Shown in pieces: positions 1 through 53,683 of a DNA stretch of 53,683 nucleotides. Positions within the stretch are counted from its first letter, which is position 1, and every line of letters starts with the position of its first letter. The translations under genes and the position numbers were made by a program. The DNA is taken from positions 14,483 through 68,165 of the forward strand of contig CAYIFW010000001.1 in the NCBI GenBank assembly GCA_964362795.1. The letters run 5' to 3'. Under the pieces are notes generated by a model. It saw only the letters and a program-made list of their open reading frames with translations. It did not search any database and had not been told where the DNA came from. The DNA is from an uncultured Planctomycetales bacterium (GTDB lineage: Bacteria; Omnitrophota; Gorgyraeia; Gygaellales; Profunditerraquicolaceae).

Positions 1-191
1 GTATTTGCGCTTCCAGCGGTAGTAAAACTATAATCTCTAGGGTAAAGAAGTTTTCTCCCTTTTAAACTGGAAAGCCAGGTTTCGCATTTACCCATACAAT
101 CTACACGGCAAAGAGTGCATAACCCGCTCTCACAGGGGTTTCCCCGGTTTACCGTACCTAAAGCATCATTTGTTTTCGGCCATTGGATCAT
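1..191 (-). CDS. Partial CDS (first 63 codons; continues past the window start). Cys-rich protein, possibly an FMN-dependent glutamate-synthase-related (GltB domain-2 type) enzyme.
   Basis: Not in the ORF track. ATG at 189-191 follows GGAGGAAG (197-204) with a 5-nt spacer. My translation is MIQWPKTNDALGTVNRGNPCESGLCTLCRVDCMGKCETWLSSLKGRKLLYPRDYSFTTAGSAN, containing a CX4CX2CX3CX3C cluster. The frame stays open to the window edge. Confidence 0.4.
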   Translation of the reverse strand, partial: MIQWPKTNDALGTVNRGNPCESGLCTLCRVDCMGKCETWLSSLKGRKLLYPRDYSFTTAGSAN

Positions 192-264
192 GGATACTTC
201 CTCCTCTTTGGTCTTAAATCTTAATCAGATTTTGCCTAATATTAAGGCAGTTGGACTTAAATAA

Positions 265-298
265 AAAGACGCCTATTTTAGATTTAATAGACGTCTTT
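265..298 (-). terminator. Candidate intrinsic terminator downstream of the NfnB-like gene
   Basis: Inverted repeat aaagacgccta (265-275) / tagacgtcttt (288-298): 11 bp with one mismatch. On the minus strand it is followed by the T-rich ttatttaag. It lies about 110 nt after the stop at 405. Confidence 0.4.
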
Positions 299-404
299 GT
301 CATTTGAATCTAGCTTAAAATTTCTTAAGGCTTTGCGGCACTGCAAAACCCAGGCGCGATATTTAAGCTATATAATAATACATAAACCTTCTTTGTCAAG
401 ATTT

Positions 405-1808
405 TTAGAGGATACTTATTGCGGCTTGCTTAGCCATGCCCATAGCCTCGATAACCGTTCCTTCTCCGCCGACAATGTCCCCTCCGGCAAAAACATTTTT
501 AATTGAGGTCTCCATAGTCGCTAGATTAATTACGATATCTTTATATTTATCTGTCTTAAGCTCAGGGGTAACACTGCTTAGAAGCTGATTTGCCGCCAGG
601 CCAACGGCGATAATCGCCAGATCACAAGGGATACTAAAATCACTGCCCTCTAAAACAACCGGTTTTCTTCTGCCGGATTCATCCGCAGCTTTAAGCTCAC
701 AGATCAAACAATTTAGTTCTTTAACGAAACCTCGGTCATCAGAATGAAATTCTTGAGGTTGAGTAAGAAATTTAAACTTAATCCCCTCTTCTTGGGCATG
801 TTTGATCTCCAACCGGCGCGCCGGCATCTCGGTTAATGTCCGGCGGTAGATAATGGTAACATCAGATTTTATACCATTCATCTTTTGCAGGCGCAAAGCA
901 CAGCGCGCTGCATCGATCACGGTATTACCTCCTCCGACTACCAAAACATGTTGGCCGATATTTACCGGCGTATGATATTCGGGAAATTTATAGGCCGACA
1001 TAAGGTTTACCCGGGTCAAAAATTCATTCGCCGAATAAACATTGCAAAGATTTTCTCCTTTTATCCCTAAGAATGACGGCACTCCGGCACCAAGCCCTAA
1101 AAAAATCTTAGCAAATCCCTGCTGAAATAATTCATTTAAAGTAACGGCCTTGCCGACAATCGTATTGTTAAGAAACTCCACCCCTAACTTGGCTAAATAA
1201 TTAATCTCATAATCCAGGACCTCCCGCGGAAGGCGAAAATTCGGAATACCGTATCTTAAAACCCCGCCGCAACTTTGCAACCCCTCGAAAATAATTACCT
1301 TGGCTCCTTTTCTGGCTAATTCACCGGCGCAGCATAATCCTGCCGGGCCACTTCCGACCACCGCAACTTTAATCTGGGATAATTTGCTATCTTCTTCTAA
1401 AGAAACCTGCAAACCATTGCGTATTCCGTAGTCCCCGACAAATCTTTCTAAAAAATGAATATTAATTGCCTCATCCGAGCAATAAACGAGCTTACTTTTA
1501 TTCAACACACAAGCTTTGCGGCACTGATATTCCGCCGGGCAAACCCGGCCGCAAATAGCCGGAAAATTATTTCTTTGACGCAAAGTATTATAAGCGCCGG
1601 AAAAATCTTTTTTAGTAATCTGAAAAATAAATTTTTTAATATCAATACTTACCGGGCATCCTAAGACGCAGGCAGGATTTTTACATTGCAGACAACGGCC
1701 GGCCTCAAACAAGGCCTCCTGCTCTGAATATCCGGATATGACCTCCTGAAAACCTGCTATCCTTTTATCCGTCTCTAGCTCTTTTATTTTCACCGGCTCT
1801 TTAGGCAT
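405..1808 (-). CDS. NADPH-dependent glutamate-synthase-small-subunit-like oxidoreductase (NfnB / SudA / homotetrameric GltA family)
   Basis: 467 aa. N-terminal Fe-S motifs CLQCKNPACVLGCP and CGRVCPAEYQC, two dinucleotide folds (VVGSGPAGLCCA, VVGGGNTVIDAA), and C-terminal FAGGD. ATG at 1806-1808. Confidence 0.85.
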   Translation of the reverse strand: MPKEPVKIKELETDKRIAGFQEVISGYSEQEALFEAGRCLQCKNPACVLGCPVSIDIKKFIFQITKKDFSGAYNTLRQRNNFPAICGRVCPAEYQCRKACVLNKSKLVYCSDEAINIHFLERFVGDYGIRNGLQVSLEEDSKLSQIKVAVVGSGPAGLCCAGELARKGAKVIIFEGLQSCGGVLRYGIPNFRLPREVLDYEINYLAKLGVEFLNNTIVGKAVTLNELFQQGFAKIFLGLGAGVPSFLGIKGENLCNVYSANEFLTRVNLMSAYKFPEYHTPVNIGQHVLVVGGGNTVIDAARCALRLQKMNGIKSDVTIIYRRTLTEMPARRLEIKHAQEEGIKFKFLTQPQEFHSDDRGFVKELNCLICELKAADESGRRKPVVLEGSDFSIPCDLAIIAVGLAANQLLSSVTPELKTDKYKDIVINLATMETSIKNVFAGGDIVGGEGTVIEAMGMAKQAAISIL

Positions 1809-1812
1809 CGTC

Positions 1813-2658
1813 TTAAAATTTTATTTTACAGATATGCTTCTCTTTATCCGCATACATAGAATTCCTTTTTTCCAGTTCAACCCAATCGACTTGATCAGCC
1901 ATAAATTCCGGTCCGTCAACACAACTGAATTTTACCTTTCCACCCACAGTAACCCGGCAACAACCGCACATTCCCGTACCGTCAACCATCAAAGCATTCA
2001 ACGAAACAATCGTCTTAAGCTTAAAAGGAAGGCAGATTTGCGATACTTTCTTCATCATCGGAAGCGGCCCAACCGCATAAACTAGATCATATTTATCTTT
2101 TTTAAGAAGCTCATCCAGAATATCCGTGGTAAAACCTTTTTGCCCGCCTGAGCCGTCATCAGTAGCGATATAAAGCTTATCGGCTACATCTTTAAGCTCA
2201 TGTTCCAAGATCAATAATTCCTTGGTCTTAGATCCGATAATTATAGTAACATCATTACCTGCCTGTCCGGCAGGCAGGCCTGCCTGTTTTAAACTCTTGG
2301 CCACAGGATAAATTTCAGCAATTCCTACTCCTCCGCCGATTAGAATAACCCTGCCATAATCTTTTATCTCTGTAGCATGCCCCAAGGGGCCGACTAACGC
2401 ATATAAATTATCGCCAATGTTAAGATTACCTAAAATTCTCGTAGTTAACCCCACCTCTTGAAAAATAAGGGTTATCGTTTGCGCCTTTGGATCTGCCTCA
2501 ACAATAGTCAACGGAATCCTCTCGCCTATCTTACTAGCCATAACTACAACAAATTGGCCGGCCAAAGCCTTTTGACTGATTTGCGCCGAGCTTAGCAGTA
2601 ATTTTATAATCCTTACGCCGGCAAAATTAGAAATGATTTCTTTAGCGATAATTTTCAT
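1813..2658 (-). CDS. Ferredoxin-NADP reductase-like FAD/NAD(P)-binding 2Fe-2S subunit (NfnA / SudB / PyrK family)
   Basis: C-terminal 2Fe-2S motif DGTGMCGCCRV...FSCVDGPEF and GGGVG nucleotide fold. I chose the ATG at 2656-2658 (MKIIAKEI...) because the longer ORF to 2727 would overlap the HydG gene, whose stop is at 2660-2662. Confidence 0.8.
   Translation of the reverse strand: MKIIAKEIISNFAGVRIIKLLLSSAQISQKALAGQFVVVMASKIGERIPLTIVEADPKAQTITLIFQEVGLTTRILGNLNIGDNLYALVGPLGHATEIKDYGRVILIGGGVGIAEIYPVAKSLKQAGLPAGQAGNDVTIIIGSKTKELLILEHELKDVADKLYIATDDGSGGQKGFTTDILDELLKKDKYDLVYAVGPLPMMKKVSQICLPFKLKTIVSLNALMVDGTGMCGCCRVTVGGKVKFSCVDGPEFMADQVDWVELEKRNSMYADKEKHICKIKF
2258..2286. repeat. Small GC-rich palindrome inside the NfnA-like CDS
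   Basis: cctgcctg-tccgg-caggcagg-cctgcctg. It encodes the duplicated-looking peptide QAG-LPAGQAG in frame. Confidence 0.6.
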
Positions 2659-2659
2659 A

Positions 2660-4060
2660 TTAAACAAATTCGTCTCTAGAGCCATTCTCCACATGTTCGA
2701 AGATTTCTTGCAAAACTTCTCTATCATTCAGATTTAACTTACGGCTTAAATTATCGATAAGCTCCTGGCCGGATCTTTTTGTTCCCAGCGAAGCAAAATC
2801 ATCCAGATATTCCTGCAAGGTAATTAAAGCGTTTAAACTGCATTTTCCTTTTATTAATCCGGGTTTAGCTAATTTCATAAAAGCCTCCCCTGTCCTTTCT
2901 TTACGGTAACAGGCAGCGCAGAAACTGGGAACAAAACCTTTTTCAATCAACGCTGCAACAATTTCATCTAAGCTTCTCTGGTCGCCAAGAGAAAACTGCG
3001 CGGAATTATCCTGGTTATTGCCGCTAGAAGAATACCCCCCGGGTGAAGTACGGGATTCCGCGCTTATCTGCGAAACTCCATAAGCTAAAAGTTCATCGCG
3101 TAAAGAAGCGCTCTCCCGGGTAGACATAATTATCCCGGTATAAGGCACCGATAACCTTAATACGGCAACTAACTTCTTAAAATCCGCATCACTTAACTGA
3201 TGCGGAACTTTTTGTGAAAACTCCGCGCCAATTGCCGGTTCAATCCGGGGTACCGAAATAGTATGTGGCCCTACCTTAAATTTATTCTCTAAATATTCAA
3301 TATGGGAAAGCATGGCCAGGGTCTCAAATTTATAATCATAAAGTCCGTAAAGAACACCAATACCAAGGTCATCTATTCCGGCAACAAAAGCCCGGTCAAT
3401 GGCATCCATTCGATTATCCGGATCGCTCTTCGGGCCACTAGGATGCACCTGAGCATAAGTTCTCTCATGATACGTTTCCTGGAAAAGCTGATAAGTCCCG
3501 ATTCCGGCGGCTTTAAGCCTCTTAAATTCTACGCTGCTTAAAGGCGCGCAATTAACATTAACCCGCTTAATTTTATTACCCTTAAAATCCGCGGCATAAA
3601 TTGCATTAATACTTTCCAAATAATAATCAATACTACTTTTCCCCTCCGGGGCGCCTTCGGAAGAAACCATAAGTATGCGCTTATGTCCGCGCTCTAGAAG
3701 CCACTGGGTTTGCTGCTTAATTTCCTCGGTAGTTAAGGCCTTGCGCTTGAGTAATTTATTATCCGACTTAAAAGCGCAATAAGCGCAGTTGTTAGAACAA
3801 AAATTATTTATATAAAGCGGGGCAAATAAAACTACGCGCCGGCCGTAAATCTGTTCTTTAACGAAACTAGCCGCGGAGAATATCTTATCCAGATTATCAG
3901 TGTCTCCAGCATTAAGCAGAATTGCTGACTCCTCCAGTGTAAGCCTGGCTAAAGATTTACTTTTATTAATAATTTTGTCAATTTGGCAACTAGCAACGTT
4001 TAAAGAATCCGCCAATAAATTATTAATTTTTTCTGGATTAACTTGCTGCATCTTAGCCAA
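2660..4060 (-). CDS. hydG: Radical SAM tyrosine lyase HydG ([FeFe]-hydrogenase H-cluster maturase type)
   Basis: 466 aa. Radical SAM motif CSNNCAYC, plus the HydG-specific C-terminal CX2CX22C motif (CAACYRKERTGEAFMKLAKPGLIKGKC) that ThiH lacks. The track start at 4060 is a TTG; the first ATG is at 4049-4051. Confidence 0.85.
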   Translation of the reverse strand: MAKMQQVNPEKINNLLADSLNVASCQIDKIINKSKSLARLTLEESAILLNAGDTDNLDKIFSAASFVKEQIYGRRVVLFAPLYINNFCSNNCAYCAFKSDNKLLKRKALTTEEIKQQTQWLLERGHKRILMVSSEGAPEGKSSIDYYLESINAIYAADFKGNKIKRVNVNCAPLSSVEFKRLKAAGIGTYQLFQETYHERTYAQVHPSGPKSDPDNRMDAIDRAFVAGIDDLGIGVLYGLYDYKFETLAMLSHIEYLENKFKVGPHTISVPRIEPAIGAEFSQKVPHQLSDADFKKLVAVLRLSVPYTGIIMSTRESASLRDELLAYGVSQISAESRTSPGGYSSSGNNQDNSAQFSLGDQRSLDEIVAALIEKGFVPSFCAACYRKERTGEAFMKLAKPGLIKGKCSLNALITLQEYLDDFASLGTKRSGQELIDNLSRKLNLNDREVLQEIFEHVENGSRDEFV

Positions 4061-4061
4061 C

Positions 4062-4703
4062 TTATCTGCCTTTGGTCTTAATTAATACATTAACAAAATA
4101 AATCAGGTTCTCTAGCTCTACCTCAAGATTTACATTATTGATTACACAGTCATCATTGCCGCGCAGCTGTAGCGGCGCAAAATTTAATATACCTTTTATT
4201 CCTGCTGAAAGCATAACCTCGGCTACCTGCTGAGCCGCTGTGGCCGGCACGGTAATAATTCCCATTTTAATATTATTTTTACGCACAAACTCCGGTAACG
4301 CGCCTAAGGGCAAGATCAGCCCTTTTTCTTTAAGTTTTAATTTTGACGTATCAATATCAAACCCGGCGACAATCTTGATCCCTTCTTTTTCAAAACCCGT
4401 ATACTGCATCAACGCACTCCCCAGCTTGCCTAAACCGACGATTACCACCTTTTGCAGCTCATCTTTACCTAAAATAGTATTGATCTTTTCAATTAACTCA
4501 TCAATCTTATAACCGCCTCTTTTATTTCCGGATATATCAAATATGGAAAAATCTTTGCGCACCTGGGATGAAGTCACTTCTACCGCGTCAGCTAAGTTAT
4601 CCGAAAAAATACGCACAAACCCCAGCGATTTTAAGTGATAAAGCGCAGCTTTATATTTGGAAAGCCGCATAATGCAAAGTTTATTTGTTTTCATATTGCT
4701 CAT
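4062..4703 (-). CDS. rex: Redox-sensing transcriptional repressor Rex
   Basis: 213 aa. N-terminal winged-helix region (RLSKYKAALYHLK...SSQVRKDFS) followed by a Rossmann fold VVIVGLGKLGSAL. The start overlaps the upstream stop as TAATG at 4701-4705. Confidence 0.9.
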   Translation of the reverse strand: MSNMKTNKLCIMRLSKYKAALYHLKSLGFVRIFSDNLADAVEVTSSQVRKDFSIFDISGNKRGGYKIDELIEKINTILGKDELQKVVIVGLGKLGSALMQYTGFEKEGIKIVAGFDIDTSKLKLKEKGLILPLGALPEFVRKNNIKMGIITVPATAAQQVAEVMLSAGIKGILNFAPLQLRGNDDCVINNVNLEVELENLIYFVNVLIKTKGR

Positions 4704-6001
4704 TATATGCTCAAATCCGTAGGTGAACGCCCTAAAGACATTAAAAGCCCGATAGTATCATTAATTTGATCTTGAATGCTCTCACTTTCATGAGCGCGCC
4801 AAGGATAAAGATTATAAAATGGCCGGTATTTAAGCGGAGTTACATTAAGCATTACCGAATTTGCTCCGCTAATCAACGCCTCGTGCCTAGCCTCAGGATC
4901 AAGCGTTTCTAAGGCGGTAGTCACCAGTATCTTAGCCTGAACAACATCAATTATACGCGCCAGGGCGATTACCTTCAGCACAGTTTCAGCTAAGGCGGAT
5001 GGATGATTAGCCAGTGGTGTTTGCGGATGGCTGATAAACGGCCCAAAACTATACATTTCAGCATGCAATTCTTTAGCTAAAAGAATATCGTTTAAAAGAT
5101 CCTCTTGGCTTTGACCCGGCAGGCCGATCAGCCCGCCGGTAATAATCAGATAGCCCAATTCATATGCTTTTTTTAAGTGAGCAATCCGGCTAGCGAGCTC
5201 TTTTCCCGGGTTAACCTGTTGATAAAGCTCCGGGTTAGATGTTTCAAACCGCAAAAGTAATCCCCGGGCACCAGCGTCATAAAGAATTTTAAGATTATCT
5301 AACCCCACTTCGCCAAAACTGATAAAAATTAGCGCCGGCCAATTTGTTTTGATCTGACGGATAATTTGGGCCCGCTCCTCTATACTATAGCCGCAATCCT
5401 GGCCGGATTGTAAAACCAAAGTTTTAAAACCATGTTCCTGGATTGCAACTTTGGCCGCCTCCAGAATTTCTTCTTGGCTCATCCGGTAACGGGTAATATT
5501 TTTATTTTCTCCGGAGATGCCGCAAAAGGAACAAGCAGAATGGCAATAATTCGAAATCTCGATTATTCCGTGCACGCAGCAGGAATTTTTATGATGCTTC
5601 TGGCGTAAGAAATTGGCAGTCTTAAAAAGAAGCTTTAAAGCCGTTTTATCTTTCTCATTAATTAAAACTAAAAGTTCCTGACGGGTGAGCTCCCGGCCCT
5701 CTACAGCCTTATCCAGTATTTTTAAAAATTCTTGGGAAACAGATCCTGGATTAAGATCAAGGCGGGAAAGCTGAAGATCAACCTCCTGAAGCTCAAAAAA
5801 AGTTTCCTTCCAGACAGCCAGAATGCTTTTAGCCTCATCCAGCGGAATCTTTTGAATAGCAAAACCGCCCTGAGCATAGATATAGTCGCCTACGGACAAC
5901 CCCTCCAACTCATTATGGGCTTTTCTCTTTTCCCCAAAATAGTCCACCACCACGGTTTTCTCTTGAATACTTTCTATTTTTCCGGGAATGGCATAGCACA
6001 T
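4703..6001 (-). CDS. Fusion protein: N-terminal HypC/HupF-family domain plus a HydE/BioB-like radical SAM domain
   Basis: 432 aa. Residues 1 to about 70 (MCYAIPGKIESIQEKTVVVDYFGEKRKAHNELEGLSVGDYIYAQGGFAIQKIPLDEAKSIL) follow the HypC pattern, including the invariant Cys2. A CX3CX2C motif (CHSACSFCG) and a TIM-barrel-like body follow. Confidence 0.75.
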   Translation of the reverse strand: MCYAIPGKIESIQEKTVVVDYFGEKRKAHNELEGLSVGDYIYAQGGFAIQKIPLDEAKSILAVWKETFFELQEVDLQLSRLDLNPGSVSQEFLKILDKAVEGRELTRQELLVLINEKDKTALKLLFKTANFLRQKHHKNSCCVHGIIEISNYCHSACSFCGISGENKNITRYRMSQEEILEAAKVAIQEHGFKTLVLQSGQDCGYSIEERAQIIRQIKTNWPALIFISFGEVGLDNLKILYDAGARGLLLRFETSNPELYQQVNPGKELASRIAHLKKAYELGYLIITGGLIGLPGQSQEDLLNDILLAKELHAEMYSFGPFISHPQTPLANHPSALAETVLKVIALARIIDVVQAKILVTTALETLDPEARHEALISGANSVMLNVTPLKYRPFYNLYPWRAHESESIQDQINDTIGLLMSLGRSPTDLSI

Positions 6002-6015
6002 ATTAATAAATAAGT

Positions 6016-6261
6016 TTAGTCACAATCAAAAGAGACCAGGCGTAAAACACGCTGCTGCGGGATATTTTTTACACAAAATTGGGCATTCTCTAACGCTGTA
6101 TTCTTGGCTTTTTCTTTAAAGAAAAACTTCAAAGACTCCGCGTTAATTTCCGTAAATTCGCCTAATTCCAAAAATACCCGCGTTACCTTCTGGGCATTTT
6201 GTTGGCCGAGGTGCTTGATAATATCTTTAAACAAATCCTCAAGAAAATGCAGCTCATGCAT
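6016..6261 (-). CDS. Short HypA-like nickel metallochaperone lacking the zinc-finger domain
   Basis: 81 aa. It starts with MHE (the HypA Ni-binding N-terminus) and aligns by eye with the HypA core (KVTRVFLELGEFTEINAESLKFFF). No CxxC...CxxC zinc motif is present. The start overlaps the protease stop as ATGCATGA. Confidence 0.6.
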   Translation of the reverse strand: MHELHFLEDLFKDIIKHLGQQNAQKVTRVFLELGEFTEINAESLKFFFKEKAKNTALENAQFCVKNIPQQRVLRLVSFDCD

Positions 6262-6742
6262 CTTTAAACTCCGCGTTAATATGTTTAATCAATACGTCGG
6301 CGGCAGACTTGACTTCACCGCTCAACCCTTCCTGTTGGGCCACGCTTTGCGGTTGAATACCGATAAAATAAATCTGGGCCTGAGTGTCTTTCTGTAAAAT
6401 ATGGCTGACCACCGGTAACGGGATACTATGCGTACTCAAAGAAGCTTCCGGAATATGCTCAGAATCAATCAAGCGTAATTCTCCGGGGAAGCCGCCAAAA
6501 TCCGCAGCATCAATAAAAATAATCCTTTGAGGCAATAGCTTTACTGCCTGATCAATAATATTCTCCGGCCTTGATCCTGCGTCAATCACCGATAATTTAG
6601 AACTTTGCTTTAACCTTAAGGCTATATACGGGCCGACACCGTCATCGGCGCGAGAATAATTACCTACCGCAATAATCAGTATGCGCAAGTATTCTTGGGA
6701 AGTTAAAAGATTTGTAAAATTAGCGTCCAACAAATTTGACAT
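6254..6742 (-). CDS. [NiFe] hydrogenase maturation endopeptidase (HycI/HoxW/FrhD family)
   Basis: Motif ILIIAVGNYSRADDGVGPYIA, with a later H in the SLSTHSIPL region. The start is uncertain: ATG at 6742, ATG at 6778, or an internal TTG. It overlaps the large-subunit stop at 6720. Confidence 0.8.
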   Translation of the reverse strand: MSNLLDANFTNLLTSQEYLRILIIAVGNYSRADDGVGPYIALRLKQSSKLSVIDAGSRPENIIDQAVKLLPQRIIFIDAADFGGFPGELRLIDSEHIPEASLSTHSIPLPVVSHILQKDTQAQIYFIGIQPQSVAQQEGLSGEVKSAADVLIKHINAEFKDA

Positions 6743-8051
6743 TAAGGAAATGCGCGGAGCAGGAAATACACGGATCATAAGCGCGCACCAGCATCTCCAT
6801 CAAAAGAGTGATTTCTTCTTGGCTCTTATCCAGAATCTGGGGAACTAATGCGGCCATATCCAGTTCAATATTGCTTAAATTTTGCCCGGTAGGAATAATA
6901 CAATTAGCATTAATGATTTTACCTCGATCATCAATTTCATAGTTATGAAATAAAATTCCGCGGGGAACTTCCACCGCGCCAACGCCATTACCGGCGCGAA
7001 GAGCAATTGTGCCCTTTTCGTTAAGGCCAACGACGATCTCCTGGGAATAATCAACGCCTTTATCTTTAAGGTCTTCTAAAATCTCAATCGACTCTTCAAG
7101 GGAATGCACGCACTCAATCAACTGCGCCACGGTATTTAAATAAGGATTAGTCACAACCGGCTTCATCCCCAACGCCTGAGCTGCTTCTTTAGCTTTGGGA
7201 TGGAGCTTGTCATGATTAAGATTAAACCGCGCCAGCGCCCCAACCATATAAGACTGACGGCTAGCTTTAGTGTGCTTGGCACTGGAATGGCTAACCACAA
7301 ATTCATTAGTTAACTTAAGGTAATCTTTTTTATCCAGGCGCAATCCATCAGTTGAGCCTAAATCTCCGGAGAGCATCGGATATTCGCTCTGATCACTAAC
7401 TAAGCCTACATACTCGGTTGGACGGCTAAATTGCGGAAATTTAAAAGTTTTAGCTAACTCTAAAGTCTCCTGCATATCCCGACGCATATTGATCAAAATA
7501 TCCAGCATACGGTCTAGGTCTTTTTGGCGCGGCAGCTTAGTAAATCCTCCGACGATACAAGATATCGGATGCACGTGACGGCCGACCAGGATATCGCAAA
7601 CATCATTACATTCCTTTTTCATCCGCAAAGCCCGCCGCACAACCGTATTATGCGACTGAATCAAAGGAACAAAACTCTTGACCCCCAAAAGATCCGGAGC
7701 AATCAATAAATAGATATGTAAAATATGGCTATCTAGATTCTCCAGATGCAAAAGAAATTTACGCAACTTAATGGTTTGCTCGGAAGGAATAAAACCTAAA
7801 GCATCCTCGGCGGCTTGTATTGAAGCCAGGGTATGTCCGCAGGCGCATATACCGCAGATGCGGGAAGTAATATGCTGCGCCTCAAAGATGGAGCGGCCGC
7901 GTAACATCCCTTCGAAGAACCGCGGGCTCTCAACGATATCCAGGCGGCACTCCTGGAGCTTCCCGTCTTTAACATTGACCACAATATTACCGTGACCCTC
8001 TACGCGGGTCAAATATTCGACATTAACCTTTATGTTTTTGCTCATCGACAT
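6720..8051 (-). CDS. [NiFe] hydrogenase large (alpha) subunit, cytoplasmic group 3b type
   Basis: 443 aa. N-terminal RICGICACGH and C-terminal DPCISCSAH, followed by a 9-residue tail (FLNVKFVGR) that fits endopeptidase processing. TRVEGHG lies near the N-terminus. Confidence 0.9.
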   Translation of the reverse strand: MSMSKNIKVNVEYLTRVEGHGNIVVNVKDGKLQECRLDIVESPRFFEGMLRGRSIFEAQHITSRICGICACGHTLASIQAAEDALGFIPSEQTIKLRKFLLHLENLDSHILHIYLLIAPDLLGVKSFVPLIQSHNTVVRRALRMKKECNDVCDILVGRHVHPISCIVGGFTKLPRQKDLDRMLDILINMRRDMQETLELAKTFKFPQFSRPTEYVGLVSDQSEYPMLSGDLGSTDGLRLDKKDYLKLTNEFVVSHSSAKHTKASRQSYMVGALARFNLNHDKLHPKAKEAAQALGMKPVVTNPYLNTVAQLIECVHSLEESIEILEDLKDKGVDYSQEIVVGLNEKGTIALRAGNGVGAVEVPRGILFHNYEIDDRGKIINANCIIPTGQNLSNIELDMAALVPQILDKSQEEITLLMEMLVRAYDPCISCSAHFLNVKFVGR

Positions 8052-8784
8052 CCAGCTCCCGTGGCTTATTATACATATTCATTTTATTAGCAACCCAATC
8101 CAGAGAAATATTATATTTTTTTAAAATATCCGCTTGTCCGTTTTTTGCCGGATTACTCACCATCCCGCGGCAGCCATAACAAATATTGCCGTTATTAATA
8201 CACCAGGAATTACATCCGGCGCGGGTTACCGGGCCCAGGCAGCTGATCCCCTTATCATACATACAGACATTTTCATTAAAACGGCACTCCGTGCAAACCG
8301 CATAATCCGGCACAATATAAGCCAGGCCGGCTAAAGCGCACTTAAGCACCTTGACAAGTTCCGGTTGATAAACCGGACAACCGTGCACGAAATAATCAAC
8401 CTTAACTATTTGATGCAAAGGTTGCGTGGGTAGCGTTGAAAAATGTTTGGCATCATCTTTATAAACGTATTTCTTGATATCTTCCAGGTCAAAGTTGTTT
8501 TTCATCCCGTTGATTCCGCCGATAGTAGCGCAGGATCCATAAGCAATCAAAACTTTGGCTATCCCGCGAATTTTCTTAATTCTTTCTAGATCATGAGCGG
8601 TGGTAATGCTGCCTTCCACAATCGCTACGTCATAAACATCGCTTTTCTCGCTCATTACCTCCCGGAACATTACTACATCAATTGCGCCAAGGATATCCAA
8701 AAGCGCCTCTCCGAAATTCGCCACCTGTAACTGGCATCCTTCGCAACAAGAAAAATCAAAAAACGCAACCTTAGGTTTACTCAT
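8023..8784 (-). CDS. [NiFe] hydrogenase small (delta) subunit, NuoB-like
   Basis: 253 aa. N-terminal FFDFSCCEGCQ, GSCA and a Cys-rich distal part (CTEC...C, CNSWC...CYGC). Start/stop overlap TAATG at 8782-8786. Confidence 0.88.
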   Translation of the reverse strand: MSKPKVAFFDFSCCEGCQLQVANFGEALLDILGAIDVVMFREVMSEKSDVYDVAIVEGSITTAHDLERIKKIRGIAKVLIAYGSCATIGGINGMKNNFDLEDIKKYVYKDDAKHFSTLPTQPLHQIVKVDYFVHGCPVYQPELVKVLKCALAGLAYIVPDYAVCTECRFNENVCMYDKGISCLGPVTRAGCNSWCINNGNICYGCRGMVSNPAKNGQADILKKYNISLDWVANKMNMYNKPRELDVDEQKHKG

Positions 8785-9620
8785 TATAATGCCTCTGGAT
8801 TAGCTTTAATTTGATCATAAGAAAATACCGGGCCGTCTTTACAGCAATAATACTGGGCGATCTGGCAATGCCCGCACTTTCCAATACCGCACTTCATATG
8901 CCTCTCTAAAGAAACATAGATCTGATTCTCCGGAATCTCTTTTTTAAGAATTTCCACCAACACAAATTTATACATAATCGGAGGCCCCACAACTATCGCA
9001 AAAGTCTTCTTAGGATGCAGATCTATCCCGGGAATAAGCGAAGTAATCAGGCCGATATTGCCTTGCCAATCGGGATCAGCTTTATCAACCGTGCAGGAGA
9101 AGTTAACATCCATCCGCTCCTCCCAATTTTTAATCTCATCGGCAAAAAGAAAATCTTCCGGTTTCTTACAGCCAAGCAGGATGTGCGCTTTACCAAAATC
9201 CCGGCGGTTATCAATTACAAAATTAATCAGCGAACGTAAAGGAACGATTCCCAATCCTCCGGCAACAAAAAGCAAGTCATTTCCTTCTAAAACCTGCACC
9301 GGGAATCCTCTTCCAAAAGGGCCGCGAATCCCTAAAACATCTCCTGCCTTTAACTGATGCAAAGCATTGGTCACTCTACCGACATTACGCACCACTAACT
9401 CAAAATAACTGCGCTTAGTCGGCGAAGAAGATACGGATATCGGCGCTTCTCCGATACCCAAGAGAGATACCATCACAAATTGCCCCGGCTCATGGTCAAG
9501 GCTAAAACCACCATCCAGAGAAATCTTAAAATATTTCTCGTTAGCCGTCATCAGGCGCGCCTCAATGATTTTGGCCGGCATCACGATATATTCGGATTCT
9601 TTTAATTCAATACTTTTCAC
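8784..9620 (-). CDS. Hydrogenase gamma subunit, FAD/NAD(P)-binding oxidoreductase with 2Fe-2S (AsrB/PyrK-like)
   Basis: 278 aa. GGLGIVP nucleotide fold and C-terminal CGIGKCGHCQ...CCKDGPVF. GTG start at 9618-9620 overlaps the beta-subunit TGA (GTGA). Confidence 0.85.
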   Translation of the reverse strand: MKSIELKESEYIVMPAKIIEARLMTANEKYFKISLDGGFSLDHEPGQFVMVSLLGIGEAPISVSSSPTKRSYFELVVRNVGRVTNALHQLKAGDVLGIRGPFGRGFPVQVLEGNDLLFVAGGLGIVPLRSLINFVIDNRRDFGKAHILLGCKKPEDFLFADEIKNWEERMDVNFSCTVDKADPDWQGNIGLITSLIPGIDLHPKKTFAIVVGPPIMYKFVLVEILKKEIPENQIYVSLERHMKCGIGKCGHCQIAQYYCCKDGPVFSYDQIKANPEAL

Positions 9621-10653
9621 TTTATTTCCCTAGCTAGATCATTAATCGTTTCTTTAAGCGAAATATCCGCCATACAGGTACGCGAACATCTACCGCATCC
9701 TGTACAAAAATAACGGCTGTATTTATCCACCGGATACCTGAATTTACGCAAATAACGATGGCGCTGGCGCTGCCCGCGTTCTTGACGAAAGTTCTCGTTA
9801 CCGGCCACCTTAGCAAATGGCTCGCTCTGGCAGGAATCCCAACGGCGATAACGCAGGCCGCTGTTTAAATCAAGATTAGACTCATCAATAATATCAAAAC
9901 AATAACAAGTCGGACAGACATTGGTGCAATTCCCGCAAGCCAAACATCGCTTATCCAGCTCATCCCAGACTTTACTATGAAGCGCATGGCGGTTAAAAAG
10001 CTGCTTAATAGCGGGGTGGCGAACATTAACTTCGTTTTTAAAAATTTCCTGTTTTTAGCGCGCAATAACTCCAGAGATTTCAACGTTTGATCATCCGCTG
10101 CCTTAAGAACACCCGCCTTATCTACCAACTCATCTCCCAACATAGTGTTGATGTGCACGACAAAAGTATCTCCTAAATCAGTAAAAAACAAATCATATCC
10201 TCCGTTAGGAAGATGGTTATTTACAACATGACAAGAAGCATATTCATCGCAGTACTCATTACACTCCAAACCAATGATGGCAATCTTATTTTTGCGCACA
10301 ATATAATTAATATCTTTAGGTTTATCCGAAAAAACCATATTCAGGCATTGAATCCCGGCTAAATCACAGGTATGCACGCCGAAAATAACCATCTTTTCAT
10401 ATTCTAAAACAGCATTCAGCGAATTTTTCCCCTTATCATAAGCAGCTAAAGTTTCACCGGTAGGAAGAAAATATTTTTTTGGCGGTAGAATGGTGGGAAT
10501 ATACCTGATGGCGATATCTTTAGCGCTGGTAACATTCTGAAAAGAAAAGTTTTTATAACCCAGGCTAACTGGCGCGACAACCTTTTGCGTTTGCGCTAAA
10601 GAGCTAATAAACGCATCAAGATTTTCTTTTTTTAATACGGCGAATTGCTTCAT
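9617..10653 (-). pseudogene. Hydrogenase beta subunit (AsrA-like Fe-S protein) interrupted by a 1-nt frameshift. It is either a true pseudogene or a homopolymer sequencing error.
   Basis: ORFs 9865-10653 and 9617-9943 overlap in different frames. The 1037-nt span is not a multiple of 3. The frames meet at the T5 run 10052-10056 (coding strand GCT AAA AAC AGG). One extra A gives ...LELLRAKKQEIFKNEVNVRHPAIKQLFNRHALHSKVWDELDKRCLACGNCTNVCPTCYCF..., a continuous protein of about 345 aa. Confidence 0.8.
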
Positions 10654-10703
10654 AGATAAACCAATTCTCTTATAAGTTGATACAGGAACCTAAACCTATT
10701 ATG

Positions 10704-10721
10704 TTGTGAATAATATCACAA
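10704..10721. promoter_or_regulatory. Rex operator
   Basis: TTGTGAATAATATCACAA matches 13 of the 14 defined positions of the Rex consensus TTGTGAAnnnnTTCACAA. It sits 51-68 nt upstream of the hydrogenase operon start codon and overlaps the predicted -10. Confidence 0.7.
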
Positions 10722-10737
10722 AAATTAACTTTGTCAA
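10710..10737 (-). promoter_or_regulatory. Sigma70-type promoter of the hydrogenase/rex/hydG/nfn operon
   Basis: On the minus strand: TTGACA (10737-10732), a 16-nt spacer, then an extended -10 TGaTATTAT (10718-10710). Confidence 0.55.
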
Positions 10738-10811
10738 ACATTTTATTAAATTATTTTCCTAATCGAGAACCGGAGGTTTTCGCGAACTAATCCCGCTTAA
10801 TTAAATAATTA

Positions 10812-10840
10812 TTGATATTGACTATTTAAAGGTGTATACT
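10812..10840 (+). promoter_or_regulatory. Candidate sigma70 promoter of the divergent permease gene
   Basis: TTGATA (10812-10817), a 17-nt spacer, then TATACT (10835-10840), 63 nt upstream of the ATG at 10903. Confidence 0.4.
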
Positions 10841-10902
10841 TCTAAAATAATTATTACCGGGGGAAGTTCAATATCCGGACATTATCAAGAAAGAGATTTC
10901 GA

Positions 10903-12276
10903 ATGAAAAAAGTGCTGGCAATCACAATTTCGGCATTACTCATCGCTTTAGGCGGGCCACGCATCGGATTATCAGGCCACCAGGCGATGGTGGCAGCCAT
11001 ATTCTGCGTTTCCATTATGGGAGTATTATTATACTGGGAACTCCGGCTCAGCTTTGTTTTCTTAGGGGCCGGGGTTATGCTCCTTACTCGCTCAATTGAC
11101 CTGGAAAACCTGATAAAATTCGCTTCCTTAGACGTCATTCTGTTCTTGATTGGCACAATGATCCTGGTAGGCATGCTCAATGATGCGGGATTTTTCTACT
11201 GGATGATTACCCGCCTCATCAGGATTAAAAACATCACCGGAGGAAAACTTTTTATCTTAATTATGCTTCTCTCCGGAATATTGTCGGGGCTAATGGGAGA
11301 AGTTGCCTCAATTATCATAATGTCTAAGATCATCCTTGACATCTGCCACCTGACAGATGTTGACCCTATCCCGCTGATCATTGCCTCTGTTCTAGCCACC
11401 AATATCGGATCCTCGGGCACATTGCTCGGTAACCCCGTCGGCATCTTGATCGCCGCGCGCGCCAACCTCAGTTTTGAGGATTTCATGCGTGACGCTTTTC
11501 CCACGACAATTATCGTGCTTATCGCGACTCTGGCGATCCTCTCATTATGGTATCGCAAGGTCATCCGGGAACTAAATGAAAAACTCACCCCCTTAAAAGA
11601 AAATGATTTTTTCATTTCACTGATCACAATACCCACGGATACCCGGACTAAGGTAAGCATCGGAATATTTTTTGCCATGCTTACAAACATTTTCTTTCAT
11701 CACAGAATAGAAGTTATTTTCGGGCTTGAGGAAAACAGTATCTTAATGATCACTCCGATAGTCTTTGCGGGAATAGCCCTGCTTTACCGGCGCGATAGAA
11801 TGCGCCATTATGTCGAACGGGAAGTAGAATGGACCTCGGTTCTATTTTTCTTATTTCTTTTTGCCCTGGCAGGGGTTGTGAAATTCAGCGGGATTTCTGA
11901 CGTAATTGCCCGTAACCTCATTGGGAAGTTTGGCCATCCGGCAAATCTATTATCCGCGGTACTTATTTATTCTAGCGCGATTCTTTCAGCTGTACTGGAT
12001 AACACAATTGTCGTCGCCACTTATATCCCGATTGTCCAAAGTTTAGGCGGCCTGAATATTAACATTAAACCTCTCTGGTGGGCGATATTGTTTGGCGCCT
12101 GCTACGGAGGCAATATCACCATTATCGGCTCTACCGCCAATATCATCGCTATGGATATTCTGGAGAAAAGCCGGGGGGTCAAGATAAGCTTTTACCGCTG
12201 GCTAAAAATCGGCTTAGTAGTAGGAGCGGTTACAACTACGATCGCCTATCTTTCCATCATCTTCCTGATACACTAA
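10903..12276 (+). CDS. Polytopic anion/ion permease (ArsB/NhaD / CitMHS-type superfamily)
   Basis: 457 aa and hydrophobic throughout. Two repeated halves are separated by a hydrophilic loop (RKVIRELNEKLTPLKENDF). It is the only plus-strand gene. Confidence 0.7.
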   Translation: MKKVLAITISALLIALGGPRIGLSGHQAMVAAIFCVSIMGVLLYWELRLSFVFLGAGVMLLTRSIDLENLIKFASLDVILFLIGTMILVGMLNDAGFFYWMITRLIRIKNITGGKLFILIMLLSGILSGLMGEVASIIIMSKIILDICHLTDVDPIPLIIASVLATNIGSSGTLLGNPVGILIAARANLSFEDFMRDAFPTTIIVLIATLAILSLWYRKVIRELNEKLTPLKENDFFISLITIPTDTRTKVSIGIFFAMLTNIFFHHRIEVIFGLEENSILMITPIVFAGIALLYRRDRMRHYVEREVEWTSVLFFLFLFALAGVVKFSGISDVIARNLIGKFGHPANLLSAVLIYSSAILSAVLDNTIVVATYIPIVQSLGGLNINIKPLWWAILFGACYGGNITIIGSTANIIAMDILEKSRGVKISFYRWLKIGLVVGAVTTTIAYLSIIFLIH

Positions 12277-12310
12277 TCATCAAATAATTTATTTTACTCA
12301 AACGGCGGTA

Positions 12311-13084
12311 TTACTGAGAGTAACTATGCAGGCCGGAAAACAAATAGCTGACCCCAAAATAGGTAAAAAGCATCGCCAGAAAACCTATCACCGACAACCA
12401 AGCTGCTTTTTTCCCTCTCCACCCCTTTCTTAGGCGAGCATGCAAATATATAGCATAAATAAACCAAGTAATTAATGACCAGGTTTCCTTAGGGTCCCAG
12501 CTCCAATAAGTGCCCCAGGCGGAATTGGCCCAGACCGATCCACTAATAATGCCTAAAGTTAAGAATAAGAAACCCAGGGCAATTAACTTATGACTAATAT
12601 TATCTAAATTCTGACTCGCCTCTTTTTTAAATAAAATAATCAAGCTGGCAACAAAAGCCACGGTTAAAGCGGCGTAGCCGATAAAACAGGTTAATACATG
12701 AAAGGTCAGCCAATTGCTTCTTAGGGCGGGCATCAGCGGAGCAATCTCTTTATCTAATAACGCAGCGTATCCTAAGGCCAATAAACCCATTAAAGCCGTT
12801 AGAGCATTAATCACCTTAATCTTATATTTTAAATCCATGAAAATAATAAAAACAGCAATCGCCCAGGCAAATACGACTAAGGACTCAAACATATTGCTTA
12901 GCGGAGGCCGCAGGGCAGCCTGCCAGCGAATGCCGATATGAATCGAAAGCCCCAGAGCCGCACAAATGATAAAAAATCTCGCCAGAATCGAAAATATTTT
13001 ATTTTTAAAAAACAGGCTTCCCGCGTAGAAAATCATGGACGCAAAATAAACTCCGAAACTAAAATTAAGATACGCTACAGACAT
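12311..13084 (-). CDS. ccsA: Cytochrome c biogenesis System II haem-handling protein CcsA/ResC
   Basis: 257 aa membrane protein with the WWD-type motif WGTYWSWDPKETW and flanking histidines. Confidence 0.9.
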   Translation of the reverse strand: MSVAYLNFSFGVYFASMIFYAGSLFFKNKIFSILARFFIICAALGLSIHIGIRWQAALRPPLSNMFESLVVFAWAIAVFIIFMDLKYKIKVINALTALMGLLALGYAALLDKEIAPLMPALRSNWLTFHVLTCFIGYAALTVAFVASLIILFKKEASQNLDNISHKLIALGFLFLTLGIISGSVWANSAWGTYWSWDPKETWSLITWFIYAIYLHARLRKGWRGKKAAWLSVIGFLAMLFTYFGVSYLFSGLHSYSQ

Positions 13085-13088
13085 AGTT

Positions 13089-14123
13089 TCACCCTTTCAG
13101 CGTTAGCGGGCCGACATAAAATATCATTACCAGTCCTACAATCAACAAAATAAATCCCGCATAAATCACCGGCACTCCCGGATCCCTAACAACCTGCAGC
13201 CCGGTCCAACTAAGATTCTGGCTGTCATAACCTGATTGAAAAAAATTATAACCTGCAAAATTAAGCGGCGCGTTCACCTGAATATCCCGGTTTAATACTT
13301 CTTGGTTATCTTTTAAGATGGTAACTTTACTGATAAAATCTTTAGGCCGGCGCGGCGCCCAGTTATATCTAATCTGAAAATCCGTACTTATCCCTTGGTG
13401 GATATCCGGGAAACGCGCAAAGATCCAGGCATTTTTAGCCTTCCCTTGAGGATCGATCAATTCCACCTCTAAAGCCGGATTATTCGGCTCAGCCGACCGG
13501 CTTAAAACCTCTTTAGTCGAAGTGTCCATCACAAAATCCGCGACATAGCGCAGAACTTTAATCTTATAACCGGTATCAGCAATCTCTTGCGGGCTACCCG
13601 GATTAACGGAAATTTTAGCTAAGAGACCCTTTGCGTTTTCCGCTTTTTTTGCAAAATCAATATTACAAACATCTTTTTCTGATCTTTCCCCTGAATATAC
13701 CAGTAATTTCTCTTTCACATCGATATTTTCGTTATAAATAAAATCATTTAACCTGATCGAAAACCCCAGAGGGATATTCTTACCGCGATAGATAAAAGAA
13801 TTTATCGCCTGGCCTTTGCGAATTATTACGTAATCTTTCTGGGCAAAAAGTATTCCGATGAGCGCTCCCAGTAATATAATTAAAATACTGCTATGCGCCA
13901 AAGAAGATCCCAACGAACGATTTTTCAAGGAAAATTTGTTTATAAGGCATACCATAAGATTTAAAGAAAATAAAACCAGCAAAAGAATGAACCACCAGGA
14001 AGAATAAATACCGCTTTGGGCAATAAAAGTGCCGATTAAAGAAAAAAACGCGATTACCGCAAGCAGCCAGATCGCCAGCTTTACCGAAGCAAAAAATTTC
14101 CAGATTTTAGTTTGTTTAAACAT
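13089..14123 (-). CDS. ccsB: Cytochrome c biogenesis System II protein CcsB/ResB
   Basis: 344 aa. N-terminal TM helices, a large soluble loop and a C-terminal TM helix. It lies immediately upstream of ccsA. Confidence 0.8.
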   Translation of the reverse strand: MFKQTKIWKFFASVKLAIWLLAVIAFFSLIGTFIAQSGIYSSWWFILLLVLFSLNLMVCLINKFSLKNRSLGSSLAHSSILIILLGALIGILFAQKDYVIIRKGQAINSFIYRGKNIPLGFSIRLNDFIYNENIDVKEKLLVYSGERSEKDVCNIDFAKKAENAKGLLAKISVNPGSPQEIADTGYKIKVLRYVADFVMDTSTKEVLSRSAEPNNPALEVELIDPQGKAKNAWIFARFPDIHQGISTDFQIRYNWAPRRPKDFISKVTILKDNQEVLNRDIQVNAPLNFAGYNFFQSGYDSQNLSWTGLQVVRDPGVPVIYAGFILLIVGLVMIFYVGPLTLKG

Positions 14124-14139
14124 GCTCTTTTTTAGGAAT

Positions 14140-14168
14140 GGTTGGCCCCGGCAAACCCGGGGCTAACC
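14140..14168 (-). other. GC-rich intercistronic hairpin between the tetrahaem cytochrome gene and ccsB
   Basis: ggttggccccgg (14140-14151) pairs with ccggggctaacc (14157-14168). The stem is 12 bp with one G:T position and the loop is 5 nt. No U-tract follows on the minus-strand transcript. Confidence 0.5.
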
Positions 14169-14180
14169 ATAATAGTTTTA

Positions 14181-14711
14181 TTATTTTGCTGCAGGGTGAG
14201 TAATCCTAGGGTAATATTCTTTGAAATTAAACCCTTTAAAATTCGGGCTTTCGGCATTATGGCATTTAACGCACATCGCCTCCGCCGGATCAGTCAGGCC
14301 TAATTCTATTGATTTGGCCTTATCCTTCATCACGCTTATCGGTAAATAATCACCGCCGGCGCCATGGCAACTTTCACACTGCACACCATCCTCTTTGGAA
14401 AAACCTTCCCCTAATAAACTGCTATCCACTCCGTAAGCAGTCTGATGACATTTCAAACAAGCAGCGGCCTCTTGAGGATTGCCGGAAACGCCGGCTTTCT
14501 TGGCCGCTTCTTGAGCTTCAGGAGTTGCCAGCGTTACATAAGCCTTAGCATGCTTGGTCGAAAGCCACTTGCCATACTGATTACCTTTTGACTCGGATTT
14601 ATGGCACATCACGCATCTTTTAATTCCTACATATTCATGATCGGCAGCCAACGCAGCTTTAGTTACTCCTAAGACCAGAACCACCCCTATTAATATTATA
14701 TTCCGTTTCAT
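14181..14711 (-). CDS. Periplasmic tetrahaem cytochrome c
   Basis: Four CxxCH motifs (CVMCH, CLKCH, CESCH, CVKCH). Signal peptide MKRNIILIGVVLVLGVTKAALA. I chose the ATG at 14709-14711 because GGAGG (14718-14722) precedes it by 6 nt; the track ORF extends to 14744. Confidence 0.85.
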   Translation of the reverse strand: MKRNIILIGVVLVLGVTKAALAADHEYVGIKRCVMCHKSESKGNQYGKWLSTKHAKAYVTLATPEAQEAAKKAGVSGNPQEAAACLKCHQTAYGVDSSLLGEGFSKEDGVQCESCHGAGGDYLPISVMKDKAKSIELGLTDPAEAMCVKCHNAESPNFKGFNFKEYYPRITHPAAK

Positions 14712-14730
14712 CTTTATCCTCCCGCCGTTT

Positions 14731-15522
14731 TTAATTATGCTCAATAGTATGATGACAATCCCTGCAATCAGCTTTATTCCCTAAAATATGCGCTTTATGC
14801 ATAAGCAGAGCTTCGGGGATTTTCCCTAAATCCTTTTTATCCGCATGGCAATAAAAACAAAGTTGCTTAAGCACTTCACCATTGCCTGATTTGGCCGTGT
14901 CATGACAAGAAAGGCAAGTTGCATTCGGCTCCTGTAAATATTCCTTATGCGTAGCGGATTCTTTAATTGTTTTATGGCAATTTAAGCATTGCTTTATCAA
15001 CTGCTCGCCTTCAACGTTTTTAAAATGGCAGGTAAAGCAAGTGTTTTTATCTATAGAAATATGCTCTTCGTTAGTCAGCTGTTTATGGCAATTATTACAG
15101 TTAAGCGCAATACCTGCCTTGGAAGCAGCAAAATGCTTGGCATGAACAAAATCAACCTTGCCTTTAAAAATCACTTTTTTCGCGCTAACCGCTTCTCGGG
15201 TATGGCAACCCTGCCTTAAACAAGTCAAATCACTCACCGAAGCCTTAGGCTTTACCGCGTATTTTCCGGTCAAATATTTACCCACTTCGATTAACCCGTT
15301 TATTTTTCCAAAGACATGCGCTTTTAACCCCGGCTCATAATGGCATTCAATGCATTTTTCTTTATTATGGGCTGATTTCTTCCAGGAATCATAATAAGGC
15401 TTCATATTATGGCAAGCCAAACAGAACTCCGGCCGCTCGGTATAAACAATCAACGCCGCAGAGCCTAAAATAAATAAAAAAACCAGAAGAACCAAAATAA
15501 GAATTATTTTTATTTTTTTCAT
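14731..15522 (-). CDS. Membrane-anchored multihaem cytochrome c, NapC/NirT/NrfH-type N-terminus
   Basis: 263 aa. N-terminal TM helix, then eight CxxCH motifs (CLACH, CIECH, CNNCH, CFTCH, CLNCH, CLSCH, CFYCH, CRDCH) plus one CX4CH (CLRQGCH). Confidence 0.85.
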   Translation of the reverse strand: MKKIKIILILVLLVFLFILGSAALIVYTERPEFCLACHNMKPYYDSWKKSAHNKEKCIECHYEPGLKAHVFGKINGLIEVGKYLTGKYAVKPKASVSDLTCLRQGCHTREAVSAKKVIFKGKVDFVHAKHFAASKAGIALNCNNCHKQLTNEEHISIDKNTCFTCHFKNVEGEQLIKQCLNCHKTIKESATHKEYLQEPNATCLSCHDTAKSGNGEVLKQLCFYCHADKKDLGKIPEALLMHKAHILGNKADCRDCHHTIEHN

Positions 15523-16832
15523 CTTCCCAATTCCCCTAAAGCCCGCTGGGCTGCCTTTAAAGTATTTCTAATATTTGCCTGAGTATGTTTGGCGGAAACA
15601 AAATTAGCCTCGAACTGCGAAGGAGCCAGATAAACTCCCTGCTTTAGCATCTTCCGGAAAAAACCGGCAAACCTCTCTAAATCACATCCACAAACATCAA
15701 TGTAATTTTTAAGCGTTTTTTGATCTGTAAAGAATAAAGTAAATAAAGAACCTGCCCTTTGAACTGTCGCCTGAATCCTCTCTTTACGGATAACTTCTTT
15801 TAACCCCAGCTCAAGCTCTAAGCTTAACTTATCCAAATTATCATAAATTTTATTTTTTATCAATAGCTTAATTGTCGCGATCCCGGCCGCTGTGGCCACG
15901 GGATTGCCGGATAATGTCCCGGCCTGATACACCGGCCCATCCGGAGAAAGAAAATCCATGATCTCCTGCTTTCCACCGAAAGCGCCAATCGGAAAACCTC
16001 CGCCTAAGATCTTGCCTAATACTGTCAGATCAGGCTTAATTCCCAAGAACTCTTGGGCTCCGCCTAAAGCAACGCGAAAACCGGTAATTACTTCATCAAA
16101 AATTAAAACAATATTATTTTCCCGCGTAATCTCCCTTAAGGCTTCTAAGAAGCCACTTTGCGGCAGGATAACTCCCATATTTGCCGGGATAGGCTCGACA
16201 ATCACACAAGCAATATTGCCCTTATGCTGCTTGATTGCTTCTTTGAATTTATCAATATTATTAAACGGCAGGCTAAGCGTATCTTGGGCAAAACTTTTAT
16301 TTACCCCTGCTGATGAAGGCACTCCAAAAGTAGCCGATCCTGAACCCGCTTCAACCAGAAGGCTATCGGCATGCCCGTGATAACAACCCTGAAATTTTAT
16401 TATTTTCTCTTTACCCGTATAACCGCGGGCCAGGCGTAATGCTGACATCGCCGCTTCAGTCCCGGAAGAAGTAAGCCGGACTTTTTGGATCGAAGGATAA
16501 ATTTTACGGATTAATTGAGCCAGCTCAATTTCATTCGGAGTGGGAGCGCCGAAACTTGTGCCTTTTTCAACAGCCCGTTTAACCGCTTTAATCACAGCCT
16601 GGTCAGCATGGCCTAAGATCATCGGCCCCCAGGAGAGCAGATAATCCAGATATTTATTATTATCCACGTCGTAGATATAGGCGCCTTTGGCTTTTTTGAT
16701 AAACAGCGGCTCCATCCCTACGGCTTTAAAAGCGCGTACCGGGCTGTTGACCCCTCCGGGGATAAACTTTTTCGCTAAGCTAAAACAGGCTTTTGATTTT
16801 CTAACGATTGGATTTTTCATAAGTAAATTCAA
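15519..16832 (-). CDS. hemL: Glutamate-1-semialdehyde 2,1-aminomutase
   Basis: 437 aa. GGVNSPVRAF, DEVITGFR, LGKILGGGFP and AGTLSGNP motifs. Confidence 0.95.
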   Translation of the reverse strand: MNLLMKNPIVRKSKACFSLAKKFIPGGVNSPVRAFKAVGMEPLFIKKAKGAYIYDVDNNKYLDYLLSWGPMILGHADQAVIKAVKRAVEKGTSFGAPTPNEIELAQLIRKIYPSIQKVRLTSSGTEAAMSALRLARGYTGKEKIIKFQGCYHGHADSLLVEAGSGSATFGVPSSAGVNKSFAQDTLSLPFNNIDKFKEAIKQHKGNIACVIVEPIPANMGVILPQSGFLEALREITRENNIVLIFDEVITGFRVALGGAQEFLGIKPDLTVLGKILGGGFPIGAFGGKQEIMDFLSPDGPVYQAGTLSGNPVATAAGIATIKLLIKNKIYDNLDKLSLELELGLKEVIRKERIQATVQRAGSLFTLFFTDQKTLKNYIDVCGCDLERFAGFFRKMLKQGVYLAPSQFEANFVSAKHTQANIRNTLKAAQRALGELGR

Positions 16833-17290
16833 TACCTCACCGCGGTTTTTTTATATTCTTGCGAAGAAAAAAGCACCTGATAATCTTGACAATTTATTTT
16901 CCCGGAAATCTCCCTGACCAAGCCCAGGCAATCTTTTTTTAACCGGCCGTGAATCATAGAATAAAGATTATAATTCCATCCGTCGGCCTTTTCTCTCTGG
17001 TAACAGTGGCTTACTTGCCCAAAGGAAGCAACTATTCTGCCTGCTTGAGCAATCAACTTATCCGAAATGTTCCAGACCGCCATGGCATTATACCTAAAAC
17101 CTATCTTCCGATGATTAAGACTGGCGCAAAATTTACGTAAAAGATTTTTATTTTTATAGAATTTCAGGCGTTTCAGCAGAATCTCTTGTTTTATACCAAG
17201 TTTAAGGGATAAATCTTTAAACGGTTCTTTAACCAGCGGGATATCCTGTGAAATCAAGCTGATTATATCTTTATCAAGCTTAGAGAGCAT
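16829..17290 (-). CDS. Siroheme decarboxylase subunit (AhbA/AhbB, Lrp/AsnC-like NirD/H family)
   Basis: 153 aa, paired with the neighbouring paralogue. N-terminal HTH-like LDKDIISLISQDIPLVKEPF. The haem-cluster context supports the call. I cannot tell A from B. Confidence 0.7.
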   Translation of the reverse strand: MLSKLDKDIISLISQDIPLVKEPFKDLSLKLGIKQEILLKRLKFYKNKNLLRKFCASLNHRKIGFRYNAMAVWNISDKLIAQAGRIVASFGQVSHCYQREKADGWNYNLYSMIHGRLKKDCLGLVREISGKINCQDYQVLFSSQEYKKTAVRY

Positions 17291-17292
17291 TT

Positions 17293-17778
17293 TTATAGGC
17301 CTTTTAGCGGAAATTTTACGTTAATCTTAAAGATCCTGGTTGCCGGAAACTGGGATATTTTTTTAATATTCTTGTCCTGCTTAATCCGGGAAATAATTTG
17401 GTTAATCCTCTGAACATCCCGGGCAATTAAAGTAAACCAAAGGTTGTATTCGGCGTCTCGCCTATAGTTGTGCGTAACTTCGGGGTATAAATTTATTCTT
17501 TTAGCCACTTTTTCAATACATTGGGGCGCGATCTTCGCGGCAACTAATGTTGAGATAAAATTAATCTTACCTGGAGAAAAAATCGCGCTTATCCGGCGAA
17601 TTATGCCTTGTTTCTTTAAAAAAGCAATCCTTTTTAAAAGATAATCTTCTTTGATATTTAATTTGGCAGAGGCAACTTTCCAGGGCCTGGCAACAAAGGC
17701 AATATCCTCCTGCAGGCAACCTAAGATACGCTTATCCAGTAAGCTTAATTTACTTTTTACCGGGCGGCTGATAGGCAC
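17293..17778 (-). CDS. Siroheme decarboxylase subunit (AhbA/AhbB family)
   Basis: 161 aa paralogue of 16829-17290 (LDKRILGCLQEDIAFVARPW). Confidence 0.7.
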   Translation of the reverse strand: MPISRPVKSKLSLLDKRILGCLQEDIAFVARPWKVASAKLNIKEDYLLKRIAFLKKQGIIRRISAIFSPGKINFISTLVAAKIAPQCIEKVAKRINLYPEVTHNYRRDAEYNLWFTLIARDVQRINQIISRIKQDKNIKKISQFPATRIFKINVKFPLKGL

Positions 17779-18784
17779 AATACGGCTCCTCGGCTAAATA
17801 ATTATTGGCTACGGCATTGGCTCTGGCGCGGCATCCGGAGCAAATCGCCCTGAATTCACAGATGCCGCACTTGCCTTGATATTTAGAAAAATCCCTTAAA
17901 TTATTAAACACTTCTGATTCCAGCCAGCTTGACTTAAACCCCTGCTTCCTGATGTTGCCGCATTTTAAATCTAAATACCCGCACGGCTGCAAATCTCCGG
18001 TATGCGAAATAAAACAGAAACTTACTCCGGCCATACAGCCTCTGCCGGTTAAAGTTGCAGCCGGCTCTAAATGCTCCTGGGCTAAAATACGGTTAAGATG
18101 CGGAGCGCAGGTGATCTTAATCTCTAAAGAAGATCTATTTTTTTCCTGAGCCAAAAATTTAAGTGTCTTTTCATATTCTTGCGCTGATAGTTCCTCGCCC
18201 AGCATATCTTTAGCCCGGCCCGTAGGCACCAGCAAAAAAATATGCTGCGCTTTAGCGCCCAACTTTTCGGCTAATTCCATAATTTGAGGAACTAATTCCA
18301 GATTGCCCCTGGTAATCGTGGAATTTATCTGAAACTCCAGGCCGGCTTTTTTTGCCCTGGCAATTCCCGCGCAAGCCCGCTGAAACGCTCCGGGAACCTG
18401 CCTAAGGCTATCGTGAGTGGCCTCATCCGGGCCGTCTAAACTTATAGAAATTCTTTTTATACCCGACTGTAGAATTTTTGTAACCAATTCATCGGTCAAC
18501 AATGTGCCATTAGTAGCCATGACCATTCTTAAACCTTTTTTATTCCCGTATTCGGCAATCTGAAAAATATCTTTCCGTAATAATGGCTCTCCTCCGGTCA
18601 AAATTATAACCGGCTTGCTAAAAGACACAATTTCATCGATTAATTTAAAACATTCCTCGGTAGCCAACTCATTGGCATACGAACCGCAAATACTCGAGGC
18701 CCGGCAATGCAAGCAAGCTAAATTACAGCTGCGGGTAACTTCCCAGGCGATCATTCTTAAATTTTCTTTTTGTTTTTCAACCAT
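17750..18784 (-). CDS. ahbD: Radical SAM/SPASM enzyme of the alternative haem pathway (AhbD-like haem synthase; the C versus D assignment is tentative)
   Basis: 344 aa. CNLACLHC radical SAM motif and a C-terminal Cys-rich SPASM-like region (CGICEFRAICSGC). Confidence 0.65.
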   Translation of the reverse strand: MVEKQKENLRMIAWEVTRSCNLACLHCRASSICGSYANELATEECFKLIDEIVSFSKPVIILTGGEPLLRKDIFQIAEYGNKKGLRMVMATNGTLLTDELVTKILQSGIKRISISLDGPDEATHDSLRQVPGAFQRACAGIARAKKAGLEFQINSTITRGNLELVPQIMELAEKLGAKAQHIFLLVPTGRAKDMLGEELSAQEYEKTLKFLAQEKNRSSLEIKITCAPHLNRILAQEHLEPAATLTGRGCMAGVSFCFISHTGDLQPCGYLDLKCGNIRKQGFKSSWLESEVFNNLRDFSKYQGKCGICEFRAICSGCRARANAVANNYLAEEPYCAYQPPGKK

Positions 18785-19731
18785 TTTGCCAATTCTTGAG
18801 CATAATAAGTAATAATTAAATCCGCTCCGGCGCGTTTAAACCCGGTGAGAGTTTCCCAGACTGCCTTTTTCTCATCAAAACACCCTTTAAGGCCGGCAGC
18901 TTTAAACATCGCGTATTCACCGCTCACCGAATAACAAGCCAGCGGAAATTTTAATTCCTTTTTAATCCTGTAAATTATATCCTGATAACCTAATGCCGGT
19001 TTGACCATCAGCATATCCGCGCCTTCTTGAATATCCAGTCTAGCCTCCAGCACTGCCTCAGCGGAATTATAATAATCCATCTGATAAGTTTTTCGGTCGC
19101 CGAATTTAGGAGCTGATTCGGCCGCCTCCCTAAAAGGGCCATAAAAACTAGAGGCGTATTTTGCTGAATAAGCTAAGATCTTTACTTTCCCATAATTATT
19201 TTTAATTAGAGCTTTTTTTATTTCCCTAACCTGGCCGTCCATCATCGCGCTCGGAGCAACCGTATCTGCGCCGGCCTGGGCATAGGAAAGGGCAATCTTA
19301 GCTAATACCTTGATCGTCTGGCCATTATCAACCTGAGAATTTCGGATAATTCCGCAATGGCCATGGCTGGTATATTCGCACATACAAACATCAGCAATTA
19401 TTTTTAAACCGGGCACCGCCTGCTTAATCCGGCGAATAGCTTGCTGAATTATTCCTCCAGGCTCATAAGCCGAAGCACCGCTATTATCTTTATGCAAAGG
19501 TATACCGAACAAAATTACCGCTGGTATTTTTAAATTATAGATTTTACGCGCCTCTCTAACAGCTTCTGAAAGAGAAAGCTGATAAATACCCGGCATGCTC
19601 TTGATTTCTTTCTTTTTAGAGATTCCCTCTTTGATAAAAAGAGGCATAACCAGGTCAGCACAAGTTAATTCTTTGGTTTGGCGGTATCTGGCGCGGGTTG
19701 CTGCGTTTTTCCTGCTTAAGCGCAAATTCAT
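18757..19731 (-). CDS. hemB: Porphobilinogen synthase (delta-aminolevulinate dehydratase), Zn type
   Basis: 324 aa. Zn-binding CMCEYTSHGHCG and the Schiff-base lysine context MVKPALGY. Confidence 0.95.
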   Translation of the reverse strand: MNLRLSRKNAATRARYRQTKELTCADLVMPLFIKEGISKKKEIKSMPGIYQLSLSEAVREARKIYNLKIPAVILFGIPLHKDNSGASAYEPGGIIQQAIRRIKQAVPGLKIIADVCMCEYTSHGHCGIIRNSQVDNGQTIKVLAKIALSYAQAGADTVAPSAMMDGQVREIKKALIKNNYGKVKILAYSAKYASSFYGPFREAAESAPKFGDRKTYQMDYYNSAEAVLEARLDIQEGADMLMVKPALGYQDIIYRIKKELKFPLACYSVSGEYAMFKAAGLKGCFDEKKAVWETLTGFKRAGADLIITYYAQELAKWLKNKKKI

Positions 19732-19738
19732 ATTTTTT

Positions 19739-20974
19739 CTAATTACAGTTTAAATTACGGCAATGTTGACGGAAATTATTCACGCCAATGAAAAACTCTC
19801 GCATAGCCACTAACCAATAATACATCCCCTTACGGGTAAGCGCTATTTGTCCGTTTTTTAGACTAATCGCTCCGGCTAGTTTAAGAAAAGCAATTTCTTT
19901 GGCCAATAGTTTTAAGAAATCCGCAGAATATTCATCACTAAATTTCTTAATCTCCAAGGTCGTTCCAAAAAGCTGCATTAAAAAACCATAACGCAAAAGT
20001 TCCTGATTAGTAAATTGCTTGCTAAAAACAACCGGTAGTTGGCCGCTCTCTATTCTATCTATATATTGCCTCGGGCTAAACGTATTGGCATAAAACTGGC
20101 CATTGAGTAATCCAAAAGAACCGCTGCCGGCACCGATATACTCATTGCGTCCGATAATATATTCATCGATCAGGCCTTGATCTTTACCAAAACACCAAAC
20201 GCTCAAAGCCTGCCAATCACTGGATAACCTATCGAGAATTTTAAAATAAAACTGCTTTTCTTTTTTATGACTCAGGGCGCCATTTTTACCGTAAAGCTCA
20301 TCCGCCGGCATTAGCGGATAAAAAGTAACTTGATCCGGCGAAAGCTTTTCTAGAAAATCAAGATCCTCTTCCAACATCTGCGCCGTCTGAAACGGAAAAT
20401 TAAAGATCATATCCACATTTAGAACATAGGAACTATCCAGCGCCTGCTTAACTTTATCCTTAAGTTGCTCTCCGCTGCCATAAGTATCATAGCGGCCGAT
20501 TTTTTTAAGGATCATATCATTAAAACTCTGTACTCCGACAGACAGCCTATTAACTTTTAGCTCTTTTAACGCCGCAAGATTCTCTCGGGTCAAGTGATTC
20601 GGGTTTGTCTCCACCGAAAGTTCTTCAATAGAGTATAATTCCCTGAGCAAGCCGATAGTCTTAAATAGCTCATCGGCAAGTATCGTCGGAGTTCCTCCAC
20701 CGATATAAACGCCGTTAACATCATAACCGTAATCATGGTATATCTTTATTTCTTTACGCAAACTTAAGAAATAATCAACAACCAGCTCCGCCTGAAATTC
20801 ATACCGGTTAAATGAACAATACGGACAAAGCTTTTGGCAAAATGGAACATGCACGTACAATAAATATTTTTTTGCCTTTTTAGGCGGCCTTAAATTAAAA
20901 CCCTGCTTAGAACCAAGATTAAGATATTGTTTACTCCTGGCTTTTATTGCCCAGCCGATTATATTCTCAAGCAC
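19739..20974 (-). CDS. HemN/HemW-family radical SAM protein (oxygen-independent coproporphyrinogen oxidase-like or haem chaperone)
   Basis: 411 aa. YVHVPFCQKLCPYCSF motif and GGGTP. Confidence 0.75.
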   Translation of the reverse strand: MLENIIGWAIKARSKQYLNLGSKQGFNLRPPKKAKKYLLYVHVPFCQKLCPYCSFNRYEFQAELVVDYFLSLRKEIKIYHDYGYDVNGVYIGGGTPTILADELFKTIGLLRELYSIEELSVETNPNHLTRENLAALKELKVNRLSVGVQSFNDMILKKIGRYDTYGSGEQLKDKVKQALDSSYVLNVDMIFNFPFQTAQMLEEDLDFLEKLSPDQVTFYPLMPADELYGKNGALSHKKEKQFYFKILDRLSSDWQALSVWCFGKDQGLIDEYIIGRNEYIGAGSGSFGLLNGQFYANTFSPRQYIDRIESGQLPVVFSKQFTNQELLRYGFLMQLFGTTLEIKKFSDEYSADFLKLLAKEIAFLKLAGAISLKNGQIALTRKGMYYWLVAMREFFIGVNNFRQHCRNLNCN

Positions 20975-20975
20975 A

Positions 20976-22130
20976 TTAAGCCTTTTGCGATATTTCTTCT
21001 TCCGTCAAGTAGCAAGCAGGATCCTCCTGCCAGATATCTCCGTAAAGAGACTCAGCGCGCGCCCGGAAATTACCTCCACAAATATCCTTAAAATTACAAC
21101 GGCCGCATTTACCTTTTAAAAGCGGCAGGCGATTTCTTAAATTCCTTAATAATTCATTGTTCTGATCCATCCAAATTTCACTAAATTTTCTCTCTTTAAC
21201 ATTGCCAAAAGTATGCTCCCTCCAAAACTGGTCCGGGTGTACATTACCCAAATTATCCACATCGGCAATACCGATACCGCTTTTATTGCCGCCATTAATC
21301 TTAAGCAGCTCTAATACGCTTTGGGCTTTTTTAGGATTAACTTTTTTCAGCTGTAAATATAAATAAACGCCGTCAGCGTGATTATCCACGGTCAATATCT
21401 CCGTATTGCTTGCGGAAAGCTCTTGGGAACAGGCAAAAATCAAATCCATAGTATCGCGCGCCTCTGGAGGCGTTAGGTCATCATTAATCAAAGCGCTGCC
21501 TCTGCCGGAATAAACCAAATGATAAAAACAAGCCCGGGGAATACCCTCGGTTTTGATTAAATCAAAAATTCCGGGTACCTCCCTGAAATTATACTTATTA
21601 ATCGTAAAACGCAAACCTACGCGCACACCGCTTTTTAAACAATTCCTGATCCCTGATAAAGCTTTTCTAAAAGCGCCTTTTTGCTCCCTAAATTTATCAT
21701 TAGTGGCCTCTAAACCGTCTAAGCTGATACCAACGTAAGAAAACCCGGCAGCCTTGACCTTCCTGGCCAGATCATTAGTAATCAATGTGCCGTTAGTCGA
21801 GATTACCGTGCGCAAACCTTGATCTTTAGCGTAGCTGCCCAGTTGAAATAAATCCTCGCGCATAAACGGCTCCCCTCCGGAGAATAAAAATACCGGGGCG
21901 CCAAAAGCAGCTAAATCGTCAATCAGGATTTTAGCTTCCTCTGTCGAGAGCTCACCAATATCAGGAGCTTTTTTTGCATCAATATAGCAATGAATACATT
22001 TTAAATTACAGCGGCGCGTAGAATTCCAAACTACAATCGGACGATTTGTATCCGCGGGTTTTCCCGGCTGATAACGGATCTCATCCCAAGACCCCGGCTT
22101 ATCACTTAGCAATCTTGTACAATTAATCAT
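20976..22130 (-). CDS. ahbC: Radical SAM/SPASM enzyme of the alternative haem pathway (AhbC-like Fe-coproporphyrin III synthase; tentative)
   Basis: 384 aa. CNLKCIHC motif and C-terminal CGRCNFKDICGG. Confidence 0.65.
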   Translation of the reverse strand: MINCTRLLSDKPGSWDEIRYQPGKPADTNRPIVVWNSTRRCNLKCIHCYIDAKKAPDIGELSTEEAKILIDDLAAFGAPVFLFSGGEPFMREDLFQLGSYAKDQGLRTVISTNGTLITNDLARKVKAAGFSYVGISLDGLEATNDKFREQKGAFRKALSGIRNCLKSGVRVGLRFTINKYNFREVPGIFDLIKTEGIPRACFYHLVYSGRGSALINDDLTPPEARDTMDLIFACSQELSASNTEILTVDNHADGVYLYLQLKKVNPKKAQSVLELLKINGGNKSGIGIADVDNLGNVHPDQFWREHTFGNVKERKFSEIWMDQNNELLRNLRNRLPLLKGKCGRCNFKDICGGNFRARAESLYGDIWQEDPACYLTEEEISQKA

Positions 22131-23629
22131 TATTCTTTAAGAATGACTTTCACTAATCCTTCGATCGTATAAACTCTTGCTTCTTGATTTACTTTTAATC
22201 CATACTCCCGGATCGTCGCCGAGGTAACCGGGCCGATAGAAATAATCCCAACGCCTTTAAGCAGGCGGCGATAATCCTTGCCTAATAATGCTATAAAGTT
22301 TTTCACCGTTGAAGAGCTGGCAAAAGTAACTAAATCTACTCCTTGCTTTAAACATTCCCTTAATTTTGGCGTGCTGGCTTTTTCAAGACAAGTATCATAT
22401 AAATCAATAGTTTTAACCTGCGCCTCTAACTTCTTAAGCCCTTGCGGTAAGATATCCCGCGCCTGCCTAGCGCGTAAAATTAAAAACTTCTTTTGTTTTA
22501 AATCCAGCCGGCTGAAATATTCTAAAATTGCCTCCCCACGGAATTCGCTAGGCACAAAATCAGCTACAATGCCGATATTTTTAAGCGCCTTTTGGGTTTC
22601 TGAGCCGATTGCACAGATCTTGGCACAACAAAAAATCCGGCTATCCTTATTATTCCTTTGCAAAAATTCCGAAAATTCTTTTACTCCATTCTGGCTGCTA
22701 AAAATTATCCAATCGTATTTTTTAGCCAAAGCTTCTTTTATTTGGCGATCTTTAAGCAGTGGGATAATTTTAATAGTCGGAATTTCAATCGCTTCAGCCC
22801 CCAGATCGGTTAACTTTTCCGCAAGTATACTTGCCTGCTCCCTGGTCCGCGTAATCACAATTCTTTTACCTAACAGGGGCTTTTTTTCAAACCAGTTTAA
22901 ATCTTTTCTAAATTTAACTACCTCACCCACCACAATTATTGCCGGAGGAGCGATTTTATTCTTTTTAGCCAAACGCACAATATTTCCTAAATTACCGGTT
23001 AGAGTTTGCTGTTTTACAGTTGTGCCCCAGCGGATTAGCGCAACCAAAGCCTGAGGAGATTTTCCACTCTCAATTAATTTCTGAACGATTTTTTCCAGAT
23101 TCCCGATACCCATCAAAAAGACCATTGTGCCCAATGCCTTAACTAAAGCCGACCAATTAATATTCGAATTCTGTTTAGCCGGATCCTCATTACCGGTAAT
23201 AAACCCCACTGTGGAGTTTTCGCTCCTAGCGGTAAGCGGAATTCCGGCATAGGTAGCTACCGCGATCGCGCTGGTTACTCCCGGCACAACCTCAAAATCA
23301 ATTTTATTTTTCTTTAAATAAAGCGCCTCTTCCGCCCCTCTGCCGAAAATAAACGGGTCTCCGCCTTTAAGGCGCACAACTACATTATGCCGGCGCGCCT
23401 GCTTTAGAAGCAGCTGATTTATTTTATCCTGGCTCAAAGTATGCGCTCCTGCTTTTTTACCTACATAGATTAATTTAGCGTCACTGCGCGCAAATTTAAG
23501 CAAATCCGGATTAACCAGATAATCATAAATAATACAATCCGCCGACTTAATTGACTCTACTCCCCTGACAGTAATTAATTTAGCGTCCCCCGGGCCTGCT
23601 CCGGTTAAATATACTATTGGTTTAGCCAT
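22130..23629 (-). CDS. cobA: Bifunctional uroporphyrinogen-III C-methyltransferase / uroporphyrinogen-III synthase
   Basis: 499 aa. The N-terminal half carries GAGPGD and RLKGGDPFIFGRG. The C-terminal half, about 250 aa, looks HemD-like. Confidence 0.88.
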   Translation of the reverse strand: MAKPIVYLTGAGPGDAKLITVRGVESIKSADCIIYDYLVNPDLLKFARSDAKLIYVGKKAGAHTLSQDKINQLLLKQARRHNVVVRLKGGDPFIFGRGAEEALYLKKNKIDFEVVPGVTSAIAVATYAGIPLTARSENSTVGFITGNEDPAKQNSNINWSALVKALGTMVFLMGIGNLEKIVQKLIESGKSPQALVALIRWGTTVKQQTLTGNLGNIVRLAKKNKIAPPAIIVVGEVVKFRKDLNWFEKKPLLGKRIVITRTREQASILAEKLTDLGAEAIEIPTIKIIPLLKDRQIKEALAKKYDWIIFSSQNGVKEFSEFLQRNNKDSRIFCCAKICAIGSETQKALKNIGIVADFVPSEFRGEAILEYFSRLDLKQKKFLILRARQARDILPQGLKKLEAQVKTIDLYDTCLEKASTPKLRECLKQGVDLVTFASSSTVKNFIALLGKDYRRLLKGVGIISIGPVTSATIREYGLKVNQEARVYTIEGLVKVILKE

Positions 23630-23632
23630 AGT

Positions 23633-24553
23633 TTATCCTAGTGCCTCAAGAATCTGTTTTGCTCCGCTAATAAGTAATTTATCCGCTAAGGTTAATCCTA
23701 AATTCGTTACATCTTTTTTATCGCCTAAAACTTGATCTTTAACCGCAGTCTTTCCGTCCAGGGAAAATACCCCGGCATTAATCATTATTTTATCACCTTT
23801 TATTTGCGCGTATACACCTATCGGCGCATGACACCCCCCGCCTAAGCCCGATAAAACCGCCCGTTCCGCGTCAATACAAAGATGCGTGGAAGCATCATCT
23901 AGTATTTTTACCATCTCCTCTATATCCGCTCTGTCTTGCCGAATCTGGATTCCCAAAGCCCCCTGGGCAGCCTGAGGCAGAAATTCTTCCCAAGGAATAA
24001 CCGACATCACTAATCTAAGCCCCAACCGTTTTACCCCGGCAAAAGCCAAAACAATCGCCTCATATAACCCGGCATTTAATTTCCGGATGCGCGTATCCAG
24101 ATTTCCCCGTAAATCCTCGACTAATAAATCCGGCCTAAGGTGCAAAAGCTGAGCGCGCCGGCGCAAACTGCTGGTGCCAACTTTACTGCCTTGAGGAAGC
24201 GACTGAATAGTATGCCCTTGCGGCGAGACTAGAATATCGCGCGCATCTTCTCTAGGCGTTACTGCCGCTATTATTAACCCCCCCGCTATTTCCACGGGTA
24301 AATCTTTCAGGCTATGTACTGCCAAATCAATTTCACCGGCCAACAAAGCTTCTTCAATCTCTTTAGTAAACAACCCCTTGTCCCCGATCTTATCTAAAGA
24401 GACGCCTAAAATTTTATCTCCGATAGTTTTAATCGTTTTTATCTCTATATCCAAATTAGGATATTTTTCTTTCAACAGATCCTTAACCAGGCCCGCCTGG
24501 GTAATTGCTAATTTACTGGCACGAGAACCAATAACTAAATTCTTAAGCGTCAT
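23633..24553 (-). CDS. hemC: Hydroxymethylbilane synthase (porphobilinogen deaminase)
   Basis: 306 aa. GSRASKLA, TRGDK-like GDK and the cofactor-cysteine context GGGCHAPIG. Confidence 0.95.
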   Translation of the reverse strand: MTLKNLVIGSRASKLAITQAGLVKDLLKEKYPNLDIEIKTIKTIGDKILGVSLDKIGDKGLFTKEIEEALLAGEIDLAVHSLKDLPVEIAGGLIIAAVTPREDARDILVSPQGHTIQSLPQGSKVGTSSLRRRAQLLHLRPDLLVEDLRGNLDTRIRKLNAGLYEAIVLAFAGVKRLGLRLVMSVIPWEEFLPQAAQGALGIQIRQDRADIEEMVKILDDASTHLCIDAERAVLSGLGGGCHAPIGVYAQIKGDKIMINAGVFSLDGKTAVKDQVLGDKKDVTNLGLTLADKLLISGAKQILEALG

Positions 24554-25580
24554 ATTTTGTATTTTCCTTTAACCACCAACCCATAAAAGCTTTAGAAGAA
24601 TTTTCAATAATGCTGACGCAAGTATCCAATTCGTTTTTTCTCAAAAATAGGTTCTGCTCGACAATTTTCTGCAAATCATCGATATTATACAAATAAACAT
24701 TGTCGATCTTATTTACCTCTTCTTGGACATCGCGCGGAACCGCCAAATCAATAATAAAAAGCGGCTTCTGCTTTCTTCTAGGCATGAGCTCCAAGATATC
24801 CTCTTGACGGATAATACAATGCGGAGCTCCTGTAGAGGTAATCACAATATCAACTTCCGCCAGTCTCTGCTTAAATTCATCAAAAGCAATTGCGGTAGCC
24901 GAAAACTTTTCCGTCAAGATTTGCGCTTTTTCCAGCGTGCGGTTAGCCACCAATATATTTTTAATCCCGTTTTTCTTTAAATATAACGCCAACTGCTCTC
25001 CGATAGTGCCAGCGCCGATAATCAGGGCAACTTTATCATCTAAGCCACCCAATATCTTCTTAGCCAGCCGAATTGCCGCCGAGCTTACCGAGACAGCCCC
25101 GCATCCGACAAAAGTATCAGTACGTATCTTTTTTGCCGTATTAAATGCCTTCTGAAATAATTTGTTTAAGATCTTCCCCGTGGAACCACTTTCCCTGGCA
25201 TCCTGATAAGCTTTTTTAACCTGGCCCAATATCTCCATCTCCCCAATGACCATGGAGTCAAGCCCTGAGGCAACCCGGAACAAATGCTCAATTGCTTCTT
25301 GGTCCCGATAAACATAGAATATAGCCTTATGATCATTAACTTCTAAATTATGGAATTGGCTTAAAAATTTTTTTATTGCGTCACTCTGATCGCTTTTTTT
25401 ACCACAGACCGCATAAACTTCCATCCGGTTACAAGTGGATAAGATTAAGTTCTCCGCTGCAAAACCCTCACTTTTAAGCAAACGGTTAGCTTCGCTAATT
25501 TGCTTAGGGGAAAATGAAAATTTTTCCCTTATCTTAACCGGAGCCGTTTTATGATTAATACCGATAACCGCCAAATTCAT
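24543..25580 (-). CDS. hemA: Glutamyl-tRNA reductase (short form)
   Basis: 345 aa. Catalytic STCNRMEVY and NADPH fold IIGAGTIGE. The C-terminal dimerisation region looks shorter than in the classical enzymes I remember (about 420 aa). Confidence 0.9.
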   Translation of the reverse strand: MNLAVIGINHKTAPVKIREKFSFSPKQISEANRLLKSEGFAAENLILSTCNRMEVYAVCGKKSDQSDAIKKFLSQFHNLEVNDHKAIFYVYRDQEAIEHLFRVASGLDSMVIGEMEILGQVKKAYQDARESGSTGKILNKLFQKAFNTAKKIRTDTFVGCGAVSVSSAAIRLAKKILGGLDDKVALIIGAGTIGEQLALYLKKNGIKNILVANRTLEKAQILTEKFSATAIAFDEFKQRLAEVDIVITSTGAPHCIIRQEDILELMPRRKQKPLFIIDLAVPRDVQEEVNKIDNVYLYNIDDLQKIVEQNLFLRKNELDTCVSIIENSSKAFMGWWLKENTKYDA

Positions 25581-25609
25581 TATTATTTCTCCGACAATAT
25601 TGAATTATT

Positions 25610-26053
25610 TTAACGACAAGTTGCCAACAGGCTAAACAAAAGCAGGCAAAAAGCAAAAAGCGACAATAGCGCCACTTTTCTGCCCCGTAATTTCTCCGCT
25701 ATCCGCATATGCAGAATAACCGCATAAATCAACCACAACACCAAAGAATAAATCTGGCGCAAATTATGAACTGCCCAATAAGCGCCATTGATATTCCTAG
25801 TCCAGATAAAGCCGCTAATAATCGCCAGAGTTAACAGAGGAAAACCCAAGCTAATACTTCGGTAATTAAGCTTGTCTAAAAATGCTAAATCTGGCAGCCT
25901 GTTAAAGATAACCCCCATGCGCTTACTTTTAATCAAGCTATCCTGGATAAGATAGGCCGCGGCCGCAAAGCTTGCCAGAGAAAAAATAAAATAACTTAAA
26001 AAGATACAAACAATATGCACAGTTGAATACAAGGCAGGATTAACGCTGAGCAT
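25610..26053 (-). CDS. Short HemX/CcsA-like membrane protein (cytochrome c assembly family, C-terminal-half equivalent)
   Basis: 147 aa with four predicted TM segments. It sits directly upstream of hemA, as in many hemA operons, but is about half the usual length. Confidence 0.55.
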   Translation of the reverse strand: MLSVNPALYSTVHIVCIFLSYFIFSLASFAAAAYLIQDSLIKSKRMGVIFNRLPDLAFLDKLNYRSISLGFPLLTLAIISGFIWTRNINGAYWAVHNLRQIYSLVLWLIYAVILHMRIAEKLRGRKVALLSLFAFCLLLFSLLATCR

Positions 26054-26681
26054 CTTCTAAATACTCCATTATTATTTTCTTTGCCGCTCGCTGCTTATTC
26101 TTCTTTAAAAAAGCCAATATCTTAGGCTCGAATATTCTCTGGAAAAACAAATTTCTTGCCCGGGGAAGTTTTATTTTTTTCAAAGCCAGCGGGCGGATTA
26201 TTTTCAGCAAACGTAATAATTTAGCATACTCGGGGCCGTACCTCTGCTGGATATCCTGACGGATTTTCCTAGCCAATGCCGGGCTTAGCCCATCCGTAGA
26301 TACGCTTATATTTAAACTCCCTCTTCTGAGGACCGCAGGCAGAATAAAACTACACTCTTGCGGAGAATCAACAACATTAACTAAAATATTATTTTTTAAA
26401 CAATAAGCAGAGGCCAATGCGTTTAGCTTTCTATCGTCTGTGGCGGCAACCACTAAAAATGCTCCTTTTAAATCTCCTAAACCGGCTCTTTTATTTTTAA
26501 AGACAATCTTCTTTTGACCGAACAACTTTTTTAATTGCGGGGTAATCTCCTGAGAAATTACTAAAACGCGCGAGCCGCATTCTAGAAGCCGCCTAATTTT
26601 ACGCCAGGCCACAGCTCCAGCTCCCAGCACCACGCATTTTTTATTTTCCAGCGACAAATTTAAAGGATAATATTTAATCAT
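26040..26681 (-). CDS. sirC: Precorrin-2 dehydrogenase / sirohydrochlorin ferrochelatase (SirC/Met8/CysG-N type)
   Basis: 213 aa. N-terminal NAD fold VVLGAGAVAWRK and SVSTDGLSPALAR. Confidence 0.85.
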   Translation of the reverse strand: MIKYYPLNLSLENKKCVVLGAGAVAWRKIRRLLECGSRVLVISQEITPQLKKLFGQKKIVFKNKRAGLGDLKGAFLVVAATDDRKLNALASAYCLKNNILVNVVDSPQECSFILPAVLRRGSLNISVSTDGLSPALARKIRQDIQQRYGPEYAKLLRLLKIIRPLALKKIKLPRARNLFFQRIFEPKILAFLKKNKQRAAKKIIMEYLEDAQR

Positions 26682-26695
26682 TAGATTAATTAAGT

Positions 26696-27682
26696 TTACT
26701 TATTAATTTTTAATTTATTCTCAGTATAGATTATTCGACCATCGGGAGTAACAATAGCCGCCTGCAGATTCTTAATTCTATTTAAAGCCTGAATCCCGGC
26801 TTGAGCGCCCAACACAAAAGGAATTTTTGCCCAAGCTTGCGCCAAAACAGGATCAGGGTGAGTTACCGTTACCCCGACAACTCCTTCAGTGGGATAACCC
26901 GTGGCCGGATTGAATATATGATGATACCGCTTCCCATCTTTAATAAAAAACCTCTCATAATCTCCGGAGCTAACCACGGCCTGATCTTTTGCTTCCACAT
27001 ATCCTAAAATGGCTTTAGCCCGAGGATCCTGAATCCCTATCTTCCAGGGCTTTACGCCATTCTTTCCTAAAACATAAACGTCGCCTCCCAGATCGATCAA
27101 CGCAGCAGTCACTCCATTATTTTTTAGAGCAGTAGCGGCCTGGGCCAAAGCATAACCTTTAGCAATCCCGCCAAAATCGATCTTAACTCGCGGATTATCT
27201 TTATTCAACTCTCCGTTCTTAAATAAAAGGTGGTGATAACCGACATTACGCAGGCAAGCCTTAATCTGTTCATCCTTGGGGATAGCCGAAAATTTGGTAT
27301 AAAAACCCCAAAGTTCCGATAATGGCGCAACAGTAATATCAAAAGCTCCTAAAGACTCTTGGCTGATCTCCAATGCCCTCCTGACCAAACCGATAATCTC
27401 GGAATCAGTAATCGGTGCATTGCTTTGATTAAAAGCATAAACCGGACTTTGCGAATTAACCGGATTAAATTTTACATCGATCTCCTGCATCCGGATAAAA
27501 GCGGAATTTATTGCCTGGGTGGCGATCGCTTTAGGCCCTAAAGCGATAATCGTAGCGTAAGTGCCCATCAAAAGGCGGGTTTCATTCTCTGAATGCTCGC
27601 TGCCTACTTTGGACTGCCTTAGACTCCAAAACCCCAAAGCTAACAAAATTACCACGCCAATTATCCGTAAAAATTTATTCAT
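26696..27682 (-). CDS. apbE: FAD:protein FMN transferase ApbE
   Basis: 328 aa. N-terminal membrane anchor or signal, AFDITV, GGIAKGYA, and SSGDYERFF...HHIFNPATGYP. Confidence 0.9.
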   Translation of the reverse strand: MNKFLRIIGVVILLALGFWSLRQSKVGSEHSENETRLLMGTYATIIALGPKAIATQAINSAFIRMQEIDVKFNPVNSQSPVYAFNQSNAPITDSEIIGLVRRALEISQESLGAFDITVAPLSELWGFYTKFSAIPKDEQIKACLRNVGYHHLLFKNGELNKDNPRVKIDFGGIAKGYALAQAATALKNNGVTAALIDLGGDVYVLGKNGVKPWKIGIQDPRAKAILGYVEAKDQAVVSSGDYERFFIKDGKRYHHIFNPATGYPTEGVVGVTVTHPDPVLAQAWAKIPFVLGAQAGIQALNRIKNLQAAIVTPDGRIIYTENKLKINK

Positions 27683-27700
27683 TATTAAATATACTTTCTT

Positions 27701-28720
27701 TTAATTATTACCGAATCCTCTACTGGTAATAAAATCAGTTAAAGAGCACAAGCTCTCTTTATACGCGGAGTCCGGGAATACGCTTAAATTATCTTTAGCC
27801 AAAGCTATAAAACTTAAAACCGTGTTTTTCGTCTTAAGAATAGCCTGGGAATCAAAAAACATAGATTTTAACCTCTTAAAAGATTTCGGGCAACGGCTCC
27901 TGGCTAATATTTTCCTTACTTTACCCCTCTGGCTTGGCGGGACTGACTCCAGTAAATTTAAAATGGGCAAAGTAAGCTCCCCGGTCTTAAAATCAGCTCC
28001 GGGATCCTTTCCTAGTTCTTTTTCACTGGCAATTAAATCCAAGCAATCATCCATTATCTGAAAAGCAATGCCAAAATTAAGCCCGTATTCTTTTAAAGCT
28101 TCTTGCGTAACTCTGTTTGAACCGGCCATAATCGCCCCGGCCTGACAAGATGCGGCAAATAAAACCGCGGTTTTCTTTTGGACCATAATCAAATACTGTT
28201 TTTTTAGCAGGTCTAAGTTATCCCTTTGACAGACCTGCTGCAATTCCCCTTCGCACATCAATTTAGCCGCCCAGCTGATACAACTAAGTATATCCGGATT
28301 AGCGCATTGAGCAATTAAGCTAAAAGCTTCAGTATAAAGGTAATCCCCGGAGGCAATCGCCACATCCTGGCCCCATTTACGGTTAATCGTAGGCAAATGA
28401 TGCCTTAAATCAGCATGGTCGATAATATCATCATGCACCAAAGAAGCCGTATGAATCAACTCTAAGGCTGCGGCAACTTTTAACAGTTTATCTCTGTCCG
28501 CTTTAAAAGCAAAATCCTTAGTTTTGGGCCCATAAGTTAAACTGACTCTGGCCGAGAGAACCGCCAAAGCCGGCCTTAATCTCTTACCCGGCACTCTTAA
28601 TAAAAATCTATTTATTTCCCCGATTGCCGAAGAGCCGGATCCGCCCAGCGATGTACGCAGGACATTATTTATCCCGCTTAATTCTTTTCCTACCGGACTA
28701 TAAATTTTTTTTAACTGCAT
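27701..28720 (-). CDS. Long-chain polyprenyl diphosphate synthase
   Basis: 339 aa with two DDxxD motifs (LVHDDIIDHAD, IMDDCLD). Confidence 0.9.
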   Translation of the reverse strand: MQLKKIYSPVGKELSGINNVLRTSLGGSGSSAIGEINRFLLRVPGKRLRPALAVLSARVSLTYGPKTKDFAFKADRDKLLKVAAALELIHTASLVHDDIIDHADLRHHLPTINRKWGQDVAIASGDYLYTEAFSLIAQCANPDILSCISWAAKLMCEGELQQVCQRDNLDLLKKQYLIMVQKKTAVLFAASCQAGAIMAGSNRVTQEALKEYGLNFGIAFQIMDDCLDLIASEKELGKDPGADFKTGELTLPILNLLESVPPSQRGKVRKILARSRCPKSFKRLKSMFFDSQAILKTKNTVLSFIALAKDNLSVFPDSAYKESLCSLTDFITSRGFGNN

Positions 28721-29649
28721 TATTTCACCACAAAGATTTTATCCATTGCAAGTCCGGCGCAGAGCAGTAGACCCACCAGAGAATGTAATCCGATGGTTAA
28801 AGCATTCGCCGGCAATAATTCCTGAATTTTCTGGAAGTTTTTCCTGGATACATCAAAGGAGGCCAAGGCCAGAGGCAAACTAAATAAGGTAATGAGGCAG
28901 AAGAAAGGTAAGTATTTAAATAAAACCAAAAATATAATCGACAAATATGTGCTTGCCAACAAAGCATGGTATAAGGTCATCGCCCTTTGTTGGCCCAAAA
29001 TAACAACTAGCGTCTTTTTACCGACAGCCTTATCCGCCAAATAATCCGGGAATTCATTAATAAATAAAATCATCGCCACTAAAATACTTATCGGCAAAGA
29101 CACCAGCAACACCCTTAACGGCAACTGCTCAAGCTGGACATAATAAGTGCCCGCCACAATTAATAATCCGCAGCCAATCCCTACCGCCAATTCCCCAAAA
29201 CCCCCATAGACTATCCGGAAGAATTTAACGGTATAGAAAAAACCCAGGAAAACTCCGACTACGCCCAGTCTAAGCACCACATAGCTGCCGGATAAATAAT
29301 TAAGATATAAACCGATTGCGCTGCCTAAAATAAAACAGGTTATCGCCGCCAAAAATATATTTTTTGCCGAAATCTGTTTTTCCTGGATTACTCTTGAGCC
29401 TCCGCTAAAAGGAGTGCAATTTTTATTTATTTCATCGCATCCGGAAAGATGATCAAAATAATCATTAACCAGGTTTGTTCCCGCATGGATAAAAGCTACT
29501 CCGATAAACGTAAGTAAAAACTTCTGCCAATTCAGCCTAGAGTTATCATGCCAGGCTAAAGTTGCCCCCAAAACAACCGGCACTATTGTTGCCGTAAAAA
29601 ACGGAGCTCTTACCGCTTTAATCCAGAGGCCAATTTGCTTAATCTGCAT
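28720..29649 (-). CDS. menA: UbiA-family prenyltransferase, MenA-like (1,4-dihydroxy-2-naphthoate polyprenyltransferase)
   Basis: Polytopic membrane protein with NLVNDYFDHLSG and a second Asp-rich motif EFPDYLADK. I chose the ATG at 29647-29649 (MQIKQIGLW...); the track ORF extends to 29706. Confidence 0.8.
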   Translation of the reverse strand: MQIKQIGLWIKAVRAPFFTATIVPVVLGATLAWHDNSRLNWQKFLLTFIGVAFIHAGTNLVNDYFDHLSGCDEINKNCTPFSGGSRVIQEKQISAKNIFLAAITCFILGSAIGLYLNYLSGSYVVLRLGVVGVFLGFFYTVKFFRIVYGGFGELAVGIGCGLLIVAGTYYVQLEQLPLRVLLVSLPISILVAMILFINEFPDYLADKAVGKKTLVVILGQQRAMTLYHALLASTYLSIIFLVLFKYLPFFCLITLFSLPLALASFDVSRKNFQKIQELLPANALTIGLHSLVGLLLCAGLAMDKIFVVK

Positions 29650-30211
29650 TCTGATCCGCTTCCTCAATCTTAATTGCCCCTGTCGGACAGACATAGGCGC
29701 AGGCACCGCATCCGATGCAGGTATCCGAAGTCTTATCCGAAGGCGTACGCACTTTTCTTTTGATTCCCCGGTGCGTAAAACTTATGGCGTGCCTACCGGT
29801 AATTTCCGCGCAGACCCGCACGCATAAACCGCATAATATACAGATACTTTTACTGCGTAAATGAATCCGGGTTCCGGTTACGCCGTAATCTTGAGCTAAT
29901 TTTTTAATTTTTTCCGAATCCGGAGACCTGGCTAATAAAAGTTCGAAGATAATTTTGCGCGTAGCGACAACCTTCTCCGTGTCAGTTTTGACAACCATAC
30001 CTTCTTTAACTTTACAAAGACAAGCCACCTGCAGGCCCGGCTTTCCGCCGGCAATTATCTCCACCAAACATAACCTGCAGCAACCATAAGAAGTTAATTC
30101 TTTGTGGTAACACAAAGTGGGTATCTTTATACCCACCTCGGTTGCCGCCTCCAGAACGGTCCTACCCTCTTGAACCTGTAATTTTTTATCATTAATCGTA
30201 ATATTAATCAT
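29639..30211 (-). CDS. Soluble 2Fe-2S plus 2x[4Fe-4S] ferredoxin-domain protein, resembling the HydA/NuoG/FdhA N-terminal region without any catalytic domain
   Basis: ITINDKKLQVQEGRTVLEAA...CYHKELTSYGCCRLCLVEI (Fer2-type), then CILCGLCVRVC and CIGCGACAYVCPTGAI. The start is uncertain: ATG at 30211 (chosen), 30235 or 30253. Confidence 0.75.
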   Translation of the reverse strand: MINITINDKKLQVQEGRTVLEAATEVGIKIPTLCYHKELTSYGCCRLCLVEIIAGGKPGLQVACLCKVKEGMVVKTDTEKVVATRKIIFELLLARSPDSEKIKKLAQDYGVTGTRIHLRSKSICILCGLCVRVCAEITGRHAISFTHRGIKRKVRTPSDKTSDTCIGCGACAYVCPTGAIKIEEADQNAD

Positions 30212-30650
30212 GGGAATTGTAGACAACCCGTTCATCTCCTTTCCGGTATTCATAAATAAAATGCACTCCGGGATTGCTGGCAACTAATACCGCGATTGTT
30301 TCTAAAAGATCACCTAACGGTTTAGTATCCGGATGGCTAAGCTTAAACTCCGCCACAACCTTAGTGCCTTTGGCTTCCTGCGAATCTATTTTTAAAACTC
30401 CGCCGGCTTCTTGGGTTGCCTGATGCAACAGCGAAAGCCCTAAACCGAATTTCTTTCCGTCTTTAGTCGTAAAAAAAGGGTCTTGGGCTTTTTTTAAAGT
30501 TTGCTCATCCATGCCCAGGCCATCATCTTGGACAATTACCGAGAGCCTATCCGAGGCTTCATCCTCTAAAACCTCAATGCGGATTTTCTTGGCTTTTGCT
30601 CTGATTGCGTTTTCAGCTATATCCAGGATGTGTAAAGATAAATCTTTCAT
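30204..30650 (-). CDS. Stand-alone GHKL/HATPase_c ATP-binding protein
   Basis: 148 aa. HILDIAENAIRA (N-box-like), DDGLGMD and FGLGLSLL. Confidence 0.75.
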   Translation of the reverse strand: MKDLSLHILDIAENAIRAKAKKIRIEVLEDEASDRLSVIVQDDGLGMDEQTLKKAQDPFFTTKDGKKFGLGLSLLHQATQEAGGVLKIDSQEAKGTKVVAEFKLSHPDTKPLGDLLETIAVLVASNPGVHFIYEYRKGDERVVYNSHD

Positions 30651-31385
30651 CTAAATTTTAACTTTTCTTCCTTCGACGCTTCCTAAGGCCAAATTAATCT
30701 CTGAAAACTCTAACGCCTTTAAAGAAAACACGGTCGAAGCGCTGCCGATATCCTGTAAAAAATGCGCATCGGAAAATTTAACTAACGGAAGATTATATTT
30801 CTCATATTCGGCTATTTCGCTCAAGGAATATTCAGCAGTTACTTCTAAGGCATCTAATCCTAAACCTGGCGGAATAAAACCCATCTGGCCGATGATCCCG
30901 AATGTCTGCCGGTTAATATGCGAAGCTATCGCGATACCCCCCAGGCTTTTAATTAAAGCGACAACCCTCTCCAGGCCGAGATTAACCGAACCGATTAATA
31001 GCCTGGAATTGGTTCCGATTATTTTACCATGCTCATCGGCAACTAATTGTTCGCCGAAAACAGTTTCCTTATTTTCACCGGGGAGATTCTTATAAACAAC
31101 TTCCTGCATTAAGCGCAATGATTGATCATCGCTAAAAAAACCCATAATGTGAACTTCTTCTTGAGAAGATATCTCCATTCCCCCCAGAACCAAAAGGCCG
31201 GCTTTTTTACCTGCTGCCTTCACCGCTAAAACATTTTCGGTGGAATTATGGTCGCAAATACCGATTATATCTAAAGACTTTAGCCTTGCCTGTTGAACAA
31301 TTCTATCCGGCAGCATCTGCGCATCCGCGCAAGGAGAAAGGCAGGTATGAATATGCAGATCCGCCTTAAATTCCTTTAGCAGCAT
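30651..31385 (-). CDS. PHP-domain metal-dependent phosphoesterase
   Basis: 244 aa. ADLHIHTCLSPCAD, GICDHNS and later His/Asp positions (SHINR, FSDAH). Confidence 0.8.
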   Translation of the reverse strand: MLLKEFKADLHIHTCLSPCADAQMLPDRIVQQARLKSLDIIGICDHNSTENVLAVKAAGKKAGLLVLGGMEISSQEEVHIMGFFSDDQSLRLMQEVVYKNLPGENKETVFGEQLVADEHGKIIGTNSRLLIGSVNLGLERVVALIKSLGGIAIASHINRQTFGIIGQMGFIPPGLGLDALEVTAEYSLSEIAEYEKYNLPLVKFSDAHFLQDIGSASTVFSLKALEFSEINLALGSVEGRKVKI

Positions 31386-31728
31386 TTCCTGTCCCTGTAA
31401 TCCCTAGATTATACAATCTACCGGTTAATTCAAAAGCCGCCAGTTTACTTACCATAATCGGTATTTTTTCATCTTCAGCTTTGCGCAAAGTTGCCTCTTC
31501 AGGCTCTCGAGAATTTATCAGTATAATCCCGGATAATCCTTTCATCCCGGCTACCGCGGCAATATTTTGATGGACCTGTAAAGTAATCCACAGATCCCCT
31601 TCGTTAGCGTTAGCCAACACATCGCTCAAAAGATCGCTGGCATATCCTCGTTTAACATCATAATCCAATGCCACATTTTTAGTCCTAACCTCTAAAGCTA
31701 ATTTTTCAACTATCTCTTTTAATTTCAT
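31366..31728 (-). CDS. DRTGG-domain protein
   Basis: 120 aa. SDLLSDVL...GDLWITLQVHQNIAAVA...GIILINSREP pattern. It is a paralogue of 32653-33006. Confidence 0.7.
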   Translation of the reverse strand: MKLKEIVEKLALEVRTKNVALDYDVKRGYASDLLSDVLANANEGDLWITLQVHQNIAAVAGMKGLSGIILINSREPEEATLRKAEDEKIPIMVSKLAAFELTGRLYNLGITGTGNAAKGI

Positions 31729-32656
31729 GCGGCTCTCCCTCTTTCTTCATATAGATGCTTATCTTTAAATGCGTCCCCTTGCCGACTACCGAAGTTAAAC
31801 TCATTTTATCGGCACATTTTTTAATATTACTTAATCCCATGCCGGCGCCAAACCCCAGTTCTCTAACCCACTCCGGAGCAGTGGAATATCCGGGTTGCAT
31901 CGCCTTCTCAATATCGGCGATACCCGGGCCGGTGTCCTCGACATCAATACTAATTTTATCCGGCCGCACCTTAACTTGCATCTCTCCTCCGTCAGAATGA
32001 ATAACCACGTTTAATTCTGCCTCATAAGAAGCAATCGCTGCCCGGCGAGCGATTTGAGGATCAATACCCAACCGCGAAAAATTTTTCTTTAATCCGGTGG
32101 AAACCTCTCCGGCTTTGTCAAAATCTTTGCCTTTAATATAATACCGGAAAATAATCGTAGTTTTATCGGCAATAATATCTTCGAAGATATGGCTTGCCCG
32201 ATAACGATGAATCTCTTCCTCATGGTAATCAATCTCTGTCTCTTTAAGCAATCTCTCAATGATATCGCCTTTAGTAATTACCCCTAATAATTTATTATCC
32301 GTCCGGTTAATCACCGGCAGGCGGCCGTAACCGAATTGCTCAAGCTTGCTGACCGCATGCACCAGAGGCTCATCCGAAAACAAAGTCATCACATTAACAA
32401 TCATCTTATCCTTGATCGGGCAATCTTTAGCTCCGTCAGCCAGCCATTTTATAAAATCTTCGATACTGATGATACCGACAAGCTTATTGCTATCCACAAC
32501 CGGAGTCCCTGAAATCCGGTTAATCTTTAGTATTTCCCGCAACTCGCTCATCAGAGTAGCGGGCCCAACGCTAATAACATTACTCTTCATCGCATCAGAA
32601 ACTTTTAGCTCATAGACTAACTCCTGAACTTTACTCAGCTCTCTTTCTTTATTCAT
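31706..32656 (-). CDS. CBS-pair domain fused to an anti-sigma-factor-like Ser/Thr kinase (HATPase_c_2) domain
   Basis: 316 aa. Two CBS repeats (VISVGP...GTPVVD; LPVINRTDNKLLGVITKGDI), then EAELNVVIHS, DTGPGI and GFGAGMGL. Confidence 0.8.
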   Translation of the reverse strand: MNKERELSKVQELVYELKVSDAMKSNVISVGPATLMSELREILKINRISGTPVVDSNKLVGIISIEDFIKWLADGAKDCPIKDKMIVNVMTLFSDEPLVHAVSKLEQFGYGRLPVINRTDNKLLGVITKGDIIERLLKETEIDYHEEEIHRYRASHIFEDIIADKTTIIFRYYIKGKDFDKAGEVSTGLKKNFSRLGIDPQIARRAAIASYEAELNVVIHSDGGEMQVKVRPDKISIDVEDTGPGIADIEKAMQPGYSTAPEWVRELGFGAGMGLSNIKKCADKMSLTSVVGKGTHLKISIYMKKEGEPHEIKRDS

Positions 32657-33006
32657 TTAATTTCATCGCATCCGGATAGCCCTGCCTTATACAATCTACC
32701 GCAAGCCTCAAACATAGCAAATCTGGTCTGCAAAAGCACAATCCTATTTTGCTGCGCCATTTTAATCGTATCCGGATGCGGCCCTTTATTACTGATAAAA
32801 CAAATAGCGGAAATCTCGGCAATCTCGGCAGTACGCACCACTTGAGAATTTATATTTCCGGTAACCAGTAAAGTCCCCGACCGGATATAGGCTAAAACAT
32901 TGCTCATTAGATCGGAGCCATAAGCCATAATTATCTCCTGGCTAAAATTAGAGTCTCCGTTGATTATCTCCGCTTCCAAAATATTAATTATTTCCCGTAA
33001 TTTCAT
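32653..33006 (-). CDS. DRTGG-domain protein
   Basis: I chose the ATG at 33004-33006 (MKLREIINILEAEII...), which parallels the paralogue's MKLKEIVEKL. SDLMSNVL...GTLLVTGNINSQVVRTAE. Confidence 0.7.
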   Translation of the reverse strand: MKLREIINILEAEIINGDSNFSQEIIMAYGSDLMSNVLAYIRSGTLLVTGNINSQVVRTAEIAEISAICFISNKGPHPDTIKMAQQNRIVLLQTRFAMFEACGRLYKAGLSGCDEIK

Positions 33007-33007
33007 T

Positions 33008-34816
33008 TTAATTAACCTTAATCGCTCCAAATTTACATTTTTCTAAACAGATACCGCATTTAACGCATTTATCCGGATTAATTTTATGCGGCAGCTTCTT
33101 TTCTCCGGAGATTGCTTCCGGCGGACAGCTTTTCACGCACACCGTACAGCCTACGCAAACTTTTTCATCAATAACAAATTTAAGCAACGGCTTACACATC
33201 TTAGCCGGGCATCTTTTTTCGAAAATATGCGCTTCATATTCATCCCTGAAATAAAGCAATGTGCTTAATACCGGATTAGGCAATGTCTGGCCCAAACCGC
33301 ACATGGATGAACTTTTCACCGCCGCCGAAAGCTCTCCGAGTATATCCAGATCTTCTTTTACTCCCTGCCCATTACAGATCCTCTCCAAAATTTCCAGCAA
33401 CGCGATTGATCCGTCGCGGCAGGAAGAACACTTGCCGCAGGACTCATCGCTGGTAAATTCGAGAAAATATTTCGCCAAATCCACGACACAGGTATCTTCA
33501 TCCATAACAATTAGGCCACCTGAACCCATAATCGAACCGGCCTCAGTCAACTTCTCATAATCAATCGGCAGATCAATTAATCTGGCCGGGATACACCCTC
33601 CTGAAGGGCCTCCGGTCTGCAGAGCTTTAAATTTTTTATTATTCGGAATACCTCCTCCGATATCATAGACCACTTCTTTGATCGTAATACCCATCGGAAC
33701 TTCCACTAATCCCGTGTTATTTATTTTACCGACCAGAGAAAACACTTTTGTCCCCGGGCTCTGAGCAGTACCTATCTTAGAAAACCACTGCGCTCCTCGG
33801 TCAATAATATTAGGAACGTTAGCCCAGGTCTCCACATTATTAATATTAGTCGGAAATCCCCATAACCCTGATTGAGCCGGAAACGGCGGGCGCTGGCTGG
33901 GTTCCGGGGGCCTACCCTCAATAGAAGCAATCAACGAAGTTTCTTCTCCGCAAACAAACGCTCCGGCGCCTTGTTTAATGTGCGCCTTAAAACTAAAATC
34001 TGTGCCGAAAATATTCTTACCCAAAAGGCCGTATTCTTTGGCCTGAGCAATAGCCGTTTCCATCCTCTCTCTGGCAAGCTGATACTCCTCCCGGATATAA
34101 ATATACGCTTCAGTGGCGCCGATGGCCCGGGCGCCAATCAACATCCCCTCCAATACGGCATGCGGATCAGCTTCGACAATACTTCTATCCATAAAAGCCC
34201 CCGGATCTCCCTCATCAGCATTGCAAATTATATATTTTGTATCGGCAACAGATTTCTTGCACAACTCCCATTTCTGTCCCGTGGGAAAACCGCCGCCGCC
34301 GCGGCCGCGTAAACCGGAATCTTTGATCTCCTGAATTATTCCTTCCGGAGTCATCGCCGTAAGAGCTTTAGCTAATGCCCGATAGCCACCCCTGGCGATA
34401 TATTCATCGATCTTTTGCGGATCAATTAAACCCCGATTTTTAAGCACCACTAATGTCTGACGCGAAAAAAAATCAATATCACTGATCTTGGGAATAGCGA
34501 TTTTTTCAGTAGGCGGGACAAACATAAACTTCTCCACCGGCCGGCCTTTGAGAAAATGTTCTTCTACTAGATAAGGGATCTTTTCCTCGGTCAGGCTATG
34601 ATAAAATATTCCATCCGGCATAACCGTCATCAATGGCCCGACCGCGCAAAATCCTATACAACCGGTCATCACCACGGTTACCTCTTTATCTAAACCTTGC
34701 TTGATCAGTTCAGCCTCCAACACCTGGCGGATTTTAAATGATTTATTGGAAACGCAACCGGTCCCGGCGCACAACATCAACTGCAGCCTTATTCTTTGAT
34801 CCGCTGGCTTATTCAT
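33008..34816 (-). CDS. NuoF-type NADH-binding FMN/Fe-S flavoprotein (HydB/HndC/BfuB-like)
   Basis: 602 aa. N-terminal thioredoxin-like 2Fe-2S (CAGTGC...TGCIGFCAVGP), GRGGGGFPTGQKW, NADEGDPGAF, ESCGKCSSCRDG, and two C-terminal 4Fe-4S motifs (CVGCTVCVKSCP, CVKCGICLEKC). Confidence 0.92.
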   Translation of the reverse strand: MNKPADQRIRLQLMLCAGTGCVSNKSFKIRQVLEAELIKQGLDKEVTVVMTGCIGFCAVGPLMTVMPDGIFYHSLTEEKIPYLVEEHFLKGRPVEKFMFVPPTEKIAIPKISDIDFFSRQTLVVLKNRGLIDPQKIDEYIARGGYRALAKALTAMTPEGIIQEIKDSGLRGRGGGGFPTGQKWELCKKSVADTKYIICNADEGDPGAFMDRSIVEADPHAVLEGMLIGARAIGATEAYIYIREEYQLARERMETAIAQAKEYGLLGKNIFGTDFSFKAHIKQGAGAFVCGEETSLIASIEGRPPEPSQRPPFPAQSGLWGFPTNINNVETWANVPNIIDRGAQWFSKIGTAQSPGTKVFSLVGKINNTGLVEVPMGITIKEVVYDIGGGIPNNKKFKALQTGGPSGGCIPARLIDLPIDYEKLTEAGSIMGSGGLIVMDEDTCVVDLAKYFLEFTSDESCGKCSSCRDGSIALLEILERICNGQGVKEDLDILGELSAAVKSSSMCGLGQTLPNPVLSTLLYFRDEYEAHIFEKRCPAKMCKPLLKFVIDEKVCVGCTVCVKSCPPEAISGEKKLPHKINPDKCVKCGICLEKCKFGAIKVN

Positions 34817-34823
34817 AATTTAG

Positions 34824-35207
34824 CTAATAAATCCTCTCATTGCCCTTGGCCAACACATATTCATTAATAATTTTCCCGCCCAGTATATGCTCGGTTAATA
34901 TCCTGCGGATTTTCTCCGGATTTAAATCGGCGTATTTTATCGGAGTTTCGCCTTTAATCTCTACCGTAGCCATCGGCTCCCGGCTGCATAAACCGGCGCA
35001 CCCTGAGCTGGTTATAACAACATCATTAATATTTCTTTTCTCAAATTCTTCTAAAAGGACATTCATTATTTCTCTAGCCCCGGCAGAAATACCGCAGGTC
35101 CCCATATGCACGGTTATTTTTGCCCGCCCGGCACCCTCTTGCAAAAGAGTAGTTTTTTTAACCCGCTGCGTAATCTTATCTAAATCTTCAATGCTTATTT
35201 TTTTCAT
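34824..35207 (-). CDS. Thioredoxin-like 2Fe-2S ferredoxin (HndB-like)
   Basis: 127 aa. MGTCGISAGA...SGCAGLCSREP. Confidence 0.8.
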   Translation of the reverse strand: MKKISIEDLDKITQRVKKTTLLQEGAGRAKITVHMGTCGISAGAREIMNVLLEEFEKRNINDVVITSSGCAGLCSREPMATVEIKGETPIKYADLNPEKIRRILTEHILGGKIINEYVLAKGNERIY

Positions 35208-36163
35208 ACACTGGCCTCTTTATATTTTTTTATTAAATTCACCACTTTATTTTGATCCATAATCCCGCAGATCTCTTCGCCGACTTTTAACACCGGCGCC
35301 AGACCGCAGCAACCCAGGCAACGCACAGTCTTAAGCGTAAAAAGCATATCTTCGGTAGTCTGGCCTCTTTTTATTTTCAACTCTTCCTCGAGGGCATAAA
35401 GAACTTTTTCAGCCCCCTTAACATGGCAGGCGGTTCCGGTGCAAACAGTAATTACATTCTTACCGATCGGCACTAAACTAAAAGAACTATAAAAAGTCGC
35501 CGTGCGATAAATTAAACTTAAAGGTATATTCAGGTCCTTAGACACATGCTTGAGAATGGCTTCCGGAAGGTAATTGTAGGTTTTATTAATCCTCTGCAAA
35601 ATAGGAACCACCGCTTCCTCTACCTGTTCATAGGCATCGCTGATTTGCTTTAATTTGGCCTGATCATCCGAATCAAACTTAATCTTATGCATTCTTTCCG
35701 TTGACGGCAAAATTTCTTGCTGCACGATCTTAAAACTCCAGCGTAATTTCGCGTCAAAAGAGCGCCTTCTAATTATTGTCTTAACCGTCTCCAGAAAATC
35801 AGGAATCATTATCTCAATATCTTTTTTTATTTTAACCTGACAAGCCAGGCGCATATTTGAAAGCCTCTCCTCCCTACTCATAAAGGCTTCTTCCGTAGGA
35901 AGCAGCGACTCGCCGCCGCTTAACACTTTTACCTTGCAATATCCGCAACTAGCCTTACCACCGCAAGCGCTAGATATATTAATCTTATTTTCCGTCAAAA
36001 CCGGCAGAAGAAAACCGCCTCCTTGAACAATAAATACTTTTTTCTCATCATTCTGGTTTACGGTTACCTTGCATTCCCCGTAAGTAACCAGATACTTCTC
36101 GGCTATTAAAAGGATTATGGCAATTACCACCAAAACCATGTTCATTATGAAAATAGCTATCAT
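35204..36163 (-). CDS. Fusion protein: TM helix plus NqrF-type plant-like 2Fe-2S ferredoxin domain plus NuoE/HydC-type thioredoxin-like 2Fe-2S domain
   Basis: 319 aa. N-terminal MIAIFIMNMVLVVIAIILLIAEKYL, then SACGGKASCGYCKVKV...LACQV (NqrF N-terminal pattern). There is no FAD/NADH domain. The C-terminal half carries ATFYSSFSL.P.GK..I.VCTGTACHVKGA...CLGCCGLAP (NuoE pattern). ATGA overlaps occur at both ends. Confidence 0.8.
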   Translation of the reverse strand: MIAIFIMNMVLVVIAIILLIAEKYLVTYGECKVTVNQNDEKKVFIVQGGGFLLPVLTENKINISSACGGKASCGYCKVKVLSGGESLLPTEEAFMSREERLSNMRLACQVKIKKDIEIMIPDFLETVKTIIRRRSFDAKLRWSFKIVQQEILPSTERMHKIKFDSDDQAKLKQISDAYEQVEEAVVPILQRINKTYNYLPEAILKHVSKDLNIPLSLIYRTATFYSSFSLVPIGKNVITVCTGTACHVKGAEKVLYALEEELKIKRGQTTEDMLFTLKTVRCLGCCGLAPVLKVGEEICGIMDQNKVVNLIKKYKEASV

Positions 36164-36753
36164 TGTAAGGTAATTATTCCGGCAAAACCCGTAAAAGCCA
36201 GCGCCATTAATCCGGCTACAATCATCGTAATACCTGAACCACGCAGCCCTTCGGGAATATCACTAACTAACAATAATTTCTCTTTGATTGCCGCCATAAG
36301 CACAATTGCCAATGCCCAGCCGGCGGAGGTGCCTAAAGAATAACATACGGTCTGGATAAAAGAATATTTTCTTAAAACCATAAATAAAGAAACCGCTAGA
36401 ACTATACAGTTGACGGTAATCAACGGCAAAAATATCCCGAATGAAGATTGCAGGGGAGGAAAGAATTTCTCAATAATCATTTCCAATAGCTGCACCGTAG
36501 CGGCAATAACAATAATAAAAATCAGGTAGGAAATAATCTCGGCATGCGCCGGCACCAGAATTTTCCAATAGATCGGCCAGTTAATTACCGCAGTTAGTGT
36601 AACTACGAAAATAATGGAGAGCCCCATACCGCTGGCGGTTTTCAGATTTCTAGAAATAACAATCAGCGGGCACATCCCCAAGATGTAAGCTAAAGCGATA
36701 TTATGGGTGAAGATAGACGCGACCAGTAATACCCAAGGATTAGTGGGATTCAT
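36160..36753 (-). CDS. nqrE: NqrE/RnfA-family membrane subunit
   Basis: 197 aa. LGMCP, VQLLEMIIEKFFPPL, GIFLPLITVNC and GLRGSGITMIVAGLMALAF, close by eye to Vibrio NqrE as I recall it. Confidence 0.85.
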   Translation of the reverse strand: MNPTNPWVLLVASIFTHNIALAYILGMCPLIVISRNLKTASGMGLSIIFVVTLTAVINWPIYWKILVPAHAEIISYLIFIIVIAATVQLLEMIIEKFFPPLQSSFGIFLPLITVNCIVLAVSLFMVLRKYSFIQTVCYSLGTSAGWALAIVLMAAIKEKLLLVSDIPEGLRGSGITMIVAGLMALAFTGFAGIITLQ

Positions 36754-36755
36754 CT

Positions 36756-37388
36756 CTAATTACTCTCTTTCTTAAATATCGTCCTAAATATCCACAGATA
36801 CACGCCCAAAAGAAAAAACGCTCCCGGGGCAATCGTTAAAATAACCCAATTCTCCCAGAAAGCCGGCATCACTCTGTGCCCAAAAAATGTCCCAAAACCC
36901 AGCGGCTCCCGAATAAATGCCATCAGAATCAACATAAAACTATAACCTAAACCGGAACCTATCCCGTCTAAAAAAGAAAACCACGGCCCGTTTTTAATCG
37001 CATACCCCTCAGCTCTACCCATCAGAATACAGTTAGTAATAATCAAGCCGACATACGGGCCCATCGCCTCGCTGATCGGAGGAAAATACGCCTTAAGAAA
37101 TCTATCCACGCAAATAACAAAAGTAGCAATAATCGTCATATAAGCCAGCATTCTTACTCTGGAAGGTATAACGTTTCTCAACAAAGAAACCAGAAGCGAG
37201 CCAAAGGCTGTGCAAAAAGTAACACCGATACCCATAGCAAAGGCGTTATCCATCCGGTTAGTAATCGCCAAGGAAGAACAAATACCTAAAATCATACAAA
37301 AAATAGGGTTCTCCTGGATGACGCCAAAAGTCAGGGCCTTAAACCACCCGGCCTGGCTAATTTTCTTTTTATTCTTATCTATCGCCAT
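36756..37388 (-). CDS. nqrD: NqrD/RnfE-family membrane subunit
   Basis: 210 aa. LGICSSLAIT, VDRFLKAY, VGLIITNCILMGRAEGYA and DGIGSGLGY. Confidence 0.85.
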   Translation of the reverse strand: MAIDKNKKKISQAGWFKALTFGVIQENPIFCMILGICSSLAITNRMDNAFAMGIGVTFCTAFGSLLVSLLRNVIPSRVRMLAYMTIIATFVICVDRFLKAYFPPISEAMGPYVGLIITNCILMGRAEGYAIKNGPWFSFLDGIGSGLGYSFMLILMAFIREPLGFGTFFGHRVMPAFWENWVILTIAPGAFFLLGVYLWIFRTIFKKESN

Positions 37389-37391
37389 CGA

Positions 37392-37964
37392 CTACCCTTT
37401 CAACGCAGACAAATATTTCTGCACATTTTCATTAATCAATTTCTCCAAGGCCCGGCTGGAACCGGTTGCCCCGGTTATCGCGTCCACTTCATTTTTTTGC
37501 CTAGATGTCCCTTCGGCAACAAAAACTAATTTAGGCAGAACCTCTTTATTTTTAAAATTTTTCAGGTAATCCTGATCGCCGATCCTGCTGCCTAATCCGG
37601 GAGTCTCCTCTTGATAAGTGATTTTAATTTTACGAATAGTCTTTAAATCTTTCTCCAGGCTGATAATACCGGAAATCGGCCCCCACAATCCCGGACCGTG
37701 GAATTCAAAAGCAATCCCCCCATCAACAGCGCTATAAAAAGTATAAATATCTTTATTTACAGTTTTTACCTGAGCGTCAAATATTTTTATCACGCTATCT
37801 TTAGCATAAGCAATTTCAAGAGCTGCCAATATCGAGGATTTTAATTTCAATTCGTCATTTTTAGCAATTAAATAAGCTGTGGAAAGATTTATCCCTAAGA
37901 GCAGGCCTCCGGAGATCGAGCCCATCAATATCACAAAAATTATTACTCTTATGGCGTTTTTCAC
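37392..37964 (-). CDS. nqrC: NqrC/RnfG-family FMN-binding subunit
   Basis: 190 aa. N-terminal TM helix, HGPGLWGPI, ETPGLG and the flavinylation motif DAITGAT. Confidence 0.8.
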   Translation of the reverse strand: MKNAIRVIIFVILMGSISGGLLLGINLSTAYLIAKNDELKLKSSILAALEIAYAKDSVIKIFDAQVKTVNKDIYTFYSAVDGGIAFEFHGPGLWGPISGIISLEKDLKTIRKIKITYQEETPGLGSRIGDQDYLKNFKNKEVLPKLVFVAEGTSRQKNEVDAITGATGSSRALEKLINENVQKYLSALKG

Positions 37965-39031
37965 TGGGTTTTATACCTCAATTTCAATACGACCGAATCG
38001 ATCAACGGAGTAAAAACATTAACTAAAAGTATGCTAAACATTACCCCTTCGACATAGCCTGAAAACCCGCGGATTAAAGCGGTAAGTATGCCCAATAAAA
38101 CTCCGGCCACCCATTTTCCCGGTTTAGTAAACGGGCTGGTTACCGGATCGGTGGCCATAAAAAACGCGCCGAGAAGCAGCCCGCCGGATAAAAGCTGAAA
38201 CGCCGGAGCCGCCAGATGGCTATGAAAAAAAGTATTGCCGATTAAAGCAAATAACGGCGCGGTAATTAAATAAGCTAATGGGATACGCCAGTCGACTATT
38301 TTGGTAAAAATTAAAAATAAGCCTCCGGCAATTATACCGATGCGAAAAGTCTCGCCGATACAGCCGGCGCCTGAGCCAAGCAGCATATTTATCCAGGGAG
38401 TAACGATACCCTGATTTTTAAACAACACCAAAGGGGTGGCCTTAACAATCGCATCGATAGTATTCTGATAATGCGCCAACCCTCCCCAGCCTGAAGAAAA
38501 TGGCACCTGCCAATTTACCGACATTATCCTGGGGAAAGCGACGCTTAAAAAAATCCTTCCCACAATCGCCGGATTAAAAATATTCCTACCAGTGCCGCCA
38601 AAAGCCTCTTTGCCGAAGATCACCCCGAACATTATTCCCACCGCCACGATCCATAACGGCACCCCGGGTGGCAAAATCAAAGGAAAGATAAGCCCGGTGA
38701 CCAGAAAGCCTTCATGGATTTCTTTTTTGCGGACAATAGCAAACCCAACTTCGACCAGGCCGCCAAAAATATAAGATACCGCAATCACCGCCAAAACCCG
38801 CAAACCCCAAAAATACACCGAAGCGATAACCACCGGAACCAAAGCAATCACCACCATAAACATAAATCTTTTTATATCCAGGTAATCGGTAATATGCGGA
38901 ATAATATTTATTTTATCCGTGCCAAAAAGCGCCTCATCCGCGGCATTTAAAATCGGCTTCAACGGATTAAGATATTTATTTTTCTCAATTACCGCCTGAA
39001 TCTTTTTTAAGGCTGTTCTGATGATTTTCAT
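37961..39031 (-). CDS. nqrB: NqrB/RnfD-family membrane subunit
   Basis: 356 aa. NqrB-like N-terminal extension (KKIQAVIEKNKYLNPLKPILNAADEALF...LDIKRFMFMV), DAIVKATPL (candidate FMN-Thr site) and FFMATDPVTSP. Confidence 0.85.
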   Translation of the reverse strand: MKIIRTALKKIQAVIEKNKYLNPLKPILNAADEALFGTDKINIIPHITDYLDIKRFMFMVVIALVPVVIASVYFWGLRVLAVIAVSYIFGGLVEVGFAIVRKKEIHEGFLVTGLIFPLILPPGVPLWIVAVGIMFGVIFGKEAFGGTGRNIFNPAIVGRIFLSVAFPRIMSVNWQVPFSSGWGGLAHYQNTIDAIVKATPLVLFKNQGIVTPWINMLLGSGAGCIGETFRIGIIAGGLFLIFTKIVDWRIPLAYLITAPLFALIGNTFFHSHLAAPAFQLLSGGLLLGAFFMATDPVTSPFTKPGKWVAGVLLGILTALIRGFSGYVEGVMFSILLVNVFTPLIDSVVLKLRYKTQ

Positions 39032-40434
39032 TTTTTAACGTGGAATCCTTCGGCTAATAATTTTTTCTGGCCTTCCTGAATATATTTTAATAACGGTATT
39101 TTTGACGGGCAGACAAAACTGCATAAACCGCATTCAATACAATTAAAAATTTCATAATTGATCAAAATCTCATCAATAATCTCTTTGCGGACATATTTAA
39201 CTAATAAGTGCGGGATAATCATTGCCGGGCAGCTATACTCGCAAAAACCGCAGGATATACAAGGCCTTTCTTCGCCATGCTGATTAGTATCCACGGATTT
39301 TTTTATCCCCGGAAGCCAATGCGCCAGAAACGCTCTGCTGTAAGAATCCTGCCTGCACCCGGGCCGCGCAAAAGCTAAAAATTCTCTTCCTTTACTATCA
39401 GCAATAGCAATAATCTGCGCAAACGTCTTATCGATAGGAGACAAAAGAGCCTTTAATTCCTGGCCGGTAAACAAACTATTCAAGATTAACCTTATCGATT
39501 CATCGGATTTCAACCTACCCTCGATAATTTCATGCAAAGGCGTCCCCAGGCGCACCTTTAAATGAATATTCTCTTTAAAAGAAGGCCCGCTTAAGGCGAC
39601 AATCTTTTCAATAAAAGGCTTCCCTAAAGCTACCGCATCATAGACAGCTAATACCTCCTCTGCCGACAACAGGATTACGCCAATATCAGATGCGCAACCG
39701 CCATGCGGAATTTTTTTCTGCAACAAGGTTGATAAAAGCACTTGCTGGCAACCTTGAGGATATTTCGGCTCAACCGTACAAAGATTAAACCAATCCAAAT
39801 GCGCCGTTAATTTAGAAATTTCATTAATTATTTTCTTATTTTTCCGGCTGAACACCAAATTAACTTGAGCCGAGGGCATAATCTTTTTTAATATATTTAT
39901 CCCTGCGATAAAATTTAACGTATTTTCCCCTTCTAAAATTAAATCTAAGGAATAATTATAAGGTTCCGAGGCTGTCTCCTGGACAATAATCTGCGTAATC
40001 TTTCCCGAAGAATCCGCGGGTAAGCCTAACGCCCCGGAAAGAAAAATTAATTCTTTTATTTTTTCATTATTTAATTTCTGCCAGGAAGCCAGCTGGCCTC
40101 CCAGGGGTTTAACTTGACGGGAAGTATCACTACTGCGGATGACAATTATCGCAGATTCGCTTTTTGACTCCTTCGGATACTTAATATCTTCGACAATACC
40201 ATTCACCGAAGCATGCGCCGGGCTTAAAATATCAGCAGCATCTTTACCGATTATTTGGCCGGCAAAAACTATATCTCCTTTTTTTACCAGGGGTTTTACT
40301 TCAGCCTTAGAACTTCGGCTCAACGGAATAAGCACCCGTAAAGGAAGCTCGGCTAATGAAAGCAGCGGTTTGGCTTGGCCGGGATAATTCTTAAACCTGA
40401 AGCCTCCCTTAAATGTGCGTAAATGCTTTAACAT
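39028..40434 (-). CDS. NqrA/RnfC-family peripheral subunit that retains two [4Fe-4S] motifs
   Basis: 468 aa. N-terminal barrel-like VLIPL...VKKGDIVFAGQIIG, KYPQG, and C-terminal CISCGFCEYSCP and CIECGLCSFVCPSK. I saw no GGAGFPT-type flavin/NADH motif (GALGLPADSSGK occupies that position). Confidence 0.8.
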   Translation of the reverse strand: MLKHLRTFKGGFRFKNYPGQAKPLLSLAELPLRVLIPLSRSSKAEVKPLVKKGDIVFAGQIIGKDAADILSPAHASVNGIVEDIKYPKESKSESAIIVIRSSDTSRQVKPLGGQLASWQKLNNEKIKELIFLSGALGLPADSSGKITQIIVQETASEPYNYSLDLILEGENTLNFIAGINILKKIMPSAQVNLVFSRKNKKIINEISKLTAHLDWFNLCTVEPKYPQGCQQVLLSTLLQKKIPHGGCASDIGVILLSAEEVLAVYDAVALGKPFIEKIVALSGPSFKENIHLKVRLGTPLHEIIEGRLKSDESIRLILNSLFTGQELKALLSPIDKTFAQIIAIADSKGREFLAFARPGCRQDSYSRAFLAHWLPGIKKSVDTNQHGEERPCISCGFCEYSCPAMIIPHLLVKYVRKEIIDEILINYEIFNCIECGLCSFVCPSKIPLLKYIQEGQKKLLAEGFHVKK

Positions 40435-40487
40435 AAGCGTTTTTTCAATATTGACCGGTTAAATGGGGATTAAATAAATGAAGATTA

Positions 40488-40516
40488 TTTATAGCACCTG
40501 TTAGCGCTATTGGCAA
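40488..40516 (-). promoter_or_regulatory. Candidate sigma70 promoter of the NQR-like operon
   Basis: On the minus strand: TTGCCA (40516-40511), a 17-nt spacer, then TATAAA (40493-40488), 54 nt upstream of the ATG at 40434. Confidence 0.4.
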
Positions 40517-40568
40517 GTATTTTTTATCTAATTTGCCTTAAATTACCGAACCAACCAGGACAGCCGAT

Positions 40569-40973
40569 TTATTCGGTTTTAGTAGCAATATTCAAATTTT
40601 TAATGCCCAATTCGTTAAATATATCCAAGAGCCCCACAATATCCTTGAACCTGACCATCCGATCCGAAAACAAAATCACCTCTAAAGCCGGATTAGCCTG
40701 ATACAGCTTGGCGACATCGGTTTTAAGCGCCTTCTTTAAAGTCAGCTTATTATCCAAATAAATCAAACCTTCGCTGGTTATCATAATATTAACTTGCCTG
40801 GCATCCTTATTCGGTTCTCCGGTTGTTGAGCTGGGTAAATTAATTTTAATATTTGACTGCATAACCAGCGGCGTGGTAACCATAAATATAGCCATCAACA
40901 CCAAAATTATATCCGTAAACGGAGCAGTATTTATCTCGGTGAATGCCTTCTGCCTTCTGGTGGGATTTCTCAT
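40569..40973 (-). CDS. exbD: ExbD/TolR biopolymer transport protein
   Basis: 134 aa. Single N-terminal TM helix (PFTDIILVLMAIFMVTTPL) and a periplasmic domain. Confidence 0.88.
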   Translation of the reverse strand: MRNPTRRQKAFTEINTAPFTDIILVLMAIFMVTTPLVMQSNIKINLPSSTTGEPNKDARQVNIMITSEGLIYLDNKLTLKKALKTDVAKLYQANPALEVILFSDRMVRFKDIVGLLDIFNELGIKNLNIATKTE

Positions 40974-41587
40974 TTTTTTATTATGCTGATCAAATCCATA
41001 GTTTCAGAAGCCGCTAACTCCATATCCTTAATAAAATCATCTATCTTTTTCATAAAATAATTGTACGCGGCTACCGCTGGTACGGCTACACAAAGCCCCG
41101 CAGCCGTGGTCGATAATGCCTCTGATATTCCACCGATAATCACGCCTATGCCTCCGGAACCGCTAATCGACACATCGTGAAAAGCCTTCAGTATTCCCAA
41201 GATCGTTCCCAAGAGCCCAATATAAACGGCAACGCTTCCGATCGTGCCAACCCCTGAAGTAAAACGTTCCAGGGTAACGGTCTCAATAATAATCTGTCGC
41301 TCCATATTATTAGATATCTCTTTTTCACTGCAATCAAGAAAGCTTAAGCCTGCGTGAGTTACTTGGGCAAAAGGAGCGTTGCTGCTTTCGCATATTTTTA
41401 TTGCCCGGCCTAGATCTTTATTTTTAAGTTCCTGACGGATAGTTAACATAAAATCCTTACGCTTAAGTTTGGCTTTTTTACGATAGAAAATAAACCTCTC
41501 TAAAATAATAGCTACGGATACTACCGACATAACTAAAAGCACAACCATGGTAACGCCGCCAATTTTAACTAAATACCATATATTCAT
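40970..41587 (-). CDS. exbB: MotA/TolQ/ExbB proton channel protein
   Basis: 205 aa with three TM segments and GTIGSVAVYIGLLGTILGI...ALSTTAAGL. GGAGG precedes the ATG. Confidence 0.88.
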   Translation of the reverse strand: MNIWYLVKIGGVTMVVLLVMSVVSVAIILERFIFYRKKAKLKRKDFMLTIRQELKNKDLGRAIKICESSNAPFAQVTHAGLSFLDCSEKEISNNMERQIIIETVTLERFTSGVGTIGSVAVYIGLLGTILGILKAFHDVSISGSGGIGVIIGGISEALSTTAAGLCVAVPAVAAYNYFMKKIDDFIKDMELAASETMDLISIIKK

Positions 41588-41642
41588 AATAAATCCTCCA
41601 ATTAGGCCTATTTTACACTAAATTTTTAAAAAGTCTTGATTT

Positions 41643-43085
41643 TTATAGCTTAGGCAGGGTGGAATCACCCATCAGATATTTATCAATATGATGGGCAGCT
41701 CGCCGGCCTTCAGCGATCGCCCAGACAATCAGTGACTGGCCACGGCGCATATCTCCACAGGCAAACACTTTTTTCTTAGAGGTCATAAAATTGTCGCCGG
41801 TTTTTACATTTCCTTTATTATCCAAATCTAACTTAAGCTCCTCAATAATCCCTTTTTTCTCAGGATGCAAAAACCCTAAAGCCAAAATTACCAGATCCGC
41901 CTGGATTTCAAACTCTGAACCCACTATCTCCTGCAGTATCGAACACCCCGAAGCATCTTGCTTAAATTCAACTCTTACGCAAGAAAGTTTTTCTACTTTA
42001 CCAGCTGAGCCGATAATTTTCTTGGTTAATACCGACCAATCTCTTTGCCCGCCCTCATCATGGCTAGTAGAAGATTTAAGTAAAAGCGGATACTTGGGCC
42101 AAGAATAATCCTGGGTGCGGCAAATCGGAGGTTTAGGCATAATTTCTATCTGGCTAACGCATGTTGCGCCCTGACGGTGCGCCACCCCGACACAATCCGC
42201 TCCGGTATCTCCGCCTCCGATAACCACTACATTTTTATTTTTAGCATCAATCAATTTATCCGCCGGTATTATCTGACCTTCTATTCTTTTATTAGATTGA
42301 ATTAAATACTCCATGGCAAAATTTACTCCAGCCAAGTTCCTGTCTTCAATATTCAGATCCCGCGGAAAACGTGATCCACAGGCAATAGAAACCGCATCAA
42401 ACTCATTAAGCAATTGCTTAATTTCATAATCAACCCCTATATTTGCACTGGTCTTAAATTTTATTCCTTCTTTTTCTAAAATCTTGACCCTGCGATCAAT
42501 TATCTTTTTTTCCAGCTTAAACTCAGGAATACCGTAGCGCAAAATTCCACCAACGGCATCATCTCTTTCAAAAACTGTTACCCTATGCCCGGCCGAATTT
42601 AATTGGTCCGCGCAAGCCAGTCCCGCCGGGCCTGAACCAACCACCGCGATTTTTTTGCCTGTTCTTTGCTTAACAATCCGCGGTTTAATCAGTCCATGCT
42701 TAAAAGCGTATTCAATAATGCCCAATTCATTCTCCCGAATGGTTACCGGATCATCATTAATTCCCAAAACACAGGCATATTCACAAAGCGCCGGACAAAT
42801 TCTTCCGGTAATCTCAGGAAAATTATTCGTAGCCTCGAGTAAATCCAAAGCTTTCTCCCATTGATTATGAAAAACAAGGTCATTGTATTCCGGTATATAA
42901 TTACCGATGGGGCAGCCGCAGTGGCAAAAAGGCGTGCCGCAATCCATACAGCGCGATGACTGTTCCTTATTTTGAGTTTCGCTGCGCAATAAATTAACCT
43001 CGGCGAAATCTTTTATTCTTTCGCAAACCGGCCGATACGTTCCCGGCTGTCGCTTAACTTTTAAAAATCCCTTTGGATCACCCAT
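41643..43085 (-). CDS. gltD: Glutamate synthase small subunit (NADPH)
   Basis: 480 aa. CMDCGTPFCH, CPALCEYAC, VVGSGPAGLACA, VIGGGDTGADC and ACGDMRRGQSL. Confidence 0.93.
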   Translation of the reverse strand: MGDPKGFLKVKRQPGTYRPVCERIKDFAEVNLLRSETQNKEQSSRCMDCGTPFCHCGCPIGNYIPEYNDLVFHNQWEKALDLLEATNNFPEITGRICPALCEYACVLGINDDPVTIRENELGIIEYAFKHGLIKPRIVKQRTGKKIAVVGSGPAGLACADQLNSAGHRVTVFERDDAVGGILRYGIPEFKLEKKIIDRRVKILEKEGIKFKTSANIGVDYEIKQLLNEFDAVSIACGSRFPRDLNIEDRNLAGVNFAMEYLIQSNKRIEGQIIPADKLIDAKNKNVVVIGGGDTGADCVGVAHRQGATCVSQIEIMPKPPICRTQDYSWPKYPLLLKSSTSHDEGGQRDWSVLTKKIIGSAGKVEKLSCVRVEFKQDASGCSILQEIVGSEFEIQADLVILALGFLHPEKKGIIEELKLDLDNKGNVKTGDNFMTSKKKVFACGDMRRGQSLIVWAIAEGRRAAHHIDKYLMGDSTLPKL

Positions 43086-46000
43086 CGGTATACTCTCCTA
43101 AATCCGCTTTTTTGGCAGACTTAGTCTGCTCCAATATACGCTTGTATTCTAAAGGCATAACTTTAATAAAAATTCCGGAATATTTGCGGAAATTATCCAA
43201 GACTTCTTTAGCTTGGGGGCTTTGTGTATATTTATGGTGATTAAATAATAAATTTTTAATCGTCTCTACGTCTCCAACATCTATTTTCTCTAAAACTACC
43301 ATATCTAAATTGCATCTTTTCTTAAAATCGCTTCCCTCATCCAGGCAATAAGCAATCCCACCGGACATCCCTGCCCCAAAATTCCTTCCGGTTCTTCCTA
43401 AAACCACAACCCTGCCTCCGGTCATATACTCGCATCCGTGATCTCCTAATCCTTCAACCACCGCATTTAATCCGGAATTTCTAATGCAGAATCTTTCTCC
43501 GGCAATTCCCCTGATATACGCTTCTCCGCTAATTGCTCCATAAAAAGTGGTATTGCCGATAATAATATTTTTATCCGTCGGATAATCCGTTTTTCTATCC
43601 GGGTAAATTATAATTTTGCCTCCGGATATTCCTTTGCCCACATAATCATTAGCCATTCCTTCCAGCGTAAAAGTAACCCCCTTGGCTAAGAAGGCCCCAA
43701 AACTTTGCCCGGCTATCCCTTTAAAATTACATTTAATCGTATCGGGCGGCAATCCGCTTTCCCCGAATCTTCTACAAACCTCTCCGCTTAACATCGCCCC
43801 GGTAGCACGATTTACATTTTCGATTCTCTGATCCATCCGCACAGATTGAGATTGATCTAATGCCGGTTTAGCTAGTTCTATAAGTTTTAGATCCAGAATT
43901 TTATCCAGGCCGTGGTCCTGTTTTTTAGAATAATGCGTAATTACCGATTCCGGAACAAGTGGCTTATAAAGAATTTTAGAAAAATCGATTTCTTTAGCCT
44001 TCCAGGGTAGGATCTCCTGATTTAATTCCAGCAGATCTACTTTACCAACCATATCCTCTAATTTTCTTAGGCCTAGAGAACTCATAATTTGGCGCAGTTC
44101 ATTGGCAATAAAAGTAAAATAATTTATAATAAATTCCGGCCGGCCGGTAAATCTTTTTTCTAAGACCTCATCCTGAGTGGCAATTCCGACCGAACAATTA
44201 TTTAAATTACAATGCCGCAACATTACGCATCCTAAGACAATTAACACTGCAGTACAGAATCCAAATTCCTCAGCGCCCAATAAAGCGGCAATGGCGACAT
44301 CGCGTCCGGTACGCATCTGGCCGTCGGTTTGCAGTCGCACTCTACTGCGTAAATCATTTAGCACTAAAGTCTGATGCGTCTCTGCCAGGCCTAACTCCCA
44401 AGGAAGGCCAGCATATTTAATTGAACTCAAAGGAGAAGCACCGGTGCCTCCGTCCTGGCCTGAAATGAGAATCATATCCGCATGCCCCTTGGCCACGCCG
44501 GCGGCTATCGTACCTACACCGATTTCAGAAACTAATTTTACGCTAATCCGCGCTTGGGGATTTACATTTTTTAGATCAAAAATAAGCTGCGCTAAATCTT
44601 CAATCGAATAAATATCATGATGCGGAGGAGGAGATATTAATGTAACTCCGGGTGTGGTATAACGGGTCTTGGCGATTATTGCGCTCACCTTATGCCCGGG
44701 AAGCTGGCCACCTTCTCCGGGTTTTGCGCCCTGAGCCATCTTAATCTGTATTTCATCGGCATTAATTAAATAATTTGTGGTTACACCGAATCGTCCGGAA
44801 GCAACCTGCTTGATTGCGCTCCGAACAGAATCACCGTTAGGAAATGGAGTAAAACGCACAGGATCTTCTCCTCCTTCTCCGGTATTAGATCTACCTTTTA
44901 ATCTATTCATGGCAATGGCGATTGTTTCATGCGTAGAGCGGCTAATTGAACCGAAGCTCATTGCTCCGGTAGCAAACCTTTTGACAATTTCTTCAACCGG
45001 CTCAACTTCATCTAAGGCAATAGTGTTTTGGATTTTAAATTTCAGCAGGCTTCTTAAAGTAGTCGGATTAGCCGACTGATCATTAATCAAATTGGAAAAC
45101 TCCTGATATTTTTTGGCATCATTATTACGCGCCGCGTCCTGTAAAGCAGCAATACTCTGAGGGTTCCAGAGATGAAATTCTCCGTCGCGTTTCCACTGAT
45201 AAAGGCCGCCTGAGGAAAGATAATTTTCACTCTGAGGCCGTCTCGGGAATGCCTCTTGATGGCGCATAATCGTCTCTTTAGCAATTACATCTAAAGCTAC
45301 GCCGTTAATCCTGGAAGAGGTACCGGCAAAATATTTATCAATTACATTTTTATTTAATCCCACCGCTTCAAAAATCTGGGCTCCGCGGTAACTTTGCAAA
45401 GTTGAGATACCCATTTTAGAAAGAACTTTAAGAATTCCCTTATCAATGGCTTTGATATAATTATGTTTTGCCTTAGCTGCATCCAGATTAAGCTCTTTAT
45501 CTTGGGCCATCTTCTCCAAAGCTTTGAAAACAAGATACGGATTAACGCAATCCACTCCGTAGGCAAAAAGTAGGGCAAAATGGTTTACCTCGCGCGGCTC
45601 AGCACTTTCTAAAATAATACCAATCTGAGTCCGCAAAGAACGTTGCACTAAATAGTGGTGCAGCGCTGAGACTGCCAAAAGGCTGGGAATACCGGCATAA
45701 TCCCTTCTGACTCCCCGATCACTTAAAATAATGAAGGTATAGCCATTTTTTATTGCCGCTTCTGCTTCCTTAAATATTTTCTTAAGCTCTTTAGAAAAAT
45801 CTATTCTTCCATCTACCTTAAAAAGCAATGAAATAGTTTTAGTTTTAAAACCGTTCTTTTTTATTTTACATATCTTAGCCATCTCGCTATCGCTTAAGAT
45901 CGGCCGGCTCACTAATAATTTGTGGCAATGGCTTTGCCCATCGCTTAAAATATTTTCTTCCGGCCCTAAATAACTTGCTAAGCTCATTACCAATTCTTCG

Positions 46001-47691
46001 CGGATAGGATCAATCGGAGGATTAGTTACCTGAGCAAACAATTGCTTAAAATAGGAGAACAAAAGTTGCGGTTTGATTGAAAGCACTGCGTGCGGAGTAT
46101 CATTACCCATTGAGCCCACCGGCTCCTGAGCATTTTCAGCCATTGGCTTGATAATTGTTTTTAAGTCTTCACGAGTATATCCAAAAGCTTTTAACTGCGT
46201 TAAAGTATCCGCCTTATCTTTTTTGAGAGTTTCATTTTTCAAATTATCCAGCTCTAATATATTTTTATTAACCCATTGCTCATAAGGTTTGGCCTTGGCT
46301 AGTTCTTTTTTTATCTGGCTATCTTCAATAATGCAGCCGGCTTTAGTATCGATAAAAAATGCCTTGCCCGGCTCAAGCCGGCCCGAATGAAGAATACGGG
46401 CAGGATCAATATCTAAAACTCCTACCTCCGAAGCCATGACCACAAAGTCATCTTTAGTCACAATATAGCGGCACGGCCGCAAACCATTACGATCAAGAAC
46501 TGCTCCGATAGAATCACCGTCAGTAAAAGCAATCGCTGCCGGGCCATCCCAAGGTTCAATAAGGCAGGTGTGGTATTTATGAAAAGCCCTGACGTCTTGG
46601 GCCAGCAGATTATTCTGCTCCCAGGCAGCCGGTATGAGCATTGAAATTGCATGCACCAGGCTTCTGCCTGACAAAAATAAAAGCTCAAAAACATTATCCA
46701 GGGTCGCTGAATCGCTTCCCTCTGGTACAATTACCGGGAATATCTTCTTTAAATCCTTGCCAAATAATTCGCTTTTTAAGAAGTTTTGGCGGGCACGCAT
46801 CCAGTTAATATTGCCCCTTAAAGTATTAATTTCTCCGTTATGGGCGATAAATCTAAATGGCTGGGAAAGGTCCCAAGTAGGAAAAGTATTGGTCGAATAA
46901 CGCGAATGCACTAGGGCCAAAGCACTTTTAATCTCTTGGGAATTTAAATCCACGAAGAAACTTTCTACCTGATGCGGCATAAGCAGGCCTTTATAGATAA
47001 AAGTCCGGCTGGATAAGCTGGGAATATAAAAAAATGTTTTTTGTTTTATTTTAGATGCACGAACAATATTTTCAACCTGCTTACGAATCACATAAAGCTT
47101 TCTTTCAAAAGCTAAATTATCTAAATTGTCATTGCGAGGAGCCGTAGGCGACGAAGCAATCTCAACTAGATTGCTTCGCCCCTTCGGGGCTCGCAATGAC
47201 TTCAGGTTTACGCCAATAAATATTTGTTCAATTACCGGCTGGGTATCTTTAGCGCTCTGGCCAATATCAGAGCTATCTACCGGCACACTACGCCAGCCCA
47301 AAAATTTCTGAGATTCATCATTAATAATTCTTTCAAATGTTTCTTTGCAGAATTTACGTTCTTTAACCTCTTGGGGTAAAAATACTAATCCGGAAGCATA
47401 CTGGCCTTCTTGAGGCAAGCTAATATTATCTTTTTTACATACCGAAACGAAAAATTCATGCGGAAACTGAATAAGTAAACCTGCTCCATCACCAGTTTTC
47501 GGGTCTGCTCCGGTTGCCCCGCGATGGCTCAGCCGCCTGAGAACCTCCAAGCCTTGCTTAACAATATCATTACTCTTCTTACCTTTAATATTGCAAACAA
47601 ACCCTACGCCGCAGGAATCATGCTCAAACTGCGGATCGTATAAACCCTGTTTTTTTGGCAAATACATCTGTTTCATAAGCTTGTTTTCCAT
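43078..47691 (-). CDS. gltB: Glutamate synthase large subunit
   Basis: 1537 aa. Ntn amidotransferase N-terminus (HDSCGVGFV), FMN/3Fe-4S central domains and a C-terminal GXGXG beta-helix. It contains an in-frame palindromic insertion at 47128-47200. Confidence 0.95.
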   Translation of the reverse strand: MENKLMKQMYLPKKQGLYDPQFEHDSCGVGFVCNIKGKKSNDIVKQGLEVLRRLSHRGATGADPKTGDGAGLLIQFPHEFFVSVCKKDNISLPQEGQYASGLVFLPQEVKERKFCKETFERIINDESQKFLGWRSVPVDSSDIGQSAKDTQPVIEQIFIGVNLKSLRAPKGRSNLVEIASSPTAPRNDNLDNLAFERKLYVIRKQVENIVRASKIKQKTFFYIPSLSSRTFIYKGLLMPHQVESFFVDLNSQEIKSALALVHSRYSTNTFPTWDLSQPFRFIAHNGEINTLRGNINWMRARQNFLKSELFGKDLKKIFPVIVPEGSDSATLDNVFELLFLSGRSLVHAISMLIPAAWEQNNLLAQDVRAFHKYHTCLIEPWDGPAAIAFTDGDSIGAVLDRNGLRPCRYIVTKDDFVVMASEVGVLDIDPARILHSGRLEPGKAFFIDTKAGCIIEDSQIKKELAKAKPYEQWVNKNILELDNLKNETLKKDKADTLTQLKAFGYTREDLKTIIKPMAENAQEPVGSMGNDTPHAVLSIKPQLLFSYFKQLFAQVTNPPIDPIREELVMSLASYLGPEENILSDGQSHCHKLLVSRPILSDSEMAKICKIKKNGFKTKTISLLFKVDGRIDFSKELKKIFKEAEAAIKNGYTFIILSDRGVRRDYAGIPSLLAVSALHHYLVQRSLRTQIGIILESAEPREVNHFALLFAYGVDCVNPYLVFKALEKMAQDKELNLDAAKAKHNYIKAIDKGILKVLSKMGISTLQSYRGAQIFEAVGLNKNVIDKYFAGTSSRINGVALDVIAKETIMRHQEAFPRRPQSENYLSSGGLYQWKRDGEFHLWNPQSIAALQDAARNNDAKKYQEFSNLINDQSANPTTLRSLLKFKIQNTIALDEVEPVEEIVKRFATGAMSFGSISRSTHETIAIAMNRLKGRSNTGEGGEDPVRFTPFPNGDSVRSAIKQVASGRFGVTTNYLINADEIQIKMAQGAKPGEGGQLPGHKVSAIIAKTRYTTPGVTLISPPPHHDIYSIEDLAQLIFDLKNVNPQARISVKLVSEIGVGTIAAGVAKGHADMILISGQDGGTGASPLSSIKYAGLPWELGLAETHQTLVLNDLRSRVRLQTDGQMRTGRDVAIAALLGAEEFGFCTAVLIVLGCVMLRHCNLNNCSVGIATQDEVLEKRFTGRPEFIINYFTFIANELRQIMSSLGLRKLEDMVGKVDLLELNQEILPWKAKEIDFSKILYKPLVPESVITHYSKKQDHGLDKILDLKLIELAKPALDQSQSVRMDQRIENVNRATGAMLSGEVCRRFGESGLPPDTIKCNFKGIAGQSFGAFLAKGVTFTLEGMANDYVGKGISGGKIIIYPDRKTDYPTDKNIIIGNTTFYGAISGEAYIRGIAGERFCIRNSGLNAVVEGLGDHGCEYMTGGRVVVLGRTGRNFGAGMSGGIAYCLDEGSDFKKRCNLDMVVLEKIDVGDVETIKNLLFNHHKYTQSPQAKEVLDNFRKYSGIFIKVMPLEYKRILEQTKSAKKADLGEYTDG
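47128..47200. repeat. Nested-palindrome, MITE/REP-like element inserted in frame within gltB
   Basis: Outer arms gtcattgcgag (47128-47138) / ctcgcaatgac (47190-47200). Inner arms gaagcaatc (47153-47161) / gattgcttc (47169-47177). It encodes ...SLRAPKGRSNLVEIASSPTAPRND... Confidence 0.7.
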
Positions 47692-48056
47692 CTTGATACA
47701 TCAATACCTAATTTGTTTATCTTTGAACGCATCGTGTTGCGGTTAATCCCCAGGATCCTGGCAGCTTTAAGCTGATTGCCTTCACAGCGCTCTAATGTCT
47801 GTTCAAGCAAAGGTTTCTCTATTGCTTCTAAAACGGTTTTATATAATACCCCCTTTTTTTCAATAAACAAAGAACTTTCTAATTCGATTACTTTGTCCTT
47901 AATAAAAACTAAATCCCTGATGCAATCTTTCTTGACCACCCGGACTACATTTCCATGATTAGCATCAGCGGATAAACTATACCCTTCCTGCTCTAACATT
48001 TTAGTCAGAGCCTCCTTTGCCTTTAACTCATCTTCGGTAATCAATATAGTAATCAT
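47673..48056 (-). CDS. Small Fis/NtrC-type HTH regulator with a truncated receiver-like N-terminus and no AAA+ domain
   Basis: C-terminal CEGNQLKAARILGINRNTMRSKINKLGI (NtrC/Fis HTH_8 pattern). The N-terminal MITILITEDE...IRDLVFIKD resembles only the first half of a receiver. I chose the ATG at 48054-48056. The 3' end overlaps the gltB start. Confidence 0.65.
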   Translation of the reverse strand: MITILITEDELKAKEALTKMLEQEGYSLSADANHGNVVRVVKKDCIRDLVFIKDKVIELESSLFIEKKGVLYKTVLEAIEKPLLEQTLERCEGNQLKAARILGINRNTMRSKINKLGIDVSRWKTSL

Positions 48057-48214
48057 TTTTTGCCCAAACTTTATGCAGTGCTCGCGATAAAAATAAACGT
48101 TCACTTTGGCAAAAAAACAGTTTTAGCCATCATGAACGTCTATGTTCTTTTTTTAGAATCTAGGCACAACAATGTGTCTAAATCTAGGAGTAAAATCGAG
48201 GTTACTGTGGTAAC

Positions 48215-50410
48215 CTATTTTATAAATAACATTTCCCGATACTTGGGTAGATCCCAGGCATCATCGGAAACCACGCACTCTAACTGATCAACATGCTTTC
48301 TAATGTGCTCCATCAAAGGTTTAAGCTCCTGAAAATAAAGCTCGGCGCGTTTTTCATTGCTCAACGTTTTGGCCCTCTCGAGCAATTTAACCATCTCGCC
48401 GACATTCCTGCGCACATAATAAATCTTGGCAACTATTTCAGCTAGATGCTCCTTCTTATCCTTGAGCGCTCCAACTTCAATTTTTAAGCCGGCATCTTTC
48501 TGTAGCTTTACTAACGCATCCAGATTTAACGCCAACAATTTCTCATATTCATAACCTGCCGGAACCACTGAAGCATTAACCAACTCACTTAAGGTATTGG
48601 CTTCAATCTCCAGGGTCAGATTATACATATGGATCCAAATATGATAACGGGCAACCAGCTCTTCCTTAGAGAAGACCTTATACTTCTCAAAAAGCGCGAT
48701 ATTCTCTTTTTTCGTTAAAGCTTCGAGTGATTCATAAGTTGAAGCGATATTCGGCAATCCGCGTTTCTTGGCTTCTTTAATCCATTCTTCCGCGTAATTA
48801 TTTCCTTCAAAACGGATATCTTTGGTCTCTTTGACAATCTTAGAGATTACCAGTAATACCGCAGAATTAAAATCCTTACCCGTAGATGTGGCCCGCTTAA
48901 TGCTATCAGCAACATAATCAAGGCTCTCGGCAATAATCGTGTTAATTACCGCAATCGGCGTTGAAATATTCTGCGATGAACCGACGGCACGGAATTCAAA
49001 CTTTGCTCCGGTAAAAGCAAAAGGCGAGGTGCGATTGCGGTCAGTTGAATCCTTGTTAAATTTAGGCAAGCGATCTATACCTAAATCAATAATATCGGCT
49101 TTAGAAACTTTAGACTTAACCCCTTTCTCAATCATATTCAGAATAGAGGTAAGTTGAGCTCCTAAAAAAACACTAATAATTGCCGGAGGAGCTTCATTGG
49201 CACCTAAACGATGTTCATTACCGGCCAAGGCCACCGAGGCGCGCAAAAGATCACCATGTAAATAAACTGCTCTTAAAACCGCGGCTAAAACTGCTAAGAA
49301 CTGTAAATTATCCTCCGGAGTTTTTCCGGGATTAAGCAGGTTATTACCCGAATCATCCGCCAGCGACCAATTTAAGTGTTTTCCGCTGCCGTTGATTCCG
49401 GCAAAAGGTTTCTCATGCAAAAGACAAACCATGCCATGCCTTAAAGCAACTTTCTTCATTAATTCCATAAGTAATTGATTATGATCCGCGGCGATATTCG
49501 ATTCTTCAAATATCGGAGCAAATTCATATTGATGCGGGGCAACTTCATTATGCCGGGTCATTACAGGAATTCCTAATTTATAAGCCTCTTCCCCCACCTC
49601 AAACATAAAATTCACGACTCGCTCTTTAATTGTACCAAAATACTGGTCTTCTAACTGCTGGCCTTTAGGAGAAGGAGCGCCGACTAAAGTGCGGCCGGTC
49701 ATAATTAAATCCTGACGTAAATTATAATAATTTTTATCAATTAAGAAATACTCCTGCTCTGCTCCACACGTAGAAAATATCTTTTTTACATTCTTATGGC
49801 CGAAAAGTTTAATCAGGCCTACGGCGGCATTATTCAATGCTTCATCTGAACGCAAAAGCGGCAACTTTTTATCTAAGGCTTCTCCATGGTAAGAGATAAA
49901 TATCGTGGGGATACATAAAGTTTTACCCAGCTTACTTTCGATAATGAACGCCGGACTGGAAGGATCCCAGGCGGTATAACCTCTGGCTTCAAAAGTTGCG
50001 CGAATTCCGCCTGAGGGAAAACTGGAAGCGTCCGGTTCACCTTGAATTAATTTATTTCCCGAAAATTTCTCAATTACTTTACCGGGTGCGGTTATCGAAA
50101 TAAAACTATCATGTTTCTCGGCGGTAAGCCCGGTCATCGGTTGAAACCAATGAGTATAATAGGTAGCGCCTTTAGCCATCGCCCAGCCTTTCATTGCGCC
50201 GGCAATCTCATTGGCCTGTTCCATAGAGATGGTCTTACCCTCAGACATCCAAAGCTTAAAAGCTCCGAATGTAGGCTTGGAAATATGCTTCTGCATAGTT
50301 TCAGTGCTAAAAGTATTTTCGCCAAAATAAGAAGATACTTTTTTAGGAGAATCTATTTTCTCTAATTCCGTGCTTTTAATTTTAAATAAAACTTTCTGTC
50401 TTATGCTCAT
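48215..50410 (-). CDS. glnN: Glutamine synthetase type III
   Basis: 731 aa, the length typical of GSIII. Catalytic-domain motifs include NGSGKHLNWS and NEVAPHQYE. Confidence 0.9.
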   Translation of the reverse strand: MSIRQKVLFKIKSTELEKIDSPKKVSSYFGENTFSTETMQKHISKPTFGAFKLWMSEGKTISMEQANEIAGAMKGWAMAKGATYYTHWFQPMTGLTAEKHDSFISITAPGKVIEKFSGNKLIQGEPDASSFPSGGIRATFEARGYTAWDPSSPAFIIESKLGKTLCIPTIFISYHGEALDKKLPLLRSDEALNNAAVGLIKLFGHKNVKKIFSTCGAEQEYFLIDKNYYNLRQDLIMTGRTLVGAPSPKGQQLEDQYFGTIKERVVNFMFEVGEEAYKLGIPVMTRHNEVAPHQYEFAPIFEESNIAADHNQLLMELMKKVALRHGMVCLLHEKPFAGINGSGKHLNWSLADDSGNNLLNPGKTPEDNLQFLAVLAAVLRAVYLHGDLLRASVALAGNEHRLGANEAPPAIISVFLGAQLTSILNMIEKGVKSKVSKADIIDLGIDRLPKFNKDSTDRNRTSPFAFTGAKFEFRAVGSSQNISTPIAVINTIIAESLDYVADSIKRATSTGKDFNSAVLLVISKIVKETKDIRFEGNNYAEEWIKEAKKRGLPNIASTYESLEALTKKENIALFEKYKVFSKEELVARYHIWIHMYNLTLEIEANTLSELVNASVVPAGYEYEKLLALNLDALVKLQKDAGLKIEVGALKDKKEHLAEIVAKIYYVRRNVGEMVKLLERAKTLSNEKRAELYFQELKPLMEHIRKHVDQLECVVSDDAWDLPKYREMLFIK

Positions 50411-50548
50411 TTCTTCCCCCTTTACATATTAATGAAATTGTTTATGTATTCTATCATAAACCCAAAAAAATAAAAGGGACATTCTAAACCCCAGAACGCC
50501 CTGCTCTCTAATTACAAGTAAAAAACTCAGGGCTCTGGTAATCTATTT

Positions 50549-50890
50549 TTATCCTATTGCAGTACTTCCGCGTTCTTCGGTACGGATACGAATACATTCT
50601 TTAAGATCAAGAATAAAAATTTTTCCATCCCCGGTCTCACCGGTTTTAGCACCTTTGACAATAGCTTTGATTGTCCGATCAAGATAGTCATCATTTACGG
50701 CAATCTCCAGGCGGATCTTTCGCAGAAGATTTCCGGTTTCCTTAGCACCACGATAAACTTCCGTCACCCCTTTTTGTCTTCCATGCCCCAAAACTTCACT
50801 CACAGTAATCAGGCTTATTTGGGCTTTATACAATTCTTCTTTTACTTCTTCTAATTTATACGGTTGAATTATCGCGATTACCAGTTTCAT
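50549..50890 (-). CDS. glnB: P-II nitrogen regulatory protein
   Basis: MKLVIAIIQPYKLEEVKE..., T-loop GRQKGVTEVYRGAKE, and GDGKIFI. I chose the ATG at 50888-50890 because GGAGG (50896-50900) precedes it by 5 nt. Confidence 0.92.
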   Translation of the reverse strand: MKLVIAIIQPYKLEEVKEELYKAQISLITVSEVLGHGRQKGVTEVYRGAKETGNLLRKIRLEIAVNDDYLDRTIKAIVKGAKTGETGDGKIFILDLKECIRIRTEERGSTAIG

Positions 50891-50913
50891 AGATACCTCC
50901 AAGTTTAAATCTC

Positions 50914-50943
50914 GGGGACGGTTCTCTTGAGAGAACCGTCCCC
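50914..50943 (-). other. Perfect 13-bp GC-rich hairpin between amt and the P-II gene
   Basis: ggggacggttctc (50914-50926), loop ttga, gagaaccgtcccc (50931-50943). It lies 6 nt after the amt stop. No U-tract follows on the minus-strand transcript. Confidence 0.6.
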
Positions 50944-50949
50944 ATGTTT

Positions 50950-52179
50950 TTACTCTAATATAGTATAAGCTCTCTCTCTATGTTGAGTAAGGTCAAGTCC
51001 GACTAACTCATCCTTCTCACTTACGCGCATCCTAAAGAAAATATCTACGAGCTTATAAATAACAAAGGTAACAATAAAAGTGTAGGCTACCGCAACTGCC
51101 ACCGCTAATAATTGTATAAGCAATTGCTTAGGATTACCATATAATAAACCGTTTGCGCCGGCAGGATTTATTACTTTAGAAGCCAATACTCCGGTTAAAA
51201 GCGTGCCAAGTATCCCTCCGACGCCATGCACGCCAAAAGCATCCAAAGAATCATCGTAACCAAAACGCGGCTTCGTTACCGCCACCGCGATAAAACAAAT
51301 TATACTGGCTGAAATGCCGATAATAATCGCGGAAATCGGGCTCACATATCCGGATGCGGGAGTAATGGTAGCTAATCCAGCAATTGAACCGGTGACGATA
51401 CCGAAAACCGTAGGTTTACCATTACGTATCCATTCTAAAAACGCCCAACTTAAACCAGCTGCGGCCGCAGCAGTATTAGTTACGACAAAAGCATTTACCG
51501 CTAAGCCATTTACCGCCAAAGCGCTTCCGGCATTAAAACCATACCAGCCAAACCATAAAAGCGCCGTACCTAAAACTACAAAAGGAAGGTTATGCGGAGA
51601 CGGTGTATGTTCCAAGTTTTTTCTCTTGCCGATAACAATAGTGGTAACAAGAGCCGCGATTCCGGCACTGGTATGCACAACAATGCCTCCGGCAAAATCC
51701 AACACGCCAAGATTCTTAAGCCAGCCTCCTTCTCCCCAAACCCAATGACATAAAGGATCATAAACAAAAGTTGCCCAGAGCAAAGTAAAAACTAAAAACG
51801 CGGAAAATTTCATTCTCTCGGCAAACGCTCCGATAATCAATGCCGGGGTAATCACCGCGAACATCATCTGAAAAACCATAAATGCCTGATGCGGAATGGT
51901 TGCCGAATATCCCGCGTAAGGAGCTGCTCCCACTCCGTTTAAACCAAACCAACTTAAGCCTCCCCAGAATCCATTACCCGGAGCAAAAGCCAGGCTATAA
52001 CCAAAAAGTATCCATTGCAAAGACAATAAACATAAGGCAACGAAACATTGCATTAAAACACTTAAGATATTTTTCCTTCTAACCATACCGCCGTAGAAAA
52101 AAGCAAGGCCGGGGGTCATCAACATTACAAATGCCGCAGATAATAAAACAAATAACGTATCCGCCTGATTAATCATCAT
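50950..52179 (-). CDS. amt: Ammonium transporter (Amt family)
   Basis: 409 aa. FFYGGMVRRKN, DFAGGIVVHTSAG and DAFGVHGVGG. Confidence 0.95.
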   Translation of the reverse strand: MMINQADTLFVLLSAAFVMLMTPGLAFFYGGMVRRKNILSVLMQCFVALCLLSLQWILFGYSLAFAPGNGFWGGLSWFGLNGVGAAPYAGYSATIPHQAFMVFQMMFAVITPALIIGAFAERMKFSAFLVFTLLWATFVYDPLCHWVWGEGGWLKNLGVLDFAGGIVVHTSAGIAALVTTIVIGKRKNLEHTPSPHNLPFVVLGTALLWFGWYGFNAGSALAVNGLAVNAFVVTNTAAAAAGLSWAFLEWIRNGKPTVFGIVTGSIAGLATITPASGYVSPISAIIIGISASIICFIAVAVTKPRFGYDDSLDAFGVHGVGGILGTLLTGVLASKVINPAGANGLLYGNPKQLLIQLLAVAVAVAYTFIVTFVIYKLVDIFFRMRVSEKDELVGLDLTQHRERAYTILE

Positions 52180-52204
52180 ATCTCCTCTCTACAATTGATT
52201 ACCT

Positions 52205-52220
52205 AACTGAATAATCAGTT
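52205..52220. promoter_or_regulatory. Candidate operator (6-bp perfect inverted repeat) within a possible amt promoter
   Basis: AACTGA-ataa-TCAGTT. On the minus strand it fills the 18-nt spacer between TTTACA (52227-52222) and GGTAAT (52203-52198). Confidence 0.25.
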
Positions 52221-52368
52221 GTGTAAAAATTGGGTAAATAAAAAGGCACCTTTACGGATTTTTTAAAATCCATATCGGCGCCGACATTGCGCTTTTTTAT
52301 AAATAAACACTGCTGCGTGCTTATAATAATACAAGTAAACAATCGCCTAACTTGGTAACCTAAATTTA

Positions 52369-52545
52369 TTAGATCCCCAGCTTCTCTTTAACTAATCTGG
52401 CGTAAATCTTATTTATGCGCGAAGTTTTAAACCATCTCTCAACCGTAGATACCTGAACATCAACAATCCTGGAAATATCAAATAAAGTATAACCTTTTTG
52501 CTGTTTTATAATCTTGATTTTATTTATCAGCTCCTTATCTAGCAT
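52369..52545 (-). CDS. Small (58 aa) helix-turn-helix protein, not in the ORF track
   Basis: My translation is MLDKELINKIKIIKQQKGYTLFDISRIVDVQVSTVERWFKTSRINKIYARLVKEKLGI. The ATG at 52543-52545 shares one base with the upstream P-II TAA (TAATG). The stop is at 52369-52371. Confidence 0.5.
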   Translation of the reverse strand: MLDKELINKIKIIKQQKGYTLFDISRIVDVQVSTVERWFKTSRINKIYARLVKEKLGI

Positions 52546-52883
52546 TAAACAGCGCCCTCGCCTTTTTCCCCGGTACGGATCCTTATAACATCATCAACCG
52601 GATAAATAAATATCTTTCCATCCCCAATTTCTCCGGTCCTAGCATTATCAATTATAACCTTGCTTATCCGGCCGACATCCTGATCTTTAACGATAACTTC
52701 TATTTTAGTCTTCGGAAGAAGTTCGACTTTATATTTCTCTCCTCTCCATTGCTGAACAACTCCCTTCTGCTTACCATGGCCTTCAATCTCAGAGATCATC
52801 AGTCCAGCCACCCCGGCTTCACTAAGAGCGCTACGTACTGCATCAACACTTTCTGGCCTAATAATAGCTTCTATCTTTTTCAT
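52545..52883 (-). CDS. glnK: P-II nitrogen regulatory protein (GlnK-like, amt-linked)
   Basis: 112 aa. MKKIEAIIRP, T-loop GHGKQKGVVQQWRGEKY and GDGKIFI. Confidence 0.92.
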   Translation of the reverse strand: MKKIEAIIRPESVDAVRSALSEAGVAGLMISEIEGHGKQKGVVQQWRGEKYKVELLPKTKIEVIVKDQDVGRISKVIIDNARTGEIGDGKIFIYPVDDVIRIRTGEKGEGAV

Positions 52884-52909
52884 TTTAACCTCCGCAATAT
52901 AAAAAACTT

Positions 52910-53683
52910 TTATTTACTCTTAATATCAAGAAATGAGTAAACAGGTTTCCTGCCATAAAATTCAGGATAGGCGGAATTGCCATGTTCACCAATATCAAGC
53001 CCTTCAATTTCTTCCTTGAGAGAGACTCTTATGCCCATTGTATATTTTAAACCAATCCAAAAGAGAAGAGAAACTAAAAAAGTAAATACTGCTACTCCTA
53101 AAACTCCGAACAATTGAGGCATTAAAAGTTTCGTCCCCCCTCCATAAAATAAACCATTTCCCGTAGCTATACCAACTAATTTATCTTGCGCAAATAAGCC
53201 CACGCAAAGCGTACCAAAAATACCATTTACCAAATGCACTGAAAGTGCTCCTACAGGATCATCAATCTTAAGCTTATCAAACATAATAACGGCCAAGACT
53301 ACAAGTATGCCGGCGATTGTACCGATAATAAGAGAGCTCGATACACTTACAAAAGCGCAAGGAGCAGTAATCGCCACTAACCCTGCAAGGCATCCGTTTA
53401 AAGTCATGCCTAAATCCGGCTTACCTAACAATACCCAAGATAATAAAGTCGCGCTAATCGTTGCCATTGCCGCGGCCATATTCGTAGTAATTGCCACATG
53501 GCTAATCGCCATAGGATCAGCCGACATTGTAGAGCCAGGGTTAAAACCAAACCATCCAAACCAAAGCACAAAAGTTCCTAATGTTGCCATTGATAAATTA
53601 TGCCCCGGTATCGGATTAATCCTTCCTTTGGCATATTTTCCAAAACGCGGACCCAATACTAAAATCCCGGATAAAGCTGCCCA
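52910..53683 (-). CDS. amt: Ammonium transporter, C-terminal part (the N-terminus lies beyond the window end)
   Basis: The frame stays open to 53683 (…WAALSGILVLGPRFGKY...). The track's M at 53656 is an internal TTG. GALSVHLVNG. The protein has a C-terminal cytoplasmic tail. Confidence 0.9.
   Translation of the reverse strand, partial: WAALSGILVLGPRFGKYAKGRINPIPGHNLSMATLGTFVLWFGWFGFNPGSTMSADPMAISHVAITTNMAAAMATISATLLSWVLLGKPDLGMTLNGCLAGLVAITAPCAFVSVSSSLIIGTIAGILVVLAVIMFDKLKIDDPVGALSVHLVNGIFGTLCVGLFAQDKLVGIATGNGLFYGGGTKLLMPQLFGVLGVAVFTFLVSLLFWIGLKYTMGIRVSLKEEIEGLDIGEHGNSAYPEFYGRKPVYSFLDIKSK

Follow-up and report, generated by a model that had tools for sequence, protein, structure and literature searches.

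What does a maturase of the [FeFe] hydrogenases do in an operon that encodes a [NiFe] hydrogenase? The question is raised by a gene of the HydG family (radical-SAM tyrosine lyase, or Fe(CO)2(CN) synthon synthase) at 2660..4060 on the reverse strand of a 53,683-nucleotide stretch of DNA from the Omnitrophota, the whole of which is called the window here. By family, the enzyme would be a radical-SAM tyrosine lyase whose C-terminal cluster is the site where an Fe(CO)2(CN)(Cys) unit is put together, and the one known role of such genes is in making the Fe-CO/CN centre of [FeFe] hydrogenases. Its placement, in many Omnitrophota, in a [NiFe] operon beside a fusion of HypC with a HydE-like domain (HypC~HydE) hints at a route of [NiFe] maturation which is as yet undescribed. 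The reading that we prefer, at a probability of roughly 45%, is that HydG feeds this fusion, supplying Fe-CO/CN to the [NiFe] enzyme.

The gene product scores 492.6 bits against the HydG equivalog TIGR03955 (cut-off 312.15), and its score with the ThiH profile, 291.7, lies below the ThiH cut-off of 380; it aligns end to end with the solved HydG 4wcx (E = 1.5e-136). Both of the motifs noticed in a preliminary description of this DNA are indeed present, namely the radical-SAM CX3CX2C at C88-x3-C92-x2-C95, invariant in 37 relatives, and the exact C-terminal auxiliary-cluster motif CX2CX22C, which is absent from ThiH, at C381-x2-C384-x22-C407. The ligands of the auxiliary cluster, the loss of which on careful alignment had been considered beforehand, are kept and line up with their counterparts in 4wcx and 4rtb. 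H253, also invariant in the 37 relatives, aligns with the LYH histidine of 4wcx (T. italicus HydG), the His265 that we take to be the dangler-iron ligand, where the mapping of residue 265 onto the 4wcx chain numbering presumes a one-residue offset. The cluster ligands and His253 are retained in 37/37 related HydGs with the exception of C384, which is swapped for a C-x5-C variant in a separate clade, and this clade includes canonical hydG genes linked to HydE and HydF. In its full length, both cluster motifs and the dangler-iron histidine, the protein is like the HydG of the HydE/HydF/HydG system; it is 66% identical to the HydGs of this phylum's canonical hydA-TM1266-hydG-hydE-hydF operons, and among the matches listed more than a hundred clusters retain it at 63-80% identity. 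On these grounds it is to be regarded as a genuine, orthodox and intact HydG. Its homologues are 462-463 aa long and align from residue 4 of the window protein, and the ATG at 4051, rather than the TTG at 4060, may be the true start.

HydG is gene 10 in a compact operon of 12, encoded on the reverse strand in the order beta, gamma, small and large subunits of a 3b-like [NiFe] hydrogenase, HycI, mini-HypA, HypC~HydE, Rex, HydG, NfnA and NfnB, with intergenic gaps of no more than 15 nt throughout between 10653 and 405. The beta-subunit gene (9617..10653; Fer4_22, AsrA-like) is split in the window by a frameshift, the loss of 1 nt from an A-run near 10,055; L001 and L007 have an intact gene (344-345 aa), and a second contig from the population of the window is free of the frameshift. 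After it come the gamma subunit (8784..9620; FAD/NAD-binding, 2Fe-2S, sulfhydrogenase gamma or AsrB-like) and the small or delta subunit (8023..8784; Oxidored_q6), both assigned by family matches, and then the large subunit (6720..8051), which carries the motifs RICGICACGH and DPCISCSAH and a nine-residue C-terminal tail for proteolytic maturation. The best family matches of the hydrogenase are sulfhydrogenase subunits, below their Pyrococcus-specific cut-offs, and the architecture of group 3b is present in the four subunits and in the large-subunit CxxC motifs; the label '3b-like' refers to these family matches and this architecture. Next follow a HycI-type maturation endopeptidase (6254..6778, from family matches) and a mini-HypA of 81 aa (6016..6261), which keeps the MHE N-terminus, is without the zinc-finger domain and has a near-constant length of 80-81 aa across 32 related loci. 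The fusion (4703..6001, 432 aa) and the redox-sensing repressor Rex (4062..4703, family match) precede hydG, and beyond it lie an NfnA/SudB-like FAD/NAD-binding subunit (1813..2658, its start taken, to match homologues, at M24 of a long open reading frame) and an NfnB/GltD-like subunit (405..1808, family match). The junctions on either side of hydG are as tight as was originally described: 1 nt separates the rex stop (4062-4064) from the TTG at 4060, or 10 nt if the ATG at 4051 is used, and the HydG stop (2660-2662) is again 1 nt from the NfnA start, M24 at 2658.

That hydG is embedded in an operon headed by the [NiFe] hydrogenase genes, as had been proposed, is supported by these short gaps, by one promoter-like site and by a terminator-like hairpin, a 13-bp stem and then a T-run (265..298, reverse strand), after NfnB as the last gene. 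The promoter-like site, TTGACA-16-TG-TATTAT at 10737..10710 on the reverse strand, is the best of its type and lies about 50 nt upstream of the operon's first gene. Overlapping it on the same strand is a perfect Rex operator, TTGTGAATAATATCACAA, at 10704-10721; the operator TTGTGAnnnnnnTCACAA has one match, with zero mismatches, and this match overlaps the -10 element. The suggestion that hydG is co-regulated by Rex gains in strength from such an operator at the predicted operon promoter, and a report on Caldicellulosiruptor bescii places hydG under Rex control in at least one other bacterium (PMC6391272). A single Rex-repressed promoter would then give rise to the 3b-like [NiFe] hydrogenase and a minimal maturation set of HycI, mini-HypA, the fusion and HydG.

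The usual companions of HydG are missing from this setting. No H-cluster motif occurs in any of the six frames of the 53.7-kb window, and tblastn gave no match there to HydF, the HydA H-domain or TM1266; there is no canonical HydE in the window either, the sole tblastn match to HydE being the fusion, at 36% identity. Pfam annotation of the window's larger genes contains no HypB, HypD, HypE, HypF, HydF or H-cluster domain. The earlier statement that neither an [FeFe] hydrogenase nor HydF lies nearby can thus be extended to the whole 53.7 kb. Motifs of HypD and HypE are absent from the open reading frames of the window and of 81 related fusion-bearing loci, and no Hyp families were found among 30 neighbour clusters scanned. 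Whereas the canonical HydGs have HydE, HydF, TM1266 and HydA as neighbours, the HydG of the window has none of these and stands in a [NiFe] operon two genes after the fusion. NuoE/NuoF-like genes, of the kind that partners [FeFe] hydrogenases, also occur in the window.

The fusion itself consists of a HypC part (residues 1-67) and a HydE-fold radical-SAM part (residues 94-427). Its N-terminal 67 residues match PF01455 (53.6 bits, cut-off 28.5) and the solved HypC structures 2z1c and 3vyr, and share the MC..PG start, with Cys2, of the HypC/HybG/HupF proteins of the HypCDEF pathway; MCYAIPG is invariant in 30 fusions, and the score against TIGR00074 is 42 bits, below the cut-off of 48. As with hypC, the gene comes just after those of the large subunit, the protease and HypA. 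The fusion differs from HypC in the radical-SAM enzyme attached to it, in that HypD, HypE and HypF were not found near the searched loci, and in Gln44, invariant in the 30 fusions, which in alignment with the HypCs of T. kodakarensis and S. oneidensis occupies the position of the conserved HypC histidine, His51 in E. coli.

The HydE-like domain scores 242.6 bits with TIGR03956, just below the equivalog cut-off of 254.6. An AlphaFold model of the fusion (pLDDT 89, pTM 0.89) has T. maritima HydE (TmHydE), including the complex-B-bound forms, as its best Foldseek matches, and the C-terminal 340 residues share the fold of that enzyme (3ciw, 7o1o, 8qmk) with an rmsd of 1.5 Å and 38-39% identity. 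The CX3CX2C motif is kept, and is invariant, as C153, C157 and C160, and so too are the equivalents of M224, M291, V105 and L157, the residues which in TmHydE hold the Fe(I)(CO)2(CN) intermediates; M316 and M384, corresponding to M224 and M291, are invariant in 30 fusions. Apart from the attached HypC and the score below cut-off, the fusion is unlike HydE in that K309, the proposed radical-relay lysine, becomes an invariant Arg402 (the residue is Lys in 6/6 canonical HydEs compared) and in an extra CC pair, C141 and C142, which is invariant in the fusions. Overall, its identity to canonical HydEs is 34-39% in every case, against 45-59% among the canonical proteins themselves. HydE has no known substrate other than what HydG makes (PMC11826987). 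A literature search found no paper on a HypC-HydE fusion or on HydG in [NiFe] maturation.

A [NiFe] large subunit lies upstream of the fusion in 44 of the 49 informative loci, that is, those with at least 3 kb of upstream sequence, and the partner enzymes are of two 3b-like lineages and of the Mbh/Mrp-type group 4. As a dedicated partner of [NiFe] enzymes, the fusion keeps company with their large subunits and not with HydA. Nor is it a stand-in for HydE, since canonical HydE coexists with it in the full-island genomes described below.

The gene order of the window is met again in other species, L007 and L091-L093 among them, and in dozens of metagenomic loci, and the arrangement is also found on PCWB01000006.1 (GCA_002796135.1) and JAHIKK010000105.1 (JAHIKK01 MAG); a contig search with the window HydG as single query returned one locus, L007. 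The possibility, raised at the outset as counting against a [NiFe] role for HydG, that the arrangement is absent from relatives has therefore proved false, as it is widespread, and judged by its recurrence the arrangement is evidently not a matter of chance. HydG accompanies the fusion, usually one or two genes downstream, with HydE, HydF, HydA and TM1266 all absent, in 34 of 76 loci, and in 14 of these HydE/HydF/HydA-free loci the sequence continues for at least 4 kb past HydG. The string HycI-HypA-fusion-Rex-HydG stands behind group 4 enzymes as well (L052, L070, L071). In seven informative loci the fusion has no HydG for at least 4 kb downstream.

On a related contig of 312 kb the island recurs in a fuller form: Rex and HydG are separated by two [FeFe] hydrogenases, and HydE-HydF come after HydG. 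HydG-HydE-HydF and [FeFe] genes likewise accompany the [NiFe] operon and the fusion in L011, L019, L023, L024, L027, L072, L038 and L044, the canonical order in the group being hydG-hydE-hydF. The window and L091-L093 have flanking genes in common with the full island (L088 plus L090), relative to which they are missing exactly the [FeFe] genes and HydE-HydF. Hence the window looks like a full island less all of its [FeFe] parts but HydG, and the flanks point to deletions around HydG. As for hydA, hydF and a second hydE elsewhere, which the preliminary description had set against a [NiFe] role, these genes are present in some relatives, in the same island as the fusion, but there are none in the window. 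Among the matches listed for HydG, the fusion and HydF (the best 120 of each), canonical and fusion-linked contigs are separate, and an accession comparison of 6 HydGs with 20 HydFs gave no pair from one genome.

In the tree, fusion-linked and canonical HydGs are interleaved, L013 for instance standing beside L005, which gives no indication of a specialised paralogue; a distinct fusion-linked paralogue is ruled out, the HydG being the same orthologue as the canonical one. The identities of fusion and HydG are incongruent across loci, such that the two modules recombine freely and are not in tight co-evolution.

A history and a mechanism that would accommodate these observations can be put forward. 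The Omnitrophota island would have comprised, contiguously, the [NiFe] operon with the fusion, Rex, [FeFe] hydrogenases, HydG-HydE-HydF and NfnAB, and hydG would lie in the [NiFe] operon because Omnitrophota carry such a contiguous hydrogenase island. In the lineage of the window the [FeFe] structural genes, TM1266, HydE and HydF would be missing from the island, the [FeFe] genes having presumably been lost from the genome as a whole, and HydG would have been kept because the fusion needs its product. The Fe-CO/CN synthon would pass from HydG to the HydE-like domain, by the radical chemistry of which it would be stripped of its cysteine, and the mononuclear Fe-CO/CN fragment would go to Cys2 of the fused HypC domain; HypC would then deliver it to the [NiFe] large subunit, after which mini-HypA would add Ni and HycI would cleave the tail. 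HypD, HypE and HypF would be replaced or bypassed by this route, and in full-island genomes one HydG would work for hydrogenases of both classes. A wider form of the proposal, which falls a little short of an even chance, is that in many Omnitrophota [NiFe] maturation follows a radical-SAM pathway taken over from the [FeFe] system, in which HydG provides tyrosine-derived CO/CN, the fusion processes and delivers it, and HypD, HypE and HypF are dispensable or absent.

The part in [NiFe] maturation that had been offered for HydG as one of two options is favoured by the 34 loci free of HydE, HydF and HydA, by the 3b-like and group 4 partners and by the absence of HypD and HypE near 81 loci, but it must contend with a HydG that is the same orthologue as the canonical one, in a phylum where [FeFe] hydrogenases are common. 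Published gene tables are in keeping with it, one for an Omnitrophota genome (supplement to PMC10066038) listing a hydrogenase protease, an [FeFe] hydrogenase and HydE/F/G and, as far as the table goes, no HypA-E TIGRFAMs; so are the Ace Lake MAGs mentioned below. Against it stands, moreover, a mismatch of ligands, the HydG synthon bearing 2 CO and 1 CN and the [NiFe] site 1 CO and 2 CN. To our knowledge, all [NiFe] maturation systems so far described use HypC, HypD, HypE and HypF, and hydE, hydF and hydG are scattered in many other bacteria, both of which count against it. The seven fusion loci without HydG, the incongruent modules, the interleaved HydG tree and the NuoE/NuoF-like genes also speak against this reading.

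The main rival, a little less likely than the preferred reading, is that the location of hydG is a relic of synteny: HydG would mature only one or more [FeFe] hydrogenases encoded elsewhere, with HydE and HydF also elsewhere, its [NiFe] surroundings would reflect a rearranged Rex-controlled island, and the fusion would work with HypD, HypE and HypF encoded elsewhere, its HydE-like domain having a function unrelated to HydG. The 312-kb contig, on which the [NiFe] operon and fusion are immediately followed by two [FeFe] hydrogenases and by HydG-HydE-HydF, fits this well, as do the 66% identity of HydG to its canonical counterparts, its place among them in the tree, the reshuffling of modules between lineages and the Rex regulation of hydG reported for C. 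bescii. [FeFe] hydrogenases are common in Omnitrophota (PMC10066038), with group A3 enzymes frequent in the phylum. What a relic demands, however, is the repeated departure of hydE-hydF and hydA with hydG alone staying, despite the canonical order hydG-hydE-hydF, and it leaves unexplained both a HydG behind the fusion after group 4 enzymes and the joining of HypC to a HydE-type domain in which the Fe(CO)2(CN)-binding residues are conserved. Some near-complete Omnitrophota MAGs, furthermore, have group 3b as their sole hydrogenase; in those from Ace Lake, 85-95% complete, it is the only one identifiable (PMC8542988).

It is unlikely that HydG and the fusion cooperate for something other than the standard NiFe(CN)2CO site, whether with the fusion as a HydF-independent carrier to an [FeFe] or unknown enzyme, or with a '3b-like' enzyme of non-standard ligand set. 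The departures of the fusion from both of its parents (HypC His51 to Gln, HydE K309 to Arg and the invariant pair C141 and C142), its scores below both equivalog cut-offs and the ligand count of the HydG synthon, which does not match the [NiFe] site, would all be in keeping with this; yet the L1 and L2 cysteine motifs of the large subunit are ordinary and its tail is cleavable, HycI and HypA lie alongside, and it is to [NiFe] large subunits and not to HydA that the fusion is tied. That HydG is a decaying leftover of no current function is very improbable, for although the beta-subunit gene is frameshifted in the window and the island lacks its [FeFe] genes, HydG is full length with all catalytic residues present, is translationally coupled to its neighbours, is as widely conserved among the matches listed as set out above and keeps its position in different species, and a second contig from the population of the window is without the beta frameshift.

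Where anaerobes obtain the CO ligand has long been an open question. To this the conserved HydG and HypC~HydE module, in [NiFe] operons with no HypD or HypE nearby, brings a directly testable alternative, tyrosine-derived CO/CN delivered by radical-SAM chemistry. HypX accounts for aerobic CO supply only (PMC6802093); like the HydG proposed here it is an accessory supplier of a diatomic ligand for the [NiFe] site, but it is of an unrelated family, provides CO alone and works with HypCDEF. If the preferred reading is true, the Fe(CN)2CO moiety would have a second, independent biosynthetic origin and anaerobes a defined source of CO, the two main hydrogenase classes would be linked through their maturation, and a four-gene maturation set (HycI, mini-HypA, fusion, HydG) would be available for heterologous production. 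If it is false, the locus is still a record of a compact hydrogenase island under Rex control, and in metagenomes [FeFe] hydrogenase metabolism should then not be deduced from hydG alone. The hybrid [FeFe]/[NiFe] clusters of archaea are alike in linking both classes and in their mismatches of hydrogenase and maturase, but there it is structural subunits that are combined, with HydEFG mostly absent (PMC11216029), whereas in the window it is a maturase of [FeFe] type that accompanies a [NiFe] enzyme.

Elsewhere in the window, a 214-aa Fer2_4/4Fe-4S protein (29639-30283) was considered as a truncated remnant of HydA and set aside, being only 34% identical to HydA N-termini; it looks HoxU-like and separate.

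By all sequence criteria tried, the 466-residue protein encoded by the ORF at 2660-4060 (minus strand) is a genuine HydG and, by itself, an already-known kind of enzyme. Both features on which the preliminary description had based this assignment, the radical SAM motif (C88-x3-C92-x2-C95) and the exact CX2CX22C C-terminal motif (C381-x2-C384-x22-C407), are present, and the protein reaches 492.6 bits on the HydG equivalog TIGR03955 of NCBIfam (cut-off 312.15) as against 291.7 bits on the ThiH family, under the ThiH cut-off of 380. In full-length alignments with HydGs of known structure (4wcx, E = 1.5e-136; 4rtb), the auxiliary-cluster ligands C381, C384 and C407 are kept. H253 aligns with a conserved histidine of 4wcx, a candidate which we take to be the ligand of the dangler iron. 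The closest HydGs among the matches listed share 63-80% identity and are annotated as Candidatus Omnitrophota MAGs; since the homologues listed are shorter (462-463 residues) and align from residue 4, the ATG at 4051, and not the TTG at 4060, may be the true start.

The gene is indeed embedded, as had been proposed, in an operon headed by [NiFe] hydrogenase genes: twelve genes occupy 10653 to 405 on the minus strand, every gap between them being 15 nt or less. These encode the beta (Fer4_22; 9617-10653), gamma (FAD/NAD, 2Fe-2S), small and large subunits of a 3b-like [NiFe] hydrogenase, HycI protease, an 81-residue HypA (6016-6261), the 432-residue HypC~HydE fusion (4703-6001), Rex, HydG, and finally NfnA-like and NfnB-like proteins. 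In the large subunit the RxCGxCxxxH and DPCxxCxxH motifs are ordinary, and a nine-residue tail is available for cleavage. The top promoter-like site of the minus strand (10737..10710) overlaps a perfect Rex operator, TTGTGAATAATATCACAA (10704-10721), which is the sole match in the window even at two mismatches, and a terminator-like hairpin follows NfnB; together with the tight packing, these features make co-transcription and Rex control well supported by sequence. A 1-nt deletion in an A-run near 10,055, with a mismatch patch close by, splits the beta-subunit gene relative to a contig of the same population (L001) in which this gene is intact, as it also is in L007; the split reflects either a fault of assembly or a pseudogene at strain level. 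HypA is a mini form of 80-81 residues, conserved in 32 related loci, which keeps the MHE nickel-binding start and is without the zinc-finger domain; a second group of loci has instead a weak HypA-like gene (87-98 residues) upstream of the beta subunit.

The reported lack of a nearby [FeFe] hydrogenase or HydF extends to the entire window. A six-frame search found no H-cluster motif, tblastn queries with HydF, HydA H-domains and TM1266 from Omnitrophota gave no match, and with HydE the fusion was the sole match (36% identity). Pfam annotation of the larger genes, in which HypB, HypD, HypE and HypF are absent, returned cytochrome c biogenesis, alternative haem synthesis, Rnf, GOGAT, GS-III, Amt, ExbBD, a NuoE-like/NuoF-like cluster with DRTGG, HATPase and PHP proteins, and a 214-residue 2Fe-2S/4Fe-4S protein at its end.

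The arrangement is not peculiar to this contig, of which identical copies come from Hainich groundwater. Relatives of the fusion form more than 120 clusters at 61-100% identity; those listed all have 431-451 residues with PF01455 and PF04055, and the named ones among the matches listed are Omnitrophota or plain 'bacterium' only. A profile scan of JGI metagenomes gave 348 relatives, the best 80 of the 348 spanning essentially all 432 residues. ORFs of the window and of 81 related loci were called and identified by means of reference proteins; where at least 3 kb lay upstream (49 loci), a [NiFe] large subunit preceded the fusion in 44. The partner enzymes belong to two 3b-like lineages (large subunits 76-91% and 55-57% identical to that of the window) and to Mbh/Mrp-type group 4 hydrogenases. 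The survey of hydG co-occurrence with [NiFe] operons found HydG without HydE, HydF, HydA or TM1266 in 34 of the 76 loci where a fusion was called, most often as the first or second gene downstream of it (14 of the 34 reach at least 4 kb past HydG); [FeFe] genes or HydE/HydF occur in 11 of the 76, and no HydG was seen in 31, only seven of which have at least 4 kb downstream. Two NCBI assemblies carry the window's arrangement: JAHIKK010000105.1 (L007), with identical gene order, and GCA_002796135.1 (contig PCWB01000006.1, L093), with the same string without rex and a HypA-like gene upstream. In two relatives of the latter (L091 6881-8692; L092 4265-6076) the large subunit is fused to HycI in one 603-residue call with NiFeSe_Hases and HycI domains. 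In L084 and L085, the genes right after fusion-HydG are of the CbiM/CbiN type (Ni/Co uptake).

A plain historical reading of the adjacency follows from comparison with a full island on one 312-kb contig (L090 + L088) and with canonical [FeFe] loci. The island runs GS-III, ExbBD, HypA-like, [NiFe] 3b genes, HycI, fusion, Rex; then a sensor kinase, a NuoF~GltD/HydA2/HydC hydrogenase and two response regulators; then HydC-x-HydB-HydA, TM1266, HydG, HydE, HydF; and lastly NfnA, NfnB, GDH, x642, HD, CarA. The canonical loci L004 and L005 read HydC-x-HydB-HydA-TM1266-HydG-HydE-HydF, with NfnAB next in L005. The window and L091-L093 share with the island the downstream flank NfnAB, x639, HD, CarA, and are without all genes between Rex/fusion and HydG, and without HydE-HydF. 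The part needing explanation is the retention of HydG alone. Fusion identity and HydG identity disagree from locus to locus (relative to the window, 81% and 67% in L009, 66% and 76% in L016 and L030), which argues that modules recombine and that the island, by these comparisons, is a recombination mosaic. Large-subunit identity classes (86-91%, 76-81%, 55-57%; loci L007-L085) do not track fusion similarity. An aspartate-ammonia-lyase-family gene (Lyase_1) precedes HydF in L075, L077 and L078, in agreement with the role of ammonia-lyases in H-cluster bridge synthesis reported in PMC11736057.

The most economical reading, to which we give a probability of roughly 0.45, is that HydG and the fusion work as a pair in a minimal module for [NiFe] maturation, in which an Fe-CO/CN unit would come from HydG and be processed and delivered by the fusion. 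This rests on the synteny survey, the island's origin, the HydG comparison, the features of the fusion and the survey of Hyp genes. A special form of HydG forms no part of it, being rejected by a neighbour-joining tree in which fusion-linked and canonical HydGs interleave. The cluster ligands are kept alike in both, except for a clade-level C-x5-C variant found in each, and His253 is invariant. In that clade, of about 498 residues (L034, L038, L044, L052, L060, L068, L070, L071, L076, L078, L080) and including both HydE/HydF-linked and fusion-linked genes, FCTAGYRCGRTGxC...C replaces CX2CX22C, the second Cys being shifted. Interleaved, conserved and recombining HydGs are compatible with one enzyme serving whatever partners are present; the pattern neither supports nor excludes a [NiFe] role.

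Residues 1-67 of the fusion match HypC (2z1c, 3vyr), keeping Cys2 and replacing the conserved His by an invariant Gln44, and residues 94-427 are 38-39% identical to Thermotoga maritima HydE (TmHydE). The AlphaFold model (pLDDT 89, pTM 0.89) superposes on HydE structures, complex-B-bound forms included, at 1.5 Å. TmHydE M224 and M291 are reported to hold Fe(I)(CO)2(CN)S intermediates, in a cavity lined by V105 and L157 (PMC11826987); the fusion keeps equivalents of all four, both Met being invariant in 30 aligned fusions. HydE K309, Lys in all canonical HydEs compared, is an invariant Arg402. Like Gln44 and Arg402, a CC pair (C141, C142) just before the radical SAM motif is invariant in that alignment and foreign to the parent families. 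The HydE domain shares 34-39% identity with each canonical HydE, these being 45-59% identical among themselves, and in full-island genomes the fusion coexists with a canonical HydE, which together mark it as a separate paralogue with a predicted job of its own, tied to [NiFe] enzymes.

No ORF in 81 loci has the HypD (GPGCPVC) or HypE (C-terminal PRIC) motif, and no Hyp family appeared among 30 neighbour clusters scanned against Pfam. To our knowledge, the Hyp pathway is otherwise universal, which counts against the pairing of HydG and fusion, as does the mismatch in CO/CN stoichiometry between the HydG synthon and the [NiFe] site. The main alternative, a serious contender though the less probable, is that HydG is a surviving member of an [FeFe] maturation operon and serves an [FeFe] enzyme encoded elsewhere, the fusion working with Hyp proteins also encoded elsewhere. 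This requires, however, repeated selective retention of hydG beside the fusion, behind group 4 enzymes too, and leaves the design of the fusion unexplained. Among the example genomes listed in the supplement of Seymour et al. (PMC10066038), one (n = 1 MAG) has a hydrogenase protease, [FeFe] hydrogenase and HydE/F/G with no HypA-E TIGRFAMs, and two others list HypB-E or HypA and HypC-F. In Ace Lake Omnitrophota MAGs (85-95% complete), group 3b is the only identifiable hydrogenase (Williams et al., PMC8542988); the fusion and HydG are only putative members of these genomes. The preliminary description's either/or, [FeFe] service elsewhere under Rex co-regulation or [NiFe] maturation, is partly supported, the Rex element by the operator, while the choice itself leans only slightly towards [NiFe] maturation. 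Full-text literature searching turned up neither a HypC-HydE fusion nor any part for HydG/HydE in maturing [NiFe] enzymes; closest in subject are HypX, which supplies CO under aerobic conditions (PMC6802093), and archaeal hybrid [FeFe]/[NiFe] complexes, which are mostly without HydEFG (PMC11216029). The conserved HydG-containing module is a variant not described before and may be a new pathway.

Elsewhere in the window, the cluster at 29639-36163 (minus strand) encodes a NuoE-like protein with an extra N-terminal Fer2 domain, a 127-residue unknown, NuoF-like, DRTGG, CBS/HATPase, a 120-residue unknown, PHP, HATPase and the 214-residue 2Fe-2S + 2x[4Fe-4S] protein. Bifurcating or sensory [FeFe] hydrogenases have similar gene neighbourhoods, yet no H-cluster domain is encoded here; the 214-residue protein shares just 34% identity with HydA N-termini, and the end of its gene is overlapped by a UbiA gene. 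In the region separating the hydrogenase operon from the Rnf cluster is a long series (12311-26681) of genes for cytochrome c biogenesis (ResB, CcsA), multihaem cytochromes and alternative haem synthesis of the sirohaem-dependent type (NirDL-like regulators, AhbC/D-like radical SAM genes, HemA/B/C/D/L). Because ExbBD is directly upstream of the [NiFe] operon or its adjacent transporter gene in L007, L021 and L090, a segment of about 28 kb may have been inserted or rearranged in the window.

What the first reader, a model, noticed from the sequence alone, without database searches (positions are those of the whole stretch)
4703..6001. HypC ([NiFe] maturation chaperone) domain fused to a HydE/BioB-like radical SAM enzyme
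Seen:
- The first 70 or so residues (MCYAIPGKIESI...VVVDYFGEKRKAHNELEGLSVGDYIYAQGGFAIQKI...EA) fit the HypC/HupF pattern, including the essential Cys2.
- They continue without a stop into a radical SAM protein of about 350 aa (CHSACSFCG; overall HydE/BioB/PylB-like layout).
- The gene lies between the mini-HypA gene and rex, inside the [NiFe] hydrogenase operon, one gene away from hydG.

Established knowledge: HypC (with HypD) carries the Fe(CN)2CO unit destined for the [NiFe] large subunit. HydG makes an Fe(CO)2(CN)-cysteine synthon, and HydE processes that synthon for [FeFe] hydrogenases. The source of CO for [NiFe] sites in strict anaerobes is still unresolved.

Inference (speculative): this fusion, together with the adjacent HydG, could be a non-canonical route. 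In it, radical-SAM chemistry of the [FeFe]-maturase type would supply or remodel the Fe-CO/CN unit on a HypC scaffold for a [NiFe] enzyme. No hypD, hypE, hypF, hypB, hydF or [FeFe] hydA gene is in the window.
Basis: partly seen in the sequence, partly recalled or inferred. Interest (0 to 1): 0.8.

Follow-up and report, generated by a model that had tools for sequence, protein, structure and literature searches.

The report
HypC–HydE fusion in NiFe-hydrogenase operons
A single gene joins the iron-carrier protein of nickel-iron hydrogenase assembly (HypC) to a diverged copy of a radical enzyme known only from iron-iron hydrogenase assembly (HydE); it sits in nickel-iron hydrogenase operons next to the CO/cyanide-making enzyme HydG in many uncultured bacteria and archaea, so it may show how strict anaerobes make the CO ligand of nickel-iron hydrogenases.

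Summary
Window 4703-6001 (-) is one intact 432-aa ORF: a HypC/HupF domain (Pfam 53.6 bits, Cys2 kept) followed by a HydE-type radical SAM TIM barrel (44% identical to T. maritima HydE). The same protein is found on 13 contigs from more than one assembly.

The fusion is not a local oddity. It defines a family of thousands of proteins in Omnitrophota, Atribacterota (including cultured Caldatribacterium inferamans), Margulisiibacteriota, Brevinematales, Patescibacteria and DPANN archaea.

- **Synteny:** 62 of 74 loci with enough upstream sequence have a [NiFe] hydrogenase (group 3b, 4 or 1) and/or the HycI protease upstream on the same strand.
- **HydG:** it lies immediately downstream in 37 of 68 loci, and HypC-HydE-HydG triple fusions exist.
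- **Paralogy:** several genomes also carry canonical HydE, HydG and sometimes HydF beside an [FeFe] hydrogenase.
- **Sequence signature:** the complex-B pocket is conserved, but residues I assign to the S3 exit site (T134, R54, R155) are F/H/G, with a new invariant Cys-x-His.
- **Hyp genes:** no HypD, HypE or HypF lies within 10 kb in any locus.

Most likely this is a [NiFe]-dedicated maturase that uses HydG chemistry. That is inferred, not shown. I could not make a genome-wide hypDEF inventory.

The parts
4703..6001 (-). HypC-HydE fusion gene (432 aa), the finding itself
   Evidence: ORF; Pfam PF01455 plus PF04055; HydE TIGR03956 at 242.6 bits; AF2 pLDDT 92.1 and pTM 0.91; identical protein on 13 contigs from more than one assembly.
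5810..6001 (-). HypC/HupF domain, residues 1-64. MCYAIPG N-terminus with Cys2. The His conserved in HypC (E. coli His51, aligned in all four PDB HypC sequences) is Gln44 here.
   Evidence: Pfam match to residues 1-64; alignments to PDB HypC 2z1c, 3vyr, 3d3r and 2ot2; M1, C2 and P6 at 90% or more in alignments A1/A2; beta strands 7-52 in the model.
5722..5809 (-). Linker, residues 65-93. It continues the long helix 54-79 that follows the HypC barrel. The W64-K65-E66-x-F68-F69 motif is conserved in the Omnitrophota-type subfamily.
   Evidence: Secondary structure of the model; invariant and near-invariant columns of A3.
4706..5721 (-). HydE-type radical SAM TIM-barrel domain, residues 94-432. 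CX3CX2C at C153/C157/C160. Clade-specific C142-x-H144. No auxiliary-cluster cysteines.
   Evidence: phmmer against TmHydE; Foldseek; residue comparison of 35 fused and 104 canonical HydE sequences.
6016..6261 (-). Mini-HypA (81 aa). Has the MHE nickel-binding N-terminus and lacks the zinc-finger half.
   Evidence: Pfam HypA profile positions 1-70 of 112; the same ~80-aa form in 40 loci, only 2 of them with a CxxC motif.
6254..6778 (-). HycI-type hydrogenase maturation endopeptidase
   Evidence: TIGR00072 at 110.6 bits and TIGR00142 at 110.1 bits; a HycI homologue lies within 1.5 kb upstream of the fusion in 54 of 74 loci.
6720..8051 (-). [NiFe] hydrogenase large subunit of group 3b type, the presumed client of the maturase
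   Evidence: NiFeSe_Hases; best NCBIfam match is sulfhydrogenase HydA/ShyA; motifs RICGICACGH and DPCISCSAH plus a C-terminal extension.
8023..8784 (-). [NiFe] hydrogenase small (delta) subunit
   Evidence: Oxidored_q6; sulfhyd_HydD/ShyD.
8784..9620 (-). Hydrogenase gamma subunit (FAD/NAD(P)-binding)
   Evidence: FAD_binding_6, NAD_binding_1 and DHODB_Fe-S_bind; PRK08345 at 282.8 bits.
9617..10653 (-). Hydrogenase beta subunit (Fer4_22). In this window it is split by one frameshift near 10027-10054.
   Evidence: tblastn against the intact L006 homologue; intact 345-aa ORF in L092-L094.
4062..4703 (-). Rex redox-sensing repressor. Its start codon overlaps the fusion's stop codon by one base.
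   Evidence: NF003996 at 233.9 bits; sequence; Rex directly downstream of the fusion in 26 of 65 loci.
2660..4060 (-). HydG, the tyrosine lyase that makes CO, CN- and the Fe(Cys)(CO)2(CN) synthon. Proposed partner and substrate supplier.
   Evidence: TIGR03955 at 492.6 bits against a cut-off of 312; CX3CX2C and a C-terminal CX2CX22C starting at residue 381; HydG within 1.5 kb downstream of the fusion in 37 of 68 loci; triple fusions P0122, P0129 and L071.
405..2727 (-). NfnAB/SudAB-like pair (ferredoxin:NADP oxidoreductase type) at the end of the same gene string. Probably a metabolic partner of the hydrogenase, not part of the maturation module.
   Evidence: PRK06222 at 338.5 bits and gltA TIGR01316 at 502 bits; the same pair follows HydG in many loci.

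Best explanation
The gene encodes a dedicated [NiFe]-hydrogenase maturation factor that couples [FeFe]-type radical SAM chemistry to HypC-type iron delivery.

Proposed mechanism:
1. HydG, encoded next door or fused, cleaves tyrosine and builds the Fe(II)(cysteinate)(CO)2(CN) synthon (complex B).
2. The HydE-like barrel of the fusion binds this synthon in its conserved upper pocket and uses the 5'-deoxyadenosyl radical to strip the cysteine backbone, as canonical HydE does.
3. Canonical HydE passes the product to its S3 site for dimerisation and hand-off to HydF. In the fusion, I propose that the remodelled lower cavity (invariant Cys142-x-His144, with the positions I assign to the S3 Thr and two Arg replaced) holds a mononuclear Fe-carbonyl-cyanide unit.
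4. That unit passes to Cys2 of the tethered HypC domain.
5. The HypC domain docks on the apo large subunit and inserts the iron unit.
6. Mini-HypA supplies nickel and HycI trims the C-terminus.

Shown: the architecture, the synteny, the paralogy with canonical HydE, and the residue pattern.

Inferred: the substrate, the transfer to Cys2, the [NiFe] client, the assignment of T134, R54 and R155 to the S3 site, and whether HypD, HypE and HypF are bypassed or still needed for the second cyanide.
For: Reality and breadth of the fusion:
- The best 120 homologues and the best 80 genome loci are all fused, apart from two loci cut by contig ends.
- About 20 clusters at 50% identity are fused.
- A second profile search finds fused members in DPANN archaea, Patescibacteria and Nitrospirota.

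Synteny with [NiFe] hydrogenases:
- 62 of 74 loci with at least 3 kb of upstream sequence have a [NiFe] large subunit and/or HycI upstream on the same strand.
- The hydrogenases belong to three unrelated operon types: group 3b (52 loci), membrane-bound group 4 (14 loci, Pfam-checked) and a group 1-like type (L059).
- The usual order is hydrogenase, HycI, mini-HypA, fusion.
- The fusion supplies the only HypC-like sequence in these loci.

Link to HydG:
- HydG lies within 1.5 kb downstream in 37 of 68 loci and somewhere in the locus in 46 of 68.
- Archaea carry a bare two-gene fusion + HydG module.
- HypC-HydE-HydG triple fusions exist: P0122, P0129 and L071, the last in a complete chromosome.

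The fusion is not the organism's ordinary HydE:
- L033 also carries HydF, HydG and a canonical HydE scoring 359.6 bits.
- L036 carries a canonical HydE scoring 330.7 bits beside its [FeFe] hydrogenase. The fused HydE domain of the window protein scores 242.6 bits and is about 36% identical to these canonical copies.
- The fused HydE domains form one clade in a neighbour-joining tree (bootstrap 65/100), and the canonical copies of the same genomes fall outside it.

Residue pattern:
- Conserved in both groups: C63/C67/C70, Q107, R159 (K or R), E161, R180, M224, T268, T269, N288 and M291. M224 and M291 are the residues reported to relay the Fe(CO)2CN species (PMC10114646).
- Replaced in the fused clade: T134 to F, R54 to H (100%), R155 to G (86%), and H52 to C (100%).
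[quoted passage not shown] It does not name them; I assign them to T134, R54 and R155.

Absence of Hyp genes nearby:
- tblastn with E. coli HypD, HypE and HypF finds nothing in 84 loci plus the window, although HycI (62 loci), HypA (27) and HypC (72) are found.
- L090 has HypA, HypB, the hydrogenase, HycI, a putative metal transporter and the fusion in one string, yet no HypD, HypE or HypF.

Possible HydF decay:
- L019 keeps HydG next to the fusion with only an 85-aa fragment resembling the HydF C-terminus.

Literature:
- The origin of CO in anaerobic [NiFe] maturation is called the most pressing open question, and no radical SAM route is mentioned (PMC12134894).
Against: - No experiment bears on the function; everything rests on guilt by association and sequence patterns.
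- HydG's synthon carries two CO and one CN, whereas the [NiFe] site needs one CO and two CN. A ligand exchange or a second cyanide source must be assumed.
- The His conserved in HypC is missing (Gln44), so iron handling by this domain may differ from that of HypC.
- Ten loci have an [FeFe] hydrogenase within 10 kb. Atribacteria generally have both hydrogenase types (PMC11227167). An [FeFe]-related role therefore cannot be excluded by co-occurrence.
- At least one Omnitrophota genome has hypA, hypC, hypD, hypE and hypF (Seymour 2023 source data). Absence of Hyp genes from the flanks is not absence from the genome.
- The archaeal and Patescibacteria loci show no hydrogenase within 10 kb.
- Support for the fused clade is moderate (65/100, neighbour-joining only). 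Two apparently unfused sequences (P0145, P0212) carry the same C-x-H signature.
- Assigning the S3 residues to T134, R54 and R155 combines my own recollection of the TmHydE structure papers with the review's unnamed 'threonine and two arginines'.
Confidence: 0.5

Rival explanations
1. Bifunctional fusion of two independent maturases. The HypC domain works with canonical HypD, HypE and HypF encoded elsewhere for the [NiFe] enzyme. The HydE domain works with HydG and HydF for an [FeFe] enzyme. The two were joined only because hydrogenase genes are co-regulated.
For: - Ten loci have an [FeFe] HydA cluster 3-8 kb downstream, under the same Rex/histidine-kinase region.
- Atribacteria usually encode both 3b [NiFe] and A3 [FeFe] hydrogenases.
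- Several fused members pass the HydE equivalog cut-off: P0124, P0135, P0136, P0139 and P0140.
- HypDEF exist in at least one Omnitrophota genome.
Against: - Genomes with the [FeFe] cluster keep a separate canonical HydE next to HydG or HydF (L033, L036, and truncated copies in L013, L017 and L020). The fused copy is therefore redundant for that role.
- The fused clade has lost the conserved Thr and two Arg that I assign to the S3 site, the site reported to matter for [FeFe] maturation.
- Most loci have a [NiFe] hydrogenase but no [FeFe] genes nearby, and HydG then sits directly after the fusion.
- Ace Lake Omnitrophota MAGs each have a single hydrogenase type.
Confidence: 0.15
2. A CO-donor (or Fe-CO donor) accessory to the canonical pathway. 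HydG and the fusion provide only the carbonyl-bearing iron. HypD, HypE and HypF, encoded elsewhere, still add the two cyanides on a HypC-HypD scaffold in which the fused HypC domain takes part. This differs from the best explanation only in that HypDEF are not bypassed.
For: - It solves the ligand-stoichiometry problem.
- HypDEF occur in at least one Omnitrophota genome that also has Mrp genes.
- Cys2 and the HypC fold are retained.
- HypA and HypB are present in L090, L049 and L059.
Against: - HypD, HypE and HypF are never within 10 kb in any of the loci examined, even where HypA, HypB, HycI and a putative transporter are clustered with the fusion.
- The HypC C-terminal helix, which moves on HypD during ATP-triggered transfer, is built into the linker of the fusion.
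- The His conserved in HypC is lost.
Confidence: 0.2
3. An alternative [FeFe] (or other iron-carbonyl cofactor) maturation route in which the HypC-like domain replaces HydF as carrier, for example in archaea that have [FeFe] hydrogenases but lack HydEFG. The [NiFe] linkage in bacteria would then be regulatory.
For: - Archaeal loci carry the fusion + HydG as an isolated pair, without HydF or a nearby [NiFe] hydrogenase.
- Most archaea with [FeFe] hydrogenases lack the standard maturases, and an alternative pathway has been postulated (PMC11216029).
Against: - In bacteria the gene sits between HycI/mini-HypA and the end of [NiFe] operons of three different groups.
- HypC proteins are known only as partners of [NiFe] large subunits (established knowledge).
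- The same survey found only eight archaeal [FeFe]-hydrogenase genomes with any HydE, HydF or HydG, whereas fused proteins are common in DPANN MAGs.
Confidence: 0.08

Closest known systems
HydE, [FeFe]-hydrogenase H-cluster radical SAM maturase (TIGR03956; T. maritima HydE, PDB 3cix/7o1o)
   Same: - Same fold: target-normalised TM 0.92, rmsd 2.0 A.
- 38-44% identity.
- CX3CX2C motif and conserved upper-pocket residues: Q107, R159, E161, M224, T268, T269, M291.
- Always accompanied by HydG.
   Different: - Carries an N-terminal HypC domain.
- Forms a separate clade.
- The window protein scores below the equivalog cut-off, 242.6 against 254.6.
- The positions I assign to the S3 exit site (T134, R54, R155) are F, H and G, and a new invariant Cys-x-His appears.
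- No auxiliary-cluster cysteines.
- Encoded in [NiFe] rather than [FeFe] operons, and coexists with a canonical HydE.
HypC/HybG/HupF family [NiFe] chaperones (PF01455; T. kodakarensis HypC 2z1c, E. coli HypC)
   Same: - MC-x-x-x-P-G N-terminus with Cys2.
- Beta-barrel followed by a helix.
- Position in a [NiFe] operon next to the protease and HypA.
   Different: - Not a free ~80-aa protein; it is tethered to a 340-aa enzyme.
- The conserved His (E. coli His51) is Gln, Thr, Tyr or Ala.
- Below the TIGR00074 cut-off, 42 against 48.
- No HypD gene nearby.
Other maturase fusions: HydEF of Chlamydomonas (from my own knowledge) and the HydE-HydG fusion found here (P0142)
   Same: Consecutive maturases of one pathway joined in one polypeptide. 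P0142 is a HydE-HydG fusion, and P0122, P0129 and L071 are HypC-HydE-HydG fusions.
   Different: Those fusions stay within the [FeFe] pathway. This one joins components of two pathways that are regarded as separate.
HypX, the aerobic CO source for [NiFe] hydrogenases (from formyl-tetrahydrofolate)
   Same: It would fill the same gap: enzymatic supply of the carbonyl ligand for [NiFe] cofactor assembly.
   Different: Unrelated fold and chemistry. HypX works under oxic conditions, whereas this system is found in strict anaerobes and would take CO from tyrosine through HydG.
HcgA/HmdB (TIGR03957), the radical SAM enzyme of [Fe]-hydrogenase FeGP cofactor synthesis
   Same: Belongs to the same BioB/HydE/PylB branch of radical SAM enzymes and is dedicated to a hydrogenase cofactor.
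   Different: A much weaker match, 88.7 bits against 242.6 for HydE. No Hmd or hcg genes are in the context.

Membership tests
HypC/HybG/HupF | Profile match above the curated threshold | tested here: inconclusive
   Pfam PF01455 is passed: 53.6 bits against 28.5. NCBIfam TIGR00074 is not: 42 bits against 48. Some other fused members pass it, e.g. P0136 at 57.7 and P0135 at 53.7.
HypC/HybG/HupF | N-terminal Met-Cys, with Cys2 as the iron ligand after Met removal, in the motif MC(L/I/V)(G/A)(L/I/V)P | tested here: met
   The protein starts MCYAIPG. The ATG is the first start after an in-frame stop. M1, C2 and P6 are conserved at 90% or more across 16-18 diverse fused proteins and are invariant in 58 closer ones.
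HypC/HybG/HupF | Conserved histidine in the 'vHvGFA' strand (E. coli His51) | tested here: not met
   It aligns to Gln44 ('YAQGGFA') against all four PDB HypC sequences, which have His. Other fused members have Q, T, Y or A.
HypC/HybG/HupF | Small beta-barrel followed by a C-terminal helix | tested here: met
   The AF2 model has strands at 7-13, 16-21, 24-29, 40-44 and 47-52, then a helix at 54-79, with pLDDT 83-95. The fold of this domain was not compared separately with HypC structures.
HypC/HybG/HupF | Forms a complex with HypD and with the apo large subunit | not testable with these tools
   No hypD lies within 10 kb in any locus. Presence elsewhere in the genome is unknown.
HydE (TIGR03956) | Equivalog profile score above the cut-off | tested here: not met
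   242.6 bits against 254.6 for the window protein. Five other fused members pass at 258-283 bits. Canonical HydE copies from fusion-bearing genomes score 331-360.
HydE (TIGR03956) | Radical SAM CX3CX2C cluster motif and a full (beta-alpha)8 barrel like TmHydE | tested here: met
   C153/C157/C160 align with Tm C63/C67/C70. Foldseek gives target-normalised TM 0.92 and rmsd 2.0 A to 3cix.
HydE (TIGR03956) | Upper-pocket and relay residues around the complex-B site (Q107, R/K159, E161, M224, T268, T269, M291) | tested here: met
   All are conserved at 89-100% in 35 fused sequences and in 104 canonical HydE sequences. The roles of M224 and M291 come from PMC10114646; the roles of the other residues are from my own recollection.
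HydE (TIGR03956) | S3 exit site with a conserved threonine and two arginines, needed for [FeFe] maturation | tested here: not met
   T134 is F (83%), R54 is H (100%) and R155 is G (86%) in the fused clade, whereas the canonical residues are 90-92% conserved in standalone HydE. The site is described in PMC10114646. The residue numbers are my assignment.
HydE (TIGR03956) | Genomic association with hydA, hydF and hydG | tested here: inconclusive
   HydG is in the locus in 46 of 68 cases. HydA is within 10 kb in only 10 loci. A full HydF C-terminal domain is seen in 1 locus (L033) and an 85-aa fragment in 1 (L019).
HydG (the neighbouring gene, 2660-4060) | Equivalog score, CX3CX2C, and the C-terminal CX2CX22C that holds the auxiliary cluster with the dangler iron | tested here: met
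   TIGR03955 scores 492.6 bits against 312.15. Both motifs are present, the C-terminal one being CAACYRKERTGEAFMKLAKPGLIKGKC starting at residue 381.
Group 3b [NiFe] hydrogenase (the operon) | Four-subunit alpha/beta/gamma/delta layout and large-subunit motifs RxCGxCxxxH and DPCxxCxxH | tested here: met
   The beta-subunit gene is frameshifted in this window but intact in other assemblies. No formal HydDB classification was run.

The most novel reading that the evidence does not exclude
HydG, the HypC-HydE fusion, mini-HypA and HycI together form a compact, self-sufficient [NiFe]-hydrogenase maturation pathway that needs no HypD, HypE or HypF.

Both the CO and the CN ligands of the [NiFe] site would come from tyrosine through HydG. 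The HydE-like domain would convert the synthon to a mononuclear Fe(CO)(CN)x unit at its Cys-x-His site. The fused HypC would insert that unit.

This would be the long-sought anaerobic CO route, at least for Omnitrophota, Atribacterota, Margulisiibacteriota, CPR bacteria and DPANN archaea. It would also mean that the [FeFe] and [NiFe] maturation machineries are not independent inventions.
Probability: 0.3. Interest if true: 0.95.

Novelty: new variant of a known kind. Interest (0 to 1): 0.82.

Why it matters
[NiFe] and [FeFe] hydrogenases are textbook examples of convergent evolution. Each has its own maturation machinery: HypA-F for the first, HydE/F/G for the second. [quoted passage not shown]

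A widespread protein family that physically joins the [NiFe] iron carrier to a specialised HydE paralogue, always partnered with the CO/CN-producing HydG and embedded in [NiFe] operons, gives a concrete and testable candidate for that route.

- It would explain why HydG and HydE homologues occur in organisms or operons without [FeFe] hydrogenases.
- It would correct the automatic annotations this family currently receives ('[FeFe] hydrogenase maturase HydE', 'biotin synthase', 'HypC family chaperone').
- It could simplify heterologous production of [NiFe] hydrogenases.
- A cultured carrier is now available for experiments: Caldatribacterium inferamans SIUC1, DSM 110249.

Tried and rejected
**Assembly or annotation artefact: rejected.** The identical protein is on 13 contigs from more than one assembly, and the best 120 homologues and best 80 genome loci are all fused.

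**Wrong start codon hiding Cys2: rejected.** An in-frame TGA lies 18 nt upstream, with no other start between it and the ATG.

**The radical SAM domain is BioB, PylB, ThiH or HmdB rather than HydE: rejected.** The score gaps are large (242.6 against 137, 95, 60 and 89 bits) and the fold matches HydE.

**Genes downstream of HydG in the group-4 loci might be hypBDEF: rejected.** By my reading of the representative sequences (no family search was run on them) they look like an aldo-keto reductase, an epimerase, a HAD hydrolase, a nuclease, an M48 peptidase, glycyl-tRNA synthetase and pyruvate phosphate dikinase.

**Search for Hyp and HydF genes in the loci.** Motif searches for HypB, HypD, HypE, HypF and HydF found only one HydF. 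tblastn with the E. coli proteins then confirmed this more rigorously.

**Genome-wide inventory of hypDEF, hydF and hydA: failed.**
- The Caldatribacterium and archaeal-hydrogenase papers have no supplements held as text.
- The Seymour 2023 annotation table is truncated to a few genomes. It shows only that genome 231 has hypA, hypC, hypD, hypE and hypF and that two others have HydE, HydF and HydG.

**Literature search for any description of the fusion or of a HydG/HydE link to [NiFe]: nothing found.** Six of the ten full-text searches were aimed at this.

**Inter-domain geometry.** The structure model gave confidence values but no coordinates, so the distance from Cys2 to the S3 site could not be measured.

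**HydG variation.** A variant C-terminal cysteine motif in 19 of 45 HydG sequences is not specific to the fusion context. L033's HydG, which sits with HydF and a canonical HydE, has it too.

Full report
**1. The observation**

Window 4703-6001 on the minus strand is a single 432-aa ORF beginning MCYAIPGK. An in-frame TGA lies 18 nt upstream of the ATG and no other start codon lies between them, so Cys is residue 2.

Family and structure matches:
- Pfam finds HupF_HypC over residues 1-64 (53.6 bits, gathering score 28.5) and Radical_SAM over residues 147-306.
- NCBIfam ranks HydE (TIGR03956) first at 242.6 bits over residues 96-403. This is just under the 254.6 cut-off but far ahead of PylB (137), BioB (95) and HmdB (89). 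hypC_hupF scores 42 bits against a cut-off of 48.
- Against the PDB, residues 94-427 align with T. maritima HydE (E = 5e-64) and residues 1-67 with T. kodakarensis HypC (E = 1e-8).
- An AlphaFold2 model is confident throughout (pLDDT 92.1, pTM 0.91). It shows a small beta-barrel (residues 7-52), a long helix (54-79) and a (beta-alpha)8 barrel. The closest solved structure is TmHydE, with target-normalised TM 0.92 and rmsd 2.0 A.

The identical protein was read on 13 contigs, and the places shown come from different assemblies of Hainich groundwater data, so the ORF is not split in the reads.

**2. The surroundings in the window**

The gene lies in a tightly packed minus-strand string:
- 3b-type [NiFe] hydrogenase beta, gamma, delta and alpha subunits (10653-6720);
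- HycI protease (6778-6254);
- an 81-aa HypA that keeps the MHE nickel motif but lacks the zinc domain (6261-6016);
- the fusion;
- Rex, whose start codon overlaps the fusion's stop codon by one base;
- HydG (4060-2660), scoring 492.6 bits on TIGR03955 and carrying both CX3CX2C and the C-terminal CX2CX22C;
- an NfnAB-like pair.

The large subunit has the normal RxCGxCxxxH and DPCxxCxxH motifs.

The rest of the window encodes cytochrome c maturation, haem synthesis, Rnf, glutamine and glutamate synthases, and a HydB/HydC-like cluster. The 'HydA' of that cluster is only a 214-aa N-terminal FeS module. tblastn with E. coli HypA-F and with HydA, HydF and canonical HydE from related loci finds no HypB, HypD, HypE, HypF, HydF, H-cluster domain or second HydE in the window.

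**3. How widespread the fusion is**

- A word-indexed search found 3092 relatives, and the best 120 (61-100% identity) all carry both Pfam domains.
- An exhaustive search of 50%-identity representatives found about 20 fused clusters, with identity down to 36-41%. Standalone HydE sequences follow.
- Two representatives of 906 and 881 aa are HypC-HydE-HydG triple fusions, and one of 803 aa is a HydE-HydG fusion.
- A scan of one genome per GTDB species found 482 relatives. The best 80 are all fused, apart from two cut by contig ends. They come from Omnitrophota (most), Saganbacteria/WOR-1, Margulisiibacteriota, Brevinematales/Spirochaetota, Auribacterota, Planctomycetia-labelled MAGs and Atribacterota. 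The last group includes the complete genome of Caldatribacterium inferamans SIUC1, a cultured H2-producing fermenter.
- A profile of the most divergent fused members retrieved 3729 further proteins. The best 120 are again all fused and include sequences from Aenigm-, Alti-, Nano- and Micrarchaeota, Patescibacteria and Nitrospirota.

**4. Gene neighbourhood census**

I called ORFs in all fetched loci, clustered them, and checked the key clusters with tblastn and Pfam.

*Upstream.* Of 74 loci with at least 3 kb upstream, 62 have a [NiFe] large subunit and/or HycI upstream on the same strand. The hydrogenases are of three kinds:
- cytoplasmic group 3b (52 loci);
- membrane-bound, complex-I-like group 4 with Mrp subunits (14 loci);
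- a group 1-like enzyme (L059).

The recurring order is [structural genes], HycI, mini-HypA, fusion, (Rex), HydG.

*Downstream.* HydG lies within 1.5 kb downstream in 37 of 68 loci with enough sequence, and somewhere in the locus in 46 of 68. In L071, a complete Omnitrophota chromosome, HydG is fused to the gene itself, giving a 921-aa protein. Four archaeal loci carry the fusion and HydG as an isolated two-gene module.

*Hyp genes.* No free HypC-like ORF exists in any locus; the fusion supplies the only HypC. E. coli HypD, HypE and HypF find nothing in 84 loci plus the window, whereas HycI (62 loci), HypA (27) and HypC (72) are found. L090 is telling. It has HypA, HypB, four 3b subunits, HycI, a His-rich DsbD_2-like membrane protein and the fusion in one string, with no HypD, HypE or HypF.

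**5. The fusion is a paralogue, not the cell's ordinary HydE**

Ten loci have an A3-type [FeFe] hydrogenase cluster a few kb downstream. In these, HydG sits after the [FeFe] genes, followed by a standalone HydE in the five loci whose sequence extends that far.
- L036's standalone HydE scores 330.7 bits on TIGR03956.
- L033 has a HydF C-terminal fragment, HydG and a 359.6-bit HydE just upstream of its 3b hydrogenase, HycI, mini-HypA and the fusion.

These canonical copies are only about 36% identical to the HydE domain of the window's fusion. In a neighbour-joining tree of 142 HydE domains, all 35 fused sequences form one clade together with four sequences lacking the HypC domain. Two of those four are probably fragments; two (P0145, P0212) appear to be genuinely unfused. 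Bootstrap support is moderate at 65/100. The canonical copies from L033 and L036 fall among ordinary HydE sequences.

**6. What changed in the barrel**

I aligned 35 fused and 104 canonical sequences with TmHydE. The numbering was validated by the position of C63, C67 and C70.

Conserved in both groups: the cluster cysteines, Q107, R/K159, E161, R180, M224, T268, T269, N288 and M291. M224 and M291 are the residues seen binding or relaying the Fe(CO)2CN species in TmHydE crystals (PMC10114646).

Strongly different:

| TmHydE position | Canonical HydE | Fused clade |
|---|---|---|
| 52 | H, 41% | C, 100% |
| 54 | R, 91% | H, 100% |
| 134 | T, 90% | F, 83% |
| 155 | R, 92% | G, 86% |
| 195 | G, 96% | A or I |
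| 266 | P, 86% | L, 80% |
| 289 | V, 90% | S, 91% |

[quoted passage not shown] Mutating one of them impairs maturation. The site sits at the proposed exit towards HydF, and a new iron species was observed there. I infer, partly from memory of the original structure papers, that these residues are T134, R54 and R155.

If so, the fused clade keeps the substrate pocket and the methionine relay. It has replaced the HydF-directed exit site with a Cys-x-His pair, which are typical metal ligands.

**7. The HypC domain**

The N-terminal MC-x-x-x-P(G/A) motif is conserved across the whole family. Current work shows that Cys2 of HypC carries the Fe(CN)2CO group and inserts it into the large subunit (PMC11565642).

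The histidine conserved in free HypC proteins (E. coli His51) is Gln44 here and varies in other fused members. This domain may therefore handle iron differently from canonical HypC. From my own knowledge, His51 has been implicated in Fe/CO2 binding.

**8. Interpretation**

The most economical reading has four parts.
- The protein is a [NiFe]-dedicated maturase.
- It takes HydG's Fe(Cys)(CO)2(CN) synthon into a HydE-like active site.
- It performs HydE-type radical chemistry.
- It hands a mononuclear Fe-carbonyl-cyanide unit to its own HypC domain for insertion into the large subunit. Mini-HypA and HycI then complete maturation.

The architecture, synteny, paralogy and residue pattern are shown. 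The substrate, the transfer and the client are inferred. I put this at about 0.5.

Open problems:
- The ligand stoichiometry differs: HydG's product has 2 CO and 1 CN, the [NiFe] site has 1 CO and 2 CN.
- Whether HypD, HypE and HypF are dispensable is unknown. One Omnitrophota genome in published source data has hypA, hypC, hypD, hypE and hypF, so I cannot claim that they are absent genome-wide.
- The archaeal and Patescibacteria loci show no hydrogenase nearby.

Rival readings are listed separately with probabilities: an independent bifunctional fusion, a CO donor to a canonical HypCDEF pathway, and an alternative [FeFe] route.

**9. Comparison with what is known, and novelty**

The two domains belong to well-known families. 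The fused protein fails one defining feature of each: the HypC histidine, and the residues I assign to the HydE S3 site. The window protein also scores under both NCBIfam cut-offs.

Ten full-text searches, six of them aimed at this question, and a 2025 review of [NiFe] cofactor biosynthesis turned up no description of the fusion or of any HydG/HydE involvement in [NiFe] maturation. The review names the anaerobic origin of CO as the main open question. Database names for family members are inconsistent: 'radical SAM protein', 'HydE', 'biotin synthase', 'HypC family chaperone'.

I classify it as a new variant of known kinds with high interest. If the self-sufficient pathway is real, it would be a categorically new maturation route.

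**10. Limits**

- There are no whole-genome inventories.
- The tree is neighbour-joining only.
- ORFs in the loci were called by a simple greedy method, and only the key clusters were cross-checked with tblastn and Pfam.
- MAG taxonomic labels are as deposited. Some, such as 'Falkowbacteria' and 'Gammaproteobacteria', may be mis-binned.
- The structure model gave no coordinates for measuring inter-domain distances.

Noticed in passing
window 6016-6261 (-); cluster of ~80-aa ORFs in 40 loci, e.g. L084 9747-9989: A 'mini-HypA' of about 80 aa. It keeps the MHE nickel-binding N-terminus and matches HypA profile positions 1-70 of 112, but it lacks the CxxC zinc-finger domain (only 2 of 40 have a CxxC). 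It is conserved directly upstream of the fusion. A few loci (L049, L090) have a full-length HypA plus HypB instead.
   Followed up: partly
window 9617-10653 (-), shift near 10027-10054: The hydrogenase beta-subunit gene is split into 262-aa and 108-aa ORFs by one frameshift. Both halves are about 78% identical to the intact L006 protein. Other assemblies of the same organism (L092-L094) have an intact 345-aa ORF, so this is probably an assembly error or a strain variant.
   Followed up: yes
window 29639-36163 (-): A HydB/HydC-like (NuoF/NuoE-type) gene set with histidine-kinase-type ATPase, PHP, DRTGG and CBS genes, typical of [FeFe] hydrogenase clusters. The 'HydA' is only a 214-aa Fer2_4 + 2x[4Fe-4S] module (34% identical to residues 5-207 of L001 HydA). 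It has no H-cluster domain and is followed directly by a UbiA prenyltransferase. It could be a decayed or repurposed [FeFe] hydrogenase locus.
   Followed up: partly
L019 12757-13014 (+): An 85-aa ORF between HydG and the NfnA-like gene is homologous to the last ~80 residues of HydF (48% identical to L033 HydF), with HCxxC changed to SCWGC. It looks like a remnant of HydF in a locus that keeps HydG and the fusion next to a 3b [NiFe] hydrogenase.
   Followed up: partly
L071 10001-12766 (+) (CP070797.1); proteins P0122, P0129, P0142: Triple fusions HypC-HydE-HydG of 881-921 aa, one of them directly after a group-4 hydrogenase, HycI and mini-HypA in a complete Omnitrophota chromosome. There is also a HydE-HydG fusion without a HypC domain (803 aa).
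   Followed up: partly
19 HydG genes in loci such as L033 597-2114, L084 11970-13466, L074 11308-12807: These HydG sequences carry a variant C-terminal cysteine pattern, FCTAGYRCGRTG(K/E)C followed by 15 residues and a further Cys, instead of the canonical CX2CX22C. They still score well above the HydG cut-off (L033: 464 bits). The variant also occurs in the HydG that sits with HydF and a canonical HydE, so it is not specific to the fusion context.
   Followed up: partly
L036 4560-5273 (+); also L027, L028, L056, L057; L090 9353-9997: A His-rich, multi-pass DsbD_2-like membrane protein of about 215-240 aa, with a loop HTHSHFHLDGNKHMHEHTHKGEHVHVH. It recurs beside the hydrogenase/fusion genes and is probably a nickel or other metal transporter.
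   Followed up: no
L086, L087, L089, L091 (DPANN-type archaeal contigs), genes at 10001-12700: In archaea the fusion and HydG form an isolated two-gene module with no hydrogenase, Hyp or HydF gene within 10 kb. Which enzyme they serve there is unknown.
   Followed up: partly
window 12311-27682 (-): A long block for cytochrome c biogenesis (ResB/CcsA-type), multihaem cytochromes, and haem synthesis by the sirohaem route (NirD/L-like decarboxylase pair and three radical SAM genes). This is unexpected company for a fermentative-looking hydrogenase operon in an Omnitrophota genome.
   Followed up: no

Follow-up and report, generated by a model that had tools for sequence, protein, structure and literature searches.

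The Bfu family groups electron-bifurcating enzymes of the HydABC type (Schut et al. 2022, PMC9304861), including the predicted membrane-bound Nuo-Bfu and Mbh-Bfu, as well as Wor-Bfu with its small BfuA (9mqx). An NQR-linked Bfu module is described neither in this 2022 survey, whose text contains "Nqr" nowhere and "Rnf" only in a reference, nor in a 2025 review of RNF and NQR, nor in the other literature that we searched. Here, we analyzed a 53.7-kb stretch of DNA (referred to as the window), in which one operon combines an NQR-like core with a HydABC-type (Bfu) NADH module in place of the NADH-oxidizing domain of NqrF; that the products form a physical complex is inferred. A preliminary description, made from the sequence alone, had proposed a NuoEF-type module in place of the NqrF reductase and had not recognized this as a textbook architecture. 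Our literature search agrees with the latter, and the architecture recurs across several phyla.

The NQR-like system lies on the minus strand, like all genes located below, and spans positions 40434 to at least 29639. Eight ORFs (33008-40434), verified at their coordinates, follow each other closely, overlapping by 4 nt or separated by ≤7 nt. Beyond them come five regulatory-type genes and then BfuA at 29639-30211/30283; the preliminary description had left out these five and, as the sixth, this cluster-bearing BfuA/NuoG-N-terminal-like gene. Pfam and NCBIfam confirmed its reading of the first five genes as subunits A to E of the NQR/RNF type. No subunit meets an NCBIfam Nqr equivalog cutoff, the sole pass being that of B at the rnfD subfamily cutoff. 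Rather than being a canonical NQR, the A-E core forms a clade of its own, placed between those of RNF and NQR, and its A subunit bears Fe-S motifs.

The A subunit (RnfC/NqrA-like, 468 aa; 39028..40434) contains RnfC_N, a partial Complex1_51K, NQRA_SLBB, and a 4Fe-4S dicluster domain according to Pfam and NCBIfam. Its sequence matches RnfC (7zc6_C) with 142 bits versus 55 bits for NqrA, and Foldseek with its AF2 model retrieved RnfC with an E value of 3e-28 and NqrA with 2e-22. The alignment shows that the RnfC loop GMGGATFPTHVKL (FMN/NAD loop) is missing, and two complete CxxCxxCxxxCP motifs (C392/395/398/402 and C432/435/438/442) are invariant among 22 homologues. Being FMN-less yet equipped with these two motifs, the A subunit is not a canonical NqrA, nor is it an RnfC.

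Subunits D, E, and C resemble those of NQR, as does B in its quinone-site motif. The B subunit (NqrB/RnfD-like, 356 aa; 37961..39031) belongs to NQR2_RnfD_RnfE (PF03116, E 9e-100) and scores 190 bits against NqrB versus 180 bits against RnfD. Its IFGGLVEV stretch aligns with G140/G141/E144 of NqrB, a motif that RnfD does not have, and its flavinylation motif is DAIVKAT (193-199). The N-terminal extension, previously called NqrB-type, reaches ∼32 aa beyond RnfD, and B lacks the NqrB-specific insertion (residues ∼90-128). For the C subunit (NqrC/RnfG-like, 190 aa; 37392..37964), an FMN_bind protein and periplasmic FMN carrier, the best match among solved structures is the Bacteroidetes NqrC 3lwx, with HGPGLWGP aligned to HGAGLWGP; its flavinylation motif is DAITGAT (161-167). 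Flavinylation of B and C needs ApbE, and an ApbE flavin transferase is encoded at 26696..27682 (NF007774, E 1.5e-36). The D subunit (NqrD/RnfE-like, 210 aa; 36756..37388) scores 186 bits against NqrD versus 157 bits for RnfE, and 233.7 bits against the NCBIfam NqrD model (cutoff, 235) versus 171 for RsxE. The E subunit (NqrE/RnfA-like, 197 aa; 36160..36753) scores 178 bits for NqrE versus 152 bits for RnfA, and 193.5 versus 184.9 against NCBIfam nqrE and rnfA. Both cluster cysteines align in D (GIC, TNC) as well as in E (GMC, VNC). The motifs HGPGLW, VGLIITNCILMGRAE, and FLKAY, previously pointed out as NQR-like, are all present.

The sixth position (35204..36163) holds a 319-aa fusion protein, in which a TM helix with an NqrF-type [2Fe-2S] domain (residues ∼1-130) is joined by a linker to a NuoE/HydC (BfuC) [2Fe-2S] domain (∼165-319). 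Residues 2-128 match positions 3-128 of the nqrF model TIGR01941 (E 6e-34), placing the N terminus within the NqrF ferredoxin family; residues 163-315 match NuoE/HoxE (E 1e-40), and neither an FAD nor an NAD domain was found by Pfam or NCBIfam, in agreement with the preliminary description. Among solved structures, the N terminus aligns with residues 8-131 of Vibrio cholerae NqrF (86.7 bits), while the C terminus scores 138-124 bits against NfnC/HydC versus 78-90 against complex I NuoE. All eight cluster cysteines (C67/73/76/108 and C241/246/282/286) are invariant and kept across phyla. The AF2 model of the fusion protein was of too low quality for use. An assembly chimera is ruled out by the identical protein found on 15 contigs from independent samples and by >120 full-length homologues with both domains.

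The A-E genes have their closest relatives in Omnitrophota, with an identity of 52-79% for the locus L064. In L064, L085, L086, and L087, the annotation of which goes no further than "NqrA" or "4Fe-4S dicluster protein," the sixth slot encodes a 351-360-aa NqrF composed of TM, Fer2, FAD_binding_6, and NAD_binding_1, whose TM and Fer2 segment aligns with the N terminus of the fusion and which is followed by UbiA/MenA and polyprenyl synthase genes, as in the window. These relatives, which combine an FNR-type NqrF at this position with the same menA and polyprenyl synthase genes, lend direct support to module replacement: relative to its nearest relatives, the FNR domain has been replaced by a Bfu module. 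In a neighbor-joining (NJ) tree, all NuoE-fused ferredoxin (Fd) domains group in a single clade, whose sister is the FNR-type NqrF of Omnitrophota, and L091 encodes a natural single-chain Fd::NuoE::NuoF protein at the same operon position. The Omnitrophota relatives, the tree, and the single-chain protein uphold the earlier claim of a replaced reductase, which we extend from a NuoEF module to a complete operon cassette of the HydABC (Bfu) type, in which HydA is present in truncated form. The fused architecture is also found in Latescibacterota, Planctomycetota, Desulfobacterota, and other lineages, and the gene order A-E, fusion, BfuB, BfuA is kept in Latescibacterota, Pirellulales/Planctomycetota, Desulfofustis, and other loci.

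Next to the fusion gene lies that of a HydD/HndB-like thioredoxin-fold protein (127 aa; 34824..35207), which matches PF01257 only weakly (23 bits, under the cutoff). It has only three cysteines (38, 70, 74), so cluster binding is uncertain, which corrects the previous call of an "HndB-like" 2Fe-2S protein. A HydD-like gene is found in most HydABC loci. The 602-aa protein (33008..34816), correctly called NuoF-type before, is further identified as a BfuB/HydB-type NADH-binding FMN subunit: it starts with a Trx-like 2Fe-2S domain, ends with a 2x[4Fe-4S] domain, and aligns over its full length and without gaps with the proven bifurcating NiFe-HydB 7t2r_B (849 bits; Nqo1, 394 bits). All five Bfu Fe-S sites are kept, including the His-ligated B2 site (C443, C481, H530, C536, C541) and the C-terminal ferredoxin-type domain. 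The regulatory genes encode a DRTGG-domain protein (32653..33030; PF07085 on the identical gene in L001), the start of which is uncertain (gene callers give 117 aa), a CBS-pair and HATPase_c protein (anti-sigma-kinase-like; 31706..32656), a second small DRTGG-like protein (120 aa; 31366..31728), a PHP-domain phosphoesterase (30651..31385), and a stand-alone HATPase_c protein (30204..30650). This DRTGG/CBS-HATPase/PHP/HATPase cassette is common among HydABC operons, and the second DRTGG-like gene has the same position in L004, L088, and L089 and in HydABC loci. BfuA (29639..30283; true start probably Met25 at 30211) is a truncated HydA/NuoG N-terminal Fe-S protein with a [2Fe-2S] and 2x[4Fe-4S], and among solved structures it matches best with the small BfuA from Wor-Bfu (9mqx_A, 137 bits). 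It is found in every Bfu-type locus, with 151-229 aa in NQR-linked loci versus 571-613 aa, including an H-cluster domain, in ordinary HydABC loci. Since the H-cluster domain is lost precisely in the NQR-linked loci, the Bfu module there has no other catalytic partner.

These data bear on the reading of the locus as two unrelated neighbors, with a soluble Bfu-type oxidoreductase, the third substrate of which would be unknown, lying beside an NQR/RNF-like pump. In its favor, the Bfu cassette and its regulators form a mobile unit that occurs in many genomic contexts, and the BfuB of L089 bears its own GltD/NfnB-like domain, suggesting an autonomous NADPH-linked activity. However, the NqrF-type TM and Fd segment is covalently joined to BfuC in >120 proteins and to NuoE and NuoF in one chain, and loss of the BfuA catalytic domain is restricted to these loci. 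Moreover, the pump would lack an input module, because these operons contain no other nqrF or rnfB; within the 53.7-kb window, the scope of our search, no canonical copy was found elsewhere either. We regard this reading as very unlikely. The absence of a second nqrF or rnfB from Bfu-type operons likewise supports a complex, the assembly of which is inferred without biochemical, proteomic, or structural evidence.

Downstream of BfuA, and as previously described together with apbE, lie genes for MenA (1,4-dihydroxy-2-naphthoate polyprenyltransferase; 28720..29706; TIGR00751, 116.8 bits versus a cutoff of 102.15) and a long-chain polyprenyl diphosphate synthase (27701..28720). A UbiA-family gene adjoins the related clusters L064, L085-L088, and L090, and a polyprenyl synthase gene is linked to L005, L064, and L085-L089; among Bfu-type clusters, one or the other adjoins those of the window, L005, L088, L089, and L090. 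The window also encodes a NapC/NirT-type quinol dehydrogenase, c-type cytochromes, and cytochrome c maturation proteins, indicating a quinone-based electron chain. NfnAB-like proteins and a cytoplasmic NiFe hydrogenase are encoded in the window as well.

We consider it likely that the operon encodes an ion-pumping NADH:menaquinone oxidoreductase working as one membrane complex, menaquinone being the most likely quinone, although complex, quinone acceptor, and pumping are inferred, without biochemistry. Its input unit would be a HydABC-derived BfuB-BfuC-BfuA plus the HydD-like protein, replacing the FNR-like FAD/NADH domain of NqrF. The FMN of BfuB would oxidize NADH, and electrons would pass via the [4Fe-4S] of BfuB and through the Fe-S clusters that truncated BfuA contains to the NqrF-type [2Fe-2S] domain, which, being TM anchored and tethered to BfuC by a ∼40-residue linker, is proposed to act as a swinging shuttle. 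From there, they would reach menaquinone through the intramembrane [2Fe-2S] of D/E, the covalent FMN of C, and the covalent FMN and riboflavin of B, with export of Na+ or H+ as in Na+-NQR. The cluster ligands, like gene content, fusions, and synteny, are shown, but the cluster order is inferred, and the hand-over point is a guess, because in known Bfu enzymes the third substrate joins via BfuA, while here BfuC carries the tether. Sequence alone cannot confirm the quinone site. A point against this mechanism is that the proposed path makes no use of the two invariant [4Fe-4S] clusters in the A subunit. Since every Bfu-specific cluster is kept in BfuB, the enzyme might co-oxidize reduced ferredoxin with NADH, a confurcation as proposed for Nuo-Bfu. 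This ferredoxin role is inferred; NADH-to-menaquinone transfer needs no ferredoxin, and the NuoF of L091 lacks the ferredoxin-type domain; the bifurcation features might be inherited baggage.

The clusters of the A subunit would find a role in an RNF-like closed loop, a ferredoxin:NAD+ oxidoreductase with both cytoplasmic ends of the path on the Bfu module and no involvement of quinone. Electrons would flow from ferredoxin via the C-terminal clusters of BfuB, BfuC, and the NqrF-type Fd to D/E, C, and B, and return through the A-subunit [4Fe-4S] and BfuA to the BfuB FMN and NAD+, with ion pumping. Consistent with this, the A subunit retains its two motifs like RnfC, the small BfuA of Wor-Bfu is an Fe-S "plug" for its Fe-S partner, BfuA is never missing from Bfu-type loci, and BfuB keeps its ferredoxin-interacting domain. 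However, the FNR-type sister clusters lack BfuA yet have the same Fe-S-bearing A subunit; linkage to MenA and polyprenyl synthase is seen with either type of cluster; B has the NqrB-type GG motif absent from RnfD; and L091 keeps the architecture without the ferredoxin-type domain of BfuB. We therefore consider the closed loop unlikely. Even less likely is reverse operation, in which an ion gradient would drive menaquinol electrons via the core into the Bfu module, bifurcating to NAD+ and ferredoxin and supplying low-potential reductant for biosynthesis. Bfu enzymes are reversible and accept mid-potential electrons from a third partner, RNF-family pumps operate backwards in some organisms, and the NfnAB-like proteins and NiFe hydrogenase suggest that ferredoxin, NADH, and NADPH pools are actively managed. 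Against this, electrons would have a very large potential gap to climb from menaquinol to ferredoxin at one ion per electron, the FNR-type sister enzymes resemble ordinary NADH dehydrogenases, and Rex (an NADH sensor) directly upstream of related operons is consistent with NADH disposal.

Compared with known systems, the locus resembles NQR in its six-position operon order, in the scores of D, E, C, and the N-terminal half of B above Rnf, in the four D/E cluster cysteines, the flavinylation motifs, and the NqrB GG/E motif, in input via an NqrF-type TM and [2Fe-2S] domain, in an A subunit without an FMN site, and in linked menA and apbE. Unlike NQR, it has a NuoE domain fused in place of the missing FAD/NADH FNR-like domain, two [4Fe-4S] motifs in A (NqrA has no cofactor), a shorter B with an RnfD-like ATPL flavinylation context, and subunits that all score below Nqr equivalog cutoffs. 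With RNF (RnfABCDGE; 7zc6, 8ahx, 9eri), it shares a homologous membrane core, an A subunit nearer to RnfC with both [4Fe-4S] clusters kept, and a B that meets the rnfD subfamily cutoff; it differs in lacking the RnfB polyferredoxin and the RnfC FMN/NAD loop, in its NqrF-type ferredoxin input, and in its linked quinone biosynthesis genes. As in Bfu enzymes, BfuB shows the complete set of domains and all cluster ligands, the B2 His among them, BfuC resembles NuoE, BfuA is reduced to a minimum ([2Fe-2S] and 2x[4Fe-4S]), and the HydD-like protein and regulatory cassette match ordinary HydABC operons; in contrast to them, the partner is an NQR/RNF-type pump, missing from the survey of Schut et al., BfuC is joined to a membrane-anchored NqrF-type ferredoxin, and BfuA has no H-cluster domain. 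Although their sixth gene has FAD_binding_6 and NAD_binding_1 and Bfu genes are lacking there, the Omnitrophota NQR-like clusters share with this locus an A subunit that bears Fe-S motifs and lacks FMN, and they are likewise followed by UbiA/MenA and polyprenyl synthase genes.

Eight open reading frames on the minus strand of the window, from position 40434 to 33008, are packed tightly, with overlaps of 4 nt or gaps of at most 7 nt. The first five encode an RnfC/NqrA-like protein of 468 amino acids assigned by profile search (A, 39028 to 40434), an NqrB/RnfD protein of 356 amino acids (B, 37961 to 39031; PF03116, E value of 9e-100), an NqrC/RnfG protein of 190 amino acids with an FMN_bind domain (C, 37392 to 37964), and two Rnf-Nqr membrane proteins, D of 210 amino acids (36756 to 37388; NqrD 233.7 bits versus RsxE 171) and E of 197 amino acids (36160 to 36753; nqrE 193.5 bits versus rnfA 184.9). 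They are followed by a fusion protein of 319 amino acids (35204 to 36163), a thioredoxin-like, HydD/HndB-like protein of 127 amino acids (34824 to 35207), and a NuoF-type protein of 602 amino acids with an extra N-terminal thioredoxin-like domain and C-terminal 2x[4Fe-4S] domains (33008 to 34816). Six further genes lie on the same strand, in the order DRTGG, CBS plus HATPase, DRTGG-like, PHP, HATPase, and a small [2Fe-2S] plus 2x[4Fe-4S] protein that resembles the N terminus of HydA, NuoG, and HoxU (29639 to 30283, likely start 30211). After it come MenA (TIGR00751, above the cutoff), a long-chain polyprenyl synthase, and ApbE. The reading frames and motifs quoted in a preliminary description of this region were confirmed, as were its downstream menA, polyprenyl synthase, and apbE genes, and the operon turned out to be larger by the six additional genes. 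A promoter and terminator scan of positions 25000 to 41700 gave counts equal to the shuffled expectation and did not define the operon boundaries, and an Rfam scan of the window returned no matches. An ExbB/ExbD pair lies upstream of the operon (40569 to 41587). Thioredoxin-like [2Fe-2S] ferredoxins have four cysteines; the HydD/HndB-like protein has only three (38, 70, and 74), with a histidine next to the missing position, and its cluster binding is uncertain.

The fusion protein retains only part of NqrF. Its residues 2 to 128, a transmembrane helix (TM) and a Fer2 domain, match positions 3 to 128 of the nqrF model and no others (E value of 6e-34), the FAD_binding_6 and NAD_binding_1 domains are absent, and a NuoE/HoxE domain is joined instead (residues 163 to 315, E value of ∼1e-40). 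Among the ways in which this reading could fail, the preliminary description had named an N terminus outside the NqrF ferredoxin family and an assembly chimera. The nqrF match speaks against the first, and the second is ruled out by the identical protein on 15 contigs from independent samples and by full-length two-domain homologues. A search of a large protein collection with the fusion gave 2555 matches, the best 120 of which are all 308 to 337 amino acids long and all carry Fer2 and NuoE-type domains (49 to 100% identity); source names among the homologues include Desulfobacterales, Latescibacterota, Spirochaetota, Planctomycetota, and Poribacteria. The four cysteines of each [2Fe-2S] site are invariant in a 15-sequence alignment. 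Among solved structures, the NuoE part scores higher with NfnC/HydC of bifurcating enzymes (138 to 124 bits) than with complex I NuoE (78 to 90 bits). An AF2 model built from the 15-sequence alignment had a mean pLDDT of 56.7, with the ferredoxin domain below 50, and was excluded from fold search. In a neighbor-joining tree of the ferredoxin domain, without bootstraps, the NuoE-fused domains form one clade, sister to the FNR-type NqrF of Omnitrophota (the ordinary form with an FAD/NADH domain) and nested among short FNR-type NqrFs.

The module that accompanies the fusion is a Bfu cassette, that is, one of the HydABC-type electron-bifurcating family (Schut et al. 2022, PMC9304861), an identification that is firm at the level of sequence and rests on sequence only. 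The NuoF-type protein (BfuB) aligns over its full length and without gaps to the bifurcating NiFe-HydB of A. mobile (7t2r_B) with 849 bits, compared with 394 for Nqo1. BfuB is defined by Nuo51 FMN-binding, SLBB, NuoF 4Fe-4S, and ferredoxin-type 4Fe-4S domains (PMC9304861); PF01512, PF10589, Fer4, and Fer4_21 are present in the window protein, and SLBB reaches 25.7 bits, just below its 27-bit cutoff. Schut et al. consider five ligands of the B2 cluster diagnostic, including a histidine missing from nonbifurcating homologues, and all five B2 [2Fe-2S] ligands are found at the aligned positions (C443, C481, H530, C536, and C541). The BfuC part of the fusion matches PF01257 (E value of 5e-46) with four invariant cysteines. 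The small Fe-S protein (BfuA) contains Fer2_4 and two 4Fe-4S motifs, and its best match among solved structures is the 247-amino-acid BfuA of the Wor-Bfu enzyme (9mqx). In ∼75 ordinary NuoE/HydC loci, the common order is NuoE, HydD, HydB, DRTGG, CBS-HATPase, DRTGG, PHP, HATPase, and HydA. Given that HydA has 571 to 613 amino acids in these loci and its homologue only 151 to 229 in the NQR-linked ones, the H-cluster domain has been lost in the latter.

Comparison with sister loci shows that the FNR domain was replaced by the Bfu module. Named homologues of the A subunit come almost entirely from Omnitrophota, which makes this phylum the probable source of the window; an anammox origin was considered and dropped. 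Four loci of this phylum (L064 and L085 to L087; 52 to 79% identity for L064) have the same A to E genes in FNR-type clusters. There, an NqrF of 351 to 360 amino acids (TM, Fer2, FAD_binding_6, and NAD_binding_1) comes after A to E, with UbiA/MenA and polyprenyl synthase next in line; a Spirochaetales locus (L084) is also of the FNR type. Bfu-type clusters occur in the window, in L004 (Latescibacterota), L005 (Pirellulales), L006 (Desulfofustis), and L007 (Planctomycetota), and in L088, L089, and L090. Besides the fusion, BfuB, and BfuA, which they all have, these clusters may carry HydD and the regulators, and several of them also have UbiA or polyprenyl synthase genes as neighbors. The replacement of the FNR domain by a NuoE/NuoF-type module, as proposed in the preliminary description, is thus supported by FNR-type sister loci and fusion homologues, with the module now identified as the Bfu cassette. 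The synteny search that it had suggested found fusion loci across several phyla and one single-chain variant. In our scan of a genome collection with the fusion alignment, ordinary NuoE/HydC matches predominated; at least five loci were informative, and the source organism of the window was not among the results. The single-chain variant, found by exhaustive search with the N-terminal 135 residues, is a TM-Fer2-NuoE-NuoF protein of 759 amino acids (P0128, L091:10001-12280), with A to E before it and a BfuA of 186 amino acids after it, and it lacks the C-terminal ferredoxin-type domain of Bfu proteins. This locus also has ApbE and a porin gene on its upstream side.

Several further features were observed around the comparison loci. 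In the Latescibacterota metagenome-assembled genome, a second RNF/NQR-like cluster begins ∼500 bp after the BfuA of the first (L004:17218-20960), with an A' of 472 amino acids with Fer4 matches followed by B', C', and D'; the sequence ends before a sixth gene. An open reading frame of 41 to 49 amino acids, a PqqD-like gene, and a radical SAM gene form a RiPP-like cassette between the NQR-like operon and UbiA, in both FNR-type and Bfu-type loci (L085:15517-16929, L087:15671-17128, and L090:13477-14978). A Rex-type redox-sensing repressor (Put_DNA-bind_N and CoA_binding) is encoded immediately ahead of the A gene in L085:9321-9944 and L088:5066-5725, and Amt and P-II genes lie upstream of the operon in L085 and L086. 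In one Bfu-type locus, a BfuB of 1,027 amino acids is fused to a GltD/NfnB-like domain (Fer4_20 and Pyr_redox_2; L089:11364-14447), which, judged by its domains, might point to an NADPH-linked, Nfn-Bfu-like variant on the same pump.

The core itself appears to be a lineage of its own within the RNF/NQR family, whose membrane part is NQR-like and whose A subunit stands between RnfC and NqrA, an inference based on subunit scores, motifs, and missed Nqr cutoffs. The placement relies on bit-score comparisons and the one neighbor-joining tree, not on a phylogeny against curated Nqr and Rnf sets. None of the subunits reaches the NCBIfam Nqr equivalog cutoff (A, 164/450; B, 288/414; C, 66/144; D, 233.7/235; E, 193.5/247.6). 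B scores 190 bits with NqrB versus 180 with RnfD, its N-terminal half being clearly NqrB-like (103 versus 71 bits). Its GG-x-x-E motif corresponds to NqrB G140/G141/E144 (IFGGLVEV aligned with IVGGFWEV), where RnfD has SC or SS; the G140/G141 helix of NqrB is the quinone/korormicin site, not found in RnfD (residue role from PMC4014512). The best match of C among solved structures is a Bacteroidetes NqrC, and flavinylation motifs are present in B (DAIVKAT) and C (DAITGAT). NqrD/NqrE scores of D and E exceed those for RnfE/RnfA by 25 to 30 bits, and the four cysteines of the intramembrane [2Fe-2S] cluster are kept, aligned with NqrD and NqrE of V. cholerae. The preliminary description's assignment as NQR-like rather than RNF-like is borne out for the membrane part, whereas the sequence of A scores 142 bits with RnfC and only 55 with NqrA. 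In the alignment, A has lost the RnfC FMN loop (GMGGATFPTHVKL), and this glycine-rich loop is deleted or degenerate across the whole clade; both CxxCxxCxxxCP motifs are kept, with all eight cysteines invariant in 22 homologues. An AF2 model of A (pLDDT of 73), usable for residues 1 to 345 only since the Fe-S domain was modeled poorly, matched RnfC and NqrA about equally (TM score of ∼0.65 to 0.7).

In the simplest reading, the operon would encode an NADH:menaquinone oxidoreductase of the NQR type that pumps ions and has a new front end; this and all other functional statements here are inferences from sequence and synteny. Electrons would pass from FMN via the [4Fe-4S] of BfuB and the clusters of BfuA to the tethered NqrF-type [2Fe-2S] and the D/E cluster, and onward via the FMN of C and the FMN and riboflavin of B to quinone. 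This path is inferred from the analogy to complex I and from the fact that BfuA is universally kept, including in L091, where it accompanies the minimal NuoEF fusion. NADH:quinone activity and Na+ export are likewise inferred, on the basis of genomic linkage to menA and polyprenyl synthase. A rival reading is an RNF-like ferredoxin:NAD+ oxidoreductase whose path closes back onto the Bfu module without quinone. In its favor are the conserved [4Fe-4S] clusters of A, which the quinone path leaves unexplained; against it, FNR-type sister clusters keep the same A clusters without BfuA, so that it is weakened, though still alive. For the same reason, a specific docking of BfuA on the A clusters was downgraded. 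For the NADH:menaquinone reading, the full Bfu cofactor set of BfuB would allow ferredoxin to be co-oxidized with NADH, as Schut et al. predicted for Nuo-Bfu (PMC9304861), although this is unproven and there is no thermodynamic need for it. That the enzyme bifurcates or confurcates electrons with NAD(H) and ferredoxin is inferred solely from the kept cofactor ligands, and L091 lacks the C-terminal ferredoxin-type domain.

The wider window is consistent with a quinone-based chain and with active management of redox pools. It encodes a NapC/NirT-family multiheme quinol dehydrogenase, a c554-type cytochrome, and ResB/CcsA cytochrome c maturation genes (12311 to 15522); similar multiheme genes lie downstream of an FNR-type cluster in Omnitrophica (L064:14292-15631). 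A heme synthesis block (16829 to 25580) with two NirDL/AhbAB-like proteins, three radical SAM proteins, HemB, CobA-HemD, HemC, and HemA probably reflects the siroheme-dependent alternative pathway, as predicted from gene content. An NfnAB-like pair (405 to 2727), GltD-like Fer4_20 plus Pyr_redox_2 (467 amino acids) and DHODB-type Fe-S/NAD binding (304 amino acids), may act as a ferredoxin/NADH:NADP+ transhydrogenase or as a sulfide dehydrogenase. A cytoplasmic, group 3b-like NiFe hydrogenase (4703 to 9620) comprises a large subunit, an Oxidored_q6 small subunit, an FAD/NAD plus DHODB Fe-S subunit, and a HycI protease, together with an unusual open reading frame of 432 amino acids joining HupF/HypC and radical SAM domains. 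Rex (4062 to 4703) lies beside the hydrogenase genes, ∼29 kb downstream of the operon in the minus-strand direction. Farther upstream of the operon, beyond the ExbB/ExbD pair, a nitrogen assimilation block (41643 to 53656) encodes both the large and the small subunit of glutamate synthase, a type III glutamine synthetase, and two ammonium transporters.

The usual view of RNF and NQR is of two fixed complexes with six subunits each, NqrA being a cofactor-less subunit of unknown function, and to our knowledge no input module other than RnfB or NqrF has been recognized. The present loci indicate that the input module is exchangeable: a complex I/hydrogenase-type NADH module with bifurcation-type cofactors was grafted onto the pump via the NqrF ferredoxin domain, and the design spread across phyla. 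It offers a natural test of the NqrF ferredoxin shuttle detached from its own flavin, a candidate anaerobe enzyme in which the oxidation of ferredoxin and NADH may be coupled to quinone reduction and to ion pumping, and a lineage whose NqrA homologue, predicted from its motifs to bind Fe-S clusters, bears on the role of NqrA and the origin of NQR from RNF. A bolder reading, which we regard as no more than possible, joins two claims: that this is a third, unlisted class of membrane-bound Bfu enzyme, ion pumping and merging electrons of NADH and reduced ferredoxin via an NQR-type pump to menaquinone, and that the clade with an FMN-less, [4Fe-4S]-bearing A is a surviving RNF-NQR intermediate. If true, the Bacteroidota-centered scenario would no longer cover the origin of NQR-type quinone reductases. 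The loci also call for a corrected annotation: at present the genes carry the names “NuoE family protein,” “4Fe-4S dicluster protein,” or “NqrA,” under which the system goes unnoticed in metabolic reconstructions of Omnitrophota, Planctomycetota, Latescibacterota, and Desulfobacterota.

We did not find this architecture described in the searchable literature on Nqr/Rnf, Bfu, the anammox complexome, or Omnitrophota, a limited library that does not exclude an earlier mention. The membrane-bound enzymes listed in the Bfu survey are Nuo-Bfu and Mbh-Bfu; the survey never mentions Nqr and has Rnf only in a reference (PMC9304861). A 2025 RNF/NQR review describes NqrA as lacking cofactors and NqrF as a recruited FNR-type reductase and is silent on Fe-S-bearing NqrA homologues and on NuoEF-type inputs. 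A flavinylation survey reports a different “NQR/RNF-like” system, with NqrB fused to an NAD-binding domain, and Omnitrophota papers merely list “Nqr.” Within the literature searched, the window thus combines two known families in an architecture not found described. RNF receives electrons through the RnfB polyferredoxin, which, as the preliminary description had stated, was not found in the operon, and likewise not in the 53.7-kb window or related loci; RnfC has an FMN/NAD(H) site and two [4Fe-4S] clusters, whereas A keeps the Fe-S motifs without the FMN loop. In Na+-NQR, NqrF consists of a TM, a [2Fe-2S] domain, and an FNR-like FAD/NADH domain, the last being replaced by NuoE in the window, and NqrA is cofactor free, whereas A, also without the FMN loop, has two invariant CxxCxxCxxxCP motifs. 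The D/E cluster cysteines, the B and C flavinylation motifs, the operon ApbE, and the NqrB GG motif are shared with Na+-NQR, although no window subunit reaches curated Nqr scores. The window proteins meet the Bfu criteria in their domain set (SLBB falling just under its cutoff), their B2 ligands including the histidine, their NuoE-like BfuC, and their minimal BfuA.

Follow-up and report, generated by a model that had tools for sequence, protein, structure and literature searches.

Up to 2025, NqrA has been described as a subunit with neither a redox cofactor nor an assigned function, derived from RnfC via loss of FMN and both iron-sulfur clusters (PMC12174285, PMC11889175, PMC9588780, PMC4014512). 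The stretch of DNA analyzed here (53,683 nucleotides in total, hereafter the window) encodes a homolog of both proteins, the A subunit, and raises the question of whether this protein is an RnfC, an NqrA or a form between the two, and what its clusters would be for. A preliminary description had read it as a possible RnfC-to-NqrA intermediate that keeps both [4Fe-4S] motifs and has lost the flavin/NADH site.

Iron-sulfur motifs, flavin site and linker of the A subunit

The reading frame had been placed exactly; its coding strand is the minus strand. It starts with ATG, and the plus-strand translation of the same positions is riddled with stops. The gene and its diagnostic regions are as follows:

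39028..40434, minus strand: NqrA-type subunit of 468 aa, with two [4Fe-4S] motifs, FMN/NADH site absent (ORF, Pfam, HMM, trees)
40000..40035, minus strand: remnant of the RnfC/NuoF FMN phosphate loop, GALGLPADSSGK, residues 134-145, the loop itself being deleted (alignments)
39958..39972, minus strand: ASEPY, residues 155-159, degenerate counterpart of RnfC N-x-x-E-C-E-P-Y (alignments)
39262..39396, minus strand: NqrA-specific linker, residues 347-391, ending in DTNQHGEERP and absent from RnfC (alignments, linker lengths)
39226..39261, minus strand: first CxxCxxCxxxCP motif, CISCGFCEYSCP, residues 392-403, with C392, C395, C398 and C402 (sequence, alignment)
39100..39141, minus strand: second CxxCxxCxxxCP motif, CIECGLCSFVCPSK, residues 432-445, with C432, C435, C438 and C442 (sequence, phmmer, alignment)

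The A subunit matches the Pfam families RnfC_N, Complex1_51K, NQRA_SLBB (33.9, above the cut-off of 27) and Fer4_17, and its AlphaFold model (pLDDT 87.8) resembles the folds of RnfC (TM 0.77-0.78) and NqrA (TM 0.73-0.75). Its C-terminus scores as a 4Fe-4S dicluster domain (Fer4_17, E=2.8e-8; Fer4_8, 3.3e-8), and with these scores the C-terminal cysteine pattern is not due to chance. Both motifs are intact, with all eight cysteines, as the preliminary description had it, and the second (ciecglcsfvcpsk) indeed pairs with lalctfvcpgk of Vibrio cholerae NqrA in the phmmer alignment against PDB chains. In canonical NqrA, six of the ligand cysteines are replaced by M/I/Y/M/L/L. Both motifs are kept in 144 of the 150 best representative matches, down to ~30% identity; ~100 of these 144 are Fe-S NqrA-type relatives and the remainder are RnfC. 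Judging from the motifs, the A subunit would bind two [4Fe-4S] clusters. Canonical NqrA identity is ruled out by the intact cysteine motifs and by scores far under the nqrA cut-offs (TIGR01936, 114 vs 321 bits; NF003761, 164 vs 450).

The flavin/NADH site is altered in the manner that had been described, with GALGLPADSSGK in place of the Gly-rich loop and ASEPY in place of ECEPY. The RnfC loop G-x-G-G-A-x-F-P-T is deleted (GAL-----GLPAD------SS), and in the phmmer alignment against PDB chains the RnfC segment GMGGATFPTHVKLAPPPDKNI faces a gap. In addition, QETASEPY stands for N-x-x-E-C-E-P-Y, and YPQGCQQVL for Y-P-Q-G-x-E-K-Q-L. In a 170-sequence alignment, the 37 RnfC sequences conserve the loop as G100-x-G94-G97-A83-x-F89-P100-T72 and the second motif as N-x-x-E97-C91-E100-P100 (percentages), whereas both are degenerate or deleted in the A subunit and 103 relatives. 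The loop region of the A subunit is 11 residues shorter still than in the Omnitrophota relatives of 499 aa, whose own loop is already degenerate (SLDREGIPT). An intact site that had merely diverged, which the preliminary description had named as the case against its own reading, is thus not what the alignments contain. The best explanation of these changes would be that the A subunit binds neither FMN nor NAD(H), unlike RnfC and like NqrA.

Between these two regions lies the linker. RnfC alignments to the A subunit stop at about residue 345 and restart at about residue 387, whereas V. cholerae NqrA aligns uninterrupted; residues 347-391 align with the NqrA of V. cholerae, Bacteroidota and Chlamydia only. 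The DTNQHGEER motif is common to the A subunit and to NqrA of Bacteroidota, Chlamydia and Balneolaceae. The median linker length is 61 aa in the NqrA type vs 26 in RnfC, with sequences classed by linker length and four of them (P0219, P0231, P0239 and P0266) being RnfC with divergent loops.

The A subunit might still be read as an ordinary RnfC whose FMN/NADH site has diverged but still works, in a ferredoxin:NAD+ Rnf complex. Its top single HMM match (TIGR01945, 215.2 bits) and its best PDB sequence match (7zc6_C, phmmer against PDB chains, E=1.9e-40) are both RnfC. Against this, the HMM score is under the curated rnfC cut-off (245.95), the FMN loop is deleted and the NqrA linker is present. 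Moreover, the genome owns a separate canonical RnfC with a GLGGASFP loop (513 bits), encoded in an rnf cluster on another contig, which ends after rnfD; complete rnfC-G-D-E-A-B operons, including RnfB, occur in Omnitrophota relatives.

Operon content, probable NADH input and quinone context

The genes downstream of the A subunit extend the comparison to the whole complex:

37961..39031, minus strand: NqrB-type subunit, 356 aa, with the NqrB N-terminal arm, the GG pair and the FMN threonine (DAIVKATPL), lacking the canonical NqrB loop insert (Pfam, HMM, alignment)
37392..37964, minus strand: NqrC/RnfG-type FMN-binding subunit, flavinylation motif DAITGAT (Pfam, HMM, alignment)
36756..37388, minus strand: NqrD-type subunit, with C37 and C120 as intramembrane 2Fe-2S ligands (HMM, alignment)
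36160..36753, minus strand: NqrE-type subunit, with C28 and C116 (HMM, alignment)
35204..36163, minus strand: NqrF N-terminal membrane anchor and 2Fe-2S ferredoxin domain fused to a NuoE/HoxE-type 2Fe-2S domain (Pfam, HMM, alignment)
34824..35207, minus strand: small thioredoxin-like 2Fe-2S ferredoxin (Pfam)
33008..34816, minus strand: NuoF/HydB-type flavoprotein with intact GRGGGGFPTG and NADEGDPG, likely the NADH site (motifs, Pfam, HMM)
29639..30283, minus strand: HoxU/NuoG-N-terminal-type Fe-S protein (Pfam, HMM)
28720..29706, minus strand: MenA (1,4-dihydroxy-2-naphthoate polyprenyltransferase), with synteny to nqr kept in relatives (TIGR00751, 116.8 bits vs cut-off 102.15)
27701..28720, minus strand: polyprenyl diphosphate synthase
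26696..27682, minus strand: ApbE flavin transferase, flavinylating the B and C subunits
14731..15522, minus strand: octaheme cytochrome c with a NapC/NirT-family N-terminal region, candidate quinol oxidizer
14181..14744, minus strand: tetraheme c554-like cytochrome

The gene order is A-B-C-D-E, followed by the NqrF-type anchor with its 2Fe-2S domain, and RnfB is absent. The first ~45 residues of the B subunit align with NqrB and are missing from RnfD, and its G90-G91 align with G140-G141 of V. cholerae NqrB, whose N-terminal arm forms the quinone site (PMC12174285). The flavinylation threonines of B (DAIVKAT) and C (DAITGAT) are kept, as are the 2Fe-2S ligands of D (C37/C120), E (C28/C116) and F (C67/73/76/108). 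The entire operon is syntenic in relatives at 72-76% identity. A conserved partner gene adjoining A was looked for across the operons of relatives and none was seen; an EtfA-ferredoxin gene stands before A in a single genome.

The FNR-like FAD/NADH domain of NqrF is absent here, and a NuoE domain plus a separate NuoF-type protein are found instead; the fusion of anchor, ferredoxin and NuoE domains also occurs in relatives. The idea of the preliminary description that NADH enters through the NuoF-like subunit is plausible for this sub-lineage, but it does not extend to sister Omnitrophota operons, which carry a normal compact NqrF (TIGR01941, 308 bits vs cut-off 295). The NADH input module of NQR thus appears to be exchangeable, with NqrF-FNR in most relatives and NuoE/NuoF in the variant of this window. 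The NuoF/HydB module and its HoxU-like partner resemble electron-bifurcating enzymes, so ferredoxin may also take part.

The same gene island also carries heme synthesis genes and ResB/CcsA, and MenA and the polyprenyl synthase adjoin nqrF in relatives. Together, the NuoE/NuoF input module, MenA, polyprenyl synthase, ApbE, the heme genes and the NapC/NirT cytochrome point to a putative NADH:menaquinone ion pump; the predicted coupling of NADH:quinone activity to Na+ export draws on MenA, the polyprenyl synthase and the NapC/NirT cytochrome. Neither MenB (TIGR01929) nor MqnA/D (PF02621) was found by profile search of the ~90%-complete genome, so the naphthoquinone head group could be salvaged or of a different kind. 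Cytochrome bd and an NrfD-type quinol enzyme were also looked for and neither was found. Both sets of negative results weigh against the pump reading.

Phylogeny of the iron-sulfur-retaining NqrA family

In a site-heterogeneous ML tree rooted with RnfC as the outgroup, RnfC forms one clade and the A subunit falls on the NqrA side with 100/100 support; the nesting within RnfC clades that the preliminary description had set against its proposal is therefore not observed. Within the NqrA-side clade (100/100), the A subunit lies outside the canonical cofactor-less crown (100/99), as part of a stem grade. With this separation from RnfC and the lack of RnfB in the operon added to the motifs, the linker and the HMM cut-off, an ordinary RnfC is ruled out, and we regard that reading as extremely improbable.

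The clade of canonical NqrA (100/99) lies within the Fe-S forms; those Fe-S sequences that came from the representative search had been chosen by a two-motif filter. Monophyly of the Fe-S forms appeared in 0/200 bootstrap trees, and an AU test against the Fe-S forms as a single clade, a group named after the first tree had been seen, gave p=1.7e-5; these two results rule out a separate sister clade of NqrA. The topology is the same with the ferredoxin-domain, linker and FMN-loop columns taken out, which rules out the shared ferredoxin domain as the source of a tree artefact, and a concatenated NqrB+D+E tree agrees with that of the A subunit. Canonical NqrA is sister to the Desulfobacteraceae Fe-S forms and not to this Omnitrophota branch. 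Since canonical NqrA is nested in the Fe-S family and the alternative is rejected, the proposed intermediate is supported in the sense of a retained ancestral state, and not as a one-off or unique link.

The Fe-S NqrA family comprises ~100 representative clusters (50% identity) among the best 150 matches, and its holders include Omnitrophota, Desulfobacteraceae and others, with Desulfofustis among the anaerobic groups. Members are annotated as "NqrA" (JGI) or "4Fe-4S dicluster domain-containing protein" (NCBI). No account of an Fe-S-bearing NqrA was found in the literature searched. Motifs, indels, operon make-up, synteny and tree position support the Fe-S form as ancestral for NqrA. Once this lineage had separated from Rnf, decay would have affected the FMN/NAD site first; loss of the clusters would have followed as a single event on the stem leading to canonical NQR. 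A large living NqrA family without the flavin site and with its clusters kept fixes the order of losses in the Rnf-to-NQR transition. Its existence further implies that NQR probably originated in strict anaerobes with compact NQR operons and not, as proposed in 2014, in Chlorobi/Bacteroidetes. It may also explain the "anomalous" early-branching Desulfobacteraceae NQR reported in 2014. The same Fe-S form occurs in MAGs assigned to Desulfobacteraceae genera with members in culture, and the MAGs assigned to Desulfobacterium, Desulfobacula and Desulfotignum all carry it, which makes the purpose of NqrA experimentally testable.

Possible roles of the clusters and comparison with known systems

Taken as a whole, we consider it probable, with moderate confidence, that the protein is the A subunit of an NQR-type redox-driven ion pump, which keeps two clusters, binds no FMN or NAD(H) and uses the clusters as a side branch or electron store. 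NADH would be oxidized at the FMN of the NuoF-type protein, and electrons would pass through the NuoE-type and NqrF-type 2Fe-2S centers of the fusion protein to the intramembrane center of NqrD/E, and then via FMN on NqrC and FMN on NqrB to riboflavin on NqrB. The final acceptor would presumably be a menaquinone-type quinone at the site of the NqrB N-terminal helices beside NqrA, Na+ (or H+) would be exported, and the quinol would be re-oxidized by the NapC/NirT-type multiheme cytochrome of the same island. In Rnf and Nqr alike, ions are probably exported when electrons run from the B/F side to the C/A side; if NADH enters on the F side, the acceptor would thus need a potential above that of NADH. 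Homology with RnfC would put the A subunit's proximal cluster ~12 A from riboflavin, which is why the clusters are taken as redox-active. In the leading reading, they would form a cytoplasmic side branch or electron store beside the quinone site, with no route to NAD+. Strict conservation of the cysteines would be equally expected if the clusters were purely structural.

Alternatively, the clusters might lie on the main path, with riboflavin passing electrons via the two [4Fe-4S] clusters to another substrate site, carried by the A subunit. That site could bind a quinone, either within what is left of the FMN/NAD pocket or where A and B meet; or it could receive a soluble partner, which might be a ferredoxin feeding electrons in without ion pumping or an acceptor of higher potential. 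All eight cysteines are retained in a family with identities as low as ~30%, and the input module belongs to the HydB/HydC type, which is familiar from bifurcating enzymes linked to ferredoxin. Quinone reportedly bound to isolated V. cholerae NqrA in older biochemical work, which counts in the same direction. The corresponding clusters of RnfC are a relay that electrons from riboflavin must use (PMC9588780). However, the elements of the V. cholerae quinone site, the NqrB N-terminal helices and the GG pair, are already present in the B subunit, the family shows no conserved gene partner next to A, canonical NQR functions without clusters, and the coupling direction would exclude ferredoxin reduction on the A side. 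We judge such a path possible but unlikely. A related and similarly doubtful proposal is that the clusters serve as a second, functional electron gate facing the cytoplasm, between NqrB riboflavin and an NqrA substrate site lost in canonical NQR; a quinone could occupy this site in the former FMN pocket, or a ferredoxin-type partner could dock there. If true, ancestral NQR would have had two cytoplasmic exits or entries, a chemistry unseen in Rnf or Vibrio NQR.

It is somewhat less likely again that the clusters are structural relics, which would hold the ferredoxin-like domain together in strict anaerobes outside catalysis, hydrophobic residues having taken over as NQR entered oxygen-exposed lineages. 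The fold of canonical NqrA is the same with six cysteines substituted, the Fe-S forms are seen in anaerobic groups (Omnitrophota, Desulfobacteraceae and Desulfofustis), and Rnf is extremely oxygen-sensitive (PMC9588780). On the other hand, a cluster so near a redox-cycling riboflavin would take part in electron exchange, except if its potential were very different, and Bacteroidota are likewise anaerobes, yet their NqrA is cluster-less.

The closest known systems include the Fe-S NqrA of typical Omnitrophota and Desulfobacteraceae nqr operons, which belong to the same family, have the same motifs and share the order A-B-C-D-E then an NqrF-type gene, often with MenA and polyprenyl synthase. The A subunit differs from typical members in its length (468 rather than ~499 aa), in 11 more deleted residues of the former FMN loop and in the lack of their C-terminal cysteine-bearing tail (GCDRTQCILPYF...), and NuoE/NuoF substitutes in its operon for the NqrF FAD/NADH domain. 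Like V. cholerae NqrA (7xk3_A, 8a1u_A, 4u9o), it heads an operon in nqrABCDE order, lacks the FMN/NADH site and has NQRA_SLBB, a long linker with the G..R motif ("HGEER") and an NqrB partner with an N-terminal arm; unlike it, the A subunit retains the eight ligand cysteines and sits outside the canonical NqrA clade. With RnfC (C. tetanomorphum 7zc6_C, A. woodii 9eri_C, A. vinelandii 8ahx_C), it shares the N-terminal barrel-sandwich domain, the NuoF-like fold and a C-terminal 2x[4Fe-4S] ferredoxin domain of the same cysteine spacing, and differs in the deleted FMN loop, degenerate NAD(H) motifs, ~45 extra linker residues, the absence of an RnfB partner and its different clade. Finally, the Desulfobacula toluolica Tol2-type Rnf, likened here by its published description, embodies the same concept of a C/A-side subunit without an NADH domain, NAD(H) binding having shifted to the input-side subunit (PMC5109826); it retains an enlarged RnfB, whereas the input side here is an NqrF-type anchor fused to NuoE.

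The A subunit compared with RnfC and NqrA

The ORF at 39028-40434 was confirmed as real and lies on the minus strand. A preliminary description, based on the sequence alone, had proposed its product as an intermediate between RnfC and NqrA, and all of the strings quoted there were located in the translated protein (residues 134-445):

39028-40434, minus strand: NqrA-type A subunit with two Cys motifs (468 aa, ATG start)
Residues 392-403, minus strand: first Cys motif, CISCGFCEYSCP
Residues 432-445, minus strand: second Cys motif, CIECGLCSFVCPSK
Residues 134-145, minus strand: region of the FMN-loop remnant, GALGLPADSSGK
Residues 155-159, minus strand: ASEPY

Pfam matches included RnfC_N, part of the Nuo51 FMN-domain fold, NQRA_SLBB and several 4Fe-4S dicluster models. 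The NCBIfam scores fell below the cut-offs of both rnfC (215 bits vs a curated 246) and nqrA (114 vs 321 and 164 vs 450 bits). The best PDB-chain matches in a sequence search were RnfC of C. tetanomorphum, A. vinelandii and A. woodii; each of these chains aligned in two pieces separated by a gap at residues ~345-387, a region across which V. cholerae NqrA aligned without interruption. In these alignments, the RnfC loop GMGGATFPTHVKLAPPPDKNI is opposite a gap in the A subunit, and the second Cys motif is opposite the V. cholerae NqrA remnant 'LALCTFVCPGK', as stated in the preliminary description. The AlphaFold2 model (pLDDT 87.8, pTM 0.89) gave TM values of 0.77-0.78 against RnfC chains and 0.73-0.75 against NqrA chains; the fold alone does not discriminate between RnfC and NqrA.

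We then aligned the protein with Omnitrophota relatives, the RnfC of its own genome, and NqrA of Bacteroidota, Chlamydia and Balneolaceae. Residues 347-391 form an NqrA-specific linker ending in DTNQHGEERP (LDTNQHGEERAF in NqrA), and the Cys motifs have exact positional counterparts in NqrA, FVVSGEYEKVFP and EDFALCEFVCTSK. According to column statistics of a 170-sequence alignment, the linker has a median of 26 aa in RnfC and of 61 aa each in canonical NqrA (the cofactor-less textbook form) and in Fe-S NqrA, i.e., NqrA-type subunits with both CxxCxxCxxxCP motifs and without the FMN loop; the linker-motif G and R reach 97-100% conservation in the latter two groups. The 37 RnfC sequences of this alignment share the FMN loop G100-x-G94-G97-A83-x-F89-P100-T72 and a second site, N-x-x-E97-C91-E100-P100 (numbers are % conserved). 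In the Fe-S NqrA-like group these two sites are degenerate, and in the window protein they are deleted, in line with the earlier remark that no flavin/NADH site could be recognized. Most Omnitrophota Fe-S NqrA (499 aa; L007-L010, P0008 onward) carry a conserved C-terminal tail of 26-31 aa with two extra Cys (GCDRTQCILPYF[DN]LKG[IL]EEYRGVTKL), which is absent from the window protein in the alignment.

Distribution and phylogeny of Fe-S NqrA

A word-indexed protein search with the A subunit yielded 483 matches, mostly ~499-aa Omnitrophota proteins annotated as NqrA at JGI and as '4Fe-4S dicluster domain-containing protein' at NCBI. Exhaustive search of representatives gave 329 clusters at E<1e-30, and ~100 of the best 150 of them combine the two Cys motifs and the long linker with no FMN loop. 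Distribution in Omnitrophota is patchy (9/301 sampled species genomes). The typical operon there is A(499)-B-C-D-E, a compact NqrF and then MenA; this NqrF (358 aa) is bona fide and scores 308 bits with TIGR01941, above the cut-off of 295. In some Omnitrophota operons, a peptide/PqqD/radical-SAM cassette separates nqrF from the prenyltransferase. A 468-aa subgroup (72-76% identity to the window protein) has full synteny with the window, NuoE fusion included; Desulfofustis and one related delta-proteobacterial MAG share the NuoE/NuoF variant. Among Desulfobacteraceae-assigned MAGs (Desulfobacula, Desulfobacterium, Desulfotignum and Desulfobacter), Fe-S NqrA comes first in otherwise canonical-size nqrABCDEF operons, and both Cys motifs are present in 8/8 tested proteins. 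The deepest-branching members of the family likewise have NqrF-type genes beside them.

Several further loci were noted. Among deep-branching members with altered operons (L195, L197), one has the order B-C-D-E-x-A-NqrF beside V-type ATPase genes and another has rubrerythrin between C and D. One Omnitrophota genome encodes, directly upstream of Fe-S nqrA, an EtfA-type electron-transfer flavoprotein subunit whose N-terminus is a 2x[4Fe-4S] ferredoxin domain (L009:5432-6637). A further group of compact operons resembles nqrBCDEF but yielded no A gene (L030-L033, L037, L038, L041, L042, L057, L059, L061, L079, L080 and L087). Its members come from Clostridia, Acholeplasmataceae, Anaerococcus, Spirochaetes, Cloacimonadota and Sedimentisphaerales, and several have the upstream gene on the opposite strand. 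In the two B subunits examined (L032 and L037), the N-terminal arm through which B binds A is missing.

In a tree of 170 NqrA-side and RnfC proteins, RnfC (support 100) is apart from Fe-S NqrA plus NqrA (100). Nested within the latter group, cofactor-less NqrA forms one clade (99) whose sister is the Desulfobacterota Fe-S forms (100). This topology was unchanged without the ferredoxin-domain, linker and FMN-loop columns, and was recovered with LG+C20 on 73 rows (support 100/100, 100/99, 100/100), where none of 200 bootstrap trees had the Fe-S forms as a single clade. Monophyly of the Fe-S forms, a group defined after the tree was seen, was rejected by the AU test (lnL difference 171, p=1.7e-5). 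A second tree, built from concatenated NqrB+D+E (RnfD+E+A) of 77 operons and rooted on Rnf, gathered on one side (support 100) every operon that includes an NqrF-type gene. Its earliest branches are compact operons with Fe-S NqrA and A-less operons; canonical-size NQR forms the crown, with the Desulfobacterota Fe-S forms inside it.

Because the FMN site of RnfC is common to NuoF-type proteins, the polarity runs from cofactor-bearing to cofactor-less. On this rooting, loss of the flavin/NAD site falls on the NqrA-side stem, and the clusters were lost afterwards, once in this sample.

Operon and genomic context

On the minus strand, the A gene is followed by NqrB/RnfD-type, NqrC/RnfG-type, NqrD-type and NqrE-type genes and an NqrF-NuoE fusion, then by a small 2Fe-2S ferredoxin, a NuoF/HydB-type flavoprotein, five regulator-like genes and a HoxU-like Fe-S protein. 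The operon contains no RnfB. The main features of the region are:

35204-36163, minus strand: fusion of NqrF membrane anchor, plant-type 2Fe-2S domain and NuoE/HoxE domain (319 aa)
33008-34816, minus strand: NuoF/HydB-type flavoprotein with intact GRGGGGFPTG and NADEGDPG
29639-30283, minus strand: HoxU-like Fe-S protein
12311-28720, minus strand: respiratory gene island, downstream of the nqr operon

Exchange of the FAD/NADH domain of NqrF for a HydC/HydB/HoxU-like (NuoE/NuoF-type) module is seen in the window lineage and at L035, L036, L193 and L194, including Desulfofustis-type Desulfobacterota. Electron-bifurcating enzymes are known carriers of such modules. Besides this NuoE/NuoF input module, the window is set apart by the further loop deletion and the absent C-terminal tail of its A subunit, and by its respiratory gene island.

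At its N-terminus, the window B subunit carries the arm of ~45 residues that is present in NqrB and absent from RnfD; in V. cholerae NQR, the pocket for quinone and inhibitors is built from the N-terminal helices of NqrB (2025 review, PMC12174285). The GG pair of the window B subunit is conserved and aligns with Vibrio G140/G141. Also conserved are the flavinylation threonines of the B and C subunits and the Cys residues that bind the NqrD/E centre and the 2Fe-2S centre of NqrF type. Since the loop insert of canonical NqrB is missing, the B subunit, like the A subunit, looks intermediate in sequence.

The genome (1.24 Mb, 122 contigs, ~90% complete; nearest relatives Candidatus Omnitrophota) also encodes, apart from the A subunit, a canonical RnfC (513 bits, GLGGASFP), whose gene precedes those of RnfG and then RnfD on a short contig. 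The canonical rnf order in these Omnitrophota is rnfC-G-D-E-A-B (L001, which is own contig C97; L028; L110-L120); the usual order is rnfC-D-G-E-A-B.

MenA (above its equivalog cut-off), polyprenyl synthase and ApbE are downstream of the nqr operon on the same strand. Besides polyprenyl synthase and ApbE, the island holds a siroheme-dependent heme synthesis set: sirC-like, hemX-like, hemA, hemC, cobA-hemD, hemB and hemL, together with three radical SAM genes (Ahb-like) and an ahbA/B-like siroheme decarboxylase. It also encodes an octaheme cytochrome whose N-terminal region is of NapC/NirT type, a tetraheme c554-like cytochrome, ResB and CcsA.

Searches of this ~90%-complete genome for MenB, MqnA/D, cytochrome bd and NrfD found none; its contig C2 carries a radical SAM, PqqD and UbiA trio (35209-37665). 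In two Omnitrophota relatives (L191:15517-18784 and L192:15482-19221), the cassette between nqrF and the prenyltransferase comprises a peptide of 41-43 aa that ends in a conserved tail (W[EQ]KPTLEDVS.KIMAQPYIRFT), a chaperone of the PqqD family and a radical SAM/SPASM enzyme that matches MftC best, at 127 bits, short of the 265 cut-off. Next come a UbiA/MenA-like prenyltransferase, divergent at 64 bits with menA against a cut-off of 102, and polyprenyl synthase. Such genes could constitute a route to a peptide-derived prenylated cofactor.

Proposed electron path and known systems

The complex would be an NADH:menaquinone-type ion pump, as suggested by the NQR-type core ligands, the quinone-site elements of NqrB, the MenA/polyprenyl synthase synteny, ApbE and a candidate quinol oxidiser of NapC/NirT type within the same gene island. 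NADH would enter on the F side. In both Rnf and Nqr, ions are exported when electrons flow from the side of RnfB/NqrF towards that of RnfC/NqrA; with NADH entering at F, the acceptor potential would therefore have to exceed that of NADH, and on this thermodynamic argument ferredoxin reduction at A would be excluded. In RnfC, riboflavin is 11.7 Å from the nearest cluster (PMC9588780), and by homology the predicted clusters of the A subunit should exchange electrons with riboflavin. A side store is tentatively the most plausible of their possible roles, ahead of two less likely ones of equal rank, namely relaying electrons to a site on A and a mainly structural function.

Stepwise decay of RnfC into NqrA was predicted by Reyes-Prieto et al. 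(2014), who noted an 'anomalous' early-branching Desulfobacteraceae NQR and attributed it to gene transfer; they did not report the retained cysteines. NqrA is without cofactors according to structure papers and the 2025 review (PMC12174285), and no description of an Fe-S-bearing NqrA was found in the literature searched outside subscription journals. A conceptual precedent for the window system is the Tol2-type Rnf of Desulfobacula toluolica (PMC5109826), in which RnfC has no NADH domain and the NAD site is on a large RnfB.
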